A stretch of 64,000 bases of DNA from a virus (IMGVR_UViG_3300013232_000197:17008-81007), one strand, 5' to 3'. Shown: positions 1-64,000, numbered from the stretch's first letter. Numbers and translations are program-made. Notes: a model not told the origin generated them from the letters alone.

Positions 1-42
1 CACTATTGTTGGTTGTTTATTCTATTTCTACGTTACGAGAGC

Positions 43-70
43 ATTATATCTTACTCTGCGAAAATGTCAA
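43..70 (-). promoter_or_regulatory. sigma70-type promoter TTGACA-16-TATAAT
   Basis: Minus strand reads TTGACA ttttcgcagagtaaga TATAAT. Confidence 0.75.
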
Positions 71-88
71 GGATTTTTTGATCATCGG

Positions 89-217
89 TTAATCCAGTCT
101 ATCCATGATACCCATTACCACAACCATTGCCATAGCTATCATATAGTTGGCAAGAGGTAGTGGCCATATGGCAAAGGTAAACACTATCCACGCAATGACC
201 CATACAATGATTTTCAT
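89..217 (-). CDS. small hydrophobic membrane protein (42 aa)
   Basis: Manual translation MKIIVWVIAWIVFTFAIWPLPLANYMIAMAMVVVMGIMDRLD; abuts the stop of 219..494. Confidence 0.55.
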   Translation of the reverse strand: MKIIVWVIAWIVFTFAIWPLPLANYMIAMAMVVVMGIMDRLD

Positions 218-218
218 A

Positions 219-494
219 TTATTGAGTCTTTTGTTTTGCAACGTGCATTGCAGATTCAAGTTCATTGGCTAGTTCTCGCAGAATATGGGGAGTAATAGTC
301 ACACCATACAATGCAAGAGTAGCAGCATTGCAATAAGATTGTAAAGTTAGCTCTTGATTAAGAAAAATACCTCCTGGTTCGCCGTTGGCGATAAACTTGG
401 TTGTCAGAGTCAACGACTCCCCACCGTTATCGTGTGGGTTAAAGTTGAAAGAATGAGTCTTGACCACTGCGTCTGCTTTAGGTTTTGTTTTCAT
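219..494 (-). CDS. hypothetical protein
   Basis: ORF packed in the minus-strand run downstream of the PARP gene. Confidence 0.65.
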   Translation of the reverse strand: MKTKPKADAVVKTHSFNFNPHDNGGESLTLTTKFIANGEPGGIFLNQELTLQSYCNAATLALYGVTITPHILRELANELESAMHVAKQKTQ

Positions 495-511
495 GTTATT
501 TACATTCCAAG

Positions 512-742
512 TTATACAATCGTAAACATTTCGTATTTGTATTCTTTGGACGCCCGTTCAACAAAATAATCAAATGTTTCCATATCACTTGAATGAGCAT
601 TGAACTCACTGATTTCATCCTCGGTAATTCCGAAGAGCTTATGGTAATCGTTTGGCTCAATATATTTTGCATTGGGATTGTTTATTTTAATCCCATGAAA
701 TCCAAAGGTATCGTTGAATACAATCCAGTAGGTCATTTGCAT
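512..742 (-). CDS. hypothetical protein
   Basis: Start overlaps the end of the PARP gene; same strand. Confidence 0.6.
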   Translation of the reverse strand: MQMTYWIVFNDTFGFHGIKINNPNAKYIEPNDYHKLFGITEDEISEFNAHSSDMETFDYFVERASKEYKYEMFTIV

Positions 743-2004
743 TCCAAGAGGTATCGGATATTGACTTGTTTGTTGCGATAAACGATCAGTTCATCATTAT
801 GCAAACTAGAACCTGCTTTGGCCCAGACGCTATCATAACCGCTGGGAGCGCCCGAATAAAGTGAGCTACGAGTTTCGTGAATCTTACCCATAGCAAAGTC
901 GCAGATGAATAGCCAGCCAGCATCACCGCTATTACCTTGACCCCAACGGCCATAAGTGTAACCAAGTGACTTAGTACTGTTAATCGCACCATAGATACCA
1001 TTACCAAACATCTTGCCAGCAATGGCTGCGGTGCTTGGAGGACTGACTTTCAATCCACTCTTGAGAATGGACAGACAGTTGGCTTGTGACGTGCCGTGGA
1101 ATACTTCTTTGATGGGGGACATGCTACGCTCAAAAGCGTGGTCCATATCGTGAATCGTCACCTTGAAGATTTCACGCACTCGCACGTTATCATAGCCATG
1201 CATACGTTTCTTGGACGTTTCAAAGTAGCGGTCCAAGCGGGCACGCTCTGCCATGTCCGTAAGTACATCCAAATCCACTTGGAAGACTTGCTCTTGCTTC
1301 TTAGCGGGAGTACCGGGAGTAACTGGAGCGGCAGTCTGAGTCGCTTGATAGGACGATTCCAATGAGTCAATCAAGTCGTTCTGCTTTTGGATAGCATTGT
1401 CATCGGGGATAACCGACTGAGTGTTGAAACGGCCCATGCCAAGAGACTGAGGAATGAGACGGAGATAGAGAGACAAAAGGCGGTCTGCGTCAGTCCCAAA
1501 CTTGCCATTGCGGACAAGGGGAGCCAGTTTAGCAAGCAAATCACGAGCCTCGGTCAATCCTTCCATTGTGACAATGCCGAGAGGGGTGGCGAACAATCCC
1601 GTGGTGGAGTTGTACGTAATCTGCGTGTTGGCAGTAATCTTGTGGACATTCGCTTGAACGAAGCGGGTAATTAGACGTTCCAACGTAGGGTTGGTAGATT
1701 TGATAAGCTGAGTACGGGCGATGGTATGAAGGTCACGGTCTTTGACCACATTACCAGATGCCAGAGAAGCGGTAGCTGCACCTACGGTTTTCAGTTCGGT
1801 GTACCCCTTCTTCAACTTTTCACGAAATTTCTTTTGGAGGTAGTCATCCCCACCTTGCCATTCACCAGACTCGCCAGTATTCCCGACTCGTCCCCAACTA
1901 GCCTTTACAGTGCCATCGTCAAACAATTGACCAATCCACCATTTGTTGTTGTTATCACTGACCTCGGTTTTGATCAGTTTGACTTCTTTGATTAGAGTTG
2001 CCAT
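733..2004 (-). CDS. WGR-domain poly(ADP-ribose) polymerase (WGR + helical regulatory domain + PARP catalytic domain)
   Basis: N-terminal ASWGRVG (WGR); helical segment PLGIVT..LSLYLRLIP; catalytic H-Y-E triad in FHGT, GKMFGNGIYGA and HNDELIVY. Confidence 0.9.
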   Translation of the reverse strand: MATLIKEVKLIKTEVSDNNNKWWIGQLFDDGTVKASWGRVGNTGESGEWQGGDDYLQKKFREKLKKGYTELKTVGAATASLASGNVVKDRDLHTIARTQLIKSTNPTLERLITRFVQANVHKITANTQITYNSTTGLFATPLGIVTMEGLTEARDLLAKLAPLVRNGKFGTDADRLLSLYLRLIPQSLGMGRFNTQSVIPDDNAIQKQNDLIDSLESSYQATQTAAPVTPGTPAKKQEQVFQVDLDVLTDMAERARLDRYFETSKKRMHGYDNVRVREIFKVTIHDMDHAFERSMSPIKEVFHGTSQANCLSILKSGLKVSPPSTAAIAGKMFGNGIYGAINSTKSLGYTYGRWGQGNSGDAGWLFICDFAMGKIHETRSSLYSGAPSGYDSVWAKAGSSLHNDELIVYRNKQVNIRYLLECK

Positions 2005-2013
2005 AATGGGGTG

Positions 2014-2041
2014 AGTATAGCGTTTTTATATTGGGAGTCAA
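2014..2041 (-). promoter_or_regulatory. sigma70-type promoter TTGACT-16-TATACT, 9 nt before the PARP ATG
   Basis: Read directly from the reverse complement. Confidence 0.75.
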
Positions 2042-2247
2042 GTGCCAAATGTTTGATCCTGGCATTTCTGGCAGATGCCGCTAATCGTAAACTCTTTACG
2101 ACTGAGTGCATCCCTAAACTCGGTATTGGGGTCAATGCTCTTTTTGCAAAAGACGCACTGGTTTGCAGTAATAGATGCTTTGCGGTCAACGCCAGTAAAA
2201 GACGTGAGTAACTGATCTATGGCTGTAGCTTTAGGTGTTGGGTTCAT
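2038..2247 (-). CDS. small CxxC..CxxC (zinc-binding) protein
   Basis: CVFC...CQKC; packed in the operon. Confidence 0.6.
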   Translation of the reverse strand: MNPTPKATAIDQLLTSFTGVDRKASITANQCVFCKKSIDPNTEFRDALSRKEFTISGICQKCQDQTFGT

Positions 2248-2249
2248 TG

Positions 2250-2441
2250 TTAAGGTTTTAGTTGTTCGGTGATTGTTTTAATGGCTTCCTCCCGAGTTGT
2301 CGCTTCAAATGGTTTTACAACTCGTTTAACAAATGGATTGTTGCGACAATCTTCTTCATAATCTTCATGATCACCAAACCATCGTTTGACTTGAATGGTA
2401 TCATTGGCGTGGAGATAACCCCACCACATTAGTTTGTTCAT
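2250..2441 (-). CDS. hypothetical protein
   Basis: ORF 2250..2462; ATG at 2441 (MNKLMWWG) preferred as start. Confidence 0.6.
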   Translation of the reverse strand: MNKLMWWGYLHANDTIQVKRWFGDHEDYEEDCRNNPFVKRVVKPFEATTREEAIKTITEQLKP

Positions 2442-2465
2442 ATGCTTATCTTCATCTCTCAAGGT

Positions 2466-2519
2466 TCACAACCTCATGACCAATAATTCAATCAGAGTAA
2501 AAGCGTTTTTCGTTTTCAT
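2466..2519 (-). CDS. 17-aa prepilin-motif micropeptide or gene remnant (MKTKNAFTLIELLVMRL)
   Basis: Manual translation; AFTLIELLV is the type IV prepilin cleavage/methylation motif; promoter TTGACT-16-TAGAAT (2556-2529) lies 9 nt upstream. Confidence 0.65.
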   Translation of the reverse strand: MKTKNAFTLIELLVMRL

Positions 2520-2765
2520 TGTGGGAGCATTCTACATCATCTGTAAAAAAAGTCAAGGGAGAAGTCAAACTTTTTTTCGCCGATGGAATCGGCCTTCACC
2601 AAAAATGGCAGCAAGCAGGCGTTCTTCTGGAGAAATGGCAAAGACCAAGGATTGTCTGGCTATCTGAGTTGCCCGATAGCAGTAATAGCACTTTGGCCCG
2701 CCTGAGTGGACGGAATGATACCGACATTTTCGTGGTGCAATGGCGAATTGTGGCATAAAAAGAAT

Positions 2766-2982
2766 GGGGTCAACTTGCTTCCGTTACGTCGTTCTTACGA
2801 TGGCACAAGAGAGTTTTGAATTCTGATGTTTGCACTTTGACTTTTGAGATATTGAGAGTTTAAGTTTGAACTACTGTTGGGAAACAGCAGGTATCTTTCT
2901 CTTTATCGTTAAAATAAATCCTTTGAAGGGATTAAAGATGCGCCGAGTGTAGAGGAACGATTTCACTTCCACAAGTTGCCCC
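2766..2982 (-). ncRNA. putative structured RNA downstream of the DIP1984-like gene
   Basis: Terminal helix GGGGCAACUUG/CAAGUUGACCCC, second helix UCGUUC/GAACGA, hairpins AAUCC/GGAUU and CUGCUGUU/AACAGUAG, and a YCAAA-repeat single-stranded tract. Confidence 0.65.
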
Positions 2983-2989
2983 AAATTTA

Positions 2990-3430
2990 TTACACCGTTT
3001 TTGTTGCGTTGTAAACATCCACTTGGTCTTGGAGGGCATTGATTTCCTCCTGAAGCTTCACGACCAAGGCATCACACTTTTCCTGATTGATACAGGAATT
3101 CCAAGTGTAAGTAAGTTTTTCTTGGTTGTAACCTACCGAAGTAATTTCTTCACCTTCCCGCTTATCCAGACCTTGAATGAATGAAATACGTGCTTTCAAT
3201 TCGGCCATACGCTCCAGCATTGGATAGATACCGATATTGGCAACGGTGATCTTACCCTTGAGTTCTCCCAACTGGGTGGATAACTCAAGAATCTTGGCCC
3301 ACACGGCGTCACGGTCCACTTTGGACACGTTATCGTTTCGGCGAGCATTCTCCCGCTGAAGGATTTGCTGTTGACGGACGAGTTCACCGGCGAGACGATT
3401 CTTTTGTTTAAGTGCTTGTGCGAGATTCAT
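2990..3430 (-). CDS. coiled-coil protein resembling the DIP1984 family
   Basis: MNLAQALKQKNRL start, heptad-like helices, C-terminal EINALQDQVDVYNATKTV; promoter TTGACA-17-TAGAGT at 3488-3460. Confidence 0.6.
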   Translation of the reverse strand: MNLAQALKQKNRLAGELVRQQQILQRENARRNDNVSKVDRDAVWAKILELSTQLGELKGKITVANIGIYPMLERMAELKARISFIQGLDKREGEEITSVGYNQEKLTYTWNSCINQEKCDALVVKLQEEINALQDQVDVYNATKTV

Positions 3431-3506
3431 GTTTGGTCCTTTTTGATTAATTCGGGCTTACTCTAACAGATTGTTGGTTGTTTGTCAATGACTTTTTAGA
3501 GAAATC

Positions 3507-4328
3507 TTACCATGCATCATCGTCATCTTTATGATCTGTAGGTATATCTGGTGTTATCATTTGAATGAGAGATGTTTGTGTAGCTGCACAGTCAATACGA
3601 GTTTTTGACATAGCAAAGTAATCTTTACTCATTTCAACCCCAACGAAACTTCTTCCCAGTCTTACGGCAACATCGCCACTAGTACCACTTCCCATAAAAG
3701 GGTCACAGATAACATCATCTTTATAGGAAAAGAGCTTGATGCACCGTATTGGTAATTCGGGTGGGAAAGCAGCAGGATGATCGGAGTTGGTTTGAGGATT
3801 CATGCTCCACAGATTTTTGATATAGGTCATGAAATCTTTGCCACTAATGGTAGATTCTCCTTTTGTTTTTCGTTTCCATTTGGTTTTGTAAAAGACCAAA
3901 ATACATTCATTGGGGTCAATAATAAATGGAGCGGACGCAGACCGCCAAGACCCCCAACAAGTTTTATTGCTTCCCATCTTTTGCCATATGATAGTACGAT
4001 AGTACTTGAATCCTGCGGCTTGACAAATCTCTATGTAATCTGCTGCTACAGGATAGTTGATGTCATCTTCTCCCTTAACTTTATTCAAGTGTTCGGGGGT
4101 AACTGAAAATGGGATATTGATACAAAGACGCCCATCATCGGCCATATAAAGAAACATTTTGGCAATCCATTTTTTACACCACGTCAAATATTGGGCATAA
4201 GTCATTGTATCTACATGCTTATCATATTCAATGCCTACGTTGTACGGTGGTGAGGTAACGACCAAGTTAATCGGTGGCAGTCCATCGAAGTTTGCTTTCA
4301 GGATGTCGTCGTTGATAAGTTTTATCAT
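3507..4328 (-). CDS. orphan N4-C/N6-A DNA methyltransferase (beta class)
   Basis: VTSPPY precedes HPAAFP and DPFMGSGTS; start set at MIKLIND because the -10 box overlaps ATG 4337. Confidence 0.92.
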   Translation of the reverse strand: MIKLINDDILKANFDGLPPINLVVTSPPYNVGIEYDKHVDTMTYAQYLTWCKKWIAKMFLYMADDGRLCINIPFSVTPEHLNKVKGEDDINYPVAADYIEICQAAGFKYYRTIIWQKMGSNKTCWGSWRSASAPFIIDPNECILVFYKTKWKRKTKGESTISGKDFMTYIKNLWSMNPQTNSDHPAAFPPELPIRCIKLFSYKDDVICDPFMGSGTSGDVAVRLGRSFVGVEMSKDYFAMSKTRIDCAATQTSLIQMITPDIPTDHKDDDDAW

Positions 4329-4335
4329 TCGTCCC

Positions 4336-4406
4336 ATTCTGTCATATTCTGCAAGTCAAGTCAAGTATTTTTAGGGCTTGACATTGATGCTGTTATGCGG
4401 TAAGCT
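4336..4406. promoter_or_regulatory. back-to-back divergent sigma70 promoters for the two methyltransferases
   Basis: Plus: TTGACA 4378-17-TAAGCT 4401. Minus: TTGACT 4364-17-CAGAAT 4341. Confidence 0.7.
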
Positions 4407-4415
4407 GATGTCACG

Positions 4416-5213
4416 ATGAATAACAATGCAATCTACTTGGGCGACACGCTCCAACTGTTGAAGTGGTTTCCTGAAAACTTTTTTGACATCACCGTTACTT
4501 CACCGCCGTACAATAAACAGAAGGCAAAGGGTAAACTGGTGAAAGAAGTAAAGTACCTCAAGGCAAATGATGCTCAAGATGAAACGGCTTATCAAGCTGA
4601 ACAGGTTGAAGTGTTAGATCAACTTTTCAGAGTTACCAAACCTGGTGGACATATCTTTTACAATCATAAACTGCGTTGGTTCGATGGTGTTATGGTGCAT
4701 CCTTTGACGTGGGTATCCAAATCGTTGTGGGACATTCGCCAAGAAATCATTTGGGATAGAATCATTGCGGGTAATCTGCGAGGATGGCGTTTCTGGCAAG
4801 TTGAGGAACGTATCTATTGGATGCAAAAGGGAATTACCAAAGGAGAAGAATTAGCGAGTAAGCACGCCAAAATGACTTCTATCTGGAGAATGTTTCCTGA
4901 GAATAAGTTTCCCAATCATCCAGCACCATTTCCAGTTGAATTGCCCACTCGTTGTATCTATAGCATTGCGAATGACAAAAATGGATTAAATATTTTGGAC
5001 CCATATTGTGGTACTGGTTCAACACTAGTCGCTGCCAAAACACTTGGGCATAACTATGTCGGGATTGATTGCTCTCAGGAATATATCGATCAAGCAAAAG
5101 CGAGATTGCAGAGTGCTAGTGGAGCGGTGGAAGCATTGCATGAAGTAGCACTTCATACTGTAAACAAAACGTATAAGGAACGGAAGGCAGCGAAAAAACT
5201 TCGAGAAAAATGA
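4416..5213 (+). CDS. orphan N4-C/N6-A DNA methyltransferase (beta class)
   Basis: VTSPPYN, HPAPFP, DPYCGTGST. Confidence 0.92.
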   Translation: MNNNAIYLGDTLQLLKWFPENFFDITVTSPPYNKQKAKGKLVKEVKYLKANDAQDETAYQAEQVEVLDQLFRVTKPGGHIFYNHKLRWFDGVMVHPLTWVSKSLWDIRQEIIWDRIIAGNLRGWRFWQVEERIYWMQKGITKGEELASKHAKMTSIWRMFPENKFPNHPAPFPVELPTRCIYSIANDKNGLNILDPYCGTGSTLVAAKTLGHNYVGIDCSQEYIDQAKARLQSASGAVEALHEVALHTVNKTYKERKAAKKLREK

Positions 5214-5312
5214 TGTTTTTCGTTTTGAGTACATACTTAATATCAGAAGCCCGAAGCTTCCCTAATAAGAGTGAACGCTAAAATCCCTCTTGAAAATTTT
5301 GCAAAATAGTCC

Positions 5313-5340
5313 TTGACTTTTCTTGTACATGTGCTATGAT
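5313..5340 (+). promoter_or_regulatory. promoter TTGACT-16-TATGAT with extended -10 TG
   Basis: 7 nt before ATG 5348. Confidence 0.75.
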
Positions 5341-5347
5341 GTTACCC

Positions 5348-5632
5348 ATGATAAGAGAAATAATGATCAAGCCAGTGTTGAATGGATTTGTTTGCAAAGT
5401 CGGTTGTCAGACAGTAGTGTTTGGAGATACTCTTACTTTGTCTCGGGAAATCAAAGCATATTATGATAATCCCGAGGCCACTGAGGCAAAATTTCTGGCG
5501 AAAGCGGTCAATAAGACCAATGATGGTCCGTGTATGCCAGAACCAGAACCAGCGCCGTGCGATGCGCCTCCAACACGATTGAATCGGATTACAAATGACT
5601 GTTGTGCCACAGAAGCACCGGCACGAAGATAA
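5348..5632 (+). CDS. hypothetical protein
   Basis: ORF with a leaderless promoter. Confidence 0.7.
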   Translation: MIREIMIKPVLNGFVCKVGCQTVVFGDTLTLSREIKAYYDNPEATEAKFLAKAVNKTNDGPCMPEPEPAPCDAPPTRLNRITNDCCATEAPARR

Positions 5633-5638
5633 TAGTAC

Positions 5639-5666
5639 TTGACATTTTCCGTGGTTGTGATATAGT
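5639..5666 (+). promoter_or_regulatory. promoter TTGACA-16-TATAGT; may also drive the ncRNA array
   Basis: 9 nt before ATG 5676; no terminator seen before 5878. Confidence 0.75.
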
Positions 5667-5675
5667 TGAGTTATT

Positions 5676-5873
5676 ATGACAAATGAAGATTTTTTAGAAT
5701 GGAACGCCGCCGTAGATCGATTGGCAAAGGAAATGCGTCCAACCCGCCTTGGGCCTATTACGGCACAAACGTTTATGGAAGAGGCCGAAAAGATGTTTAA
5801 GGAAAATGGTTGGAATTTTCAGGTGTATATTTCGGTCGGTGAAAGCGCATACCGAGCCAGAATGCCATTGTAA
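5676..5873 (+). CDS. hypothetical protein
   Basis: ORF with a leaderless promoter. Confidence 0.65.
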   Translation: MTNEDFLEWNAAVDRLAKEMRPTRLGPITAQTFMEEAEKMFKENGWNFQVYISVGESAYRARMPL

Positions 5874-6113
5874 TTTTGAGATGCATACAGCATATACCTT
5901 TAATGGAAAAGCGCATCTCGTTGTTTTAACGCTCCGACTAACCATCGGATAGTGGCAGAGGTACCTCCCACGAAAGGAAGCCGGTATGGTGCTGGCAGAG
6001 GAACTTCGGTGGTGGCTCCTGTAATAGGGAGTGTGCGCCGAGAACCAATTTCGTAGTGGTAGTCCGTGTAAAAGGGACTTTTGGCAAGGTAACGCCGACA
6101 CCACCGCTACATT

Positions 6114-6126
6114 TGATCTTTTGAAA
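6114..6126 (+). promoter_or_regulatory. boxA-like antitermination sequence TGATCTTTTGAAA
   Basis: Resembles the boxA consensus with one extra T; lies inside the ncRNA region. Confidence 0.3.
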
Positions 6127-6698
6127 TACAATTTGAGTGTCAGGAGCATTGGCTCCGATGGTGTCAACCGACCACAATCAAACTGGTGGTGAATCCACCT
6201 AACCTATCAAGGCATAGGCAACACCGTGGCACTCGTCAATTTAGGTCCGTACAGCAACAAAACCAAATTCATCTAAACATGAAAAAGAACGGAGATACTG
6301 GCATACTCCACCTATTCAGTTAGGAGAAATCTCAAGTGCTCTGAGGACGAACAGTAAACGTCTGGACCTAGCTCAATTTTAGATGCGTAACTGCAACACA
6401 AAAAATATCTAGTCGGTGGACCCGACACAAAACAATAACCCGGAAGTCTAACTGTAAAATGATATGCATCTAGTCACTTAAAAGAAGGGTTGATATCTGT
6501 ATGCCGTTAAGGATATTTTACCCGTGTTAAAGCCTATGGCAGCGGTTCACAAAGCTGTAGGAAAGATTTGCATAGTTGTTAGAAATAACATAAGTAATCA
6601 TCCTTCAAAATGGATAATGGATAAAAAAGGATGCGCTTATTCCGTAAAGCTATCCGACAAAGGACCAATGGAGTCGCTATCCAAGCAGGAATAAGTTG

Positions 6699-6727
6699 TT
6701 GACAGACTACCATTACTATGCGATATT
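6699..6727 (+). promoter_or_regulatory. promoter TTGACA-17-GATATT; predicted start at the 5' end of the last RNA unit
   Basis: Perfect -35, TG extended -10; unit 4 begins at 6732. Confidence 0.55.
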
Positions 6728-6795
6728 TTGTAAGATACTATCAGCAATTAGTTCTAGTATCTTGAACCCGAAAACAAAGAAAGGAAACATCCGTT

Positions 6796-8355
6796 ATGAA
6801 GAACACTCGTACTGCAACTCGTAAAGCAACTCAGTTTGTCCCTATCTCCACTCCTGCCAATCCCTTCGTGAAGGCAATGCAGGTTCAATCTAACTATGGT
6901 TTGACCGAGAAGGGTGCCCTCACCAATCGCAGCACTTTGAATGAAGTGTTGGACTTCTTTGGTGCTGGTGGAGCTATTCGTACCCGTTCAGATGCGGACG
7001 TTATCGCTCTTTTCTCCAAGGCATTCGCTCAGGACCGTCTTTTGGCCACCAAGATTCTGTTTTATTTCCGTGATGTCCGTCAGGGACAAGGAGAGCGTAA
7101 GACCTTCCGCACTTTGATCAAGTGGCTTGCTCAAAACTATACTGATGTGGTTCGTAGGAACCTCGAAAACATCGCTTTCTATGGTCGCTATGACGACATG
7201 TACGCCCTTATGGGTACTCCCCTTGAGGCAGAAGTGTTTGCTCTGTTTGCAACTCAGTTGAAGGCCGACCTTCGCAACATGAAGAAGGGAGAAAGTGTAT
7301 CTTTGCTCGCCAAGTGGTTGAAGTCTGAGAATACTTCTTCTCCTGAGTCTCGTGCCTTGGGTTACAAGACCCGTAAGGCATTGGAGTTGACGCCGAAGCG
7401 TTATCGTAAGATTCTGTCGGCACTCCGTAAGCATATTGATGTTCTTGAAGTCAAGATGTGTTCCAACGAGTGGGCCAGCATTAACTTTGAGAAGGTACCT
7501 TCCAAGGCATCTCTCAATTACCGCAAGGCTTTTGGTAAGCACGACCAAGAGCGTTATGCTGCCTATCTCAAGTCAGTTGAGAAGGGCGATGCTAAGATCC
7601 AGGCGGGGGCAGTATATCCTTACGAAATCCTTCGTGCCATCATTGGAAAAAGTTCGTGGGGTCTCAGTGCTGTGTCCGTGGATCCACAAGCAGCCTTGGC
7701 CGCAGACCTTATGTGGAAGGCAATGCCTAACTGGCTTGCTGGAAATGAACACTATGGGCTTGTCATCGCCGACGTGTCGGGTTCTATGTTCACCAATGAC
7801 ATGCTCCCAATCTTGGTGTCGGTATCTCTTGCAATGTATTTTGCTGAGCGCAATGTAGGTCCTTTCAAGGACTTCTGGATGAATTTCAGTGGCTCGCCCA
7901 CGTTCCAGAAGTTGGTTGGTAACAACCTCCTTGAAAAGTATAACAACATGGATAAGCGCAACTGGTCCGGTACGACTAACCTCCAGTCGGCCTTTGACCT
8001 TATCCTTTCAACCGCAGTACAAAACAAGGTTCCTCAGAAGGAAATGCCTTCGTGTTTGTATATTGTTTCGGACATGGAGTTTGATCAAGCTTGCGAAAGC
8101 AACAGCAAGACCAACTTCGATGTTATGAAGCGTAAGTTTGAGCGTTATGGATACGAACTGCCTCGGGTAGTTTGGTGGAACGTCGCTTCTCGCAATGACA
8201 ACTTCCCAATTCGTGCAGACGAAAACGGAACTGCATTGGTATCGGGTGCTTCACCAAGCATCCTCAAGTTTTTGCTCAGTGCGAAGAGCTTCAGTCCAAT
8301 GGACATCGTTTACGAGACGGTTAATAGCCCTCGTTACGAGCGTGTCGTTGTGTAA
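6796..8355 (+). CDS. DUF2828-family TROVE-like (Ro60-related) protein with a vWA domain
   Basis: LTEKGA, FYFRDVRQGQGER, YGRYDD, AKWLKSE, VPSKA, AGAVYPYEI; vWA MIDAS DVSGSM, TNLQ, SDMEFD. Confidence 0.85.
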   Translation: MKNTRTATRKATQFVPISTPANPFVKAMQVQSNYGLTEKGALTNRSTLNEVLDFFGAGGAIRTRSDADVIALFSKAFAQDRLLATKILFYFRDVRQGQGERKTFRTLIKWLAQNYTDVVRRNLENIAFYGRYDDMYALMGTPLEAEVFALFATQLKADLRNMKKGESVSLLAKWLKSENTSSPESRALGYKTRKALELTPKRYRKILSALRKHIDVLEVKMCSNEWASINFEKVPSKASLNYRKAFGKHDQERYAAYLKSVEKGDAKIQAGAVYPYEILRAIIGKSSWGLSAVSVDPQAALAADLMWKAMPNWLAGNEHYGLVIADVSGSMFTNDMLPILVSVSLAMYFAERNVGPFKDFWMNFSGSPTFQKLVGNNLLEKYNNMDKRNWSGTTNLQSAFDLILSTAVQNKVPQKEMPSCLYIVSDMEFDQACESNSKTNFDVMKRKFERYGYELPRVVWWNVASRNDNFPIRADENGTALVSGASPSILKFLLSAKSFSPMDIVYETVNSPRYERVVV

Positions 8356-8377
8356 ACAATGAGTGTAGAAAACCAAG

Positions 8378-8408
8378 GACCCTCGCCTTCGGGCGGGGGT
8401 CTTTTATT
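8378..8408 (+). terminator. intrinsic terminator
   Basis: GACCCTCGCC-TTCG-GGCGGGGGTC followed by TTTTATTT. Confidence 0.85.
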
Positions 8409-8410
8409 TC

Positions 8411-8439
8411 TTGACAGCAAGTTGGTTTTGTGGTATAGT
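8411..8439 (+). promoter_or_regulatory. promoter TTGACA-17-TATAGT
   Basis: Directly after the terminator. Confidence 0.75.
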
Positions 8440-8478
8440 TATGGAAAGATGGTTTAATTGATTATCTGCTTAATAGTT

Positions 8479-9786
8479 ATGAATTCACGCAATCCAAACA
8501 CGGCCAAAACATTGGCCAAAAAATACTCATTGGCTACTTCGTCTAAACGAGCACATTCTGTCTTTGTGGGCAGTGTGCCAACCGAAATAGTCAACGACAT
8601 TGTAAACGCAACTCTTTTTCATGCTTATGAGAAGTTGAATCAGAAAGTTCGGGAGCAATGGTTACGAACAAAGAGGGTTCCTCGGGAGTATGAGGAACTT
8701 ATTCGGCTGAAACAGCCGGGAAGAAAACGATTTCCAATGAATTTTGAAACGGATAGCATAAAGGGTGTCAATCCCCAACTATTGGCGGAATGGAAGAACA
8801 AAGTGGTGTGCATGGACTGCGTTGAAGGTATGAGGCAACTGCCCGAGGCATGTACCGATTTAGTTGTATTTTCTCCACCATACGATGCTTTGCGGACATA
8901 TGAAGGGAAGCCAGAATTCGACCTCCATCGCACGGGAGAGCAAGTGTACCGCATTCTTAAAGATGGTGGTATGTGTGCTATGGTCATTCAAGACCAGACC
9001 AAGGATTTTGGAAAATCCATGACCAGCTTCAAGACTGCGGTAGATTGGGTTGAACGTTTTGGATTCAAACTTTTTGAATGCGTTATCTATCATAAGAATG
9101 GCACCGAGGGAGCGTGGTGGAAGAATAGGTTTCGGGTTGACCACGAGTACATCTTTCTCTTTTTGAAGGGCGCACGTCCACTCTATTTCAATAAAGAGCC
9201 GTTGAAGATTCTGAGCAAGCATGGTGGAAAGGTCATGAGTGGTTTCGCTACTCGCAAAACCAACGGGAAAACTAACAAGTCTATCACCAAGATGATTAAC
9301 CCAACCAAGTGTCGTGGAACGGTGTGGGACTATATGTGTGCAGGCGACAAGAATAAAATCAAACGACAACATCCCGCCCCGTTTCCGGACAAAATTCCCT
9401 ATGACTTGATTCAATGTTTCTGCCCCGAAGGTGGATTGGTAATTGACCCATATATGGGAAGCGGATCAACCGCTGTGGCAGCGATAAAGCTTAATAAGTC
9501 ATTTATGGGGTTTGACATATCTCAGAACTACATTACTGAGATTTCCGAAAAGAGAATTGCCGAGGCATACGCTCAGTTGAAGGAACCGCTCGCCATCTCT
9601 CCGGTAATGGATGATGCCGATGCATTGACTGCCAAAGCGGGTGGCATCTGCCAAACAGTCATTGACCTTATGGACAGCAATCTCACAGAAGACGAGAAGA
9701 AATCTATACTTAAACAGTTTGAAACTTTAACAAAAGAAACCTTAATTCAAATCAATGATAACTCAAACACAAATTCTAGCGAGTAG
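8479..9786 (+). CDS. orphan DNA methyltransferase (beta class) with N- and C-terminal extensions
   Basis: VFSPPYD, HPAPFPD, DPYMGSGST. Confidence 0.9.
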   Translation: MNSRNPNTAKTLAKKYSLATSSKRAHSVFVGSVPTEIVNDIVNATLFHAYEKLNQKVREQWLRTKRVPREYEELIRLKQPGRKRFPMNFETDSIKGVNPQLLAEWKNKVVCMDCVEGMRQLPEACTDLVVFSPPYDALRTYEGKPEFDLHRTGEQVYRILKDGGMCAMVIQDQTKDFGKSMTSFKTAVDWVERFGFKLFECVIYHKNGTEGAWWKNRFRVDHEYIFLFLKGARPLYFNKEPLKILSKHGGKVMSGFATRKTNGKTNKSITKMINPTKCRGTVWDYMCAGDKNKIKRQHPAPFPDKIPYDLIQCFCPEGGLVIDPYMGSGSTAVAAIKLNKSFMGFDISQNYITEISEKRIAEAYAQLKEPLAISPVMDDADALTAKAGGICQTVIDLMDSNLTEDEKKSILKQFETLTKETLIQINDNSNTNSSE

Positions 9787-10780
9787 GCCATGGTTGCAAG
9801 ACCTCAAAAACGGTAAAGGATGTGACATTGTAATTGGTCCAGATGCCGATGGATGGATGTCGGGGTTGTATCTCACTAATATGGGAGCAACTGTACGAGG
9901 ATTTTACAATAACCGTCAATTAGTTGTTTCATCCGACTGTGATAGAAATGAGCTTAAGTACATAGATGTAGATATAAAACTTCCCTCTGTCGTTTCAGTG
10001 GGACATCACATCACGTCGTATTCTAAAAAAAATAGTGTGGCGTCGTCGTATCACCCACAGGGAATTCACATCAATGACATGTATTCGGTAGTTGTTAAGG
10101 ATAAGGATCCCAAGAAAAGTTTTTCATATAAGTATCCCCTCAACACCACGTTATGGTTTTTGTGGCTTTTTGAATATGATATAGCATCTTTTACGGATGC
10201 TCAAAAAGACTACATACTTCAAGCCGATGGGGTTAGCAATAACAATTGGAATTACGGTCATTCGGTTCGGCATTGGATATACACGGCGTTTCCTTCTTTA
10301 GAAGAAATGTTTATATTCAAAACTCATAACCTGTTGGACCATTCCAAATACCTTTGTGAATACCGTGAACTTCGCAAACAGCACATTGAAACTCAAGCCG
10401 ATGGTCAAGGCAAAGGAATTGAAAAGGTAAAGGTTCTGGCGGCTGATGACAAAGGAAACTTCACACTTAATCAATTAGGTTATCTCAAAGCCCTTGGTGA
10501 AAGTATTGGGTTTCCGTTCATTGAAGAGCGGTGGAAATGCTGGTCAAATATGAATACACATTCATTTTGGTCGAGGCATTTCAAACGATGTACTGTTACA
10601 TTCTCTCAGCGAATCATTCATAGTCCAAAGTCAATTTCTCTGGTGTTTTCAAACACTGCTGGAGAGTATGATTTTACATGGACGACACCCCCACGTATTA
10701 ACGCTGCGTTTGGTATTGACAAACCCCCCCGTCGTGTGATAAGCTACTCTCTACTAAGTCTCCATAGTGGAGAAAACTGA
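9755..10780 (+). CDS. possible DHH-superfamily phosphoesterase
   Basis: GPDADG, YIDVD and VGHH resemble DHH motifs 1-3. Confidence 0.45.
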   Translation: MITQTQILASRPWLQDLKNGKGCDIVIGPDADGWMSGLYLTNMGATVRGFYNNRQLVVSSDCDRNELKYIDVDIKLPSVVSVGHHITSYSKKNSVASSYHPQGIHINDMYSVVVKDKDPKKSFSYKYPLNTTLWFLWLFEYDIASFTDAQKDYILQADGVSNNNWNYGHSVRHWIYTAFPSLEEMFIFKTHNLLDHSKYLCEYRELRKQHIETQADGQGKGIEKVKVLAADDKGNFTLNQLGYLKALGESIGFPFIEERWKCWSNMNTHSFWSRHFKRCTVTFSQRIIHSPKSISLVFSNTAGEYDFTWTTPPRINAAFGIDKPPRRVISYSLLSLHSGEN

Positions 10781-10810
10781 AATCAGTTCAAATCAAACAG
10801 AAATACAGTT

Positions 10811-10996
10811 ATGACAAAATCAAAACAACAGAGATTCGGTTTGTTCTATCGTTCTAATGGACGCTGGACTGGCCCCTATGCGGGTATGTCCTTCACCGCC
10901 TTCTCCCTCAAGCGAAACCCTGTCAAGGGTGACGTGAGTTGGTTGAAGAATTACATTCTCAAGTCCCGCATTCAGTTGCGGGCCGTTGAGGCGTAA
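10811..10996 (+). CDS. small basic hypothetical protein
   Basis: Packed ORF with phage-like codon usage. Confidence 0.55.
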   Translation: MTKSKQQRFGLFYRSNGRWTGPYAGMSFTAFSLKRNPVKGDVSWLKNYILKSRIQLRAVEA

Positions 10997-11012
10997 TCTG
11001 CGGAAGAACAAC

Positions 11013-11324
11013 GTGAATAATCAAACCACGTCCATAGTCAACCTTCGGCATCACCAAGCCGAAGTCAACTGTGGACGTGGTTCTCTTTTTGGCAACCCCT
11101 TCTCCCATGATCGCCTTGGCATCACACGAGACGAATGTTGTGAAAAGTTCGTTCCCTACTTCTATAAAAAGTTGCAGAATCCTGAGTTTCGTGCTAAGAT
11201 ATTGGCGTTGAAGGGACGAAAACTTGGTTGCTGGTGTAGATGTCTTCCCCACTGTGGAAATCCCAAATGTAAGTCACACCGCTGTCATCTGGAAACGATA
11301 GTCAACTACCTAGATAAGCAATGA
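11013..11324 (+). CDS. DUF4326-family protein
   Basis: GRGSLFGNPF...LKGRKLGCWC...CH. Confidence 0.8.
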   Translation: MNNQTTSIVNLRHHQAEVNCGRGSLFGNPFSHDRLGITRDECCEKFVPYFYKKLQNPEFRAKILALKGRKLGCWCRCLPHCGNPKCKSHRCHLETIVNYLDKQ

Positions 11325-11384
11325 AATGTCCGTGTCTGATAAATAAAATCATCTATTTTCATTGGTGTGGTATATTTATACCAT

Positions 11385-12056
11385 ATGAAGGAATATTCTA
11401 AAACCTGTCCGCTTTGCAAACATAAGCAAGTGTATTCAGATGAATATCATTTGAAAAGGGCAATAAATACCAATGCTTTATGTGTTAATTGTTCTCGTCA
11501 CTTACCATCGAAAAAGAAGCAAAATTTAAGTGGTAATGTCTATGGACACTTGAAAGTTATTGTTTTAGACCACATCAAAAATGGACATCAATATTGGAAA
11601 TGTAAATGTGATTGTGGAACTGAAACTGTAGTTAAACATTCTCATCTTACAGGTCACACGGTCAGAACATGTGGGTGTAGTCATTTAGTATTACAGGATA
11701 AGCATCCACATTGGAAAGGATATAAGGAAATATCTGGTGCTTATTTCAGTGTTGTGAAACGAAGTGCAAAAAAGAGAAATCTTCCATTTGATTTGACTAT
11801 CGAAGAAATGTGGAGTATTTTTGAAAAGCAAAATCGAAGATGTGCATTGACTGGCGAATTACTCGAATTCAACAAATGTTTGCGAAGTACTAACGGAACC
11901 GCATCATTGGATAGAATAGATAGTTCCAAGGGATATACCATTGGCAATGTTCAATGGGTGCATAAGTTCATAAATACTATGAAACAGGATTTAACAGAAA
12001 AAGAATTTGCGAGATATTGCCAAATGGTTGTTGATTTCCGAAAGGATTTATTATGA
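11385..12056 (+). CDS. free-standing HNH (His-Me finger) homing endonuclease
   Basis: WKCKCDCG, CALTG, SLDRIDSSKGYTIGNVQWVHKFINTMK; ATATTTAT motif upstream. Confidence 0.85.
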   Translation: MKEYSKTCPLCKHKQVYSDEYHLKRAINTNALCVNCSRHLPSKKKQNLSGNVYGHLKVIVLDHIKNGHQYWKCKCDCGTETVVKHSHLTGHTVRTCGCSHLVLQDKHPHWKGYKEISGAYFSVVKRSAKKRNLPFDLTIEEMWSIFEKQNRRCALTGELLEFNKCLRSTNGTASLDRIDSSKGYTIGNVQWVHKFINTMKQDLTEKEFARYCQMVVDFRKDLL

Positions 12057-12784
12057 AGCCACAACTTATCATATTACTGCGCCACGGACAATCACAGGGC
12101 AACGTGGACCGAAACATTTACCAAACGCTTCCTGATTATGCTTTGCAGTTGACCGAACTTGGGCAACAACAAGCAGAAGAGGCGGGGTCCAAAATCCACT
12201 CTATCATTGGATTCCCACATCAATCCATTCAGTTCTATGTCTCTCCCTTCTGGCGCACTCGTCAGACTTACCTTGCTATCAAAAAGCAGCTTTCTTCCAG
12301 TAAGGTTAGATATTATGAAGACCCTCGCTTGCGAGAACAAGAGTGGAGCCGCTCGGTATCTCGTCCAGTGGATGAAGCAGAACGTGATAGTTATGGTCAT
12401 TTCTACTATCGTTTCAATGGCGGAGAATCCTGTGCGGATACCTTTGATCGGGTGAGTGATTTCATGGGCACAATGTACCGTGATTTCAAGAAGAAAGAGT
12501 TTCCTCGCAATGCCATTGTGGTAACACACGGAATGACGATGCGCCTGTTTATCATGCGATGGTTTCATTGCTCAGTGGAAGAGTTTGAATCGTGGGCCAA
12601 TCCAAAGAACTGTGAGTTTTTTGTATTGCAACTTCAAGAGGGTGAAAAGTATGAGTTGATGACTCCGTTGCGAAAACACGACATCAAACATCCCTATCAG
12701 TTTCCTTTCAATGGAAATGCTGAACATTTTCCATTCACTCACAAACTGCCTTATGAAAACAAAGACCTCAAGACAGACGAATAA
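12053..12784 (+). CDS. histidine phosphatase (phosphoglycerate-mutase superfamily)
   Basis: LLRHGQS, SPFWRTRQT, LREQEW, GGES, VVTHG. Confidence 0.88.
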   Translation: MKPQLIILLRHGQSQGNVDRNIYQTLPDYALQLTELGQQQAEEAGSKIHSIIGFPHQSIQFYVSPFWRTRQTYLAIKKQLSSSKVRYYEDPRLREQEWSRSVSRPVDEAERDSYGHFYYRFNGGESCADTFDRVSDFMGTMYRDFKKKEFPRNAIVVTHGMTMRLFIMRWFHCSVEEFESWANPKNCEFFVLQLQEGEKYELMTPLRKHDIKHPYQFPFNGNAEHFPFTHKLPYENKDLKTDE

Positions 12785-12805
12785 AAATTTACTGAGTCGA
12801 AAACA

Positions 12806-13141
12806 ATGAAAAATACATTTGGAAAATCGCTATCCGCTGAACGGCTGGAAGAACTACTGGAAAATAATCCTTCAGCCCGCAGAAAAGTCTCAACCCTTCT
12901 CAGCACCTATACCAATCACTTGTTGTTGGTTACTCAAGCAAAAAATCCTAGCACGGTGAGACTGTGTATGGATTTGTTGCGTGATTACACATTGAATAGG
13001 GTGGACATAAAGGTGAACCTCAGTCCTGATATTCGTACTTATACCAAAAACGTCATTATTGCTCGTTACCGAGCGTTTCGCCACGGGTTTGATACGGTAT
13101 CCAAGATGATGAAGCGTTTGGAGGACGATAATACTCCTTGA
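12806..13141 (+). CDS. hypothetical protein
   Basis: Packed ORF. Confidence 0.6.
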   Translation: MKNTFGKSLSAERLEELLENNPSARRKVSTLLSTYTNHLLLVTQAKNPSTVRLCMDLLRDYTLNRVDIKVNLSPDIRTYTKNVIIARYRAFRHGFDTVSKMMKRLEDDNTP

Positions 13142-13174
13142 CATTTTCACTTACATCTGTTACCTTGTACTCTT

Positions 13175-13384
13175 ATGGATTTATACTACATCAAAGCAAA
13201 GATTAGCGTTCGTGTGGAGGGGATTTCAGGTCCGTTTAATGAAACCCTTTCAGCATTGGTTCGTGGCGTTTCTACCGAAAATGCAAAGGTCAAGTTTGAG
13301 GCGTATGTCAAACAGCATTATGCTCATATGCAAGCCAGGAAAATAGATTTTGAATATCTCGAAGTGGCGGGTGAAATCAAATAA
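13175..13384 (+). CDS. hypothetical protein
   Basis: Promoter TTGACA-17-TACCTT (13138-13166) 8 nt upstream. Confidence 0.65.
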   Translation: MDLYYIKAKISVRVEGISGPFNETLSALVRGVSTENAKVKFEAYVKQHYAHMQARKIDFEYLEVAGEIK

Positions 13385-13399
13385 CCATCAAATACGCAA

Positions 13400-14029
13400 A
13401 TGACTCTGCGACAACTACTTAAATCGGTTGACCTTGATAAGGTATTCGTTCTAATCAATAAGAAGGATAGCAAGGACATCGCAAGGCGTCCTACAATGGA
13501 GCAGACGACTTTTTCATATAGGAAAGTTGTTAATGAATTGTTGGATAAGCCCCAGACACGAAAATATCACTTGCCTATCCTCGTAAAGTGGAGTGAGGAC
13601 TGGTACGATCATCATAAGTACCCTGATGTTTGTTTTCTCAATCCCAAGCATGTTGCTCCACCCAAGGGATACAAACCTTGGGGTGGAAACAAGAACATGC
13701 CGCCCAAGCATTACAACTGCAATCTCAATAAGTATAATAAAACGTTTGCGATGGGGTTTACTTCGTGGAGCAAAATCATTGATACTCCCGTGGTGAATGA
13801 TGGTGAGTTTTCCTATGAGCAATTAGCTGCTGAAATCCTGTGGGAACTTACCTTCTACGGATGGACCGAGAAAACGGTTGACGTGCAGGTGAAAAAAATC
13901 GAAGGCAAAATAAAAAAGGCAATGAAAGAAGTGAAGGCGGGTAAATACGTTGAACTTCCTCCTAAAAAGAAGGATAAATATAAAATTGTCATTCCTAATT
14001 GTCTTGTCAAACAACTCACCAGAAAATAA
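13400..14029 (+). CDS. hypothetical protein (possibly DUF6557-like)
   Basis: LAAEILWELTFYGW motif; family name is from memory only. Confidence 0.55.
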   Translation: MTLRQLLKSVDLDKVFVLINKKDSKDIARRPTMEQTTFSYRKVVNELLDKPQTRKYHLPILVKWSEDWYDHHKYPDVCFLNPKHVAPPKGYKPWGGNKNMPPKHYNCNLNKYNKTFAMGFTSWSKIIDTPVVNDGEFSYEQLAAEILWELTFYGWTEKTVDVQVKKIEGKIKKAMKEVKAGKYVELPPKKKDKYKIVIPNCLVKQLTRK

Positions 14030-14057
14030 GATGTTAGAGACTTGATAAAATAAGGTC

Positions 14058-14086
14058 TTGACAAGTTGGCCTTCGTAGTTTAGAAT
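14058..14086 (+). promoter_or_regulatory. promoter TTGACA-17-TAGAAT for the J-kinase operon
   Basis: 7 nt before ATG 14094. Confidence 0.75.
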
Positions 14087-14093
14087 GTGTGCC

Positions 14094-15107
14094 ATGATTA
14101 AGACAGATTGGTATCAGGTTCTTGAAGTTAATCCCCGAGCTAGACCCGAAGTGATTACTGCGGCGTACCATGCTCTGATGAAACAACATCATCCCGACGT
14201 TGACCACGCTACGGTTGGTGTTGTTGCTCGTGATCTCAATGAAGCCCACGATACTTTGACTGACCCTCGCAAGCGTAAGGAGTTTGACCGAGAGCGTAGT
14301 CCGGGTGCTGGCAAGATGATTGGGCCGTACAAGGTACAGGAAATCATTGCCGAAGGCGGATTTGGACGTACCTACAAAGCACAGCATTCCATTCTCAAAG
14401 AGTTGGTTTGCATCAAAGACTGCTCCAATGTTTCTCTCGCCGACACTGGAATGCTTATTGAAGAGTGTAAAGTACTGTGGGATTTGCGTCATTATGCCCT
14501 TCCTGCTATGCGTGATTTGATACAGTTAGATGACGGTCGGGTGCTGCTTGTTATGAGCTATATTCCCGGTCTAACTTTGGAAAAGGAAGTCAAGCGAGTC
14601 GGTGCATTGGAGCCAGAAACCGTTGCTTGGATTACTGAGCGTATTCTGAATGCTCTTAACTATATCCATCGCCACGGTGTCATTCACGGAGATTTGAAGC
14701 CCCAGAATATCATTGTGCAAGAAGATCGGCACATGGCGGTCTTGGTGGATTTTGGTCTTTCCTTGGTCAAGCCTTCAAGTGCTTCCGAAGCAAAAGGATT
14801 TACTCCTTACTTTGCCCCTCCCGAAGAGATTGCGGGCAGACCGCTCATTCCTGAGTCTGATTACTACAGTCTTGGAATGACGATGATTTATGCTTTATCG
14901 GGTGGTCCCGAGTACGTAGAGCGAAAGCAAGTACCCAGTGATGTCCCCGATGAACTTTGTGCTTTCATTAAGCGATTGATTGCACGAGATGTAAACTCCA
15001 GACCTCAGTATGGCAAAGAGGATCTTTGTGATACTATTGTGGAGTTGCGAAAGAAAGTGTTTGGACGCCATCGTTCAGGCATGAAACCCATCGCTGGAGT
15101 TAGTTAA
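14094..15107 (+). CDS. J-domain (DnaJ) fused to a Ser/Thr protein kinase
   Basis: DWYQVLEV..HHPDV (HPD motif); kinase GGFGRTY, VCIK, HGDLKPQN, DFG. Confidence 0.92.
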   Translation: MIKTDWYQVLEVNPRARPEVITAAYHALMKQHHPDVDHATVGVVARDLNEAHDTLTDPRKRKEFDRERSPGAGKMIGPYKVQEIIAEGGFGRTYKAQHSILKELVCIKDCSNVSLADTGMLIEECKVLWDLRHYALPAMRDLIQLDDGRVLLVMSYIPGLTLEKEVKRVGALEPETVAWITERILNALNYIHRHGVIHGDLKPQNIIVQEDRHMAVLVDFGLSLVKPSSASEAKGFTPYFAPPEEIAGRPLIPESDYYSLGMTMIYALSGGPEYVERKQVPSDVPDELCAFIKRLIARDVNSRPQYGKEDLCDTIVELRKKVFGRHRSGMKPIAGVS

Positions 15108-15121
15108 CAAAACAAAAACAT

Positions 15122-16120
15122 ATGTCAGAATCAGGCGATTACAATCCGGGTGTCTGGAAAGGACACGACTTCAAAAGTGCTCGTGCAACCTACGATGCTT
15201 ATGTGGGCCGAAGTTATAGCGATGCCGTCGCCGCAGGTAAAGGTACTAAAGACCTTATTGCGGAAAACGTCAAAACCAATAGCTCTGCTCCGCTTATCAT
15301 TGTCGTGGATGAAACGGGGTCTATGGGCGACTGGCCCGCAACAATTTTCTCTAAGCTTCCTTACCTTGAAAACGAAGGCAAAGAGTACTTGGGCGATGAT
15401 TTTGAGATTTGCTTTATGGCAATCGGGGATGCCTATTGCAGCAATGAAAAGTATCCTTTGCAAGTGCGTCCCTTCGCAAAGGGGCTTGAGCTTAAAGACC
15501 GACTCAAAGAGTTGGTGATCGAGGGCGGGGGTGGTGGACAGACCACAGAAACCTATGAGTTGGCGGCTTTGTTCGCCGCTCAAAAGGTGGAAATGCCCAA
15601 GGCAGTCAAACCTGTCATTATCTTCATAGGTGATGAACAGTGTTATGATACTATTTCACCCGACCACGCCAAAAAGTTGCTTGGCATAGACCTTCAAAGG
15701 TCGCTCTCTACCGAGGCAGTCTTCAAACAGCTTAAAGATAAGTACTCGGTGTACGTCATCCGTAAGCCCTATGGAAGTTCCTCTGGGAATACGTTGAGTG
15801 AGGAAGATCGTCGCATTTCGGCACACTGGGCACGGCTCATTGGTGATGACCATATCTCCAACTTGCCCGAAGCCAGCCGTGTTGTGGATGTTATCTTTGG
15901 TATTCTCGCCAAGGAAACTGGTCGTATTGCATACTTTGAACACGAGCTTGAGGACCGTCAGACTACTGATCAAGTCAAGGCTGTGTACAAGTCGCTGGCG
16001 ACTATTCACAAGATTCCCGATGCTGTGCGAGCCACGAGTGGAGCGGGCAAATCCGTCCTTCGCAAAAGTATGAAGAAGATTGGGGATGGAAGTTCCAAGT
16101 TGGTCAAACCCTTGATCTAA
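15122..16120 (+). CDS. vWA-domain protein
   Basis: MIDAS DETGSM, GGGG..E.YELAA, FIGDE. Confidence 0.82.
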   Translation: MSESGDYNPGVWKGHDFKSARATYDAYVGRSYSDAVAAGKGTKDLIAENVKTNSSAPLIIVVDETGSMGDWPATIFSKLPYLENEGKEYLGDDFEICFMAIGDAYCSNEKYPLQVRPFAKGLELKDRLKELVIEGGGGGQTTETYELAALFAAQKVEMPKAVKPVIIFIGDEQCYDTISPDHAKKLLGIDLQRSLSTEAVFKQLKDKYSVYVIRKPYGSSSGNTLSEEDRRISAHWARLIGDDHISNLPEASRVVDVIFGILAKETGRIAYFEHELEDRQTTDQVKAVYKSLATIHKIPDAVRATSGAGKSVLRKSMKKIGDGSSKLVKPLI

Positions 16121-16121
16121 C

Positions 16122-16280
16122 ATGGCTCTTTACCTTTGGTTATTCCGCCACGCTCCGTCGTCGCCACTCTGTTTATGGATGTGGCGACGATATGCGGCGG
16201 GAATGACGGTAACAAAGCACATGCAACGCCGTAACTGGAAACAAATGTTCATATGGATGCGGGCAACATTGTTAATGTAA
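16122..16280 (+). CDS. 52-aa Trp/Arg-rich small ORF containing a long hairpin
   Basis: MALYLWLFRHAPSSPLCLWMWRRYAAGMTVTKHMQRRNWKQMFIWMRATLLM exactly fills the gap between the neighbouring genes. Confidence 0.5.
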   Translation: MALYLWLFRHAPSSPLCLWMWRRYAAGMTVTKHMQRRNWKQMFIWMRATLLM

Positions 16281-16281
16281 T

Positions 16282-17316
16282 ATGAAAGACCTTAATCTGT
16301 CAGTAACTTTGTGGCCTAGTTTCCCACATTTCCCTACATTCGTTCACGACGAGCGCATAGCTAGCATTCGTTTGAACAGTGCTATGATGAATATGGTGGA
16401 ACTGGACGAGGAACTGGCAAAGATTAAGAAGATGCGTATTGATACGCCGCTCTATTATGACATTAAAGGGCGGCAGCTTAGAATTACGAAAGTATTCCTC
16501 AACAATGAATACTTGGATATCCGTATCAATCATCCGATTCAGGTTGACACTCCGACCCCGGTTCTTTTCAAAGCCGGGGCGGATGTCGCCTTGTTGCATG
16601 AAGTCACCGATGGTGGTTATCGTTTGAAGTTCCTTGGTGGGCCTAAATACATGGTCAAAGAAGGCGAGTCTCTTCATATCCGTGATGAAAGTCTCGTTGT
16701 CAGTGGCCCTCAGTTTGTTCCTGTAGAACTGGAAAAGATTGAAAAGGTTAAAGCGGCAGGGTTCAAACACTGGTTTCTGTCTTACGTTGAGAATCAGAGA
16801 GACGTGGACGAGTTTGTTGAACTAGTGGGGGATGATGCAATAATCAACCTAAAGATTGAAAACAAGGCTGGGTTGCATTACGTGGCCAATGATTTCAAAA
16901 AGAAGCCAAATATCAATTTGGTTGCCGCTCGTGGGGATTTGTATGTGGAAGTGGATAAGCCACACGAAATCTTGGCGGCAGTGAAGTTAATCATTGACAA
17001 AGACCCTCAAGCTGTGGTAGGATCACGGATACTGTTATCGGTGATTACTGACCCAGTGCCCTCATGTGCTGATTTTCACGAAATGGCGTGGTTAGTGGAC
17101 ATTGGATACAAAAACTTCATGCTTTGTGATGAACTTTGTTTGAAGGAAGATTTGTTAGCCAGGGCGGTGAATGTATTCCAATCCTTCAAGGAGTCTTATG
17201 GTAAAGATACTGTTGTCGCCGATCCATTGAAAGGATTGGGAGCGAGGACGAATATAGCTCCTAACGCTTTTATTCAATGGTTCTGGAATAGAGGCGGTAG
17301 GTGTCGCAGTGTATGA
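16282..17316 (+). CDS. pyruvate-kinase-like TIM-barrel enzyme lacking the C-terminal domain
   Basis: IRLN, DIKGRQLR, LSYVE, LKIEN, ARGDLYVE. Confidence 0.75.
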   Translation: MKDLNLSVTLWPSFPHFPTFVHDERIASIRLNSAMMNMVELDEELAKIKKMRIDTPLYYDIKGRQLRITKVFLNNEYLDIRINHPIQVDTPTPVLFKAGADVALLHEVTDGGYRLKFLGGPKYMVKEGESLHIRDESLVVSGPQFVPVELEKIEKVKAAGFKHWFLSYVENQRDVDEFVELVGDDAIINLKIENKAGLHYVANDFKKKPNINLVAARGDLYVEVDKPHEILAAVKLIIDKDPQAVVGSRILLSVITDPVPSCADFHEMAWLVDIGYKNFMLCDELCLKEDLLARAVNVFQSFKESYGKDTVVADPLKGLGARTNIAPNAFIQWFWNRGGRCRSV

Positions 17317-17570
17317 GCGATGAATTAAAAGAAATGGGTTGTAGCTGTCATACAATGCCTCCATGTAACTTTTGTATGGAATTGACGGAGGAAGAAGCTA
17401 CAATACTATGGAATGGTAGTATGAAAGATTTGTGGAAATATTGGCACGAACAAGTGATGAACGAAAATCAGATGGTAACTATATTTGATTATGAGAGACT
17501 TTAATCGAGACGATATTGTTGACTTTTGCTGAGCTATCTGGTATCTTACATGGCAATAATCTCTACACTT

Positions 17571-18374
17571 ATGCAAGACAATCTCGGAGACAGGATGAAA
17601 GGACAATACGAAGACCGCACTCGGTTCTTACTTCCTCGCCGCACATACACAATCATTCGTCTGGATGGCAAAGCATTTCACACGTACGCCCGTGGATTGC
17701 AGAAACCCTTTGACAAGGCTCTCTTTGAGGATATTGACTCAGCCATCATCGCTATGCTTCCTGAGTTACAAGGTGCTGTGTTTGCCTACACGCAGTCAGA
17801 CGAGATTAGTGTACTTTTGACTGACTTTGCTGACCCTTCCACCTGTGCGTGGTTTGACGGCAATCTACAGAAAATGTGCTCTGTGGCCGCATCCATTATG
17901 ACTGCGGAGTTCAATCGTCTTCGTATAAAGCGAAAACTGACATCGTGTGGATGTTCACTGACTGATGATATTACGCAGATTGAAGTTCCAATGGCATACT
18001 TTGATGCCCGTGTGTTCACTATTCCTGACCGTATTGAAGTAATGAACTATTTCATCTGGCGCAATCAAGATTGCTCTCGTAACAGTGTATCTATGGTGGC
18101 TCAGTCTTTATTCTCTCACAAGGAGCTTCAAGGCAAGTCCACCAGTGATATGCACGAAATGATGCACCAGCAAAAGAATGTAAACTGGGCAACCGATTAC
18201 TCCGATAGGGAGAAAAATGGTGGATTGATTGTTAAGGATGAGTATCTTGCTCATACTCCAAAATGCACTGAACCAAATCTCCCAGTGAGAACACGTTGGG
18301 TATCCAAGGGTGCTTGGAAGTTCACTGAGAACAAGGAAAAACTCCTTGGCATGATTCCTCAATATCCTGTATGA
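17571..18374 (+). CDS. thg1: tRNA(His) guanylyltransferase-like protein
   Basis: RLDGKAFH, YTQSDEIS, FDARVF, YFIWRNQD. Confidence 0.92.
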   Translation: MQDNLGDRMKGQYEDRTRFLLPRRTYTIIRLDGKAFHTYARGLQKPFDKALFEDIDSAIIAMLPELQGAVFAYTQSDEISVLLTDFADPSTCAWFDGNLQKMCSVAASIMTAEFNRLRIKRKLTSCGCSLTDDITQIEVPMAYFDARVFTIPDRIEVMNYFIWRNQDCSRNSVSMVAQSLFSHKELQGKSTSDMHEMMHQQKNVNWATDYSDREKNGGLIVKDEYLAHTPKCTEPNLPVRTRWVSKGAWKFTENKEKLLGMIPQYPV

Positions 18375-18383
18375 AAGTTTAGT

Positions 18384-18755
18384 ATGACTTACGGCACCGA
18401 CATTTGGACTGACGCACTTCAAGAGGAAGCGAAATCTAAAGAACCACGTCCCCTATGTGTTGTTCGTTTGACTACTTCGGCATGGAGTGATGGCAATGGT
18501 GTTCATATCAAGAAGACCCTTCGCTATTTGCGAAAGCAGTGCCAAGGGTACAACATTCTTGACGAGGACTGTTCCAATGGTGGGGTAAGTGAAACTGTAA
18601 AGCGCATTACCAACCTCGATGAGTGTGAGGATGGTGTCTATAAAGTCGTCACTTGTAATGAGTTTGCCGCTTGGGAAACCCCTAACATAATAGAAGATTA
18701 TGATTACGAATTGATACCTTATGAAATACTTAAGAAGGCGAAGGGTTTGGCTTAA
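18384..18755 (+). CDS. hypothetical protein
   Basis: Packed ORF. Confidence 0.65.
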   Translation: MTYGTDIWTDALQEEAKSKEPRPLCVVRLTTSAWSDGNGVHIKKTLRYLRKQCQGYNILDEDCSNGGVSETVKRITNLDECEDGVYKVVTCNEFAAWETPNIIEDYDYELIPYEILKKAKGLA

Positions 18756-18758
18756 AAT

Positions 18759-19097
18759 ATGACATCAACTAAATATGGCAACGATCACTTCTGGGCTTTC
18801 ATTGAAGATGGATGGAATGGCAAGGAAGTAGCTGTTTGGAAAGGCCCCGAAGGGCAAGAAGAAATCATTGCCCGTGCCAAGGACAAGTACGAAGCAAAAC
18901 TCATAGTGGATGCTTTGTTGAACTATGTCCACATTGAGGATAAGACCAAGTTTGGCAAGAAGGAATCGGCTTTCTTGGAGTTTGTTATGGCTAATTGTGT
19001 TGAGCCATATGCCACGATGGCATCAAATGCTTTGTTATGGAATGACCGAGAAGCATATGAGAAACTAAAAACGGATTTCCCAACGATATACCAATGA
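18759..19097 (+). CDS. hypothetical protein
   Basis: Packed ORF. Confidence 0.65.
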   Translation: MTSTKYGNDHFWAFIEDGWNGKEVAVWKGPEGQEEIIARAKDKYEAKLIVDALLNYVHIEDKTKFGKKESAFLEFVMANCVEPYATMASNALLWNDREAYEKLKTDFPTIYQ

Positions 19098-19261
19098 CGC
19101 CGTTTATCACAGTATCAAGAGGAATGTGTGGGTTTTATATTTGTCTTGCGGATGACGCAGGACCAATCGAACGATTGGAAAATTGGAATTACGACACGTA
19201 TGATGAATGTGCCATAGAAGCAGAAAAATTGGCCAATGCCTACAATATAAGATACCTATGA
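19094..19261 (+). CDS. hypothetical protein (55 aa)
   Basis: ATGA overlaps at both ends. Confidence 0.55.
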   Translation: MTPFITVSRGMCGFYICLADDAGPIERLENWNYDTYDECAIEAEKLANAYNIRYL

Positions 19262-20439
19262 GTAATAAAAACTTTTACTTCACCGACCCTTTGATTGGCC
19301 AAGGACTTCCAGTCCTGACCAAAAACGGAGCAATTGCCAAGAAGCGATTGGCTGATTACATTGAGAAACTCCTTCTGGAAAGAAACTATACGCCGCTGGC
19401 GACACCGCATATTGGAAACTTGGCTCTGTTTGAGAAGAGTGGGCATTATCCTTATTACAAGGAGTCAATGTTCCCTCTTATTTATGAACACGTCAAAGAT
19501 GGGCAACCCAATCCTTATGATCGTTTTGTTCTAAAACCAATGAACTGCCCGTTTCATATCATGGCTTACAAGGATATGGGTGTGGTATCCTATAAGGAAC
19601 TACCCGTCAAGTTCTATGAGTTTGGGCAAGTATATCGCAATGAAGATTCGGGTGCTCTCAACGGATTGCTACGTCTCCGCTCCTTTACTCAGGATGATGG
19701 ACATCTCTTCTGTATGATGAACCAGATACATGAAGTAATGGAAGAGTGTATTGTACTGGTGCGTATTATCTGTGAGAAGTTTGGATTGAAAGTGGTTGCC
19801 AAGTACTCCAAGCGGGGAGACAATAAAGAGAAGTATATCGGTGATGGTGCTTCTTGGGGTGCTGCTGAAGATGTTATGCGCTCGGTATGCTACAAGAACT
19901 TTGGAGACGATTACCAGATGGATGTTGGCGGTGCGGCCTTCTATGGACCAAAGATTGATTTTGCTGCCAAAGATGCGATGGGCAGAGAGTGGCAACTGGG
20001 TACCATTCAACTGGATTTCAATCTACCTAAACGCTTCGATCTACATTTCATTGACAACGATGGAAGTCAGCAAGTGCCGGTGCTAATTCATCGGGCATTG
20101 CTTGGGTCTTTGGAAAGATTCTTGGCTATTCTTTTGGAAAACGATTGTCTTCACGAACATCTTCAGCCCTTCAATATGGGAATGATTTGGATTGGGGGAG
20201 GGAAGGATTATTTCGATCTTATCGTTTCAGAGTCGAAACGACGTGTTCATGTTTATCCAACCATCATTGAGATGCCCAATAATCTAAAAGAAGCGATGGC
20301 CAAACTGTTTTCCAAAGGTATCAGTAACATTGTTATCATTGGCAAAAAGGAAGAAGAGGCACAGACCGTGAACTTCAATAAAACTGCATTTTCGCATGAA
20401 GAATACTTTGATCATGCGAGTAGAAAATTTACCCTATGA
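19258..20439 (+). CDS. thrS: minimal threonyl-tRNA synthetase (no TGS or editing domain)
   Basis: LKPMNCP, YRNEDSGALNGLLRLRSFTQDDGH, FYGPKID, GTIQLDF, IHRALLGSLERF. Confidence 0.9.
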   Translation: MSNKNFYFTDPLIGQGLPVLTKNGAIAKKRLADYIEKLLLERNYTPLATPHIGNLALFEKSGHYPYYKESMFPLIYEHVKDGQPNPYDRFVLKPMNCPFHIMAYKDMGVVSYKELPVKFYEFGQVYRNEDSGALNGLLRLRSFTQDDGHLFCMMNQIHEVMEECIVLVRIICEKFGLKVVAKYSKRGDNKEKYIGDGASWGAAEDVMRSVCYKNFGDDYQMDVGGAAFYGPKIDFAAKDAMGREWQLGTIQLDFNLPKRFDLHFIDNDGSQQVPVLIHRALLGSLERFLAILLENDCLHEHLQPFNMGMIWIGGGKDYFDLIVSESKRRVHVYPTIIEMPNNLKEAMAKLFSKGISNIVIIGKKEEEAQTVNFNKTAFSHEEYFDHASRKFTL

Positions 20440-20774
20440 AGAATATTAACTTGACTTTAACACCGAAACAGTATAACCTTCTCGTTGAAATATTGGAGGA
20501 AGTCTCCGACACCCGTTCTGACTGCGGATGTAATGATGTGTACGAAGAAGAGCTTCGTATGTTTTCGGGGAAAGAACTACAAGCAGTCATAGAGTCAATG
20601 GGAAAGGGATATGCAAGGAGTCAATACCGGGAATGGAAGCAAGAATCCCAAGCCGGTAACATAGAAGGCACTTGGGAAGATGCACTGAAAGGGGGATGGG
20701 GATTGTTTGATACGTCCTTCATTACCTATTTGATTTCGGTAATTAAGCAGCAGGCGAAAGAGAGCAATGAATAA
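20436..20774 (+). CDS. hypothetical protein
   Basis: Overlap-coupled ORF. Confidence 0.6.
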   Translation: MKNINLTLTPKQYNLLVEILEEVSDTRSDCGCNDVYEEELRMFSGKELQAVIESMGKGYARSQYREWKQESQAGNIEGTWEDALKGGWGLFDTSFITYLISVIKQQAKESNE

Positions 20775-21462
20775 AGGATATACCATTCCAGTTTTGGACC
20801 ACGGGTTCGTAAGGTACATTGACCATATGGGGTCTGACGAGCGTATTTGTGAGGCAGCACGCATTTCCTACAAATCACCTTCCAAGGGAAAGGAACAAGA
20901 TAAGAAATTGCTGGAATATTTATGGAAAAATAAACATACCAGCCCGTTCGAGCAATGTAACATTACGTTTGACATTAAACTTCCATTGTTTGTACAAGGT
21001 CAAATGGTACGACATAGAACGCAACGATTAAATCAGGTGTCTGCCAGATACACCGAAATGACCGAAGAATTTTATGTACCCAACGAATGGCGAAAACAAG
21101 ATGATAGGAATAAACAAGGAAGTGTGACGGATGAAGGTTTACCACACGATAAAATTAAGGAGATGGTATCAGGATTGTGTAAGTATTCCTATGACCACTA
21201 TCAATATTTAATTGGATATGGTGTAGCAAGAGAAATGGCCCGAATGATTCTTCCTCAAAACCTTTATACCGAAATTTATTCCAATTGGGATTTACACAAT
21301 TTAACACATTTCTTTACGCTTCGATTGGATAGTCACGCCCAATGGGAAATTCAACAATATGCCAAAGCAATGTATGATATTACTAAAGAGATTTATCCGT
21401 GGACTGTAGCTGCATATGATCGCTACAAATGGAATGTGTTGGATTTAGGTGAAAATATATGA
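20767..21462 (+). CDS. thyX: flavin-dependent thymidylate synthase
   Basis: HTSPFE, RHR...NQVSARY, AREMARMILP, AQWEI. Confidence 0.95.
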   Translation: MNKGYTIPVLDHGFVRYIDHMGSDERICEAARISYKSPSKGKEQDKKLLEYLWKNKHTSPFEQCNITFDIKLPLFVQGQMVRHRTQRLNQVSARYTEMTEEFYVPNEWRKQDDRNKQGSVTDEGLPHDKIKEMVSGLCKYSYDHYQYLIGYGVAREMARMILPQNLYTEIYSNWDLHNLTHFFTLRLDSHAQWEIQQYAKAMYDITKEIYPWTVAAYDRYKWNVLDLGENI

Positions 21463-21507
21463 CATTTTCGTTATTCTACATATATTTATTAGTGGAGGAT
21501 AACAATT

Positions 21508-22080
21508 ATGTTTATTAGAGAATTTTACTATACATCAAAGGATGGACGCAAGCGAATAAAGTGGGAATACAAATGTGATATTTGTGGCGACAAAGGCACA
21601 TCGGATAAATACAACCTTTGCAAAAGCATATCACATAAATGTAAAGGTTGTAACAACAAGATTGAAGGTAAAAAGAAGAGGGGGAAATCTACTTCAAAAA
21701 AAGGTAAAAGTTTTCTATCCTTGCAGCGAGAAAACAGTGCTTGCTGGAATGGAGGAAGATATGTCAACAGCGGGGGGTATGTAATGGTATTAGTTAAAAG
21801 CGGGTCCACTCATAGAAATAGTGGATGGGATAACTATCGCCCAGAACATATTGTTGTAATGGAAAAGTCATTGGGACGAAAACTAAATAAAAATGAATGT
21901 GTCCATCATATTGATGGAAATAGACGGAATAATATGGTTGGCAATCTTGCTCTAATTACTTCTAATGAACATCACCGAAAAACACATATGTCACTTCAAA
22001 AAATTGGATATGAGCTTTATAAACAAGGTAAAATTTCCTTTAATCGAAAAACCAAAGAATATGAAGTGGAAGTAATATGA
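21508..22080 (+). CDS. free-standing HNH homing endonuclease
   Basis: EHIVVME, VHHIDGNRRNNMVGNL; ATATTTAT upstream. Confidence 0.85.
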   Translation: MFIREFYYTSKDGRKRIKWEYKCDICGDKGTSDKYNLCKSISHKCKGCNNKIEGKKKRGKSTSKKGKSFLSLQRENSACWNGGRYVNSGGYVMVLVKSGSTHRNSGWDNYRPEHIVVMEKSLGRKLNKNECVHHIDGNRRNNMVGNLALITSNEHHRKTHMSLQKIGYELYKQGKISFNRKTKEYEVEVI

Positions 22081-22334
22081 AAACCACTATTGGCTCACTA
22101 ATCAGAAAAGAACTGAAAACCCCCGACTCTCCAATGAGTAAAGCGGTTCGGGAGTTTAGAGCGTATGCCAAGATTGCCAAGGTCAACCCGAAGCAATGTA
22201 AGATGTCCGTGGGACTTTTGGGTGAAAGATTTCATTATTCTCTTTACATTCCATCGTGGAGACGATTTGACGAAAGAAGTAGTTATGGTGTGACAATAGG
22301 ATACCTTTTACATCTAACAGATTACCCATCATGA
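22077..22334 (+). CDS. hypothetical protein
   Basis: Overlap-coupled ORF. Confidence 0.55.
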   Translation: MKTTIGSLIRKELKTPDSPMSKAVREFRAYAKIAKVNPKQCKMSVGLLGERFHYSLYIPSWRRFDERSSYGVTIGYLLHLTDYPS

Positions 22335-22858
22335 AAATAAAAACTGAAATTTCCACATTGCCACAATTTCACGTCAAAATCATTCGCACACATAGCGAAA
22401 ATGTTACTCGTGATCGAGACCCCAATGATGAATGGGATAACGATGATATTTCCCACGAGCATGACATTCAGGGATTTGAAGTGGTAGATGAAAAAAGTGG
22501 ATGGGATTTTGTATTGAATGAAAAACCTTCGGGTGATTGGCATTTGATTTGTGCCTTCCATTCCTCGGGCGATTCTTTCCATTGTGAAGATAACTGTCTT
22601 TTACTTGTTTCTTTCGTCAAACATATGGAAGACGCTGAAATAATACTTGCTGCTATTGAAAAGGATTACAAGGCATATCAGGAAAAACAAGAGTGGAAGC
22701 ACGAACCTCTTAAAGTTCATCTTCCAGTTGCCAATAGAGAAGAACAAATCTATACTGGTACTTGGAAAGGTTACTTTGAGCGTTTACAATCAGTCGAAAT
22801 TAAGACCCTCGGTGCTACGAGAAAAGTTACATTTGCTTCCAGACACTATCGCAGGTAA
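22331..22858 (+). CDS. hypothetical protein
   Basis: Overlap-coupled ORF. Confidence 0.65.
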   Translation: MKIKTEISTLPQFHVKIIRTHSENVTRDRDPNDEWDNDDISHEHDIQGFEVVDEKSGWDFVLNEKPSGDWHLICAFHSSGDSFHCEDNCLLLVSFVKHMEDAEIILAAIEKDYKAYQEKQEWKHEPLKVHLPVANREEQIYTGTWKGYFERLQSVEIKTLGATRKVTFASRHYRR

Positions 22859-22859
22859 T

Positions 22860-23036
22860 ATGAAACAACTAATCTTTTCACCGCAGCCAAATGCTACTCC
22901 TGATGAAGTAATGCAGGTGCTCAAGGTTATTATCATTCCTCTCTCTCCCTATACCACACAAGATTTGCTGATGGAAACTTATGAAGCTCTTCCACCGGAA
23001 GCAAAGCGACATTTTAGAATAGAAGAACCCAAATGA
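22860..23036 (+). CDS. hypothetical protein
   Basis: ATG at 22860 in the frame of ORF 22647..23036. Confidence 0.55.
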   Translation: MKQLIFSPQPNATPDEVMQVLKVIIIPLSPYTTQDLLMETYEALPPEAKRHFRIEEPK

Positions 23037-23228
23037 AATCTACCAGCAAACTTATTCTTCTGAAGGATATGGATAGTCTGACTATATCTCTTCTCAAAAA
23101 AATTGCCCATCAACGTTTGAAAGAAATTTTGAAAGATAAAACATTTCCATTCAAAGTATCACACGATATAAACGAGTGGGTGGTTCGGGCAGACTCAAAC
23201 GGCGATGTTGTATTATTAGCACCTTATT

Positions 23229-23738
23229 ATGAATTACAATCAATTAAATCAAATTCACGATTACTGGTATGAGGACGTAGCTCCTCATTTAGTCCACCAA
23301 TACACGGTTACTTCGTTTGATGATTACTTGAGAAAGTTTTCATTTCTACCAAGTGGGAAATGGTTGCGTGATATGGAAAACTTGAAATTAAGACGAGTAA
23401 TCTTTTTGGTTGACCCCGTAAAGTTTGCTAAGAAGTACAAAGAGTTTTGTGTCACATACAATGCCCCCGTCAAAGTAGAGGATGGGTTTCAGAGAGTTAT
23501 TTATCAAATTTCACCGACGATGCATATTGAGGCGGCTTTCTATGTGTGGATCGAGCATAAAATAGTACAATCCTACGTCACAGTATTTGTTTGTTACGAT
23601 GTCAGTGTAGAAAAAGAATATGCAACCCTTATCAAGGACTTGTATAAAATCCGTCGAGAAGGTAACACTGAAGATAAACCAAAATCGGTGGGGTTTGCTG
23701 GTTTCCAAGATGTTGATGCAGAGGATAATACAAAGTGA
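23229..23738 (+). CDS. hypothetical protein
   Basis: Packed ORF. Confidence 0.65.
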   Translation: MNYNQLNQIHDYWYEDVAPHLVHQYTVTSFDDYLRKFSFLPSGKWLRDMENLKLRRVIFLVDPVKFAKKYKEFCVTYNAPVKVEDGFQRVIYQISPTMHIEAAFYVWIEHKIVQSYVTVFVCYDVSVEKEYATLIKDLYKIRREGNTEDKPKSVGFAGFQDVDAEDNTK

Positions 23739-23781
23739 GATGGTACTTGACTTTTTCCTGGAATGGAGTAAACTGCACACC

Positions 23782-25047
23782 ATGAATCAAACATCACTGT
23801 TCACATTTCAGTTGCCCACACTCTATGCTCGTGCCAAAACGGGTGCTGTCCTTACGTGGGACATTGAGATTGAGGGTAACAAGTTTCGTACTATTACTGG
23901 ACAAGAAACTGGAGCTAAAACGACTTCTGCGTGGACCATCTGCGAAGGCAAAAACCGTGGTCAATCCAATGAAACAACGGATGAACAACAAGCCAATGCC
24001 GAAGCGGATAGCAAGTGGAAGAAGAAACTTAAGTCGGGTGGATATTTTGAGGACGTGAAGGACATTGACAAGCCATTGTCTTTCATTGAGCCAATGCTTG
24101 CCTATCCTCTTATCAGCAAGAAAACAGATAAGAAAACCAAGAAAACCATCATCATTGACCGCACTCCTTATGTGGTGCTTCCTGTAATGCTTGACCGCAA
24201 GTACAATGGAATGCGTCAGGTGGCTTCGGTCGTTGGCCCGTATTCTCGCAAAGGTGAGGAAATCAAAACTGCCCCTCATATCTATGATGCTCTCACTCCA
24301 TTGTTTGAGAAAATCCCGACCTTGGTATTGGACGGAGAGTTGTACAACCACGAGTATCGTCATAAGTTGAATGAACTTATCCACATTGTCCGTACCACTG
24401 CGGACCATAAGATTACTCCCGAATTGCTGGCCGAAAGCGAACGTGTTGTCCGCTACTATGTGTATGATGGATATGGGTTTGAATGCCCCGAGAACATCAA
24501 GGTTATGGATAGCGGGATTCCCATAATGGGTATGGTTGCGGGAAATCTTGTCACGGAGAATACTCCCTGTGCATTGCGACGTGAAGCATTGAAGGTGCTG
24601 TTGAAAAATGTACCTTACATTGTCGTAGTTCCTTACTTCATGTCTAAGACAATGGAAGAGGCAAAGGAACTCTATGGTGACTTCATTGAAGACGGATACG
24701 AGGGAGCAATCCTTCGCAATGCCAGTGCGCCGTACCAGCACTTCCGTACCAACGACTTGATCAAACTCAAGCCATACGAAGATATGGAAATCGTCATTCT
24801 TGATGTCATTGATCCCGGCTCTGGTAACTGGGGAGGTACAGGAAAAACTGCTTCTGTCCGCATGGACAATGGCAAAGTATTCAATGCTACCTTCAAAGGT
24901 GGGCGTGAGACTTTGGCCAAGATTCTCCAAGAGAAGGATAAGTGGATTGGTCAAAAAGTGACCATCACTTACAATGGGTGGACGGGCAAAGGTTGTCCCA
25001 ACTATGCCCAGATTGATCCTAACAACTGTATGGTGGGAGACCGATAA
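23782..25047 (+). CDS. ATP-dependent DNA ligase with a WGR-like N-terminal domain
   Basis: Motif I DRKYNGMR, DGELY, YVYD, EGAIL, KLKP, OB-fold; promoter TTGACT-16-TAAACT (23747-23774) 7 nt upstream. Confidence 0.92.
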   Translation: MNQTSLFTFQLPTLYARAKTGAVLTWDIEIEGNKFRTITGQETGAKTTSAWTICEGKNRGQSNETTDEQQANAEADSKWKKKLKSGGYFEDVKDIDKPLSFIEPMLAYPLISKKTDKKTKKTIIIDRTPYVVLPVMLDRKYNGMRQVASVVGPYSRKGEEIKTAPHIYDALTPLFEKIPTLVLDGELYNHEYRHKLNELIHIVRTTADHKITPELLAESERVVRYYVYDGYGFECPENIKVMDSGIPIMGMVAGNLVTENTPCALRREALKVLLKNVPYIVVVPYFMSKTMEEAKELYGDFIEDGYEGAILRNASAPYQHFRTNDLIKLKPYEDMEIVILDVIDPGSGNWGGTGKTASVRMDNGKVFNATFKGGRETLAKILQEKDKWIGQKVTITYNGWTGKGCPNYAQIDPNNCMVGDR

Positions 25048-25051
25048 ACTT

Positions 25052-25507
25052 ATGACCAAAACATCATACCGATTGTATATTTTGATGCGGAATGATCTTC
25101 CGTCAATGAATCCTGGCCGAGCAATGGCCCAGGCGGCTCACGCTGCCAACCAGTTTATACATGAGCATGGTAAGTGTGCTGATGTTCGAACATGGCAAAA
25201 AGATGCCAATGGGTTTGGTACAACTATTTGTCTCTCAGCAAGCAAGTCTGACATTTTTCGTATTGTAAGGGAAGCGAAGCACATAGGGGTTCCTGCGGAA
25301 TTGGTATTTGATCCCACATACAAATACTCAATGGATTCCGAAGTGGCACAGTTGGTACATTCAAGTACTTTTACTGCCGACCCAGTTTTTCAATCTAATG
25401 GTCTGGTGACTCTTTTCAGAAAAGAACTCACTTGCGGCTACTTGTTCGTTGACAGCAACAGTACCGATAAAGAAGCACTGGTGGGTGCTCTGCCACTCCA
25501 CCCATAG
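25052..25507 (+). CDS. peptidyl-tRNA hydrolase Pth2-like protein
   Basis: YILMRNDLPSMNPGRAMAQAAHA. Confidence 0.7.
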   Translation: MTKTSYRLYILMRNDLPSMNPGRAMAQAAHAANQFIHEHGKCADVRTWQKDANGFGTTICLSASKSDIFRIVREAKHIGVPAELVFDPTYKYSMDSEVAQLVHSSTFTADPVFQSNGLVTLFRKELTCGYLFVDSNSTDKEALVGALPLHP

Positions 25508-25520
25508 AAACTATGTCTAT

Positions 25521-26003
25521 ATGCCGTCACAAACTCCACAGAAGAAGTCTCTCTACAATCGTAGAAAGTATTGGTATCATGTTTCAACAACCTTGAAAGG
25601 AAAACACATTCGTCTTATCCCTTGGGGAGAAGATGAAGCATCCAATCGTAGTGGTGACGAGCCGAGAGGTAAACGCATTTGTGTTGCACCAACTGTAGAG
25701 CAATGTATTACGGCAATCCCCTATTACATGGCTACAGTTTGTACAATTTATCGTACAAAATCACCCGTCGAAGCGCATCGGCCAAAAAACGTATTTGATT
25801 CTAGGGTGACAAACGAAGGATGGTTGAAACATCCAACTAACTTCGTGAAGATAGGTATATTGAAGTTTCAAGATGTAGAAAGAGGTATCGGGGTGAAAGA
25901 CGTGATTAGCGAGGCGGCATCGAGTGATGACATTAAATATTCCAAAGAAGTGTTGGCATGGTGGAAAAAGGCCAAGATAAAGAGATTCATCAAAAGAGCT
26001 TGA
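25521..26003 (+). CDS. possible ADP-ribosyltransferase-fold protein
   Basis: WYHVS, RICVAPTVEQC, IY, VFDSRVTNEGW spacing resembles the H-(S/A)-E ART layout. Confidence 0.4.
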   Translation: MPSQTPQKKSLYNRRKYWYHVSTTLKGKHIRLIPWGEDEASNRSGDEPRGKRICVAPTVEQCITAIPYYMATVCTIYRTKSPVEAHRPKNVFDSRVTNEGWLKHPTNFVKIGILKFQDVERGIGVKDVISEAASSDDIKYSKEVLAWWKKAKIKRFIKRA

Positions 26004-26037
26004 CATTTAACTCCAATCAGCTATAATGTGCGGCACA

Positions 26038-26604
26038 ATGATTAAATATCTCCATCTTGACTGTGAAATGGGCGGTAGAGACTTGAAGTACTCCTTGCTT
26101 ACTGCCGCTTTCATTGTTACTGATGACCAGTTCAAAGTCCTTGGGTCAGTGTACCTCAAAGTAAAGCCAGATGATGGAGATTACATTGTCAGCGGGCAAG
26201 GCATGTTGGTTAACAAGATCAACTTGCAAGAACACGATAGGGTTGCTTTGCCATATAAACAAGCCAAGCCTCTGCTGTACGATTTTCTAAAGGCGCATGG
26301 TGCTGGTTGCCGACTGACTCCTGTAGGTCATGGTGTGAAGGGAGATATTCAGCATATCTTAGACAAACTGATCTCTGAAGGTTCGTGGGAGCAGTTTTGT
26401 ACCTATCACTACATTGACACCAGTGTTGTCTTGCAATTTCTCCGTGCTTGTGGTAAGATGCCTCAAGATACCGATGGAAGCGTTCAGGCGTTGGCAAAAT
26501 ATTTTGGATGTAACATTCTGCCAGAGAAGTTGCACGATGCGTTGTATGATGCGGAATTGACATCTCTGGTGTACAAACACATGGTAAACCTCGGAAAGCA
26601 ATAA
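26038..26604 (+). CDS. DEDDh 3'-5' exonuclease
   Basis: LDCEMGG, HGVKGD, DT, HDALYDA; promoter TTGACA-16-TATAAT at 26000-26027. Confidence 0.82.
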   Translation: MIKYLHLDCEMGGRDLKYSLLTAAFIVTDDQFKVLGSVYLKVKPDDGDYIVSGQGMLVNKINLQEHDRVALPYKQAKPLLYDFLKAHGAGCRLTPVGHGVKGDIQHILDKLISEGSWEQFCTYHYIDTSVVLQFLRACGKMPQDTDGSVQALAKYFGCNILPEKLHDALYDAELTSLVYKHMVNLGKQ

Positions 26605-26608
26605 GAAT

Positions 26609-26803
26609 ATGAAAGACATCCTCGGAATCTTAGCAGTTTTGTGTATTGTCGTTGCTGTAGCCATCGGCGGATGGAAGCTTGAGCGGTATATCAATTATAA
26701 GTGGGAATATGGGCCGCTTATCCAAGCAGAAATCAAACCATTGACTGAGCGCATCCAAAAACTGGAAGCCGAAGTGCAAGTTTTGAAAACGAACAAGTTT
26801 TAA
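26609..26803 (+). CDS. small membrane-anchored protein
   Basis: N-terminal hydrophobic helix. Confidence 0.6.
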   Translation: MKDILGILAVLCIVVAVAIGGWKLERYINYKWEYGPLIQAEIKPLTERIQKLEAEVQVLKTNKF

Positions 26804-26807
26804 GAAT

Positions 26808-27479
26808 ATGTTATTGAATATCAGAGAATCCGAAGAACAGAAAATCTATGTTAGCTCAGATTTCCATCTGGGACACCAGAGGGATTTTGTATGGCAAGCT
26901 CGTGGATTCACCGATGTTCAGTCGCACGATACGGGAGTTATTGATTCTGTCAATGCTCTTGTGCGCCCGAATGACATTCTGTTGTTCCTCGGTGATTTCT
27001 GTCTTAACACCACATTGGAACAATTTGATGCTTATTTGGCACGATTCAATTGCCAGAACATATGGTGCATATGGGGCAATCATAACAACCCACATGAGAA
27101 GGCTATCTTTCGGAAGGCGATGCCGACTATATCAATGAATGGTCGCATGTACGATGTGGAAACATATCCCTTCAAGTACAAAAACATTGTTCACTGGGGG
27201 TACTATGCAGAAATGGTTCTCAATGGTCAATACGTCGTGTTGATGCATTATCCCATTTACATTTGGAATGAAATGGCGCATGGAGCATGGATGCTTTGTG
27301 GCCATTCTCACTATGGATGTCCATTGACCAAGGCCGATAACCTTTATGGAAAGATACTGGATGTTGGTTGGGATGGATACAAGAAACCGTTGTCGCTGAA
27401 CGAGATTGCTGCCATTATGAACAACAAGCAATTCGCAGCAGTTGATAACCATCACATAAACAAGCAGAAAGTAGCGTAA
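26808..27479 (+). CDS. calcineurin-like metallophosphoesterase
   Basis: SDFHLGH, LGDF, GNHN, MHYP, GHSH. Confidence 0.9.
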   Translation: MLLNIRESEEQKIYVSSDFHLGHQRDFVWQARGFTDVQSHDTGVIDSVNALVRPNDILLFLGDFCLNTTLEQFDAYLARFNCQNIWCIWGNHNNPHEKAIFRKAMPTISMNGRMYDVETYPFKYKNIVHWGYYAEMVLNGQYVVLMHYPIYIWNEMAHGAWMLCGHSHYGCPLTKADNLYGKILDVGWDGYKKPLSLNEIAAIMNNKQFAAVDNHHINKQKVA

Positions 27480-27483
27480 GCAT

Positions 27484-27738
27484 ATGAAAGACAAAAAATT
27501 CAGCATTCTCTGTATTTTAGGAGTTATTTGGTTGCTACTCTTCATCGCAGTTGGTGAAGGTATCCGCCCTCTCCGAAACGTATGGTTTATGGTATCTGCC
27601 ATAGGTGTTTGTTGGTTTGCCTACTGGACAATATCATTTATCCGTAGTAAACCACCAACAGAACCAACAGAACCAACTCAGGAGGAATCTCCAAGTGCCA
27701 ACGCCTCGAAAATCACCACAAATCCCCCGAAGTCGTAA
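27484..27738 (+). CDS. two-helix membrane protein
   Basis: Two hydrophobic segments and a Pro/Thr-rich tail. Confidence 0.65.
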   Translation: MKDKKFSILCILGVIWLLLFIAVGEGIRPLRNVWFMVSAIGVCWFAYWTISFIRSKPPTEPTEPTQEESPSANASKITTNPPKS

Positions 27739-27811
27739 TCTGGACAATCTAGGTTTCAACTACGGATATAGCACACAAGAAATAAGTCAACCAAAAGAAA
27801 CAAACAGCAAT

Positions 27812-28246
27812 ATGAGTAACAATCCAATCAAACTGATAGTCAGCGGTATCGTCCTTCTCGTCGCCAATGCGTTGTATGCGTGGGAAGATGCCACCTACAA
27901 TCGGGTTGGTTTCGTGGCCAAGGGAAGCAATCTGTTTACTGAACATTACTCTGGCGTTCAAGCCGACGTGCCGGATGACAGTGACCCTAGCACTAAGCTC
28001 AACACTGAGTTGATCAAGACCCTTCAGGAAGCTGATGAAATCCTTATCACTGGCGAAGCGTTGAGCCATTGTGTGGCCAATACCGTTACTGATGTCGCAA
28101 CTCAGTTTGGCCCCGATAACGTTAAGAAGTTCACTCTCCTTGAGGATACTTCGTCCAACGTGTATCAATGCGAAGCCCTCGGCAAAAACTTCGTGAAGAC
28201 GATGATGGCCAAGGGAATGCGTATCACCACAACCCGGGATTGGTAA
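27812..28246 (+). pseudogene. pncA: N-terminally truncated nicotinamidase/isochorismatase fused to a hydrophobic leader
   Basis: C-terminal half present (AKGSN..TEHYS, GEALSHCV); N-terminal D..DF and H.H/WP.HC motifs absent, replaced by MSNNPIKLIVSGIVLL. Confidence 0.65.
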
Positions 28247-28386
28247 AACAAAGTGTTTAAGCAAATGTTGAAAAGAATCGGCGATGATCCGTGTGCAATG
28301 ATAAACCTATTGGTATTGATCGCTATCATTGCAGGTTTGATTCAATACTTCCTTAACGTAAGATAACCAGCAACAAATATAAATAT

Positions 28387-29160
28387 ATGGGATTACTAGA
28401 CAAAGACCTCGAACAGCTACAGGCTGGTTCAGGATACAAGTTCAGTGCAACCAAGGTGAAAGCTTTGGGAGCACATATGTACACACTGGCCTCAATTGTC
28501 ATGGATGCAAGCGGTTCGGTTGAACCGTTTGCTACGCAACTGGAACAAGCCCTGAAGACCATCTTCAAGGCATGTGAAAAGTCGCCTCGTAGTGACAATC
28601 TGATGCTTCGCCTCACTCAGTTTAGTTCACGTCTGACTGAGTTACATGGATTCAAGTTGCTTGGGTCTATTGCTGAGAAGGATTATGATAACATTCTCCA
28701 ACTCGGAGGTAGCACGGCACTGTTTGATGCGGTGGACGAAGCCATTCAGGCAACCGCTACTTATGGTAAACAATTGACTTCGCAAGATTTCCTTTGCAAT
28801 GCCATTGTGGTAGTGGTGACTGATGGTGAGAGTAATACTGGAAACATTAACAGTGGCGACATTTCTGTTGACGCCGCAGTTATTAAGAAGGCCCTTCTGG
28901 CAGCACGTCGGGCCGAAAACTTGGAGAGCATTCTGCTTATCCTTGTGGGCGTTACCAATGATGACGTTAGTTTGAATACCTATCTCCAGACCGTCAAGGA
29001 CGATGGCGGATTCGATCAGTACGTCAGCATCGGCAAGGCTTCGCCCGGGCGCATTGCAAAGTTGGCAGAGTTTGTTTCCCAATCCATTTCCAGTACCTCT
29101 TCGGCGCTGGGCACGGGTGCGGCGAGCACTCCGATTAACGCTGGTCAGTTCACTTTCTAA
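28387..29160 (+). CDS. TerY-like vWA protein
   Basis: MIDAS DASGS, GGSTALFDA, VVTDGE. Confidence 0.85.
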   Translation: MGLLDKDLEQLQAGSGYKFSATKVKALGAHMYTLASIVMDASGSVEPFATQLEQALKTIFKACEKSPRSDNLMLRLTQFSSRLTELHGFKLLGSIAEKDYDNILQLGGSTALFDAVDEAIQATATYGKQLTSQDFLCNAIVVVVTDGESNTGNINSGDISVDAAVIKKALLAARRAENLESILLILVGVTNDDVSLNTYLQTVKDDGGFDQYVSIGKASPGRIAKLAEFVSQSISSTSSALGTGAASTPINAGQFTF

Positions 29161-29181
29161 GCGAACCACCAACCCTACCAA

Positions 29182-29213
29182 AAGGAGTGCTGGGCAACTG
29201 GCACTCCTTTTTT
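29182..29213 (+). terminator. intrinsic terminator
   Basis: AAGGAGTGC/GCACTCCTT stem followed by a T-tract. Confidence 0.8.
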
Positions 29214-29252
29214 CTTATTGACTTGCCCCTCGGCATTTGGTATTATGCTGAA

Positions 29253-29627
29253 ATGAAACTTGTCAAATACTTTGATATTCACGATAAAGAAGTGACCCCA
29301 GTTGTCTATACATTATTCTTTGCCCTTGTTGAAAGTAAAGGCAACGATATTGTGTATCAGCAGTACGTCGAGTCGTGGTGTCCCGAAATGGGTGAGGGTG
29401 AAGATTGTGAACCGTGGGATGATGATTGCTACCGGGGACTTGAGAAATTGTACGAGGAACACATTGGCCGTGGTTGGAACAATTGTTTCCATGATTCAGC
29501 AGCAATGAAAGCGTTCTATGAGAACCCGCCTCCTATCAAAGAAGCTATCGCTCAATGTTGGGAGTGGTTAAAGAAACAAGGTATCACAAAAGACGACGAG
29601 TTCTTTTGTGTCAAACTCTGGTGGTGA
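29253..29627 (+). CDS. hypothetical protein
   Basis: Promoter TTGACT-17-TATTAT (29218-29246) 6 nt upstream. Confidence 0.7.
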   Translation: MKLVKYFDIHDKEVTPVVYTLFFALVESKGNDIVYQQYVESWCPEMGEGEDCEPWDDDCYRGLEKLYEEHIGRGWNNCFHDSAAMKAFYENPPPIKEAIAQCWEWLKKQGITKDDEFFCVKLWW

Positions 29628-29628
29628 T

Positions 29629-30102
29629 ATGATAATAGATATTCGCAGCACACGAGATAAGGACTTGATTTCGTTTAAGTTCTTTGGCAATAGTCCCGTC
29701 ATTGGATTGACTTCGGGATGCTTCGACCTATTTCATCCCCTCCATCTGACTTACTTACAGAAATGCAAACGTCTATGTGATGTACTGATTGTAGGTGTGG
29801 ATGCTGACGATTTTGTCCGAAAGAATAAAGGTTCGGGCCGACCCATCATATCAGAGCACCAACGAGTAATGATTGTGAATGCGTTGGAATGTGTGGACAT
29901 AACTTTCATTATGGGAAGTCTCCATGATTGGGAAATTGCTTGTGGCACATTTCATCCTACCGTACTATTCAAGAATTCTGATTTCAAGCCAGACGCAGTT
30001 ATCAATCCTTACGGGACCGAAGTTATCATTGTCCCCGACGTAATGCAGTTCGAATCCACGTCACAGATCATTCAAGCAATCACAAAGACAAATGAACACT
30101 AA
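29629..30102 (+). CDS. cytidylyltransferase-like (HIGH superfamily) nucleotidyltransferase
   Basis: GCFDLFHPLH, LIVGVDAD, KGSGRPII, STSQII (RfaE/TagD-like pattern). Confidence 0.85.
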   Translation: MIIDIRSTRDKDLISFKFFGNSPVIGLTSGCFDLFHPLHLTYLQKCKRLCDVLIVGVDADDFVRKNKGSGRPIISEHQRVMIVNALECVDITFIMGSLHDWEIACGTFHPTVLFKNSDFKPDAVINPYGTEVIIVPDVMQFESTSQIIQAITKTNEH

Positions 30103-30886
30103 TAGCACATTTCAGATAGGTAAGGACCACACCGTTTGTGAAGATTATGCTCTTTCGGGTGAAATTGCAGGCATGGCCTATATCATAGTATCTGATGGAT
30201 GTTCTGCATCCTCTGACGTTGACTTTGGTGCCCGTTGTTTGGCAATGTCTGCCAAGAGAACATTGCGGCTTCATGTAATGAATGACGGTATCATTTCTCC
30301 CGAGCGATTCGGGCATTTGAGTATCAGTAATGCGGAGAAGGTCCGTGAGGTCTTTCCGTATCTCAATTCTCAATTCCTTGATGCAACTTTGCTCGTGGCG
30401 TGGGTAAGAGATGGGAAAATGAAAGCATATCTATATGGAGATGGATTGTTGGTTCATAAAACCAAAGATGGGTGCCATGTTACCCACATTCATTTGACAA
30501 GTGGTGCTCCCGACTATCTATCTTATCACCTTGATCCATTGAGACGCCAGGCTTACGAAAATATTGAAGGCAATAGGAAAGAAATCACTTGTGAATCTCT
30601 CACTGAACAAGGTATGATTACCACGGGCACACCACTTGAACCTCTAACTCTTACTGCCGATGTTCAAGCGGGTGATGTCATTGCTGTCATTTCTGACGGT
30701 ATCAATAGCTTTAGGAAAGCAGACAATGAACCTATTGATTGGCGTGACCTTGTGGACGAGTTTACGGGGTACAAGACAACCGAGGGCGAGTTTGTATTGC
30801 GAAGGATTGCGGCATTCAAAAGAAAGTGTCTGAAAGAGGGCATCACGCATTCCGATGACATAAGTATTGCGAGCATAGTGGTATGA
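30092..30886 (+). CDS. PP2C-family phosphatase (TerY-P/YegK-like)
   Basis: G.DH..CEDY, VSDGCSAS, ATLL, GDG, SDG, SDD. Confidence 0.85.
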   Translation: MNTNSTFQIGKDHTVCEDYALSGEIAGMAYIIVSDGCSASSDVDFGARCLAMSAKRTLRLHVMNDGIISPERFGHLSISNAEKVREVFPYLNSQFLDATLLVAWVRDGKMKAYLYGDGLLVHKTKDGCHVTHIHLTSGAPDYLSYHLDPLRRQAYENIEGNRKEITCESLTEQGMITTGTPLEPLTLTADVQAGDVIAVISDGINSFRKADNEPIDWRDLVDEFTGYKTTEGEFVLRRIAAFKRKCLKEGITHSDDISIASIVV

Positions 30887-31581
30887 AAAAACAACTCAAT
30901 AAACTCGTGGGTGAATTTGTTTCGGTTCACAATATAAACAACATGAACTATGTTTTTATAGTCCACGGCTGGTTAAAGAAAGAAGGCAACTCATTTGTAG
31001 TCAGAGAAGGCAGTGGATATGTTTCTTTTAATGAGTGTAAACATATTAGAACCCTTGAAGGTAGTGTGATACCCCAAATATGGATATGAAACTAGTATTC
31101 ACAGAAAAGTTACCGACTGAAGTAGGGTTCTATTGGTGGACTGACTTCGGCGAGCATACCCCGACTATCCTTGAAGTCACTAAGGATTATGGTACTGGTA
31201 AGTTGTGTGCATCCAATGAAGAGTTTGCCTTTGAAATCAAACAACCAAGTCCTCAACAAGAGTTGGGGTTGCAAGAAGAAGTTGACCCCGATGAATTTCG
31301 GGAAGGAAAATATAGATATGGTGACATGTTGTGGTGTCGCATTCCCAATCCATTTCTTCCCGGTGGAAAGAAACAAGTAGAACCTGATTGCTATTGATAT
31401 GAAATGTTACCTTCTCAAGTTGAAAATATTTCCGTGGAGTGAAATAGAAGAACGAGAGTGTGATACTTTCTCCGAGGCAGAAAATATAGTAATGGCCCAT
31501 GCACCAGTTGTATTTTATCATCTCTATCGTGACGGAAAACTTATAAGTCGTGGCGATGGTACAGCTTTCAATAGATCATGA
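30883..31581 (+). other. three small hypothetical ORFs (30883..31089, 31080..31397, 31399..31581) between PP2C and kinase
   Basis: Overlap-coupled ORFs. Confidence 0.55.
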
Positions 31582-33299
31582 ATCAAAAAATACGAATAGG
31601 TTCGGGTGGGTTAGTCACCATCACAGATAAGCACTACAAGGCTGCGGGTGGTGAAGCCGCCATTTATGTCCACGGTACCAAAGCATTCAAGCTGTATCAC
31701 GATCCTGCCCACAAGATGCTTCCTTCTAAAAAGATGCAGGAGTTGGCTACCATTGGAAACAGTCAAGTAGTCATTCCTCAAGAAATCATCTATGATGCCT
31801 CTACAGGCAATCCATTGGGATATACTACTACTTTCATCGACGATGTTGACCCTCTCTTGAAGTTGTTTACTCGTACCTTCAAAGACAACAACAATATCAG
31901 TTTCAGGATGATTAATGAGTTAGTCAAGGCAATGCAGCTTGTAGTTGCTGATGTCCACAAGGCTAAATGTCTTATCGTAGATTTGAATGAGTTGAATATC
32001 TTGGCTAAGGTTAACCCAACTGCTATTGTTCCGTGGTTCATTGATACGGATAGTTATTCTACACCGTCCTACAAGGCAACTGCCATTATGGACTCGGTGA
32101 GAGATAGGCGTGTATCCGTGGTGGATACAAAAGGTGTTCTTCACTACAACCCAGACGAGTTTTCCGATTGGTATTCGTGGGCTATTCTTGCATTTCAGCT
32201 TTATACCAACATTCATCCCTATCGTGGCAGTCATCCCAACTATCGCCCGAAGGATAAACAGAAACAAATGGATGATGGCGTCAGCGTATTTCATCCTTGT
32301 GTGCGTACTCCACCAAGCGTCAATGACTTCAAGGTTATTCCGTCTCGCCACTTGGATTGGTTCAAGCGGGTGTTTCTAAAGGGCGAACGTGGAGTACCAC
32401 CACTGGCAGATAGCAGCGTGCCTTTACTCGTGCCGACTCAAATGGTAACAATCACGGGCACTGATAAGATTGGTGTGGTTGAAATCTCATCCTATGCCGA
32501 TGCAGTAACGTCGGTGTATCAGTTTATGGGTATCTATTACGTTACGACCAAAACCCATATCTATGCCAACAAGAAAGAAGTCGGAACGTACAAGGCAAAG
32601 AAAGCATTACTCTGCTGTGCTAACGACGGAACGTTGGTAGTAGCTACTCAGTCTGGTAATACTATTACTTTCGCCGAACCAGCCAGCACAACTCCAGTTG
32701 GTACCATTAAGAGCGATGACATGTTTGCTCGCAATGGTTGTATCTACACCGTAGCCAATGGTAAAATGGTAGAAAACTCGTTCACTTCATTTGGAAATAG
32801 ACTAATTCATAACATTGTTGAAGTGGAAAATGTGTTGGTTTCCTCGGCAATGATATGTGATGGATGTATCATTCAAGATTTGCTTGGAAAGAAATACCTT
32901 ACGTTGCCCTACAAGAAGGGAAGTTCCTTCTCCAAGTATATTCCTCAAATGGATGGGTTTCGTATCATTTCCGCCAAGTCGGATAAAACGGTAACAGTGG
33001 TACTGGCTGAAAAGGCTGGTATCTATCATCGGTTTGTTATCATCTTTGACAAAAAGTATTCAGATCTAAAAATCAGAGAAACCAAAGATGTGGCCTACGA
33101 TGAAATCAACGTTGCGGTAATGGATAATGGTCTTTGTGTCCTTTTAGCCAGCGACACCGAGCTTGAGCTATTCGCTACTGCCGATCAATGTGAAGTGTTG
33201 AATAACCCTCCCTTTGACGCCACAATGAAACTGTTCACCACGCCCGATGGGATATTCTTTATCAATGGAAACAGCATCCACCAAATCAAACGAAAGTAA
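31578..33299 (+). CDS. YegI-like Ser/Thr kinase with a beta-rich C-terminal region
   Basis: GGEAAIY, KLYH, DLNELNIL, IDTDSY, SDWYSWAIL, HPYRG. Confidence 0.85.
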   Translation: MNQKIRIGSGGLVTITDKHYKAAGGEAAIYVHGTKAFKLYHDPAHKMLPSKKMQELATIGNSQVVIPQEIIYDASTGNPLGYTTTFIDDVDPLLKLFTRTFKDNNNISFRMINELVKAMQLVVADVHKAKCLIVDLNELNILAKVNPTAIVPWFIDTDSYSTPSYKATAIMDSVRDRRVSVVDTKGVLHYNPDEFSDWYSWAILAFQLYTNIHPYRGSHPNYRPKDKQKQMDDGVSVFHPCVRTPPSVNDFKVIPSRHLDWFKRVFLKGERGVPPLADSSVPLLVPTQMVTITGTDKIGVVEISSYADAVTSVYQFMGIYYVTTKTHIYANKKEVGTYKAKKALLCCANDGTLVVATQSGNTITFAEPASTTPVGTIKSDDMFARNGCIYTVANGKMVENSFTSFGNRLIHNIVEVENVLVSSAMICDGCIIQDLLGKKYLTLPYKKGSSFSKYIPQMDGFRIISAKSDKTVTVVLAEKAGIYHRFVIIFDKKYSDLKIRETKDVAYDEINVAVMDNGLCVLLASDTELELFATADQCEVLNNPPFDATMKLFTTPDGIFFINGNSIHQIKRK

Positions 33300-33501
33300 T
33301 ATCATCTATCCAGATGAATGCCCTCGTTGTCGTTATCATAACCTTCATATCAATGAATGGAAAGTAGATGATATACTGTGGCTAACGCTTTTATGCGAGT
33401 CATGTCATTATCAATGGCGAGAACAGGTGGATTTGTCCGCTTGACTTTGTTCGGGGGGTATGATATAGTGTGGGCATGACTCCGAGCATGTACAAATTGC
33501 A

Positions 33502-33993
33502 ATGAAATGGATAAAGAAAATCATTCACCGCCTACGGTTGCGATTTGATAAGAAGTATCGAAAAGATACCGAGCTTATTGTGGAAGCGATGTACGATATG
33601 ATGTATGTCATTGTTAATCGTCTCCCCGTTGCAGAGGCGTGTATGCTTGTTTCTATGAAACATCCTTCTGAATGGCCAGACGCTGTTTTGTTTCCCTATC
33701 CCGATAAGCGACCAAATGGCGATATTCACAGTTCATCTATTTTTGGTAATACACAACATCAGGCAATGGATAGAACCAGATCTATATCTTTAATGGATGC
33801 CCTCTTATGGACTGAACTTTGTGATAGTAAAGGTGATGTTCGTAGGGCAATAAAGAATAATGGGATTATGGTCAATCGTAAAAAGATGACAGACCCCAAC
33901 TACATCTTATCGGCGAAAGATGCCTTGCCGAATATAGATGCTATTGTATTGGAGAATGGCAAGTACAATTTTGGTATTATAGAAATGTGTTGA
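33502..33993 (+). CDS. stand-alone S4 RNA-binding domain resembling the TyrRS C-terminus
   Basis: LMDALLWTELCDSKGDVRRAIKNNGIMVN..IVLENGKYNF. Confidence 0.7.
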   Translation: MKWIKKIIHRLRLRFDKKYRKDTELIVEAMYDMMYVIVNRLPVAEACMLVSMKHPSEWPDAVLFPYPDKRPNGDIHSSSIFGNTQHQAMDRTRSISLMDALLWTELCDSKGDVRRAIKNNGIMVNRKKMTDPNYILSAKDALPNIDAIVLENGKYNFGIIEMC

Positions 33994-33994
33994 A

Positions 33995-35252
33995 ATGAGA
34001 AAGCTAAGAAGTCTATTAAGAATGCATATGGTTCACAACAAGGATGAAGATCGCTTATTTGTCATTCATTGGCTGGGTCAAGACTATTTTGCAGGATGGT
34101 ATAAACAAGGATGTAAAACGGTAAGAGCACAACGGATTCAATATCCAGCAAGCTCTCCGTTTGGGTATATTCGGTGTGGGCAAGCAAACGTGTTTGACGT
34201 ATGAATAAGAAAACTAAAGAACCGGTCTATCGTGACATTCACAAAGGGGCACGATGGCGTTTCATTTCTGAACATGAATATGCGTGGGGAACTTCGTGGC
34301 TGATGGCCCGAGTGAAAGATGGCTTCCGGGCGCATTGGCCTCCCAACAAGATGAAACTTGAAAAACCCGCTTGACTTTTTTCAGGAGTCTGGTAATATGG
34401 TGGCACAATGAAAATGTCACCTGAGATGTTTGAGAAGTATGCCGCCGACCCGATGGGGATGGACAAGGTTGTACGTAAGCATTTCAAAATCCCCGATGAC
34501 AAGTACTACAGCGTAGCTATGATGAACGATGTTGGGGCAGTTACTCTCATTACGTCCAAAAAGCCACGGGTGGAAGAACCCGTGAAAATCTCCAAATCTG
34601 ACGCACAATAATAAAGAACCCCATATGAATATACGTGAAGAAATGGACAAGCGGAAACTGTACTGTGGCAGAATGGTTTCTGGTAGCAAATGTGCTCCCG
34701 AAGGTCAACGTTGTGTATGGAATGCTAATGTCATAATCAAGTCACAGGGCAAAGTTTGGTTTGGTGATTTGAATATCACTAAGGAAGGCAAAATATTGAA
34801 AGAAGTTGCCGAAGTCATTGGTGAACCTTTATACGTCTTGAGAGAGATGGACTGTCGGTTTGAAACTGCCTTAGATGACATTGATCTGCTTATCAGCAGA
34901 GCAGTGTGGAACACTAACGAATAAAACTATGAATAATCCCGGCTATGTTAAATGTGAATGTTGGAACTGTAACACCCCAATCGAATTTAATTCCAATGCA
35001 GCCGATGAAGAAACCGGAGCACCGCTGATTGTTTGTCCCAATTGTTTCAAAGATACTCAATTATACGTACCGGACGCTCCGTTGACTGGGGCTGCCCTAG
35101 ACTTTTTAATTTCATTGAATAAACAATCCGTGCCCATCTTTATTTCACAAAGATTAAGGTGGATATGTTTATCCAATGGCATTCCAATTTTAAGTGATGA
35201 CAGTGTACACTCCATCATTCAAAAACTTTTTGATAAAACAAATATAGTTTGA
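33995..35252 (+). other. run of small hypothetical ORFs (33995..34204, 34201..34374, 34408..34611, 34625..34924, 34929..35252)
   Basis: Packed ORFs; promoter at 34371-34398 precedes 34408; the last has CxCxxC..CxxC. Confidence 0.55.
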
Positions 35253-35283
35253 TGTTTTACAAGTCGTCGTCATATTTATATGT

Positions 35284-35991
35284 ATGACCAATAAACTTCA
35301 TTCTATCTATGTTTTTAAGGACGAATTAGGAAGTGTGTTTTACGTTGGAAAAACTAGTACACCAGATAAACGTTTCAAAAGACATCTTGCCCACGTTCGT
35401 TATGGCAGCCATTATCCGGTTCATAACAAACTTCGTAAAGTTATTGCCACTAAAGGAAGTGCCAATGACATTTACGAAGTTATAGAACACAACATTCCAT
35501 ACAATAAAGCAGATGAACGTGAAATGTTTTTCATTAAACATTACAGAGGGTGTGGTTGTAAGTTGAAAAATCTAACGGAAGGTGGTGAAGGAGGAAAAGG
35601 ATTTACAGATGAAATAAATAAGCGGGGAGCACTTAAACGTACCGGATTAAAACGTACTGTGGAAACCCGAAGACGGATTAGTGAAGCAAAGCGAGGAGTA
35701 CCATTTTCAGAGTCACATAAAAAATCTCTAAAAAAAGCATGGAAAACCCGAGTACCTTTGTCGGCAGAACACTATCAAAAAATCAGCAGTTTGAATCGTG
35801 GAATTGTCAATATTAAAAACTTCGTTGTTATGTCTCCGAGTGGAATTTCTACTGTAACAACTCAAGGATTGACTGATTTTTGCCGTAAAAATGGATTAGA
35901 TGCTCGTAACCTTATTCACACCAAACCAAACGGTAAACGCAAGCATCATAAAGGATGGAGGATAATCCAAGAACTCAAACATTCCACTTGA
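35284..35991 (+). CDS. free-standing GIY-YIG homing endonuclease (NUMOD3-like repeats)
   Basis: SIYVF..FYVGKT, R..RH, E.FFI, NLTEGGEG, HKKSL; ATATTTAT upstream. Confidence 0.88.
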   Translation: MTNKLHSIYVFKDELGSVFYVGKTSTPDKRFKRHLAHVRYGSHYPVHNKLRKVIATKGSANDIYEVIEHNIPYNKADEREMFFIKHYRGCGCKLKNLTEGGEGGKGFTDEINKRGALKRTGLKRTVETRRRISEAKRGVPFSESHKKSLKKAWKTRVPLSAEHYQKISSLNRGIVNIKNFVVMSPSGISTVTTQGLTDFCRKNGLDARNLIHTKPNGKRKHHKGWRIIQELKHST

Positions 35992-36021
35992 CATTTTATA
36001 CGTCCGTGGTATGATGTAGTC

Positions 36022-37194
36022 ATGATCAATGAACCTATAATCCGTTCAATGCTAGATTGTGACCTTTACAAATTTAACATGGGGTCTGTGGTCTTTCATC
36101 TGTTCCCCCGTGCGGTAGTCACCTATAAGTTTTTCAATCGGGGCAAGACGGTCTTTCCCAAGGGATTTGCCAATGCACTTCAATATCAGATTGAAGCGTT
36201 GTCTAAGCTTGCGCTAACTCCCGACGAAGAGGACTGGATGATTGAAAAAATTCCGTATGCCCGTCCCACTTATATTGAATGGCTGGCGGGGTATCGGATG
36301 AATCCAGATGAAGTAGAAATTACACAAGATTTTGATGGATTTCTTCATATCATTATCACTGGTCCGTGGTATCGTACTATTTACTGGGAAGTCAAACTCA
36401 TGGCCGTCATTTCCGAGTTGTACTTCCGTATGACGGGACAGAAGATGGCTGACGATTGGCAGTGGCGAATCGTCAATAAGGCAGACCAACTTTCAAAAAT
36501 GGGATGTTACTGGATTGATTTTGGAACTCGACGACGTTTCTCGCTTGCCGTTCAGGACGAGGTTGTCCGTGTTATGGCAAATAAGAATGGTTTCCTCGGT
36601 ACTAGCAATATCCACCTTGCCCACAAGTACGGACTAACGCCACACGGCACTTATGCACACGAATGCCTTATGGCCATGAGTGCTCTTTACGGTGTCCGTA
36701 TGGCAGATAAAATGTGGCGTAAGCACTGGAGCGATCATTATGAGGGTAATGTGGGCGTTGCTCTGACTGATACTTTCACCACGGACGTATTCCTGCGTGA
36801 TTTTGGTACGTATGATGCCCGTCTGTTTGATGGCTGTCGGCAAGATAGTGGCGATCCGATTGCATGGGGACACAAGATGCTTGCCCATTACAAGAAACTG
36901 AATATCCCCGCAACTAATAAGCGTATGGTATTCAGTGACAATCTCAATGTCAGCAAGTACATTGGTATTCACAATACGTTTCAAGGTCTTGCTCAACCTG
37001 TCGCTGGTATCGGTACAAACTTTACCAATGATGTCGGGGTTAAACCGTTAAATATGGTTATCAAACTGACCAGTGCCGATTTCGGGCAAGGTGTAGTTGA
37101 CGTAGTAAAATTGTCAGATGACGCTGGCAAGCACACTGGAAATAAGTTTGCCATTGACATGGCAAAGGTTGAACTGGGTATTAATACAATATGA
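36022..37194 (+). CDS. pncB: nicotinate phosphoribosyltransferase
   Basis: DCDLYK, DFGTRRRFS, GTSN, GTYAHE, LTDT, RQDSGDP, FSD, KLSDDAGK; promoter 35988-36015 6 nt upstream. Confidence 0.93.
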   Translation: MINEPIIRSMLDCDLYKFNMGSVVFHLFPRAVVTYKFFNRGKTVFPKGFANALQYQIEALSKLALTPDEEDWMIEKIPYARPTYIEWLAGYRMNPDEVEITQDFDGFLHIIITGPWYRTIYWEVKLMAVISELYFRMTGQKMADDWQWRIVNKADQLSKMGCYWIDFGTRRRFSLAVQDEVVRVMANKNGFLGTSNIHLAHKYGLTPHGTYAHECLMAMSALYGVRMADKMWRKHWSDHYEGNVGVALTDTFTTDVFLRDFGTYDARLFDGCRQDSGDPIAWGHKMLAHYKKLNIPATNKRMVFSDNLNVSKYIGIHNTFQGLAQPVAGIGTNFTNDVGVKPLNMVIKLTSADFGQGVVDVVKLSDDAGKHTGNKFAIDMAKVELGINTI

Positions 37195-37379
37195 AAACTA
37201 TACGTTACGAAGTCCGAACCAAAGGCGACGGAGAGTTTGACTACTTCATTGACGATGGGCCATGTGATGATTGTGGCTATGATGCCGAGATAGATGGTAA
37301 AAACATTGAGCGTGCCAGAAAACATGCCAAGTGTTGTGGCGGTAAGGTGGTGAGAGTAACTATGGAACCTGTAAAATGA
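37191..37379 (+). CDS. small Cys-rich protein
   Basis: CDDC, CC; overlap-coupled. Confidence 0.55.
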   Translation: MKTIRYEVRTKGDGEFDYFIDDGPCDDCGYDAEIDGKNIERARKHAKCCGGKVVRVTMEPVK

Positions 37380-37849
37380 ATATGCCTAAACCCAAAAATG
37401 CGGCTGGATTGCTGATGTTTAAGCAAGTGGATGGAATACTAAAAGTATTCATCGTACATCCTGGGGGACCAACGTGGGCAGATAAGGACGTTGGGGCATG
37501 GAGCATTCCAAAGGGTGAGATTGAAGGAACAGACGAACCTTTGCCAACTGCCATCCGTGAGTTTAAGGAAGAAACTGGCTTTGAGCCCGACCATCCGTAT
37601 ATGCAGTTGGGGCAGATAACTCAAAAATCTGGTAAGGTAGTTACGGCATGGGCGTTTGAAGGTGAACATGATCCGGCGACGATGAAATGTAATGAGATTG
37701 AGATTGACTTCCCTCGTGGTTCTGGTAAGATGATAACCATTCCCGAAGTAGACCGGGGCGACTACTTCACGGTTGAGGACGCAAGTATCAAACTCAACCC
37801 AGCACAAGTCCCGTTTTTGAAACGTTTAACTGAAATACTATATGAATAA
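37376..37849 (+). CDS. Nudix hydrolase
   Basis: WSIPKGEIE..AIREFKEETG Nudix box. Confidence 0.9.
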   Translation: MNMPKPKNAAGLLMFKQVDGILKVFIVHPGGPTWADKDVGAWSIPKGEIEGTDEPLPTAIREFKEETGFEPDHPYMQLGQITQKSGKVVTAWAFEGEHDPATMKCNEIEIDFPRGSGKMITIPEVDRGDYFTVEDASIKLNPAQVPFLKRLTEILYE

Positions 37850-38129
37850 ATACCTGCCAATCTTGGCCTTAGCAGCACTCTTGGTGGGGTGTGACCCTCC
37901 TGCCGTAAAAATGAATAGCGACATTCAAATCGGTATTGTAGATGGAAAGGTTCTCCATCGAGTCACTACAAGTAGTGGTGAAGGAAGCACTCACTACATC
38001 TACTACTTTCCAAGTGATCGCAGTCAACCCATAAGCAACAATATGCGTATCGGTAAGGTAGGAACTGTCATCGTACTGATTGATGGTCAACCCGTATCTA
38101 CCAATCGCATTACCCTTGAACAACAATGA
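37842..38129 (+). CDS. putative lipoprotein
   Basis: Signal peptide with lipobox LLVGC. Confidence 0.65.
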   Translation: MNKYLPILALAALLVGCDPPAVKMNSDIQIGIVDGKVLHRVTTSSGEGSTHYIYYFPSDRSQPISNNMRIGKVGTVIVLIDGQPVSTNRITLEQQ

Positions 38130-38905
38130 AAGCACTAGCAAATGAAATCGTGGCGTGGTTGAAAAACTATGCCGAAAAGAGTGGACAGAAGGCATTCGTC
38201 GTGGGCGTATCGGGTGGAGTGGACTCCGCTCTGGTATCAACCCTCTGTGCAATGACTGGTCTGCCGACTCACTGTGTCATCCTCCCGTGTCAATCAAAGC
38301 CGGAGCATAGTAAAGCTGGCCTCAAGCACATTGCATGGCTGCAAGGAAAATTTCGTAAAACTGTTTATCTTCACCGCATTGATTTGACGAAAGTATTTGA
38401 AGCATTTGCTAAAGAAAATCAAGGGTATGAAAATGATCTTGCATTCGCCAATGCCAAGAGTCGTCTTCGCATGATTGAACTTTACCAGATTGCTTGTATC
38501 AATAGTGGACTCGTAGTGGGTACGGGCAACAAGGTGGAAGACTTTGGTATTGGTTTCTTCACCAAGTACGGTGATGGTGGAGTGGACATTTCTCCCATTG
38601 CCGATTTGTACAAGACCGAGGTACGCCTGATGTGCCAAGCAATAGACGTGTTGCCTGATTTAACCAATGCCATTCCTACGGATGGACTGTGGGCAGATGG
38701 TCGCTCAGATGAAGATGCCATTGGTGCAACTTACAAAGAGTTGGAGTGGGCAATGGATTGGATTGAAGATGGGAAGAATTGCTCGTCAACTGTGCTGGTG
38801 GAAGGATTGACCCCTCGGCAGAAGCAGGTGCTTGAAATCTATACGAACCGGCACGCTGCTACGATGCACAAGCTGCTTCCTATCCCAACATTCAAACGGA
38901 AGTGA
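38126..38905 (+). CDS. nadE: NH3-dependent NAD+ synthetase
   Basis: GVSGGVDS, NAKSRLRM, GTGNKVE, FTKYGDGG, PIADLYK, DEDAIG.TY. Confidence 0.95.
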   Translation: MKALANEIVAWLKNYAEKSGQKAFVVGVSGGVDSALVSTLCAMTGLPTHCVILPCQSKPEHSKAGLKHIAWLQGKFRKTVYLHRIDLTKVFEAFAKENQGYENDLAFANAKSRLRMIELYQIACINSGLVVGTGNKVEDFGIGFFTKYGDGGVDISPIADLYKTEVRLMCQAIDVLPDLTNAIPTDGLWADGRSDEDAIGATYKELEWAMDWIEDGKNCSSTVLVEGLTPRQKQVLEIYTNRHAATMHKLLPIPTFKRK

Positions 38906-38908
38906 ACT

Positions 38909-39419
38909 ATGAGTTTCCTAACACTCTGCGGTGTGCTTGGCACTATCTTTATAGTAGTATTTATCTGTGTGTGGGTTCGTCTTGTTATCAAGGACAAGAA
39001 TGCCGCAATAGACTACTACCGTGAGTTGTGGATTGAAGCGTTGAAGAAACTTCCTGATCAACCCAAATACTTAATACAAAATGAATGCAATACAAAAGGC
39101 AAGACGAGAAGAGAGTAAACGGACTGAACCTGTTCAGAAGCCAGTGCGAATGAGCTACGAAACGTATGCTTATCTGAAATCTTTGGTGGAGGACCAGAAA
39201 AGAAAGTTGGAACTAGAGTTTCGGATGGCATGTAACTTTATCCCCAGTAATAGTGGAGTTGTCAAAGGTCTCTCGGGGATTGACCGGGCACACGAAATCT
39301 TCCGCAAGCATCAAGGTGAGTTGAATAAGGTGGAAGAAGAGTTGTACGCTGCGGTTCAAGCGGCGTATAGAGATCATCCCAATAAAGAGATGCGAGAGTT
39401 TTGGGGACTTGAAAAATGA
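38909..39419 (+). other. two hypothetical ORFs (38909..39118 membrane-anchored; 39081..39419)
   Basis: Packed ORFs. Confidence 0.55.
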
Positions 39420-39856
39420 ATCTGTTCAACATCCGTCGCACATTTGAGATGCAGAAAGCTAGGGGTTGGACCGAAACTTACTGGTGCATTGACTTGCACG
39501 GCACTATCATCCCAAGCGGCAAAGGACCAGATGACAATACGGATGCCGAGAAGTTCTATCCCGGTGCCCTTGAAGTATTGCAGTGGTTGACCCGACGCAA
39601 GGACATAATGATGATTTTGTGGACGAGCACTCCACCATCACGATTGCCTAATGTCTTGGAGTTTCTTAAGTTTTACAGCATTCGCTTTGACTATATCAAT
39701 GAGAACCCCCACGCTCTCAATACCCCTCGCAGTGACTTCTCCAAAAAGTTCTATTTCAGCGTGCTCTTGGACGACCGTGCGGGGTTTGAACCCGGGACGG
39801 ATTGGTTACTAATCAAGAAAGAACTCATTGCGATTGGCGAATGGAATAAATTATGA
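39416..39856 (+). CDS. HAD-superfamily phosphatase-like protein
   Basis: CIDLHGTI, LWTS, LLDDRAGF. Confidence 0.7.
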   Translation: MNLFNIRRTFEMQKARGWTETYWCIDLHGTIIPSGKGPDDNTDAEKFYPGALEVLQWLTRRKDIMMILWTSTPPSRLPNVLEFLKFYSIRFDYINENPHALNTPRSDFSKKFYFSVLLDDRAGFEPGTDWLLIKKELIAIGEWNKL

Positions 39857-40536
39857 AAAAAATTACTACCGTTAACCGGTTTTTCGATTTTTATTCTATA
39901 ATTGAACTCTACCTGCGTACTGGAGGTTTCCGTGACATTGGATACCCCGGATATTCTGTGTTTGTAACTCAGCGTGCCGAGGATAAAATCCGACAGGCTT
40001 ATGAACGAATTGTAGATAGTTTTTATGCCCGAATCTACACTGCCTTAGTCGAGTCAGTCCGTTCAGAACTTCATCATTATCCTGGCTCTACATTAGATTC
40101 GAAAGAAAAGCAGATTAAAGAAATGGGTATCAATGTAAGTCAGGCTAAGAAACGTCCTGGGATGTATCCCGAAAATGCTCACATTTTGTTTACACTACCC
40201 CGATGGGTAAGTGGATATGGAGGAAAAAAATGGGCAGGTGGAACTGCTTTATTGATTGAAGCCAAGAAGGTCAAGACCCACGCAGAAAAAGTCTATTGGG
40301 TTGATAGAGTGCTCGATTTATATCATAATTGCGGGCATATGATTAACAAAACGGAGTACCGCACATTGTCTAGTTTAAGTATTCTATGGAAATCGAAAAC
40401 AGCTAATAGAACATTTTACTCTACTCCACTGGACTTTCGTGCCAAGGCCAAAAGTATTATGGAGTATATTCCTCACAATTCAATCGCCGTGAAACGTCTC
40501 GTCATACCTCAAAAAAAGCTCTTGACATTTGCTTGA
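39853..40536 (+). CDS. hypothetical protein
   Basis: Overlap-coupled 227-aa ORF. Confidence 0.65.
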   Translation: MKKITTVNRFFDFYSIIELYLRTGGFRDIGYPGYSVFVTQRAEDKIRQAYERIVDSFYARIYTALVESVRSELHHYPGSTLDSKEKQIKEMGINVSQAKKRPGMYPENAHILFTLPRWVSGYGGKKWAGGTALLIEAKKVKTHAEKVYWVDRVLDLYHNCGHMINKTEYRTLSSLSILWKSKTANRTFYSTPLDFRAKAKSIMEYIPHNSIAVKRLVIPQKKLLTFA

Positions 40537-40558
40537 CAACGTGATACATTTTAAGAAT

Positions 40559-40798
40559 ATGAGTCAACAAACACCTATAACTCCTACTGTTCCCACACGG
40601 CTTCCCGTTGTGGAGTTTGAATACCCCGATAGTTCCACTGGCAAGATGAAGGTTCGCTACTTGCGAGTCGTGTCTGCCGATGCGGATTACATCAAAGGCA
40701 ATGAACTGGATAATCCTGGATCGCAAAAGGATGGACAGTTCAAGACTTTCAGCCGAAGCCGTCTGGTTCGGCAAGCACCAACCCTCGTATCATTCTAA
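40559..40798 (+). CDS. small WYL-like domain protein
   Basis: VEFEY..KVRYLRV..IKGNE..FKTFSRSRL; promoter 40522-40550 upstream. Confidence 0.5.
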   Translation: MSQQTPITPTVPTRLPVVEFEYPDSSTGKMKVRYLRVVSADADYIKGNELDNPGSQKDGQFKTFSRSRLVRQAPTLVSF

Positions 40799-40803
40799 TC
40801 AAC

Positions 40804-41330
40804 ATGGAACCAACAATAGTACCTCCCACCTACACCTTCGTCTGTTTGGCTAAACCATCCAAGAAACAAAATACGGTTTGTCCTACATTCAAAGAAGCGT
40901 TCACTCATATGTTTAACTGGGTCAATGAGCAGTTGGACAATGGAGGAATGTCTTACCAAGTCCTGGAAACAGCAATATGGATTGAAACCACGAGTGGCAC
41001 TCCATTGTTTTTCTACGATGCCCGAGACTTGGCCGTAGAGCAAGGTATCATTAAGAACAATAAGTTGGTCAAATAATAAGGAAACATATGTGGTTCAAGA
41101 AAAAATACCTTTCAACAAACGAAACAGTACCCGCAAAGACTTGCGTACAACTGTGGTATGTTCGATGGACATCTCGTAACGGAGTATATTCAGGAGACAT
41201 GCATGGAGAAATGGAAGCATTTACATCTGAAACGGAAGCCACTACTTTCAAGGTTTCACTTGAAAATGCTTTCAGGTTACTCAAACATACTGGGTCAAGT
41301 ACGAGAGTAACTATGGAAAAAGCGGACTGA
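40804..41330 (+). other. two hypothetical ORFs (40804..41076, 41088..41330)
   Basis: Packed ORFs. Confidence 0.55.
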
Positions 41331-41332
41331 GG

Positions 41333-42037
41333 ATGGAGATCACATTTGCCATCGTTGGTACGGCTGGTCGCAAAGATGACGCCACGAAGTTGTCCAAGCA
41401 ACACTTCGAGGCAATGTGCATTGTTGCCAGTGGTTTGATTGACCAGTGCAACGAGAGTAACTATACTATTACTCATTTGGTATCTGGGGGAGCAGCGTGG
41501 GCAGACCACGTTGCCGTTAAACTCTTCTCAGATAAGAAAGTCCCCCACCTTCGTTTGTTTCTTCCTGCTGAATGGGACAATGGTTCCTATAAAGATTTAG
41601 GTATAACGGACCCATTCAAAAACCCCGGTGGTACTGCAAACTACTACCACAAGCGGTTTCAAAACTCTACTCACATTCATTCACTAAGTCAAATTCAGTC
41701 CGCACTGTCAGAGGGAGCAGAGTTAATACCTGTAGCCAAAGGTTTCTACGCTCGCAATGCACTGGTTGCCAAGTCAGACTTCCTTCTGGCGATGACGTTT
41801 GGCAATGAACATGAAGTCAAAGAAGGTGGTACGGCAGACACGGTGAGACGTTACCTTGAGAGAGTACGCAAGGAAGGTTTCTTTGACAAATCATTCCATT
41901 ACGATCTCAACAAGGGAGAAATCTTTGAAGGTTGCGATGCACCTGATAAAGAGACTCTTCCAAAGGAGGTATTGAAACAAATACGGCAGTCTCGCCTTTA
42001 TCCCGCTGGACTTGGAGTACTCGTTCCAACACCCTGA
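41333..42037 (+). CDS. SLOG-superfamily (YspA/DprA-like) protein
   Basis: AIVGTAGR, VSGGAAWAD, ARNALV, GGTADT. Confidence 0.7.
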   Translation: MEITFAIVGTAGRKDDATKLSKQHFEAMCIVASGLIDQCNESNYTITHLVSGGAAWADHVAVKLFSDKKVPHLRLFLPAEWDNGSYKDLGITDPFKNPGGTANYYHKRFQNSTHIHSLSQIQSALSEGAELIPVAKGFYARNALVAKSDFLLAMTFGNEHEVKEGGTADTVRRYLERVRKEGFFDKSFHYDLNKGEIFEGCDAPDKETLPKEVLKQIRQSRLYPAGLGVLVPTP

Positions 42038-42489
42038 GTTTTCTTTTCAAATCGTTCCAGACTTGTTATGCGACGATTAACTTGCTCCAACAAATCAGTT
42101 ACTTGTTCAGCGTCGGCATCATAATCTTCATGCCCCCACTTCATATCCACAAGATAAACTTGTAAAACTTCGGGGTTGGACAAGAATGCCGACAAATCGG
42201 CCTTCATTTCCGTCAGAGTTTTGATGCTACGAATGCGATTCAAATTGATCATATACAATTAGCGGTCCACATTGGGAGTTCCCATGGGTTTGTTATCAGT
42301 TTTAACGGATGCTATTACACCGAGTATCATTCCAATACCTATTAATCCAAGGAGGAATGTTGATGACGGAGGATTGTGCCATACGAAAAGTATTCCTTTC
42401 CACATAACATAAATAAGTCCTCCTATAACAACCGTGGATATAACTTGCTCTGGCGCTCGACTCCAGAATCGTTGTAGAAATAGTTTCAT
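41998..42489 (-). other. two minus-strand ORFs (41998..42258; 42259..42489, membrane)
   Basis: Own promoter TTGACT-17-TAAGAT (42527-42499) 9 nt before ATG 42489. Confidence 0.6.
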
Positions 42490-42498
42490 TCTGTGTGT

Positions 42499-42569
42499 AT
42501 CTTACTATACCGGCGATGATTAGTCAAGTAGAATAAAACAGTTGACTTTTTTTCTGTGTGGTGTATAAT
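42499..42569. promoter_or_regulatory. divergent promoter pair
   Basis: Minus: TTGACT 42527-17-TAAGAT. Plus: TTGACT 42542-16-TATAAT. Confidence 0.75.
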
Positions 42570-42578
42570 GCTCACACT

Positions 42579-44968
42579 ATGGCACAACTTTACACATTGA
42601 TGTATGGCAAGTCCAAGAAACGGATGAAGCCAATTATGACCGATGTTTTGCACAAATGCCAGAACTATCGGGATGCTCGGTTGCATTCAACGTCTGGATG
42701 GCATGATATTGTACCTGCCGAGGCTGGAGCAGTGCCTTGGAGACAAAAATCCGCAACTGTGGGTGGTAATCGTTGTGAGATGGTCAATCGTATTGGTCAC
42801 GGTCGGGCAGGATGGATTGGCAAAACGGGGTTTCAGGAGCATACTTAAATGATTACTGCATCTGCCATGAAGTTTGTCAATGGAACAATTTTGACTGGAC
42901 ACCGGCACCATAACATCATTGCCGATGCCAAGGAAGCAGGGTACAGTCGTCAAGATGTTGCTCAAGCAGAGCAAGGGTTTGTTGATGAAACTCGTAAGTT
43001 TTACGACCGTACAGAAGCAGGAAAACATGCCGAAGAATGTGGACAAGTTGTTGTAGGGCAGGCGGTTGTTCAACACGTTTACAATCCTCGCCTCGGATTG
43101 TTCAGCGAAGACCTTTGGTAAGATTGCTCTTGACTTTTTTAGTATCTGTGTTATGTTAAAGGACAATGACAAAACGATGGGCAGTCAAGTGTGTGGAATG
43201 TGGTAAAGAAGAATCATTCGGTGACACACATGACATTTCTCAGGCTCATTGGCAAGTATTGGCGTGGATAGTACCATCGGGTGAGCCACGGTGCGTTTGT
43301 GATAAGTGTACGTATAACCACTCACCACTTAAGAAAACGAAATGAAAAAACTATTTAAGAGAATTGGCGGATGGATTTTTCCAGCAGCTATTCCAGAAAC
43401 GAGTGATGTTGTTTCCGTGGAAATTGTCCGACGAGCAGAGGATGGAAGACTAATCCGGTTTTCTTTAGCGAATAACGATGCAAGCCGATGGGGATTTATG
43501 ATTACGTATAGATACCCAAATAGTCGGTTTAAGGAATTGAAATGGAATCGTGAAGAAATTTCGTGACTTATGCCTTTAACTAAGACCATAGCAAAAAATC
43601 TACTGATAAAGAATGGAGTGTATTCACTCTATCATCGGAATGCTCCAGATGAAGGTTGGATCAAGGAAAAGCAAGCGGTATTCTGTCACATCGGAACGAC
43701 AGGTATGCCCATTTTCCATCCGCTCGGTGAACCTTCGTTCCAAGACATATTTGGATTACAGAACTATGATACTCATTGGCTTGCCATCTTTGAGCGAATG
43801 GGTAACAAAAACGATTTAGGATATTGATATGCCTTGGTTTATTACATCTATTTGTAAAGACGAAACGATAAAACGGATGCGGGAGCAAACTCGTGATCCA
43901 CGATTTGTCACCAGCCGCAGTCGCACCTTTGGCTTCTACAACACGCTTGACGAAGCATACAAAGCAGTCGAGAGTAACCGATGCAATCTGCACGAGTGTT
44001 TGTATGATTACCTCGTTATTGAATACATTGAGCCGGGTATTCATCCGACCGTTGAAAAAGAGTACTGGTGGGAATGGGTTGCAGAAAACAACCGATGGGA
44101 AGATGGTATTGAGAAACCCGTTGAGTTTATCGGAGTTGTAAACTGGGCATTAGGATAAACATATGATAAACGAAGTCACAATCACAGCGACGTTTGTAAC
44201 AGGCACTTCTCAACAAGATAGTGCCAAGGCGGAAGAGGGATGTAAAGAACTGTTACTGCGTTTACTCAGGATACATGACATTGCCACGGAAACGGGAAGT
44301 CCTCTTTTCCTCGTGAAAATCCTCAAAGTGGAATCAGAAAAGATATGAAAAGACCAGAACATAATACAAATCCGGTAGATATAAATCGTATTTGGGTGAG
44401 AACCAAAGTGGATTCGCATTATTGGTCACACAACGATCAATATGCTCATAACAGTGTAGATGCTACGCTCAAGTGGATTGCCGACGCAGTAAAGAAAGCG
44501 GAAGCCAATCATTTTGAAGACTTGGTTATTCAACCTACTTACATGGAACCCGATGCCGATAGTTTGGGGCACGAATACATTGAACTTGTTGGTTGGAGGT
44601 TGGAAACGGATGCTGAGTACGAGCGTAGAGTGAGTGGTAATCTGGGACAACTGAAACGTAGCAAAGCAAATCATGATGGTTTGATAAAATACTATGCTTC
44701 GGAGGACTATGTCAAGCGTATTACCGAGCTTGAAGCTCTCATTGTCAAACTTAAAAAGAAAGAACCTTCTTGCCACTGACCTATGGAATACGTTATTGTT
44801 ATCTCAGTCCTTGTCTTTTGTTGCTGGATCTATTATCTGATTCAGAAGCGTATTGGTGAGGACCAAGCGAGAGAGTGGAAGCAGTTTGTGCTGGATAATC
44901 CACAATGCTTTCGTAAACCCGCCGAGCCACGGCAGGATAAAGATAGAGAGCAAAAAAAAAGTACATAG
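42579..44968 (+). other. run of small hypothetical ORFs (42579..42848, 42849..43121, 43342..43566, 43570..43827, 43829..44158, 44163..44348, 44345..44779, 44783..44968)
   Basis: Tightly packed, same strand; promoters at 42542 and 43130. Confidence 0.6.
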
Positions 44969-45007
44969 AGGAAATGTGGGAGCGATGGAGAAATCAATCA
45001 CATCACA

Positions 45008-45598
45008 ATGAACCCGTTGATGATATTCGGAAAGAACGCCAAGCCTGAAGGTATTACTCCTTCGGTTATCTTGTGTGGTCCAAAGTATTCTGCCAATGTA
45101 GGTGCGGCAGTGCGGGCAGCTTCTTGCTTTGGAGCAAGACAAGTGTGGTGGACAGGCAATAGGTTCAACTTGGATGACAAAGACAGATTGCCAAGAGAAG
45201 AACGAATGAAGGGATACAAAGATGTTGAACTGAGACAGTTTGACCGACCATTTGAACATTTTCCCGATGCTGCACCCATTGCCATTGAACTATTACCTAA
45301 CTCTGAATGTCTCTCCGATTTCATTCATCCCGTGAATGCAGTGTACGTTTTTGGACCTGAAGATGGAAGCATTCCTCCGGTGGTGCGGAGGCATTGTCAT
45401 AGGTTTGTCAGCATTCCATCAAGGCATTGTTTGAACCTTGCTGCGGCGGTGTACATTGTACTTTATGACCGCATCATTAAGCATTACCAACTGACGGGAG
45501 AAAAACCTACCTTGGATGAAGTCCGTGGGTTTGTAGATACAAATGCCAACGAGGACATCTTTGGTACAACCTATAAGAATGGAGTAGCATTCACATGA
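45008..45598 (+). CDS. SpoU/TrmH-family RNA 2'-O-methyltransferase
   Basis: PKYSANVGAAVR, FGPEDGSI, SIPS..CLNLAAAV. Confidence 0.88.
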   Translation: MNPLMIFGKNAKPEGITPSVILCGPKYSANVGAAVRAASCFGARQVWWTGNRFNLDDKDRLPREERMKGYKDVELRQFDRPFEHFPDAAPIAIELLPNSECLSDFIHPVNAVYVFGPEDGSIPPVVRRHCHRFVSIPSRHCLNLAAAVYIVLYDRIIKHYQLTGEKPTLDEVRGFVDTNANEDIFGTTYKNGVAFT

Positions 45599-46178
45599 CA
45601 TTTGAACTAGTTAGAGCTACAATGAGTGCCGAAGCCGATGATAAAGTGGTGGCTAAGGTCATTCTCAACTTCTTTTTGTATCAGTATCAACGAGCACTGG
45701 AAGAAAAGATAAACACTCAACAATCTCTAAGAGCTATGAATGCCGCCAATGAAGCGGCCAAAGCAGAATACAACAAAGATACTGAAATGGGTGGAATGGG
45801 ATGGGGGCGTCAATATCCTTATGGCGACGCAACCATAAAGATGAAAGAAGAGGCGGTCAAACAAGCAGAGCGGGAATACAAAGAGATGGCCCGAGTATTG
45901 GAGTTTGTTAAAGACCGTTTTGTGGAAAAGTTTGTATGAAAATGAAATTGGAAAAAGTTCTGACTAAAATCCCATCTTTGCCATGGCGTGGAGTTGAACA
46001 GATGACCACTGGACAGTTCGAACTGTATCGTGCTTATGGATTACATGCCGCCAATCATTTTTTGGAAATGAGGAATAGATTCAGACGGCATCTGGAAATA
46101 AACGAACACGATACCAAAAAATGCAATTGCGACAATTGCAGATTTTTGCGTCAAGTAGATATTGTTGAATATGAATGA
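45595..46178 (+). other. two hypothetical ORFs (45595..45939, 45936..46178)
   Basis: Overlap-coupled. Confidence 0.55.
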
Positions 46179-46704
46179 AATAAGATACGAAACACTAATG
46201 GAAGATGTGGACTGGAAACTTCCAACTGTATTCCTTGCTGGCCCAACTGTCAGAGGCAACCAGCCTCACTTGACTTCGTGGAGATTTGCTGCAATTGATC
46301 TCTTTAAGGAAATGAAGTTTAATGGAAACTTAATCATTCCTGAGTTCCATAGCAAGTCTGAATCAGACAAGTATCGCTATGACATTCCCGTGTGGGAGTT
46401 TACTGGACTTCAGAAGTGTGATGTTATTATGTTCTGGATTTCCCGTACAAGGGAGTTAATCGGTCTTACTACTAATCATGAGCATGGTTACTGGTTGGGC
46501 AGAGACAGAGACAAAGTGGTCTATGGGCGTCCTGATGATGCTTACCGCATGACATACCTTGATATTATGTGGGTTGAGACGGGTAAACTGATGGTGTTTC
46601 CTGCACCGGCTTTCAGTATTCATAACACGTTGGAAAAAACTGTTCAAGCAACCCTTCTAAAATTACAAACAAAAACAAAGAAACTACATGAAACAACCCA
46701 ATAA
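46162..46704 (+). CDS. nucleoside 2-deoxyribosyltransferase-like protein
   Basis: VFLAGP..WR, WE..L..CDVIMFW, TNHEHG. Confidence 0.72.
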   Translation: MLNMNEIRYETLMEDVDWKLPTVFLAGPTVRGNQPHLTSWRFAAIDLFKEMKFNGNLIIPEFHSKSESDKYRYDIPVWEFTGLQKCDVIMFWISRTRELIGLTTNHEHGYWLGRDRDKVVYGRPDDAYRMTYLDIMWVETGKLMVFPAPAFSIHNTLEKTVQATLLKLQTKTKKLHETTQ

Positions 46705-47011
46705 TACAATCCGAGACTCTGCCTTGAGTAGCAAAGATCAGATGGCCGTGATTCTGGAATCCCCGCCATATATGCCTATTAATCCCGAAGAACGTGAGAT
46801 TTGGACTATACTCACTATGATTGGGTTTTACTGCGTTAAGCTCATTACGTATGAGAAAAACGTACAGGTAGTGTTCACTCATAAACCGTGGCTCAAGAAG
46901 GAAGGCTCCAATGTGGAGAAGGCAGAAGTCCTTGACCTTACATGGGCATTCCGTGAAACCGATGGTATCGCTTTGGAGTTAGTAAGGAAGGTGCTTACCT
47001 TTGAGAAATAG
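46688..47011 (+). CDS. hypothetical protein
   Basis: Packed ORF. Confidence 0.55.
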   Translation: MKQPNNTIRDSALSSKDQMAVILESPPYMPINPEEREIWTILTMIGFYCVKLITYEKNVQVVFTHKPWLKKEGSNVEKAEVLDLTWAFRETDGIALELVRKVLTFEK

Positions 47012-47018
47012 ATAGTGT

Positions 47019-47657
47019 ATGATTGAATACCCATCCATATTGCCAAGCAGCAAGGCTCCCCGAGAGCCGATGATTGCCTTTGAAAAATATGATGGCAGCA
47101 ACATTCGTGTGAAGTACACTAACAAGAGAGGGTTTCATCTCTTTGGTAGTCGCACGCAGATGTTCAATGAGGGGCATCCATTCCTTGCTCCTGCCATTCC
47201 TTACTTCTATGAACATTTTGAGAACCCACTGGTGGACCTGATTGAAGGAGAGTTCCCTAATGAGCGGGAAGTGATTGCTTACTTGGAGTTCTTTGGAGAT
47301 AAGTCCTTTGCGGGATGGCATGAGCCAGACGACCCTACCAAGAGATTGGTATGTTTTGACATTATGGTGGGACATAAGAATAGGAAGTTTCTGACGCCCC
47401 GTGAGTTTGTAAAACTTACTACGAAATACAAAGTCATTGCTCCCCGTGTTATTTATGAAGGCAACTTGACTGACCAATTCATTGCTGATGTACGAGCAGG
47501 CAAGTATCCTGTGACTGAGGGCGTGGTATGTAAAGGTACACAAAAGACAGGAGCCCATCGTGGCGGTGTGTGGATGGCAAAAATCAAGACCCAAGCGTAT
47601 CTGGATAGGTTGTTCAATCGCTATGGGGACGAAGGAATAAAGAAGTATGGCGAATAA
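47019..47657 (+). CDS. Rnl2-like RNA ligase (adenylyltransferase domain only)
   Basis: FEKYDGSNIR, LEFFG, CFDI, EGVV, AKIK. Confidence 0.8.
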   Translation: MIEYPSILPSSKAPREPMIAFEKYDGSNIRVKYTNKRGFHLFGSRTQMFNEGHPFLAPAIPYFYEHFENPLVDLIEGEFPNEREVIAYLEFFGDKSFAGWHEPDDPTKRLVCFDIMVGHKNRKFLTPREFVKLTTKYKVIAPRVIYEGNLTDQFIADVRAGKYPVTEGVVCKGTQKTGAHRGGVWMAKIKTQAYLDRLFNRYGDEGIKKYGE

Positions 47658-48089
47658 CTCCACCTACGATTTATTTGAAAAGTGCTGGCAAGAGGAACTT
47701 TCCAAGGAACTATTGTTCCTGTCTATACTGGATGAAAGTGGTGATGTCTATCCATCAAAGGTTAAAGCATCATTACGCAAGTACCGCAAAAATAGAATTA
47801 AGCGGTGTAAGTGGAATATTACCCGAGCCATCAATCTCCAAAGGAAATCAAATGGCGAATAACCGATTTACAGGAGAACATTCAACTCTTCTTATTAACT
47901 TCGACCATGTTGTGTATGCCACAAGTGATGGCCCACAGGGCGGGCAACTAAAAGTTGTTATGAGCAATGGCAAAATACTCATATTAACCCACGGAAATGC
48001 CGACATGTTCCGCAATCAATGGCGGGAATATCCAAACTCTAAATCAGAAAGACCTTGACTCCTAACGGCAATCTGTTATACTCTACACA

Positions 48090-49037
48090 ATGAAAGACCA
48101 TAAATGTATTGTCTTCGCCGGAAAAGCCAACGAGCAACTTGCTAAAGCGGTTGCGCTCCCTTCTTACGGTATCACTCTTGGTCAAATCTTCCATCACCAG
48201 TTTCCCTCTGATGAATGGTACTGTCAGTTGAAAGAGAATGTCCGTGGGGCGGATGTATTTCTACTTCAATCTATTATTAAGCCCGCCAATGATAACTTGG
48301 TGCAATTGCTGATTATGGCGGATGCTGCCCGAAGAGCTTCGGCAGGACGTATTACGGCAGTTATTCCGTACATGGGGTACTCTCGCCAAGACCGCAAGGA
48401 TAAGTCCCGAGTCCCCATCTCTGCCAAGTTAGTGATGGATATTATCGCCGCATCGGGTATTGATCGTGTAGTGACGATGGACCTTCACGCCGCACAGATT
48501 GCGGGGTTTACCAATCTACCATTTGATCATCTTCATTTCCGACCTGAGTTGATGGTTGCTTTGAAAGATAAAGGTATTCAAGTGGTAGTTGCTCCCGATA
48601 TTGGGGCGGTGAAAAAAGCAGAAGAATATGCCAACAAGGCGGATATTGACTTGGCATTCATTTCCAAGAAACGCAAGGATGATACCACGGTTGAAGTGAC
48701 TCAGTTCGTGGGTGACGTGAAGGACAAGACCGTTCTTCTCCTTGATGACCTTACGGAATCGGCAGGCACGCTGGTCAATGCTGCTATTTGTTGCAGAAAG
48801 AATGGAGCAAAGAAAGTCATTGCTGCGGTGACTCACGCTGCTCTCAGTGACATTGGCGGGAAAAGATTGTGGGAGGCAAAATGCAATGGTACAATTGACG
48901 AATTCTATTGCTCCGACACTATTCCCCAAGGGGATAAGGTTTGGTACACCGATACCATCGTCAGTGTTGCCGATGTCTTCTCCAAGGCCATCCACGGCAT
49001 TCACAACGACCATAGTATCAGTTCATTGTTTGTATGA
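48090..49037 (+). CDS. prs: ribose-phosphate pyrophosphokinase (Prs family)
   Basis: FPSDE, PYMGYSRQDRK, DLHAAQI, APDIG, KKRK, LDDLTESAGTL; promoter 48055-48082 7 nt upstream. Confidence 0.93.
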   Translation: MKDHKCIVFAGKANEQLAKAVALPSYGITLGQIFHHQFPSDEWYCQLKENVRGADVFLLQSIIKPANDNLVQLLIMADAARRASAGRITAVIPYMGYSRQDRKDKSRVPISAKLVMDIIAASGIDRVVTMDLHAAQIAGFTNLPFDHLHFRPELMVALKDKGIQVVVAPDIGAVKKAEEYANKADIDLAFISKKRKDDTTVEVTQFVGDVKDKTVLLLDDLTESAGTLVNAAICCRKNGAKKVIAAVTHAALSDIGGKRLWEAKCNGTIDEFYCSDTIPQGDKVWYTDTIVSVADVFSKAIHGIHNDHSISSLFV

Positions 49038-49043
49038 AATAAA

Positions 49044-49268
49044 ATGATGCACCCTCGCACTGCTAAAAAGATACTTGATGACGATGACAATTTTGATGTC
49101 GCCGAGATAGCAGATGCTTTGGCAGAGAAAGCAAAGCAGAAAGAAAACCCTATTCCTTCAAGAGCACGGTCATTGAGTGCTTTCTTACGGAAACAATTGA
49201 AGGAGCGGGAGGAGATAGAGTGGAAACGGGCGTTTGCAAAAGTTTGGAACAAAAAGAAATCTGGTTGA
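49044..49268 (+). CDS. hypothetical protein
   Basis: Packed ORF. Confidence 0.55.
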   Translation: MMHPRTAKKILDDDDNFDVAEIADALAEKAKQKENPIPSRARSLSAFLRKQLKEREEIEWKRAFAKVWNKKKSG

Positions 49269-49345
49269 CATTCTACTGGAGTATGCTATAGTGACTTCAT
49301 GAAAACGCTAAATCCAAATTGGGTAAACGAAGTTGGGACAACCTA

Positions 49346-49738
49346 ATGACCCGCCTCGAAGGAAAAAATTATCGCTTGTGGATAGTGCAAGTGGTTCACG
49401 TTGAAGACCCACATCCTGCTTCTCCTGCGGCACTTGTTCTTCTCGCCAAAAAGTATTTTAGTCAAGACAAGGGTATCTACACTGATACTCGGATGGAACG
49501 CATTCGTCGGCGATGGATGCGAATGCAACCACGGGACAGAAAAAATGGCTTGACCTGTGCCATTTGTGGGAAAAAAGGATTGAATCCTCATACTAAACAT
49601 GGGGATAATAATCAAGCGACTCTTGATCATATTATTGAGTTGAATAGGGGAGGACGGTGGGATGACCCCGCCAACTTTCAAGTAGCTTGTTACCGATGCA
49701 ATACACGGAAGAATGCCACACCTAAAAAACACGCTTGA
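49346..49738 (+). CDS. HNH endonuclease (McrA-like zinc-binding type)
   Basis: CAIC, TLDHII..GG..N.QVAC..CN..K. Confidence 0.82.
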   Translation: MTRLEGKNYRLWIVQVVHVEDPHPASPAALVLLAKKYFSQDKGIYTDTRMERIRRRWMRMQPRDRKNGLTCAICGKKGLNPHTKHGDNNQATLDHIIELNRGGRWDDPANFQVACYRCNTRKNATPKKHA

Positions 49739-49790
49739 CTTCCTTCTAGCAGTGTGGTAAACTTCAAGTTGAAACTAGAAGATAAACTTT

Positions 49791-50795
49791 ATGAAAACAA
49801 AGAAAGCAAAATCGTGGGAAACCATCTCCGAGGGTATCGTTACCCTGAACGACATTACGAATCTTACCGACATGCGTTGGCCAATTGTACTGAATCTGTT
49901 GTCGGTATCTGGGCCAGCCACAGCAACCATTCAAGTCGTGCCTGTGCGTGGTCCAGCCTACAACGTGCTTAACGGGGTGCATTTCTCCCCACCCACAAAG
50001 GTAAACCTAAAGCCATATAAATATCTTTCTGCTGCTGTAAGGCGAGCCGTTAAAGAATACAAGGTGGCGATCAGGTCTGGAAACTGGAAGATGCTGACCA
50101 AGTAAGGTTATCCGTGAGATTCATTGATCTAAAACCTCTGTCCATTGCTCGATTGAAAGCATATCGAAAGTCCATTTTGGCAAAGATAAGTGGATTTGAA
50201 GTGTGCGACTGCGGCGGCGAAGGGTGTGACAATGCCATTCACCATAACAAAGACAACCCAAACTATATCAATCTCTGTACTGTGCGTGACCGAGTGAATA
50301 AAGAACTGACTCGTAAACAAAAGTTGGAATATGAAGCGAAACAGAATTCTGCTCATGTTTCGACAGTAGCAGAAGAAGCTCGATGGCTTAGAAAGAAACG
50401 AAAATGATACATTTATTCAATGACCAAGAGGATTGGACTGACGTAGCCAAACGATACGACATTGAAGTGACTAATCTTTTACGTCCACTCGTTGAGCGGG
50501 CACAGCAAGAAGGAATTTCGCTCAGAGATTTGCAGACAGTCATCAATGCATCTTCTCAAGATTTGATTTTGTCCAAGATATTGAAGTGGGATTGAATATG
50601 AAAATCGAAGTTGACATAGAGCTATTGCTTGAAGCCCGTGATGGCTTGAAAGCATATGGACAGTCAGCTACACAGAATACAGTGGACAAACTAAACAAAG
50701 TCATTCTGGATGCCGTAGGACCAGATGATGACTCTCGATGTTTTATCTGCGGACATTTGAATCATTTTGATGAACCCTATGAAAATCAACCTTGA
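49791..50795 (+). other. run of small hypothetical ORFs (49791..50105, 50114..50407, 50404..50595, 50586..50795)
   Basis: Packed; promoter at 49735-49763. Confidence 0.55.
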
Positions 50796-51873
50796 CACCA
50801 TAGACCGTGAGCAATTCATGGTCCACCAACACCTTCTCAATGGAGAAGTCCTATGGCTTGTACAACCCAATCATATTGGTGCCAAGTTTACTCAGGCCAA
50901 CAAGTACTTTCGTTCCTCTCTATGGAATAATGATGGTGAACTTGTATCTGCGGGCTTCCCGAAGTTTACCAACTGGGGTGAAAATCCCGAGCACTTTCCT
51001 GTGCCTACCTCGTTGAAAGGTACCACTATCGTTGAAAAGGTAGATGGCTCATTGCTTGTCGTGTCCAAGTACAAGAAACAGTATATTCTACGTACTCGTG
51101 GTACTTCAGACGCAACCGTGCTAAATAATGGTGCTGAGCTTGAGATATTCAAACAAACAATTCTGCCTCATTTGACTGGTGACGGTGATACTTGGAATAT
51201 CTCATTTCTGTTTGAATGGGTATCTCCATTGCAGAAAATCATCCTTAACTATGGAGATCAACCCGATTGGTATTTAGTTGGCGTTGTCCATCATTCTGAT
51301 TATTCCTTGGCTACCCAAGAGGGTTTGGATGAATGGGCAAACAACAATGGTCATCTAAAACGTCCTGTCACCTATGACTTTCCTTCTGTCCAAGACCTAA
51401 TGCTTGGCGTTGACGAGTGGAAAGGAAAGGAAGGCGTCTGCGTCTATTCCAATGGTGGGCAAACTATTCATAAGGTCAAAAGCTTATGGTATTTAAGTTT
51501 ACATAGAATGAAAGAGGCACTCGCTTCTTTCGATAAGGTTGTTGATGTATGGTACACTCAAGGCGAACCTCCCTATCAGGAGTTTGAAAAAAATATTACT
51601 AATCAGTTTGATTTTGAGTTGTGGCAACAAATTCGTGGCGAGGCAAGTCGTATTTGTGATGGTTCCAAAGATGTACAGAAAATCATTGAAGGGATGAAGG
51701 TCTTTGTCAAAGATACTCTATTGCCTATGCCTACTCGAAAAGACCAAGCACAGAAGGTCATCGCTTCCTATGGCAATACTAATAGGGCCTCCTTCATATT
51801 CAAATTACTTGACGGCAAGGAACTCGGGTCCGAAGATCGCAAAAAGTTGCTTTATCAAGTACTTAAGAAGTAA
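50779..51873 (+). CDS. Rnl1-like (T4-type) RNA ligase
   Basis: GFPKFTNWGE, VEKVDGSL, LFEW, EGVC, KVKS. Confidence 0.85.
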   Translation: MKINLDTIDREQFMVHQHLLNGEVLWLVQPNHIGAKFTQANKYFRSSLWNNDGELVSAGFPKFTNWGENPEHFPVPTSLKGTTIVEKVDGSLLVVSKYKKQYILRTRGTSDATVLNNGAELEIFKQTILPHLTGDGDTWNISFLFEWVSPLQKIILNYGDQPDWYLVGVVHHSDYSLATQEGLDEWANNNGHLKRPVTYDFPSVQDLMLGVDEWKGKEGVCVYSNGGQTIHKVKSLWYLSLHRMKEALASFDKVVDVWYTQGEPPYQEFEKNITNQFDFELWQQIRGEASRICDGSKDVQKIIEGMKVFVKDTLLPMPTRKDQAQKVIASYGNTNRASFIFKLLDGKELGSEDRKKLLYQVLKK

Positions 51874-51926
51874 ACATTCACTTAAAATAGTTTGTCTTTA
51901 ATGTTTACTTTGAGATATTTATTTGC

Positions 51927-52487
51927 ATGAACAAAAAATATACTGAAGAAACTCTCCGTGGAAAAAAGTATAATGCTCTTACATTTCTTTCTATAGATCA
52001 CTACGACACTCATACGTCCGCAATTTGTAGATGGAAATGTGATTGTGGTAAAGAAATATTTGCTCGTGCCTATGAAGTAATTCGTGGTAGAAAAAAGTCA
52101 TGTGATTGTAGAATGTATCGAAAAGGATCGAGAAGCCATGAATGGACGGGATACGAAGAAATTCCTGGTAGTTATTGGAATTCTGTAAAGCAAAATGCAA
52201 AAACTAGGAACCTAAAACTTCGGATTACTATAAAGGATGGATGGACTATATTTCTCAAACAGGGTAGAAAATGTGCTCTGACTGGAGAAATTATTCAATT
52301 TGCTTCTATGACGAAAGCTAAAGATGGAACTGCATCTCTTGACCGAATTGATAGTGACAAACATTATACATTAGACAATGTGCAATGGGTTCATAAAAAT
52401 GTCAATAATATGAAAAAAGGTCTTTCGGAATCTGAATTTATTACATGGTGCTGCAAAGTATCGAAACATCAAGTCCTGAAGAAATAA
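51927..52487 (+). CDS. free-standing HNH homing endonuclease, paralog of 11385..12056
   Basis: WKCDCG, CALTG, ASLDRIDSDKHY..NVQWVHKNVNNMK; ATATTTAT upstream. Confidence 0.85.
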   Translation: MNKKYTEETLRGKKYNALTFLSIDHYDTHTSAICRWKCDCGKEIFARAYEVIRGRKKSCDCRMYRKGSRSHEWTGYEEIPGSYWNSVKQNAKTRNLKLRITIKDGWTIFLKQGRKCALTGEIIQFASMTKAKDGTASLDRIDSDKHYTLDNVQWVHKNVNNMKKGLSESEFITWCCKVSKHQVLKK

Positions 52488-52703
52488 CCCTATGCTTAAA
52501 TATCTTTTAGTTCCCTTTGCCATTGCTAAGTTATTCTTTTCATTGGTAATGACGCTGGTATTCGTGCCTATCTATCTCTTGCTCTGTCCGTATGCCCACA
52601 ATCCTGATCAAGCATACGTGGATAGAATGAACTACATTCACCACTTTCAGGACTTGCTCTAAATACCCCTTGACTTTTTTCAGGATTGTGGTATAGTGTG
52701 GGC

Positions 52704-55186
52704 ATGAATAACAACTCTGCCCTTCCGCTTACAGTGGTAATTATGATGTCAATCTGCCTACTTATATTTGCAGGCCGAATTCTTAATCTTGAAAATAAGT
52801 CACACAAGCTCAACCAGACGATTGCTCATTACGAGGAAACATATCTTCGTAAACAGGGAGCCACTTCCATATGGAAAGGTTCTCATGGGGAAATGTTGAA
52901 CTATGAGTTTCGCAGCTTTGACGGCGGAAAGAAATGGTACGCTGTTAGCTATGATCGCAATGGAGGATTGATCGTGATGGGTGAAGCGGACGCTGTTTAT
53001 CCGGGATTACTGTCTCACCTTCAGGGTATGGATGCCTTGTTTGGTGCTGTGCTCAAGAATGGGCCTTTGAATCTCGATCATCCCAAATCAGTAGAATTGT
53101 TGAAAAATGCTGGGTTTGATATTGTAACCTCAACCAACAACTAAAAATATGAATGACGTTAATCAAAACACTTACGTTGCTTTGCGTGAGAAAGAGTTGA
53201 CTCGTTATCAGTTGCTTGAACTGACGAGGGCAATGAGAGAGCTTGCCGAAGGAATGGGCGAACATTTTGCCTGGGATACGTTGAGGCATACTACCAATGC
53301 AATTCGATATATCAATGAGTTTCGTGGCAACATTCTTCCTACTCCCAAGTTGACAGATGAGGAAGCAAATCTGTCTGCCAACTTGCATACCTATATGCGA
53401 AAAGGAATGGATTGTCCCTTGGGTACAATGCTTTATTGTTTAATCTCCGAGAACCGTGGAACAAGCATTTGGTATGCTTTTGTCAAAGCATTGGTTTCCT
53501 GTACGGACACACACCCAATTCGACTTTATGCCTTCGCTGTTAGCAAGGCAGAGGAAATGTACAAGGCTGCCAACAACACCACTGACGATCTCTTTATGCT
53601 TTCTACGTTGCGTCTGTGGGAAGACGACTTCCCCAATGCAATGACGTGGGTGAAAGGAGAATGATTATGAATATCAATCCAAAATTCGGATTCATCCTCT
53701 CAATGGGCGTTCTGGTCGTTACATTGGCTTGTGCGACAATCGTGTTCCACAACAAATTTTCATCCAAATACGTGCCCAACAAACGGGTCAACATTGAACG
53801 GGATTTTACTCCCGAACAAAAAGCAGTCATCAATGCTGTTCGTCAAGCACAAGCTGATTTGGACAAGAGCAAGGCAGAGCTTGTTCAACTTATTGCTGAC
53901 GCCAAAGCAACTGCCATTGCTAAGAATCTTGACCCCAGTGTAAAGACCGAATACATTGCTCATGGTGTCAATGGAAGTTGGGCGATTCGTGATCGTACTA
54001 ATCCAGTTCCCGTCCTTCTTGGGTTTAGGAGTGATCGTATCGTAACATGGAAATTTGCCGACGAATAAAATAACTCTTGACAGACACCCTCGAAAGGTGT
54101 AATCTACTCGTATGAAACTTAAAGAACGCTTGAAAATGACTCGTGGTATTGCCCCATGTTCATGTGGTAAATACAAAACTCTCAAACGCCGGGTTGATTT
54201 TGCCGATGGCACTTTTGTTAATGCTGGCAAACGGGTGAGAATCCTCAGCGTGGGTATGTTTGGAACCAGAATCCAGATCCCCTCGTTGAAATTTGCAACC
54301 GCTTCAGTCGCCCTCAATGCAGTCAAATGGAAGTAATACCCTTGACATTCCCGTAAACCCTGATACACTATTCACAATATGAAAACTAAATTCATCGCTC
54401 TCTTACTGGCTGTCTTGACTACCTTCGCCGTGGTGGGGCAGGAAACACTTAAAGTTGACGTTACCAAGCTGACTCAGCAAGAGCTTCTTGTATATCAGAA
54501 AATGAAGCAAAATGCCAATGAAGCCAGTTTGACATTGGATAGCATCACTCCAGACAAAATCAATACCTATGCCGAAGTCGGTAGGGCATTCGGTTCAGCT
54601 TTCAAAGAGTGTTGGACCACGGTTAGCACGGATGCCGAGCGGTTTGCCAACTCGTCTGCGGGCAAATGGGCAATGGTCCTTGTGTCATGGAAGATTATGG
54701 GCAAGGATGCCACACAACTGGTGCGAGATACCGTTAAGATTTCCATTGGCATGTGTCTCTTGACAGTAGGAGTTCCATTTTTTATCTACATCATTCGCCG
54801 CAACTGTGTATCCGTACCAAAGCTTAAGTCGTCTAGTAAAATCTTTTGGCTCACATACAAGCGAGAGTATGAGGGCATGACCGTGCCAATTCACGGCGGC
54901 GGAGAAGCAATAGTTTACGGGGTTGCTCTTGTTGTCTTCATCATAATGTGCTGTCTCATTATGTTCACGTAACAACCAACGAAACTACACACCAATGAAT
55001 ACTATAATCAAACTGCTCAATACTTTCTGTGAGAACCCGCCGCTGATGTTTCTTACTTGCATTCTGATCATCTTTGTTTGCACGCTTATCTACGCAAGCT
55101 TGAAGGCAGCATTCCTCGTCCTCGGCATTTTGATATTCGTACTTATGATTGGGTACTCTATCACTAAGTATGGTATAGGTCTGTAA
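52704..55186 (+). other. run of hypothetical ORFs, several membrane-anchored or secreted (52704..53144, 53149..53664, 53661..54068, 54112..54336, 54379..54972, 54995..55186)
   Basis: Hydrophobic N-termini; promoters at 52670, 54077 and 54342. Confidence 0.6.
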
Positions 55187-55279
55187 AGGGAATCCTATGG
55201 AAAAAATCATCGATCTAGTGTTTCAGCATCCTTTTTTCACGATTATCTTCATTATCGTGGTCGGAAGCATCATTGACGA

Positions 55280-55684
55280 ATGGATTCAAACATGGGCGAA
55301 AAAGCGAAAATAACTTTCTCGGTCTTCCATAGCCAGTCACATTTCCCCCGCATGATCCGAGTCATACGGGAAAATCATTTATACGTCAGAGGGTGGCTTA
55401 TGAGTGATTGGATGCATAATCCAGAACACATCCTTCTCATTATTGTTTGTAAATATAACAACAAACCAGTTGCCGTGGGAATGTTACACGAAAAAGGATG
55501 GGCGGGATGTCCAAACGTAGGTATCTTCGTCAAACCCGCTTATCGCAACAAGGGAATAGGTACGAAAATCATTAACAAAATCGCCAATGCCGGATTACCG
55601 TTGAAGGTTGCTTACGGAAACGTGGCCAGTCAATCTTTCTATTCACGCCTCAAAGCCAAGCTAGAACTAAACATAGTGTACTGA
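55280..55684 (+). CDS. GNAT-family acetyltransferase
   Basis: IFVKPAYRNKGIGTKII (motif A), FY. Confidence 0.8.
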   Translation: MDSNMGEKAKITFSVFHSQSHFPRMIRVIRENHLYVRGWLMSDWMHNPEHILLIIVCKYNNKPVAVGMLHEKGWAGCPNVGIFVKPAYRNKGIGTKIINKIANAGLPLKVAYGNVASQSFYSRLKAKLELNIVY

Positions 55685-55685
55685 T

Positions 55686-57294
55686 ATGGTTATCGGCTTC
55701 CTTGAACTATCAAACTGGACTGGTATCTCTGTTGGAGCAGTTCATTGGTATGCCAGACTTATTATAGATCAACCATACGAAAACATAGAAATCCTTCATC
55801 CATTATCAGAGAAAGAAATTAGGAAGCTAAACATAGAAGAAGGATACACTTCTCATACCAAAGGCGATTTGACTCACAAGTTTGATACGGAGGCGGAAGC
55901 CCTGGCATTTGGTAAACAAACATTCAAGTCCAAATATACAGGTGTTCTCTTTCGTGGGGATGCAGCGTGTCGTAGTCCATGGATAAAAGCTATTGTGTAT
56001 CCAACTGCCTTCTCCAGCCTCATCGAACGAATGAATAAAATCGCAGATAAGTTTATTGCTCTCAATGGCTATGAAGGCAGCCATCAAACGGTGGTGGAGA
56101 GACTAGACCACAAGTGGGGCAAGCTGTATGAAACTCTGCGGCAGCGGTGCAAAAATGCCACTTGACTTTTTCTATCAGTCTGCTACAATGTTTCCACGAT
56201 GAAAGATGTCCATACAGAACATTGTTGCGTGATTCACGGGTGCAAGTACGGGGATGAAGATTGCTCTGTAGTTGCTAAACGCCTGCCTCAGAGCTTTCCT
56301 TGCGAGCGATGTGAGAATGATGGCATTCGTGATATGGACGATTTGAGGCTGGTGGTTACTGGCATTAAACAGACTTGTCCTTACTGTAACCATACGCTCC
56401 CGTAAACAATAATCATTATTATCCTATGTTGTTCGATGCTATCTACATAGATATTGACATCCAAAGGGATGCCGATGTACTGGCATGGTTGGTTGCTGGT
56501 GTAAAAAAGCTTAAAGGATGGATGATTGACCCCAACGTTCTTATGAATTCCGTCCACAGGATTTATCGTTTTGGATTGGAATCCCGACGCTTTAGCTGGT
56601 GGGGCGATAACGGTAACACGGATATACAAGTCGTTACCAATGTCGAACAAGTGGCGGATATTCTCACATTTATTCGTGAGAGAGGAGACTCGTTTATTGG
56701 TATTGAAGTCCCCGCTGCACTTCCAAACCTCCAGCATATTATCTATTCTAATAGTCTATTAGAGGAATATAATAGTAAGTATGATACGTATGTTTACAAA
56801 CCCACTCCCACTCCACAGATCAATCCACAGGAACCATGGTATTATACAAAGAACACCAAGACTAGCATAATTGGCGAAATTATTTCTGAATACATTGATA
56901 CAATAGAGGCATACTACAATGCCCCAAAAAACATATGAAAGAAGAAGTTTACCTGTGCTACAGCGAAGGCGATCCCACAATCAAAATGCGGGATGACGCA
57001 ATGGAAGCAGCAATGCCCACTGCCGAAGCCATCTTGGCTCATTTCAATGACGGCATTGATTATCTCAGAAAGCATTGTCCAACTTCCAGGTCCGTACAGG
57101 AAGCGTACCACCTTGACCTGAACGCTTTGAAGGCGTCACGGGAGATATGGCAACAAATGAGAAACCCATATATTGCTACCAATGATGTCTCTCACCCCAA
57201 CAATTGGACGAAGTATCAACTTCTGACTTTGGCGAGCATTATTCAACTGAAGCTTGGTATCCCCATATATGAGAAAGATCTCCCTAAGAAATGA
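55686..57294 (+). other. hypothetical ORFs (55686..56165, 56199..56405 Cys-rich, 56426..56938, 56935..57294)
   Basis: Packed; promoter at 56162-56189. Confidence 0.6.
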
Positions 57295-57329
57295 TGCCTT
57301 TCTCTTGCTGCGTCCTATATTTATAGGAT

Positions 57330-58070
57330 ATGCAGAAAAGAGTCATCATCAATAAAGGTAAGAAGTACATTGTCAACACTGTGGGATGGGAGGACGGTGT
57401 ATTTGTAGAAGGTGGTAGTCTATCTTTTGGGGCAGCCAATCAATTTCTTACCATTACGTCAAGTGCTCAATGGGCACCTGGCACCGGCAGCTTCACAGTA
57501 GAATGGTGGCAATACCAAATATCTCAACCAGCGTTTTCCAGAGTCTTCACTGTTAAATCGTGGCCTTCGGCTGAGATAGGAGTTAGCATTGAGACGGGAG
57601 GAAACTTTTATTTATGGTTAGATGGCCTTGGAAATGTGCCTGCCGTGGCAAACTCAGGTTCCATTCGTACTCCATATCTTAATACTTGGACTCACTTCGC
57701 AGTGGTGCGTGAAAGTGGAAGCTTTCTACAAATATTTCAAAATGGTACCCCCATAAAGACCATTACCGACCCCGCCAATGTGTACATGATGGCCAATATC
57801 AATAATACTACATCATCATTTTTCATTGGTGGTGAAGGAGACAATGTGGTAGCTACTCGTTTTTCTGGAAGTATAACAAACTTTAGATTCGTCAACGGAT
57901 ATGCCATGTACTCTGGCAGTTTTACTTCTGCCTATACCCCATTTCCAACGCTTGGGACTACTTTACTAATCAATGCCGATACTAACCAAGCGCCCTATGT
58001 ATATGACAACAGCGGATACAATAACCCCATAACACAAAGTAGCGTTAGTTGGAGTTACTCTCACCCTTAA
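57330..58070 (+). CDS. LamG/concanavalin-A-like lectin domain protein (possibly virion-associated)
   Basis: FTVEWW, WTHFAVVR, IFQNG, FIGG, FSGSITNFRF; ATATTTAT upstream. Confidence 0.8.
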   Translation: MQKRVIINKGKKYIVNTVGWEDGVFVEGGSLSFGAANQFLTITSSAQWAPGTGSFTVEWWQYQISQPAFSRVFTVKSWPSAEIGVSIETGGNFYLWLDGLGNVPAVANSGSIRTPYLNTWTHFAVVRESGSFLQIFQNGTPIKTITDPANVYMMANINNTTSSFFIGGEGDNVVATRFSGSITNFRFVNGYAMYSGSFTSAYTPFPTLGTTLLINADTNQAPYVYDNSGYNNPITQSSVSWSYSHP

Positions 58071-58107
58071 ATCATCAAACTCAAAAGTCTATTAATTCTG
58101 ACAGAAC

Positions 58108-59418
58108 ATGTTCCCAAATCCCAATGTTCCTATCAATGACCCTTATCTATTAACAGATTCCAATCGTAGAATCAAATGGGATGGTGGAGCTATTTATCGT
58201 GATCTGTGGCAATGGAATTTTACTCCTGTAGGTGGTTATCAAACTAATGCATATACGGCAAATAATGTTGAAGTACCACAGTACTCAGAGCCAGCTTCAG
58301 TGTACTCAGATTTAGGAATATACAAAGCATGGGAAACTACAAAAGGAGAAGGAATTACTGTAGCTATTGCCGACTCTGGTTGCCATGTACATACTGAACT
58401 TAAGAATAAAATCCTTGGGGGCAATGCTGTGAGTGGAGCGGGCACTTGGAATACAGATTCAACTGGGCATGGTACTCATATCGCCAGCATCATCGCAGCC
58501 GAAGGAAACAATGGGTTGGGCGTTGTAGGATTGGCACCCATGTCTAACCTTTACATAATCAAATGCAACTACAACTGCCGAGATATTCCTTTTATTGTTA
58601 ATGCTGCCATTGCAGCAACCGCTTCAATCTTAGTAATGTCTTGGGGATTTTCAGAAAATGATGCCATGGCAAAAGATGCATTGATACGAGCCGGTGACAA
58701 TGGCATTACAGTGGTGTGTGCGGCGTTTAACCAACCTATTGATCAAGGGTCTCAACCAGATTATCCTATTCAATGGAAGCTCCCAAATGTAATTGCTGTA
58801 AGTAACTCTACAATGGAAGATGTTCCGTATTCATGGGCAGCATATTCCAATTCGTTAATTCATCTTCATGCTCCAGGACGATTGATAGTTGTTGCAACAA
58901 TTCCATCCAAAGGAACATATGCTTATACATCAGGAACCAGTTTCGCAACCCCATTTGTTGCCGGAGCATTGGCATTGATTCAGTCTGCATTTCCATATTT
59001 AACAGCACAAGAAAAGATTGATAGACTTCTGGCTTCAGTGGATAGATTGCCTCAATATAACGGAAAAACAATTACCGGTGGACGATTAAATATAGGTTGG
59101 GCTATCTGTGGACCAAGACAAAGTATAGTATTGGAAAATGGTCAACCAGTCATTTATTTCAATGGCCCAGTAAATTCGTTTATTCAAGTAGATGAAACCA
59201 CCGATTTTATGACTTGGCATCCACTGCCGTTACTTCAAGCAAACATTTCGGGGGCTGCACAAATATATCCAACCGGAAGCATGGGATACTATAGAGCTAA
59301 ACTGGTTCGTCCACAGTCAGAATGGATGCTGCCAGCTAAATATGCCGCAAAATCATTATCTGTTTTGCAAAAAATATTTCCTCCTAAACGACCACCAATA
59401 CATCTAAGTAATCCTTAA
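58108..59418 (+). CDS. S8 subtilisin-like serine protease
   Basis: Catalytic D (VAIADSG), H (GHGTH) and S (GTSFATP). Confidence 0.9.
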   Translation: MFPNPNVPINDPYLLTDSNRRIKWDGGAIYRDLWQWNFTPVGGYQTNAYTANNVEVPQYSEPASVYSDLGIYKAWETTKGEGITVAIADSGCHVHTELKNKILGGNAVSGAGTWNTDSTGHGTHIASIIAAEGNNGLGVVGLAPMSNLYIIKCNYNCRDIPFIVNAAIAATASILVMSWGFSENDAMAKDALIRAGDNGITVVCAAFNQPIDQGSQPDYPIQWKLPNVIAVSNSTMEDVPYSWAAYSNSLIHLHAPGRLIVVATIPSKGTYAYTSGTSFATPFVAGALALIQSAFPYLTAQEKIDRLLASVDRLPQYNGKTITGGRLNIGWAICGPRQSIVLENGQPVIYFNGPVNSFIQVDETTDFMTWHPLPLLQANISGAAQIYPTGSMGYYRAKLVRPQSEWMLPAKYAAKSLSVLQKIFPPKRPPIHLSNP

Positions 59419-59813
59419 GAAATTTTCCACCAGTCTGCACCATCTTTTTCGTCCGCATCCAATCCATCAAACAATGGTAGCGGAGCAGATTTTTTCATCA
59501 ATTCTTCACCATAGAACTTATTAACCTTCACCCGCAAAGCATCATAGTCTTCATCTAACTTCTTTAAGCATTCATGGCTGGTGTTTAGTTTCTTTTCCAG
59601 TTCTTTCGCACGAGCATACATCTTCTCCTGCTTATCCCAAGACATAGATTCCAATTTACTGGCGGGATATTGTAGAATAAACTGCAATACTTTGTCAAAG
59701 TTGGCAGTTGCTTCACTTTTTAGTACTTCGCTCAAGGTCAATAGCAATAAAGCTTCAGACTTTATTGCTTGTTCCTCGGCAAGCCATTCTTTTGTAGGTT
59801 TTTTGTTTTTCAT
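59415..59813 (-). CDS. coiled-coil hypothetical protein
   Basis: Convergent ORF overlapping the protease stop. Confidence 0.65.
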   Translation of the reverse strand: MKNKKPTKEWLAEEQAIKSEALLLLTLSEVLKSEATANFDKVLQFILQYPASKLESMSWDKQEKMYARAKELEKKLNTSHECLKKLDEDYDALRVKVNKFYGEELMKKSAPLPLFDGLDADEKDGADWWKIS

Positions 59814-59892
59814 AACTTATTCTCCATCACTAATATGTAGCACCCAAAACATTCAACTTGACTTTTTTTATGAGTGTGATATGCTATGTGCC

Positions 59893-60537
59893 ATGAATGA
59901 GATTACCGATTACACAGTTTTGCGTGGTACATTCCGTGTCGGTCACGATGGCAGTTTAGAAGTGCAAGTGCAGAAACTTATTTGCATGGGATGGCAACCC
60001 CTTGGCTCAGCTATGCCCATCAATAGTGATTGGGTCACTCAAACAATGGTCAAGTACAAAGGACACTAAAACGAAACTTGACGCCACCACTAAAACATGA
60101 TACAGTGACACCATGAAAGAACCCATTGCCTTCCTCATAATGATTGTGCTCTTTGCGCTCGCCATGTGGTTTGGAGCACATGTGCAAACCCAGGAAATCC
60201 ATCGGCAAGCCACAAAAGTCGGTGTAGGATACTTTCATCCCGTTACTGGAGGTTTCGTTTGGAAAACCAATACAAATACAATCATCACACCATGACATTT
60301 TCTTTTACCAACCAAGAATACCTCGTCCTCCAAACAGCATTGGAGCAAGCTTCCCTTCATCTTCAGGACTTAAGCAACAAGGCGAAAGCTAATGAGAAGT
60401 TCTTGACCGACCAAGAAAAACGTGCTCTGTTTGTTGCAACTTCACTATCTAAACAAATGCTTGATCTATCAACAAAACTCAACAGTGAAGTTAAAACTTC
60501 TATGTTAGAACAATTCGCAGAAACCAGAATCATATGA
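59893..60537 (+). other. small ORFs 59893..60069, 60113..60295 (membrane) and 60292..60537
   Basis: Promoters at 59858 and 60078. Confidence 0.55.
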
Positions 60538-60983
60538 AAATCGCCTACAAACTCGTCCGCCGTGGTCCGTATGGTATGCTGACATCGTGTATTTCGTGTA
60601 TTGCGTGTCAGAACGACTCATGGGTGGGAGAATATTTTGTTTATTATACCGGACAGATAATGCGTCCTCCTTACGGGAAGTTTTTCGTCTTTGGAGAGTT
60701 GCCCACAGAGGATCAAATCTATAAAATCATAGGAAGTACTCTCTATTATCGGGTGTACAAATGTGTGGTGCCGGAACTCCTTCCCACTCCCGCAATAAGT
60801 GGACGGCTTAGTGTTCGGAATCTAAAAGCGTTTTGGAAAGAAAAAAAATATAACCAGGAACCGGCACCAAATGATGATTTAAGTGGCGCATTCGTTATTA
60901 GCCCCATTCCAGGAACTTTTTGGGCATCTGAAATCATACTGATTGAAGATGTCACGCCTCAAATCGTCACCCATCCAAAGTAA
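60534..60983 (+). CDS. hypothetical protein, likely paralog of 61302..61784
   Basis: Shared YK.V..S, V.Y..G...P..G.K..VF, V..C.V pattern. Confidence 0.6.
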   Translation: MKIAYKLVRRGPYGMLTSCISCIACQNDSWVGEYFVYYTGQIMRPPYGKFFVFGELPTEDQIYKIIGSTLYYRVYKCVVPELLPTPAISGRLSVRNLKAFWKEKKYNQEPAPNDDLSGAFVISPIPGTFWASEIILIEDVTPQIVTHPK

Positions 60984-61301
60984 TCATATGAAAATCGAAA
61001 TGCCAATCCAACCTATTAAACCAACACTCCCACCCATTGTGTTCAACGACTTGAAGGATGGTGATATTTTCCAGTGGAAATATCGCCGAAGTACTGAGTG
61101 GCAACCCGCACTCTTCTTGATGCTTAACAAGAATATCTCTACATGGGGACCTCAGATACCGATGGCGATTAACTTGTCTTCCTTGGAGAGTCATCCGACA
61201 CAGAATCCTGGTGCCTCTTTTGATGAGAGGGATAACATAATCTATCGGGTGTATGACAAGGTGACACTCCATATCCCCCGAGAAACCAACTCATTCCCAT
61301 A

Positions 61302-61784
61302 ATGAATACCTATTACAAAGTCGTCGCCATTGAGCGAAAGAATAAGAAAGTTATCCGTCGCTCTTACCTCCACAAGCGTCTTAACAAACAGATGCCAGAA
61401 TCGATGGTTGTTGAGTACCCATTTGGAAAGCCTGCTCGACCCCAAGTAAGCGGTACCAAGCTAATGGTGTTTGGTAATAAACAACAAGCTATTCGGTTTC
61501 AAGGTGGTATAGACCAAGACCTTGAAGTGTGGGCGTGTAAAGTAACTAACCCTGTACAAATCTATCACGTTTGCACGTTTAATGAACTGCCTAACACTGC
61601 TCCAATTTCTCTTCAAGAAATATGGTATGATCTTTTGAAATACGACGAAGATTCACATCTTGATTGGATTTTATTTCGTCGCAAAGTAGGGTGTGATCGG
61701 CGCTACTCTGTGTTAGACATTATTAACGCACCATGCCATACTTTCGCTTGTGATTCCGTCACAATAACAAAACGAGTGAAATGA
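61302..61784 (+). CDS. hypothetical protein, likely paralog of 60534..60983
   Basis: Same motif pattern as 60534..60983. Confidence 0.6.
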   Translation: MNTYYKVVAIERKNKKVIRRSYLHKRLNKQMPESMVVEYPFGKPARPQVSGTKLMVFGNKQQAIRFQGGIDQDLEVWACKVTNPVQIYHVCTFNELPNTAPISLQEIWYDLLKYDEDSHLDWILFRRKVGCDRRYSVLDIINAPCHTFACDSVTITKRVK

Positions 61785-62778
61785 ATACCTATGGAGAGTG
61801 TGCGGCGTGTGGAAAGCATTTTAATGAAGGAGAAGAAGTCTTCAAACTCCAGAAGCTTCAACGCTTTCCATCGCTCGGTGCTCACCCGGTTACAGTAGTA
61901 GAGTTTACCTTTGAATACTGTTACAAGTGTTTGTGGGAAACTGACGAGGTTAATAATCTATTAACGAAAACAAAAGCACAAAAGAGTTTTAGCAAAATTT
62001 TTCCAGGAAACCTTTAACATCGTGCTAAAACAAATTGACCTAACAAGAGAAGGTAACTACTACTTTGACGCCGAAGGTGAACCGATGGTATGTACCTGCT
62101 TCGTCAGTAAAGTAATTCCAGAAGAAACAGAGGAAGTCACCGCCACAATCTCCACAGACCCATTGCCCAACGCAGTAAGAATCCTCGTAACCCACGGAGG
62201 ATTCTATCGCTGGGGATGGGAAGTGCCTGAGTGGAATAATGCGGGCGGTATGCTCTTAAAAACAGAAGAACTACTCAGTAAAATCTTTCCAGATGCTATG
62301 GAAGATGGACTGGATAAACCCAAGCCCCTGTGGATACAGTTCTCACCGAAGTAAGCATATAAAAGTAGAAATGGTATGACAACTAAAATATCTAAAAAGA
62401 AACTAACCCGCTGCAAGAGATTGGCACGAAAATGCTCAGATAATCAATGCTGCAATGCAACAGGACCAAATTATTACGAATGTACCCGTAAACCTGGACA
62501 TAAAGGAAATCATATCGCTTGCGGGGAACACGAGCATAACTTGGATGTCTGGTAAGCACATAAAAGCAGAAACTTCTATGCCAAATAGAATATCTACCAT
62601 CCCTAGTGCTGTTATCTGTGTCCGTTCAAAAGATGGATGGTGTGAACTGCTAGATCAACACAATACCGCTTACCGAGACATGATGGCAACCAAGTGCGGA
62701 CATATAGTGGTGTTCCCGATGGGAATAAAGCGCCGTAAGCCTACATGCAACGAATGCAAGAAAGCAGATAACTTATGA
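61781..62778 (+). other. small hypothetical ORFs (61781..62017, 62022..62354, 62455..62778)
   Basis: Packed ORFs. Confidence 0.5.
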
Positions 62779-62886
62779 AACCTTTCGCCGAAATAACTCT
62801 GCAAGAGTACCTCTACATGCGTATGCGTATTCGCATCGTGGAGACATTTGCTTTGATGATGTTTTTGACTTGGTGAATATAAGACC

Positions 62887-63078
62887 TTAAGGTAAACGAC
62901 CCTGTACCCATTTGCCCTCGGCAATCAGCCACTTCTTGTACATCTCTTTCATCACCTTTTCTTGCTCGGTGAAAGAAATAAAACTTTGCTTCAAACAGTC
63001 CGCTTCAGGCTGGCTCGCTAACCAACTCCTAAACTTGGCTACATCTCTTCTCGGTATTACTAACGTATTGTTATCCAT
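62887..63078 (-). CDS. hypothetical protein
   Basis: ORF preceded by a purine-rich leader. Confidence 0.5.
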   Translation of the reverse strand: MDNNTLVIPRRDVAKFRSWLASQPEADCLKQSFISFTEQEKVMKEMYKKWLIAEGKWVQGRLP

Positions 63079-63230
63079 AACACTCTCTCCCTTTTTATAT
63101 TATTCATCGTCCTGCTCATAATGACACTCATAACATATCCAAACCTCCCGGTTGTCATCCCAGTACATGCTGCACCCACACATCTCGCAGTTGGTCATGC
63201 ATATAACTATCAATAACCCATCCCATCCCA

Positions 63231-63422
63231 TTACCCTTTCCGATAAGTAGGCCAAGGTCGGTGAGCACCTAACGTATCTACAGGCATCCGTATTCCATTA
63301 ACAAGTACATACTTCGGATTTAACGGATTGTCAAATGGCCCAATACAAGGCACAATCACATCCACCATAGAACTCGTCCCTTCCCCCTCGGGTGATTTAA
63401 CTATATTCTTCTGTATCTCCAT
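63231..63422 (-). CDS. hypothetical protein
   Basis: ORF directly downstream of 63433..63945. Confidence 0.5.
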   Translation of the reverse strand: MEIQKNIVKSPEGEGTSSMVDVIVPCIGPFDNPLNPKYVLVNGIRMPVDTLGAHRPWPTYRKG

Positions 63423-63432
63423 ATCTCAATCC

Positions 63433-63945
63433 TTATCTGTTATAGAACTCTTCAAGTATATCCTTGTCCATCTCACTCAACTCATAAGGAATCAATACTT
63501 CTGCCTTCGTCCTCACCGGCCTATCATTCCCTCTCCCTATGCTAGACATCACCGGCTGCGGCTTCCTATTCTTATTCCTTAATGCCTCCGCCCTCTCTGC
63601 TAAATTCCTATCACTCTCCCTTAACCTCTCCATCTCCCATTTCTCCCTCGTCATCTTCACTAGCTCTTGTAAATCTCTTCCCATCTTATCCGTCTTGTCA
63701 ATCTGTGCCTGTAACTCAGGACTCCATACACTCTTCTCCCGAACCTTAATAACATTAACTCCTCTCTCCTTCTCCACAGGAATAGCTACGTCCCCATCAA
63801 TATGCATCCTCATCTCACGCCCTCTTACCCTTTCAATAATGTTTAACGTATGCCTATATTCACGCATCATTGCCCAAGATATCCCCGCAGCTATCCCCAA
63901 TAACACCAGCGGTATCAAAACATATATCAGTACTATCGTCGTCAT
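63433..63945 (-). CDS. membrane-anchored coiled-coil protein
   Basis: N-terminal TM helix followed by a charged coil; coding strand strongly depleted of C. Confidence 0.65.
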   Translation of the reverse strand: MTTIVLIYVLIPLVLLGIAAGISWAMMREYRHTLNIIERVRGREMRMHIDGDVAIPVEKERGVNVIKVREKSVWSPELQAQIDKTDKMGRDLQELVKMTREKWEMERLRESDRNLAERAEALRNKNRKPQPVMSSIGRGNDRPVRTKAEVLIPYELSEMDKDILEEFYNR

Positions 63946-64000
63946 AATCTTATATACCTCTCCTTCTCTATAATCATATCACATCCCTATACTATACCTC

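What the first reader, a model, noticed from the sequence alone, without database searches (positions are those of the whole stretch)
2766..3430. DIP1984-like coiled-coil gene with a closed ~217-nt RNA carrying YCAAA quasi-repeats: candidate RNP system
Seen: starting 8 nt after the stop, the minus strand folds end to end (GGGGCAACUUG with CAAGUUGACCCC). Next come an internal loop with GGAAG on both strands, helix UCGUUC/GAACGA, two hairpins and an unpaired tract UUCAAA-CUUAAA-CUCUCAAUA-UCUCAAAA-GUCAAA-GUGCAAA-CAUCAGAA-UUCAAAA (about 8 units). This is far larger than a terminator. Inference: the periodic tract could be a binding track for repeated subunits of the adjacent all-helical protein, giving an RNA-templated oligomer or filament of unknown function (anti-defence, abortive infection or RNA sponge).
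Basis: partly seen in the sequence, partly recalled or inferred. Interest (0 to 1): 0.8.

Follow-up and report, generated by a model that had tools for sequence, protein, structure and literature searches.

The report
Phage protein gene with partner RNA
Right behind a small helical-protein gene, this fragment of a very large phage encodes a real, strongly conserved 217-base folded RNA that matched no Rfam family or paper I could search; gene and RNA travel together in phages and bacteria, often next to RNA-repair genes, so they probably form an undescribed protein-RNA particle.

Summary
On the minus strand, 2982-2766, a 217-nt RNA closes end to end, 8 nt after the stop of a 146-aa gene. A covariance model built from 25 relatives finds 47 copies in 100 sources, 35 of them full length. 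All seven modelled helices covary: 86.5% of cells are paired, against 37-46% when partners are slid.

One correction. Two pyrimidine blocks of the "unpaired tract" pair with a conserved upstream core (helix P7). The eight AA doublets at 7-nt spacing still stay unpaired.

The protein has the DIP1984 fold (3KDQ, Z 12.0) but scores below the family's sequence cut-offs. It is predicted to form an antiparallel dimer.

No Rfam family, tRNA scan, defence library or searched paper matches the RNA. The RNA follows relatives of this gene down to about 25-40% identity. The next gene is RtcB, RtcA, an RNA ligase or RlaP in several lineages. In the window's own clade a small CHCC zinc protein follows the RNA, and a WGR-PARP gene lies further downstream.

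Best reading (0.55): a dedicated protein-RNA particle acting in RNA-damage control. Binding, expression and function are not shown.

Earlier notes of this scan report the same kind of module on other DNA in more than 40 genomes.

The parts
3460..3488 (-). sigma-70-like promoter (TTGACA, 17 nt, TG-TAGAGT) in front of the protein gene
   Evidence: 10 of 12 matches with an extended -10 TG. No promoter-like site lies between gene and RNA. This is a consensus match only.
2990..3430 (-). 146-aa DIP1984-fold protein gene (helix 3-27, helix 40-86, beta-hairpin 93-110, helix 116-143)
   Evidence: ORF. (AlphaFold2, pLDDT 95.6). (best PDB match 3KDQ: TM 0.60; Z 12.0 over 140 residues). (317 near-length relatives; 975 representative clusters). 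(28 of 36 relatives touch NF038048 below its cut-off).
2766..2982 (-). 217-nt structured non-coding RNA (model hit 2764-2984)
   Evidence: 194 bits, E 2e-39, the only hit in the window and in the 81-kb record. All seven modelled helices covary.
2971..2983 (-). P1 closing stem, 5' arm. The partner arm is 2765-2778, with one bulged A.
   Evidence: helix 1: 13 pairs, all with double-sided changes, 95.3% of cells paired.
2765..2778 (-). P1 closing stem, 3' arm
   Evidence: helix 1. The arms differ completely between relatives yet stay complementary.
2961..2970 (-). purine-rich internal loop, 5' strand (GGAAGUGAAA). The opposite strand, CGUAACGGAAG, is at 2779-2788. The loop contains a 2-bp covarying helix, P1.1.
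   Evidence: helix 2 (19/269: AU 23, GU 7, GC 6; 20/268: UA 16, CG 12). The G.A-type pairing of the rest is inferred from the sequence and not tested.
2898..2907 (-). conserved core GAUAAAGAGA, the 5' strand of helix P7 (GAUA + GAGA around an AA/AA internal loop)
   Evidence: helices 5 and 6. The middle pair is CG 12, UA 9, UG 7, GU 6. GAGA/UCUC is nearly invariant.
2871..2890 (-). P6 hairpin inside P7, variable in sequence and length
   Evidence: helix 7: 6 pairs, all with double-sided changes (for example CG 17, GC 11, AU 6, UA 6).
2917..2933 (-). P5 hairpin (AAUCC / GGAUU)
   Evidence: MFE fold. A hairpin is visible at the same place in relatives. It is not in the model because the alignment is loose there.
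2808..2870 (-). array of eight YAA units at about 7-nt spacing. Units 2-3 supply the 3' strand of P7 (2848-2857). Units 4-8 (2813-2847) are predicted single-stranded.
   Evidence: consensus: AA doublets nearly invariant, spacings 7,7,8,7,7,7,7. (almost no indels across 36 sequences). (chains of 6 or more units in 61% of 113 downstream regions, against 2.4% of 4064 control windows).
2565..2756 (-). 63-aa small protein with a C-x2-H ... C-Y-Y-C zinc-knuckle-like motif and a PEExLLxxIFG helix. Its start codon lies 10 nt after the end of the P1 stem (7 nt after the model hit's end).
   Evidence: the ORF starts 4-14 nt behind the RNA in about 24 of 31 clade loci, counted by eye. (tblastn hit in 27 loci). 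No Pfam, PHROG or PADLOC family.
733..2004 (-). WGR + PARP-regulatory + PARP-catalytic protein on the same strand. It is a conserved downstream neighbour in the window's clade.
   Evidence: PF00644 2.2e-23; WGR 4e-06. (same position in L003 and L005). (found in 25 loci).

Best explanation
This is a three-part cassette of a very large phage. A small DIP1984-fold protein gene is followed on the same strand by a gene for a 217-nt closed, multi-helix non-coding RNA, and then by a tiny CHCC zinc protein gene.

Proposed mechanism:
1. The RNA is probably read from the protein gene's own promoter.
2. It folds into a compact body closed by a 13-bp stem. The body displays eight unpaired AA doublets at 7-nt spacing and a purine-rich internal loop.
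3. The protein, predicted to be an antiparallel dimer, binds this RNA, so the two form a dedicated protein-RNA particle.
4. Judging from its neighbours in other lineages (RtcB, RtcA, RNA ligase, RlaP, WGR-PARP), the particle acts in the response to broken or damaged RNA. It would be a functional counterpart of the Ro60/Y-RNA pair, for example as a scaffold, sensor or decoy during phage-host RNA warfare.

What is shown: the RNA's structure is conserved, it sits on the gene's sense strand, and it is linked to the gene.
What is inferred: co-transcription, protein binding, any release from the mRNA, and the role in RNA damage.
For: (1) The RNA is real. R1 gives 47 hits, 35 of them full length, all on the gene's strand. 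86.5% of cells pair against 37-46% slid, with 343 double-sided changes against 57-89. G.U cells outnumber A.C cells 134 to 54, so the folded strand is the gene's sense strand.

(2) The RNA is linked to the gene.
- It follows the gene in every clade member that has enough sequence. It persists when 161-1099 nt of other ORFs are inserted.
- Distant relatives (25-40% identity; huge phage LR756511, Verrucomicrobia, Victivallales) carry analogous closed RNAs with YAA-type units.
- Heptad YAA chains occur in 61% of downstream regions against 2.4% of controls.
- Reverse test: 5 of 11 IMG/VR matches to an RNA-core pattern fall on contigs already fetched through the protein gene, where the model hits. 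The 6 new loci have no full-length model hit (one weak partial, 19.9 bits) and no gene.
- The downstream gene varies while the upstream gene is constant.

(3) One transcription unit is plausible. There is a promoter-like site before the gene and none between gene and RNA. The spacers are 7 nt and 9 nt.

(4) The protein is confidently folded (pLDDT 95.6).
- Self-association prediction: ipSAE 0.53 against 0.10 for the best of 3 controls.
- That mark was reached by 20 of 30 proteins solved as pairs of one chain and by 1 of 23 solved as single chains.
- The runs agree in at least 94% of contacts, and the partner pLDDT is at least 82.
- 3KDQ is a solved relative, so the pass may reflect likeness to it.

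(5) RNA-repair context.
- The next gene is RtcB (PF01139, 8.9e-106), RtcA (1.6e-75), RNA_ligase (1.2e-11) or RlaP (1.7e-05) in different lineages.
- RtcB occurs in 21 loci, mostly PVC-bacterial MAG contigs, and PARP in 25 loci of the window's clade.
- The window's own 81-kb record has three PF09414 RNA-ligase genes. The window also holds an Rnl1-like ligase and a class II aminoacyl-tRNA synthetase.

(6) Weak hint of expression. In a freshwater-sediment metatranscriptome, one 223-nt contig that is 95-99% alike covers 2764-2966. That is the RNA and not the flanking genes.
Against: - No experiment or prediction here shows that the protein touches the RNA.
- The predicted oligomer is a dimer. It is not a ring or filament that would naturally read eight repeats.
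- Expression rests on a single short contig from an RNA library that may contain DNA. No start, end or level of the RNA is known.
- The link to RNA repair is guilt by association. In the window itself no repair gene is adjacent: the RNA ligases lie about 9-10 kb and 44-48 kb away, and no RtcB is found in the 81-kb fragment.
- The tight packing between two ORFs would also suit a cis-acting mRNA element.
- The alignment used for pair counts was fitted to the model, which favours the structure.
Confidence: 0.55

Rival explanations
1. The RNA is a cis-acting part of the messenger, not a free partner RNA. As a structured spacer it would stabilise the upstream gene's mRNA and control translation of the small ORF that starts just after it. 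This could work by hiding or exposing that ORF's initiation region in the 3' arm of P1. The protein might bind it only for autoregulation.
For: The RNA sits 7 nt after one ORF. The next ORF's start codon lies 4-14 nt after the RNA in about 24 of 31 clade loci. No separate promoter or simple terminator was found.
Against: - The downstream gene is not constant. It is RtcB, RtcA, RNA ligase, GTP cyclohydrolase, HD, a methylase or others, and the RNA stays with the upstream gene.
- The RNA is kept when 161-1099 nt of foreign ORFs separate it from that gene. A simple 3'-end stabiliser would not tolerate this.
- A body of about 217 nt with seven covarying helices and a length-invariant eight-unit array is far more than translation control needs.
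Confidence: 0.15
2. The RNA works without the DIP1984-fold protein. It could be a decoy or sponge for a host factor that reads A-rich single strands or RNA ends, such as an RNase toxin, Hfq, S1 or Rho. It could also self-assemble with other copies through its exposed adenines. The protein gene would then be a co-regulated neighbour only.
For: The eight exposed AA doublets and the C-over-G, unstructured run at 2813-2847 resemble binding tracks for general RNA-binding proteins. Some phage RNAs are known to act alone (own knowledge).
Against: The pairing with this one protein family holds across phages and PVC bacteria at 25-40% protein identity while every other neighbour changes. That is hard to explain by co-regulation alone. 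No candidate host target was tested.
Confidence: 0.15
3. The RNA is the Y-RNA-like partner of the DUF2828/DUF7788 protein encoded 3.4 kb away (6796-8355). That protein matches PHROG 850, annotated 'RNA-binding protein'.
For: The RNA has a closed stem joining its 5' and 3' ends, as in Y RNAs. The DUF2828 gene is also present about 4.7 kb from the module in L003/L004. PHROG 850 matches at E 1.5e-147.
Against: - No Rfam Y_RNA or YrlA match, even at E up to 10.
- No tRNA-like module.
- DUF2828 was found in only 5 of the fetched loci. It is absent within 6 kb in L005, which has the RNA. Most flanks were too short to see a gene 3.4 kb away, so this count is weak.
- In the PVC-bacterial loci, the gene that always precedes the RNA is the DIP1984-fold gene.
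Confidence: 0.05

Closest known systems
Ro60 (Rsr) with Y RNAs (YrlA/YrlB) in the Salmonella rsr-yrlBA-rtcBA RNA-repair operon (PMC4201824; PMC7790460)
   Same: A stable non-coding RNA whose 5' and 3' ends pair in a long stem is encoded beside its presumed protein partner. In several lineages it lies directly in front of rtcB or rtcA.
   Different: - The protein is a 146-aa helical DIP1984-fold dimer, not a TROVE/vWA ring.
- There is no Rfam Y-RNA match and no tRNA-like domain.
- The RNA carries a heptad AA array and a conserved purine core, which Y RNAs lack.
- Partner binding and function are untested.
DIP1984 family / Pfam DUF6847 (NCBIfam NF038048; crystal structure 3KDQ, Corynebacterium diphtheriae)
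   Same: Same length and topology (helix, long helix, beta-hairpin, helix). 3KDQ is the best structural match: Z 12.0, rmsd 4.5 A, 140 residues aligned. Foldseek gives TM 0.60.
   Different: The window protein scores 11.2 bits against a cut-off of 70 and has no Pfam hit, so it is a distant branch. The family has no known function, and I found no paper that links it to an RNA.
TRAP with the trp leader, and HutP with the hut leader (Bacillus; from my own knowledge)
   Same: Short sequence units are repeated at a fixed small spacing on a single strand. In those systems each unit is read by one subunit of a homo-oligomer.
   Different: Those are cis-acting attenuators bound by ring proteins of unrelated folds. 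Here the array sits inside a closed 217-nt RNA, part of it is base-paired, and the protein is predicted to be a dimer. Reading of the units by the protein is not shown.
TnpB / IscB with omega RNA (PMC10278001)
   Same: The partner RNA is encoded at the 3' end of the protein's own gene and, in TnpB, is processed out of its own messenger. That is the same genomic logic as here.
   Different: There is no nuclease domain, no guide segment and no transposon ends. The resemblance concerns biogenesis only and is inferred.
Large phage-borne structured RNAs such as GOLLD and ROOL (Rfam; from my own knowledge)
   Same: These are conserved, complex non-coding RNAs carried by large phages that are rich in translation and RNA-repair genes.
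   Different: There is no Rfam match. This RNA is much smaller (217 nt) and is tied to one specific protein gene.

Membership tests
DIP1984 family (NCBIfam NF038048) / Pfam DUF6847 (PF20935) | Sequence match to the family model above its curated cut-off | tested here: not met
   Window protein: NF038048 E 0.3, 11.2 bits against a cut-off of 70. No Pfam hit at E 0.01. Of 36 diverse relatives, 28 touch NF038048 (best 3.4e-09) and 7 touch PF20935 (best 1.9e-05).
DIP1984 family (NCBIfam NF038048) / Pfam DUF6847 (PF20935) | Fold of the founding structure 3KDQ over the full length | tested here: met
   VIA-align gives Z 12.0, rmsd 4.5 A, 140 of 146 residues; the next row is 9.4. Foldseek gives TM 0.60, probability 1.00, E 9.6e-03.
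Y RNA / YrlA (Rfam Y_RNA and bacterial Y-RNA families) | Match to the Rfam covariance models | tested here: not met
   No family reaches its gathering score in the 64-kb window. Nothing in 2000-9000 overlaps the RNA at E up to 10.
Y RNA / YrlA (Rfam Y_RNA and bacterial Y-RNA families) | tRNA-like module (YrlA type) | tested here: not met
   ARAGORN finds no tRNA or tmRNA in the window.
Y RNA / YrlA (Rfam Y_RNA and bacterial Y-RNA families) | Encoded next to a Ro60/TROVE gene and bound by it | tested here: inconclusive
   A DUF2828/DUF7788 protein (PHROG 850, 'RNA-binding protein') lies 3.4 kb away. It is absent within 6 kb in L005. Binding cannot be tested here.
Type III toxin-antitoxin RNA antitoxins (ToxI type) | Tandem direct repeats of about 30-40 nt placed before an endoribonuclease toxin gene | tested here: not met
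   The units are 6-8 nt. The RNA lies behind a helical protein with no nuclease family match.
Oligomer-read periodic RNA (TRAP / HutP type) | Short units repeated at a fixed spacing on an accessible strand | tested here: met
   There are eight AA doublets at 7,7,8,7,7,7,7 nt, nearly invariant in 36 full-length relatives and all outside helices.
Oligomer-read periodic RNA (TRAP / HutP type) | Partner protein is a ring-shaped homo-oligomer with one unit-binding site per subunit | tested here: inconclusive
   The four-copy prediction gives a symmetric antiparallel dimer: 0.53 against 0.10 for the best control. Higher assemblies on RNA could not be modelled.
Intrinsic terminator | Short GC-rich hairpin with a loop of 3-8 nt directly followed by a U run | tested here: not met
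   No minus-strand terminator-like site lies at the RNA; the only one within it is on the opposite strand at 2874-2890, the mirror of hairpin P6. The element is 217 nt long with seven covarying helices.

The most novel reading that the evidence does not exclude
A new class of ribonucleoprotein, spread through large phages and bacteria; earlier scan notes, which I did not test, also place it in archaea. In it a closed (possibly even circularised) RNA presents a ruler of 7-nt AA units. The ruler organises several DIP1984-fold dimers, plus a zinc-knuckle protein in this clade. The particle would sense, shield or decoy broken RNA ends for RtcB, RNA-ligase or PARP pathways. It would be a non-homologous counterpart of Ro60/Y RNA.
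Probability: 0.3. Interest if true: 0.9.

Novelty: categorically new. Interest (0 to 1): 0.78.

Why it matters
If the pair is a particle, it adds a whole protein-RNA machine to the short list of bacterial and phage ribonucleoproteins.

- It would give a first functional handle on a large orphan protein family: 975 representative clusters, a crystal structure since 2009, and no known function.
- It would suggest that many large phages and PVC bacteria carry an unrecognised component of RNA-damage control beside RtcB, RNA ligases and a WGR-PARP.
- The RNA has a rich covariation record and a strictly spaced AA ruler, so it is a ready target for structure work.
- The three-part cassette is only about 930 bp (2560-3490), so the idea can be tested directly by co-expression and pull-down.

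Tried and rejected
- **Known RNA families.** Rfam at gathering scores over the whole window gave nothing, and neither did E up to 10 over 2000-9000 at the RNA. The weak hits at 8293-8501 are a terminator-like hairpin behind another gene. ARAGORN found no tRNA or tmRNA.
- **Protein libraries.** PADLOC and PHROGs gave nothing for the 146-aa protein or the small zinc protein. A profile of 36 relatives against PDB sequences gave only a chance hit, E 0.58.
- **Locus search.** The closer alignment A2 worked.
- **Phage records.** DNA and protein searches of INPHARED phages gave only one distant protein hit, LR756511.
- **Sequencing runs.** All holders carry small shares only.
  - The laid contigs show no joints, so nothing here speaks for or against a circular form.
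  - The 18 loose letters past the RNA's 3' end in the metatranscriptome contig do not match the RNA's 5' end.
  - Parts without cover prove nothing.
- **Terminators in bacterial loci.** By eye, GC-rich hairpins followed by U runs lie behind the RNA in Victivallales loci. The simple scan did not flag them, so I make no claim.
- **Short-pattern search.** A short RNA-core pattern gave 6 extra IMG/VR matches. None has a full-length model hit (one has a weak partial hit of 19.9 bits) and none has the gene, so I read them as chance matches.
- **MAFFT + RNAalifold.** This alone recovered only P1. Helices P2 and P3 align poorly between sub-clades: P2 is 67% paired, and P3 was left out of the model.
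- **Literature.** No paper holds DUF6847. DIP1984 and 'septicolysin' appear only as plasmid annotations. No paper joins RtcB with such an RNA motif.
- **Readings considered and dropped.** 6S RNA, retron msr/msd (no reverse transcriptase nearby), omega RNA (no TnpB/IscB) and a type III antitoxin.

Full report
**What is there.** The window is part of an 81-kb IMG/VR virus record that CheckV rates 23% complete, so the phage is probably very large.

On the minus strand, in order, lie:
- a sigma-70-like promoter at 3488-3460 (TTGACA, 17 nt, TG-TAGAGT);
- a 146-aa ORF at 3430-2990;
- 7 nt of spacer;
- a 217-nt non-coding stretch at 2982-2766;
- 9 nt of spacer;
- a 63-aa ORF at 2756-2565.

Two further small ORFs and a WGR-PARP gene (2004-733) follow on the same strand.

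**Check of the observation.** The stretch folds end to end with MFE -54.1 kcal/mol, z = -3.1 against dinucleotide shuffles.

The decisive evidence is comparative. The 146-aa protein has 317 near-length relatives at E <= 1e-3, on contigs up to 364 kb. I fetched loci from viral contigs, genomes and metagenomes. A stretch with the same layout was visible behind almost every relative.

A 25-sequence seed (A6) gave a covariance model of 218 positions and 39 pairs (R1).
- Over the window plus 99 non-redundant loci it finds 47 copies. 35 are full length, and every one is on the gene's strand.
- It finds exactly one copy in the window and one in the whole 81-kb record.
- 86.5% of cells form standard pairs, against 37-46% when the 3' partners are slid by 1-3 columns.
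- 343 cells show changes on both sides, against 57-89 for slid partners.
- The covariation score is 0.439, against 0.07-0.10 for slid partners.
- No shuffle of 500 reaches any observed measure, and all seven helices contain double-sided changes.

The alignment was fitted to the model, which favours it. However, the closing stem alone takes quite different sequences in different relatives while staying complementary. G.U cells outnumber A.C cells 134 to 54, so the folded strand is the gene's sense strand.

**Anatomy.**
- P1 is a 13-bp closing stem with one bulged A.
- Next comes a purine-rich internal loop (GGAAG on both strands). It holds a 2-bp helix that covaries U-A to C-G.
- P2 (UCGUUC/GAACGA), P3 and P4 lead into a multi-branch centre.
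- The centre holds hairpin P5, a nearly invariant core (CGAnAAAGAGAAAGAU) and hairpin P6.

The new point is helix P7. The n/n' pair changes U-A, C-G, G.U. So units 2-3 of the tract are partly paired.

The eight AA doublets nevertheless all stay outside helices. One of them sits in the AA/AA internal loop of P7. Their spacing is 7,7,8,7,7,7,7 nt and is nearly indel-free across 36 sequences.

**The protein.**
- Pfam, NCBIfam, PHROGs and PADLOC give no hit at normal thresholds.
- 28 of 36 diverse relatives touch NCBIfam DIP1984_fam below its cut-off, and 7 touch DUF6847.
- AlphaFold2 with 109 sequences gives pLDDT 95.6 with the order helix, long helix, beta-hairpin, helix.
- The best solved match by two methods is 3KDQ, the DIP1984 protein. 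Foldseek gives TM 0.60. VIA-align gives Z 12.0 over 140 residues, with the next row at 9.4.
- 'DIP1984-like' is therefore right by fold. By sequence this is a distant branch of a very large family of 975 representative clusters.
- A four-copy prediction supports self-association as a symmetric antiparallel dimer along helix 2.
  - ipSAE is 0.53 against 0.10 for the best of three controls.
  - The mark was reached by 20 of 30 proteins solved as pairs of one chain and by 1 of 23 solved as single chains.
  - The runs agree in at least 94% of contacts, and the partner pLDDT is at least 82.
  - A relative has been solved, so the pass may come from likeness. The prediction says nothing about RNA.

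**Linkage.**
- The RNA stays with the gene where ORFs have been inserted between them, with gaps of 161 to 1099 nt. A conserved flank (U)AAACAAUUU still precedes P1 in those loci.
- The gene downstream of the RNA varies widely.
- In the Verrucomicrobia clade (about 38% protein identity) a separate alignment shows an analogous RNA. It has a covarying closing stem of about 35 bp, hairpins, a YCAAR tract with its last unit in a hairpin loop, and then RtcB.
- A model-free count finds chains of six or more YAA units at heptad spacing in 69 of 113 non-redundant downstream regions. The same holds for 2.4% of 4064 control windows. Most failures are loci where the RNA lies further downstream.
- In the reverse direction, 5 of 11 exact matches to an RNA-core pattern in IMG/VR fall on contigs already fetched through the protein gene, where the model hits. 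The 6 new loci have no full-length model hit and no gene.

**Context.**
- The gene directly after the RNA differs by lineage:
  - RtcB in Victivallales and Lentisphaerae loci;
  - an RtcB-like 520-aa protein in Verrucomicrobia;
  - RtcA in a Victivallis MAG;
  - a PF09414 RNA ligase in a 369-kb phage;
  - RlaP in another phage.
- By tblastn, RtcB is present in 21 loci, mostly PVC-bacterial MAG contigs. WGR-PARP is present in 25 loci of the window's clade, and the small zinc protein in 27.
- The window's own record has three PF09414 ligase genes.
- The window also holds an Rnl1-like ligase, a class II aminoacyl-tRNA synthetase, a DNA ligase and an NAD-salvage enzyme.
- The theme is repair of, or response to, broken nucleic acid. 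This is association, not proof.

**Expression.** Public runs hold only small shares of the stretch. In one freshwater-sediment metatranscriptome a single 223-nt contig, 95-99% alike, covers 2764-2966. That is the RNA and neither flanking gene. No joints were seen. This is a weak hint at best, because such libraries can contain DNA and contigs show no ends.

**Reading.** I commit to a dedicated protein-RNA particle encoded as one cassette and acting in RNA-damage control (0.55). Each rival below has evidence that speaks against it:
- A purely cis-acting mRNA element (0.15). The variable downstream genes and the tolerated insertions argue against it.
- A protein-independent decoy or self-assembling RNA (0.15). 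The fidelity of the pairing with this one protein family argues against it.
- A Y RNA for the nearby DUF2828 protein (0.05). The lack of any Rfam match, and loci that have the RNA but no DUF2828 gene, argue against it.

**Known or new.** No Rfam family and no paper I could search describes the RNA or links the DIP1984 family to an RNA.

Earlier notes of this scan report DIP1984-like genes followed by heptad-repeat RNAs in more than 40 other genomes. Some of those sit before RtcB, and one has a claimed circular form.
- I confirmed the RtcB link on my own loci.
- I could not test circularity.
- I did not test the T5 or archaeal cases.

What this window adds:
- a deep, well-aligned clade with strong covariation;
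- helix P7;
- the AA ruler;
- the conserved zinc-knuckle third gene;
- the WGR-PARP synteny.

Noticed in passing
window 2466-2519 (-): A 17-codon ORF starts with a type IV pilin-like signal (MKTKNAFTLIELLV) and is preceded by a promoter-like site at 2556-2529. Relatives have a full 101-118-aa protein with the N_methyl motif at this position (L003 6895-7200, L006 3372-3725). The window's copy therefore looks truncated.
   Followed up: partly
window 733-2004 (-) and 36022-37194 (+): There is a phage WGR + PARP-regulatory + PARP-catalytic protein, syntenic with the module in 25 loci. A nicotinate phosphoribosyltransferase (NAD salvage) lies in the same window. Together they suggest NAD-consuming ADP-ribosylation by the phage.
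   Followed up: partly
window 6796-8355 (+): A DUF2828 + DUF7788 protein matches PHROG 850, 'RNA-binding protein', at E 1.5e-147. It may be a Ro-like RNA binder. No Y-RNA-like Rfam match lies nearby. A terminator-like GC hairpin with a U run follows the gene at about 8375-8408 and accounts for the weak Rfam hits there.
   Followed up: partly
window 3507-4337 (-), 4416-5213 (+), 8458-9786 (+): Three N6/N4 DNA methyltransferase genes lie within 7 kb. The same methylase cluster flanks the module in relatives (L003, L005).
   Followed up: no
window 14085-15107 (+): A single ORF fuses a DnaJ domain to a Ser/Thr protein kinase domain.
   Followed up: no
window 19207-20439 (+), 23620-25047 (+), 47067-47558 (+), 50767-51873 (+): The window holds a class II aminoacyl-tRNA synthetase core, an ATP-dependent DNA ligase, a PF09414 RNA ligase and a T4 Rnl1-like RNA ligase. 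Two more PF09414 ligase genes lie 7-8 kb before the window's start in the same record. No tRNA gene lies in the 64-kb window.
   Followed up: partly
L077 3447-4546, L083 2491-3403, L086 (between gene and RNA): In several relatives an ORF of about 0.9-1.1 kb, apparently on the opposite strand, is inserted at the same point between the protein gene and the RNA. L080 keeps only a short remnant of the insert's end. This looks like a mobile insertion, perhaps a homing endonuclease.
   Followed up: no
L001 3486-3575: In the 595-kb uncultured phage LR756511, a 29-codon lysine-rich ORF (MAKGKTPKKEPKK...) lies between the distant DIP1984-like gene and its RNA.
   Followed up: no
window 2038-2247 (-) and 2250-2462 (-): Two small ORFs lie between the module and the PARP gene. 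The first has two CxxC pairs (zinc-ribbon-like) and matches PHROG 19722 of unknown function.
   Followed up: no
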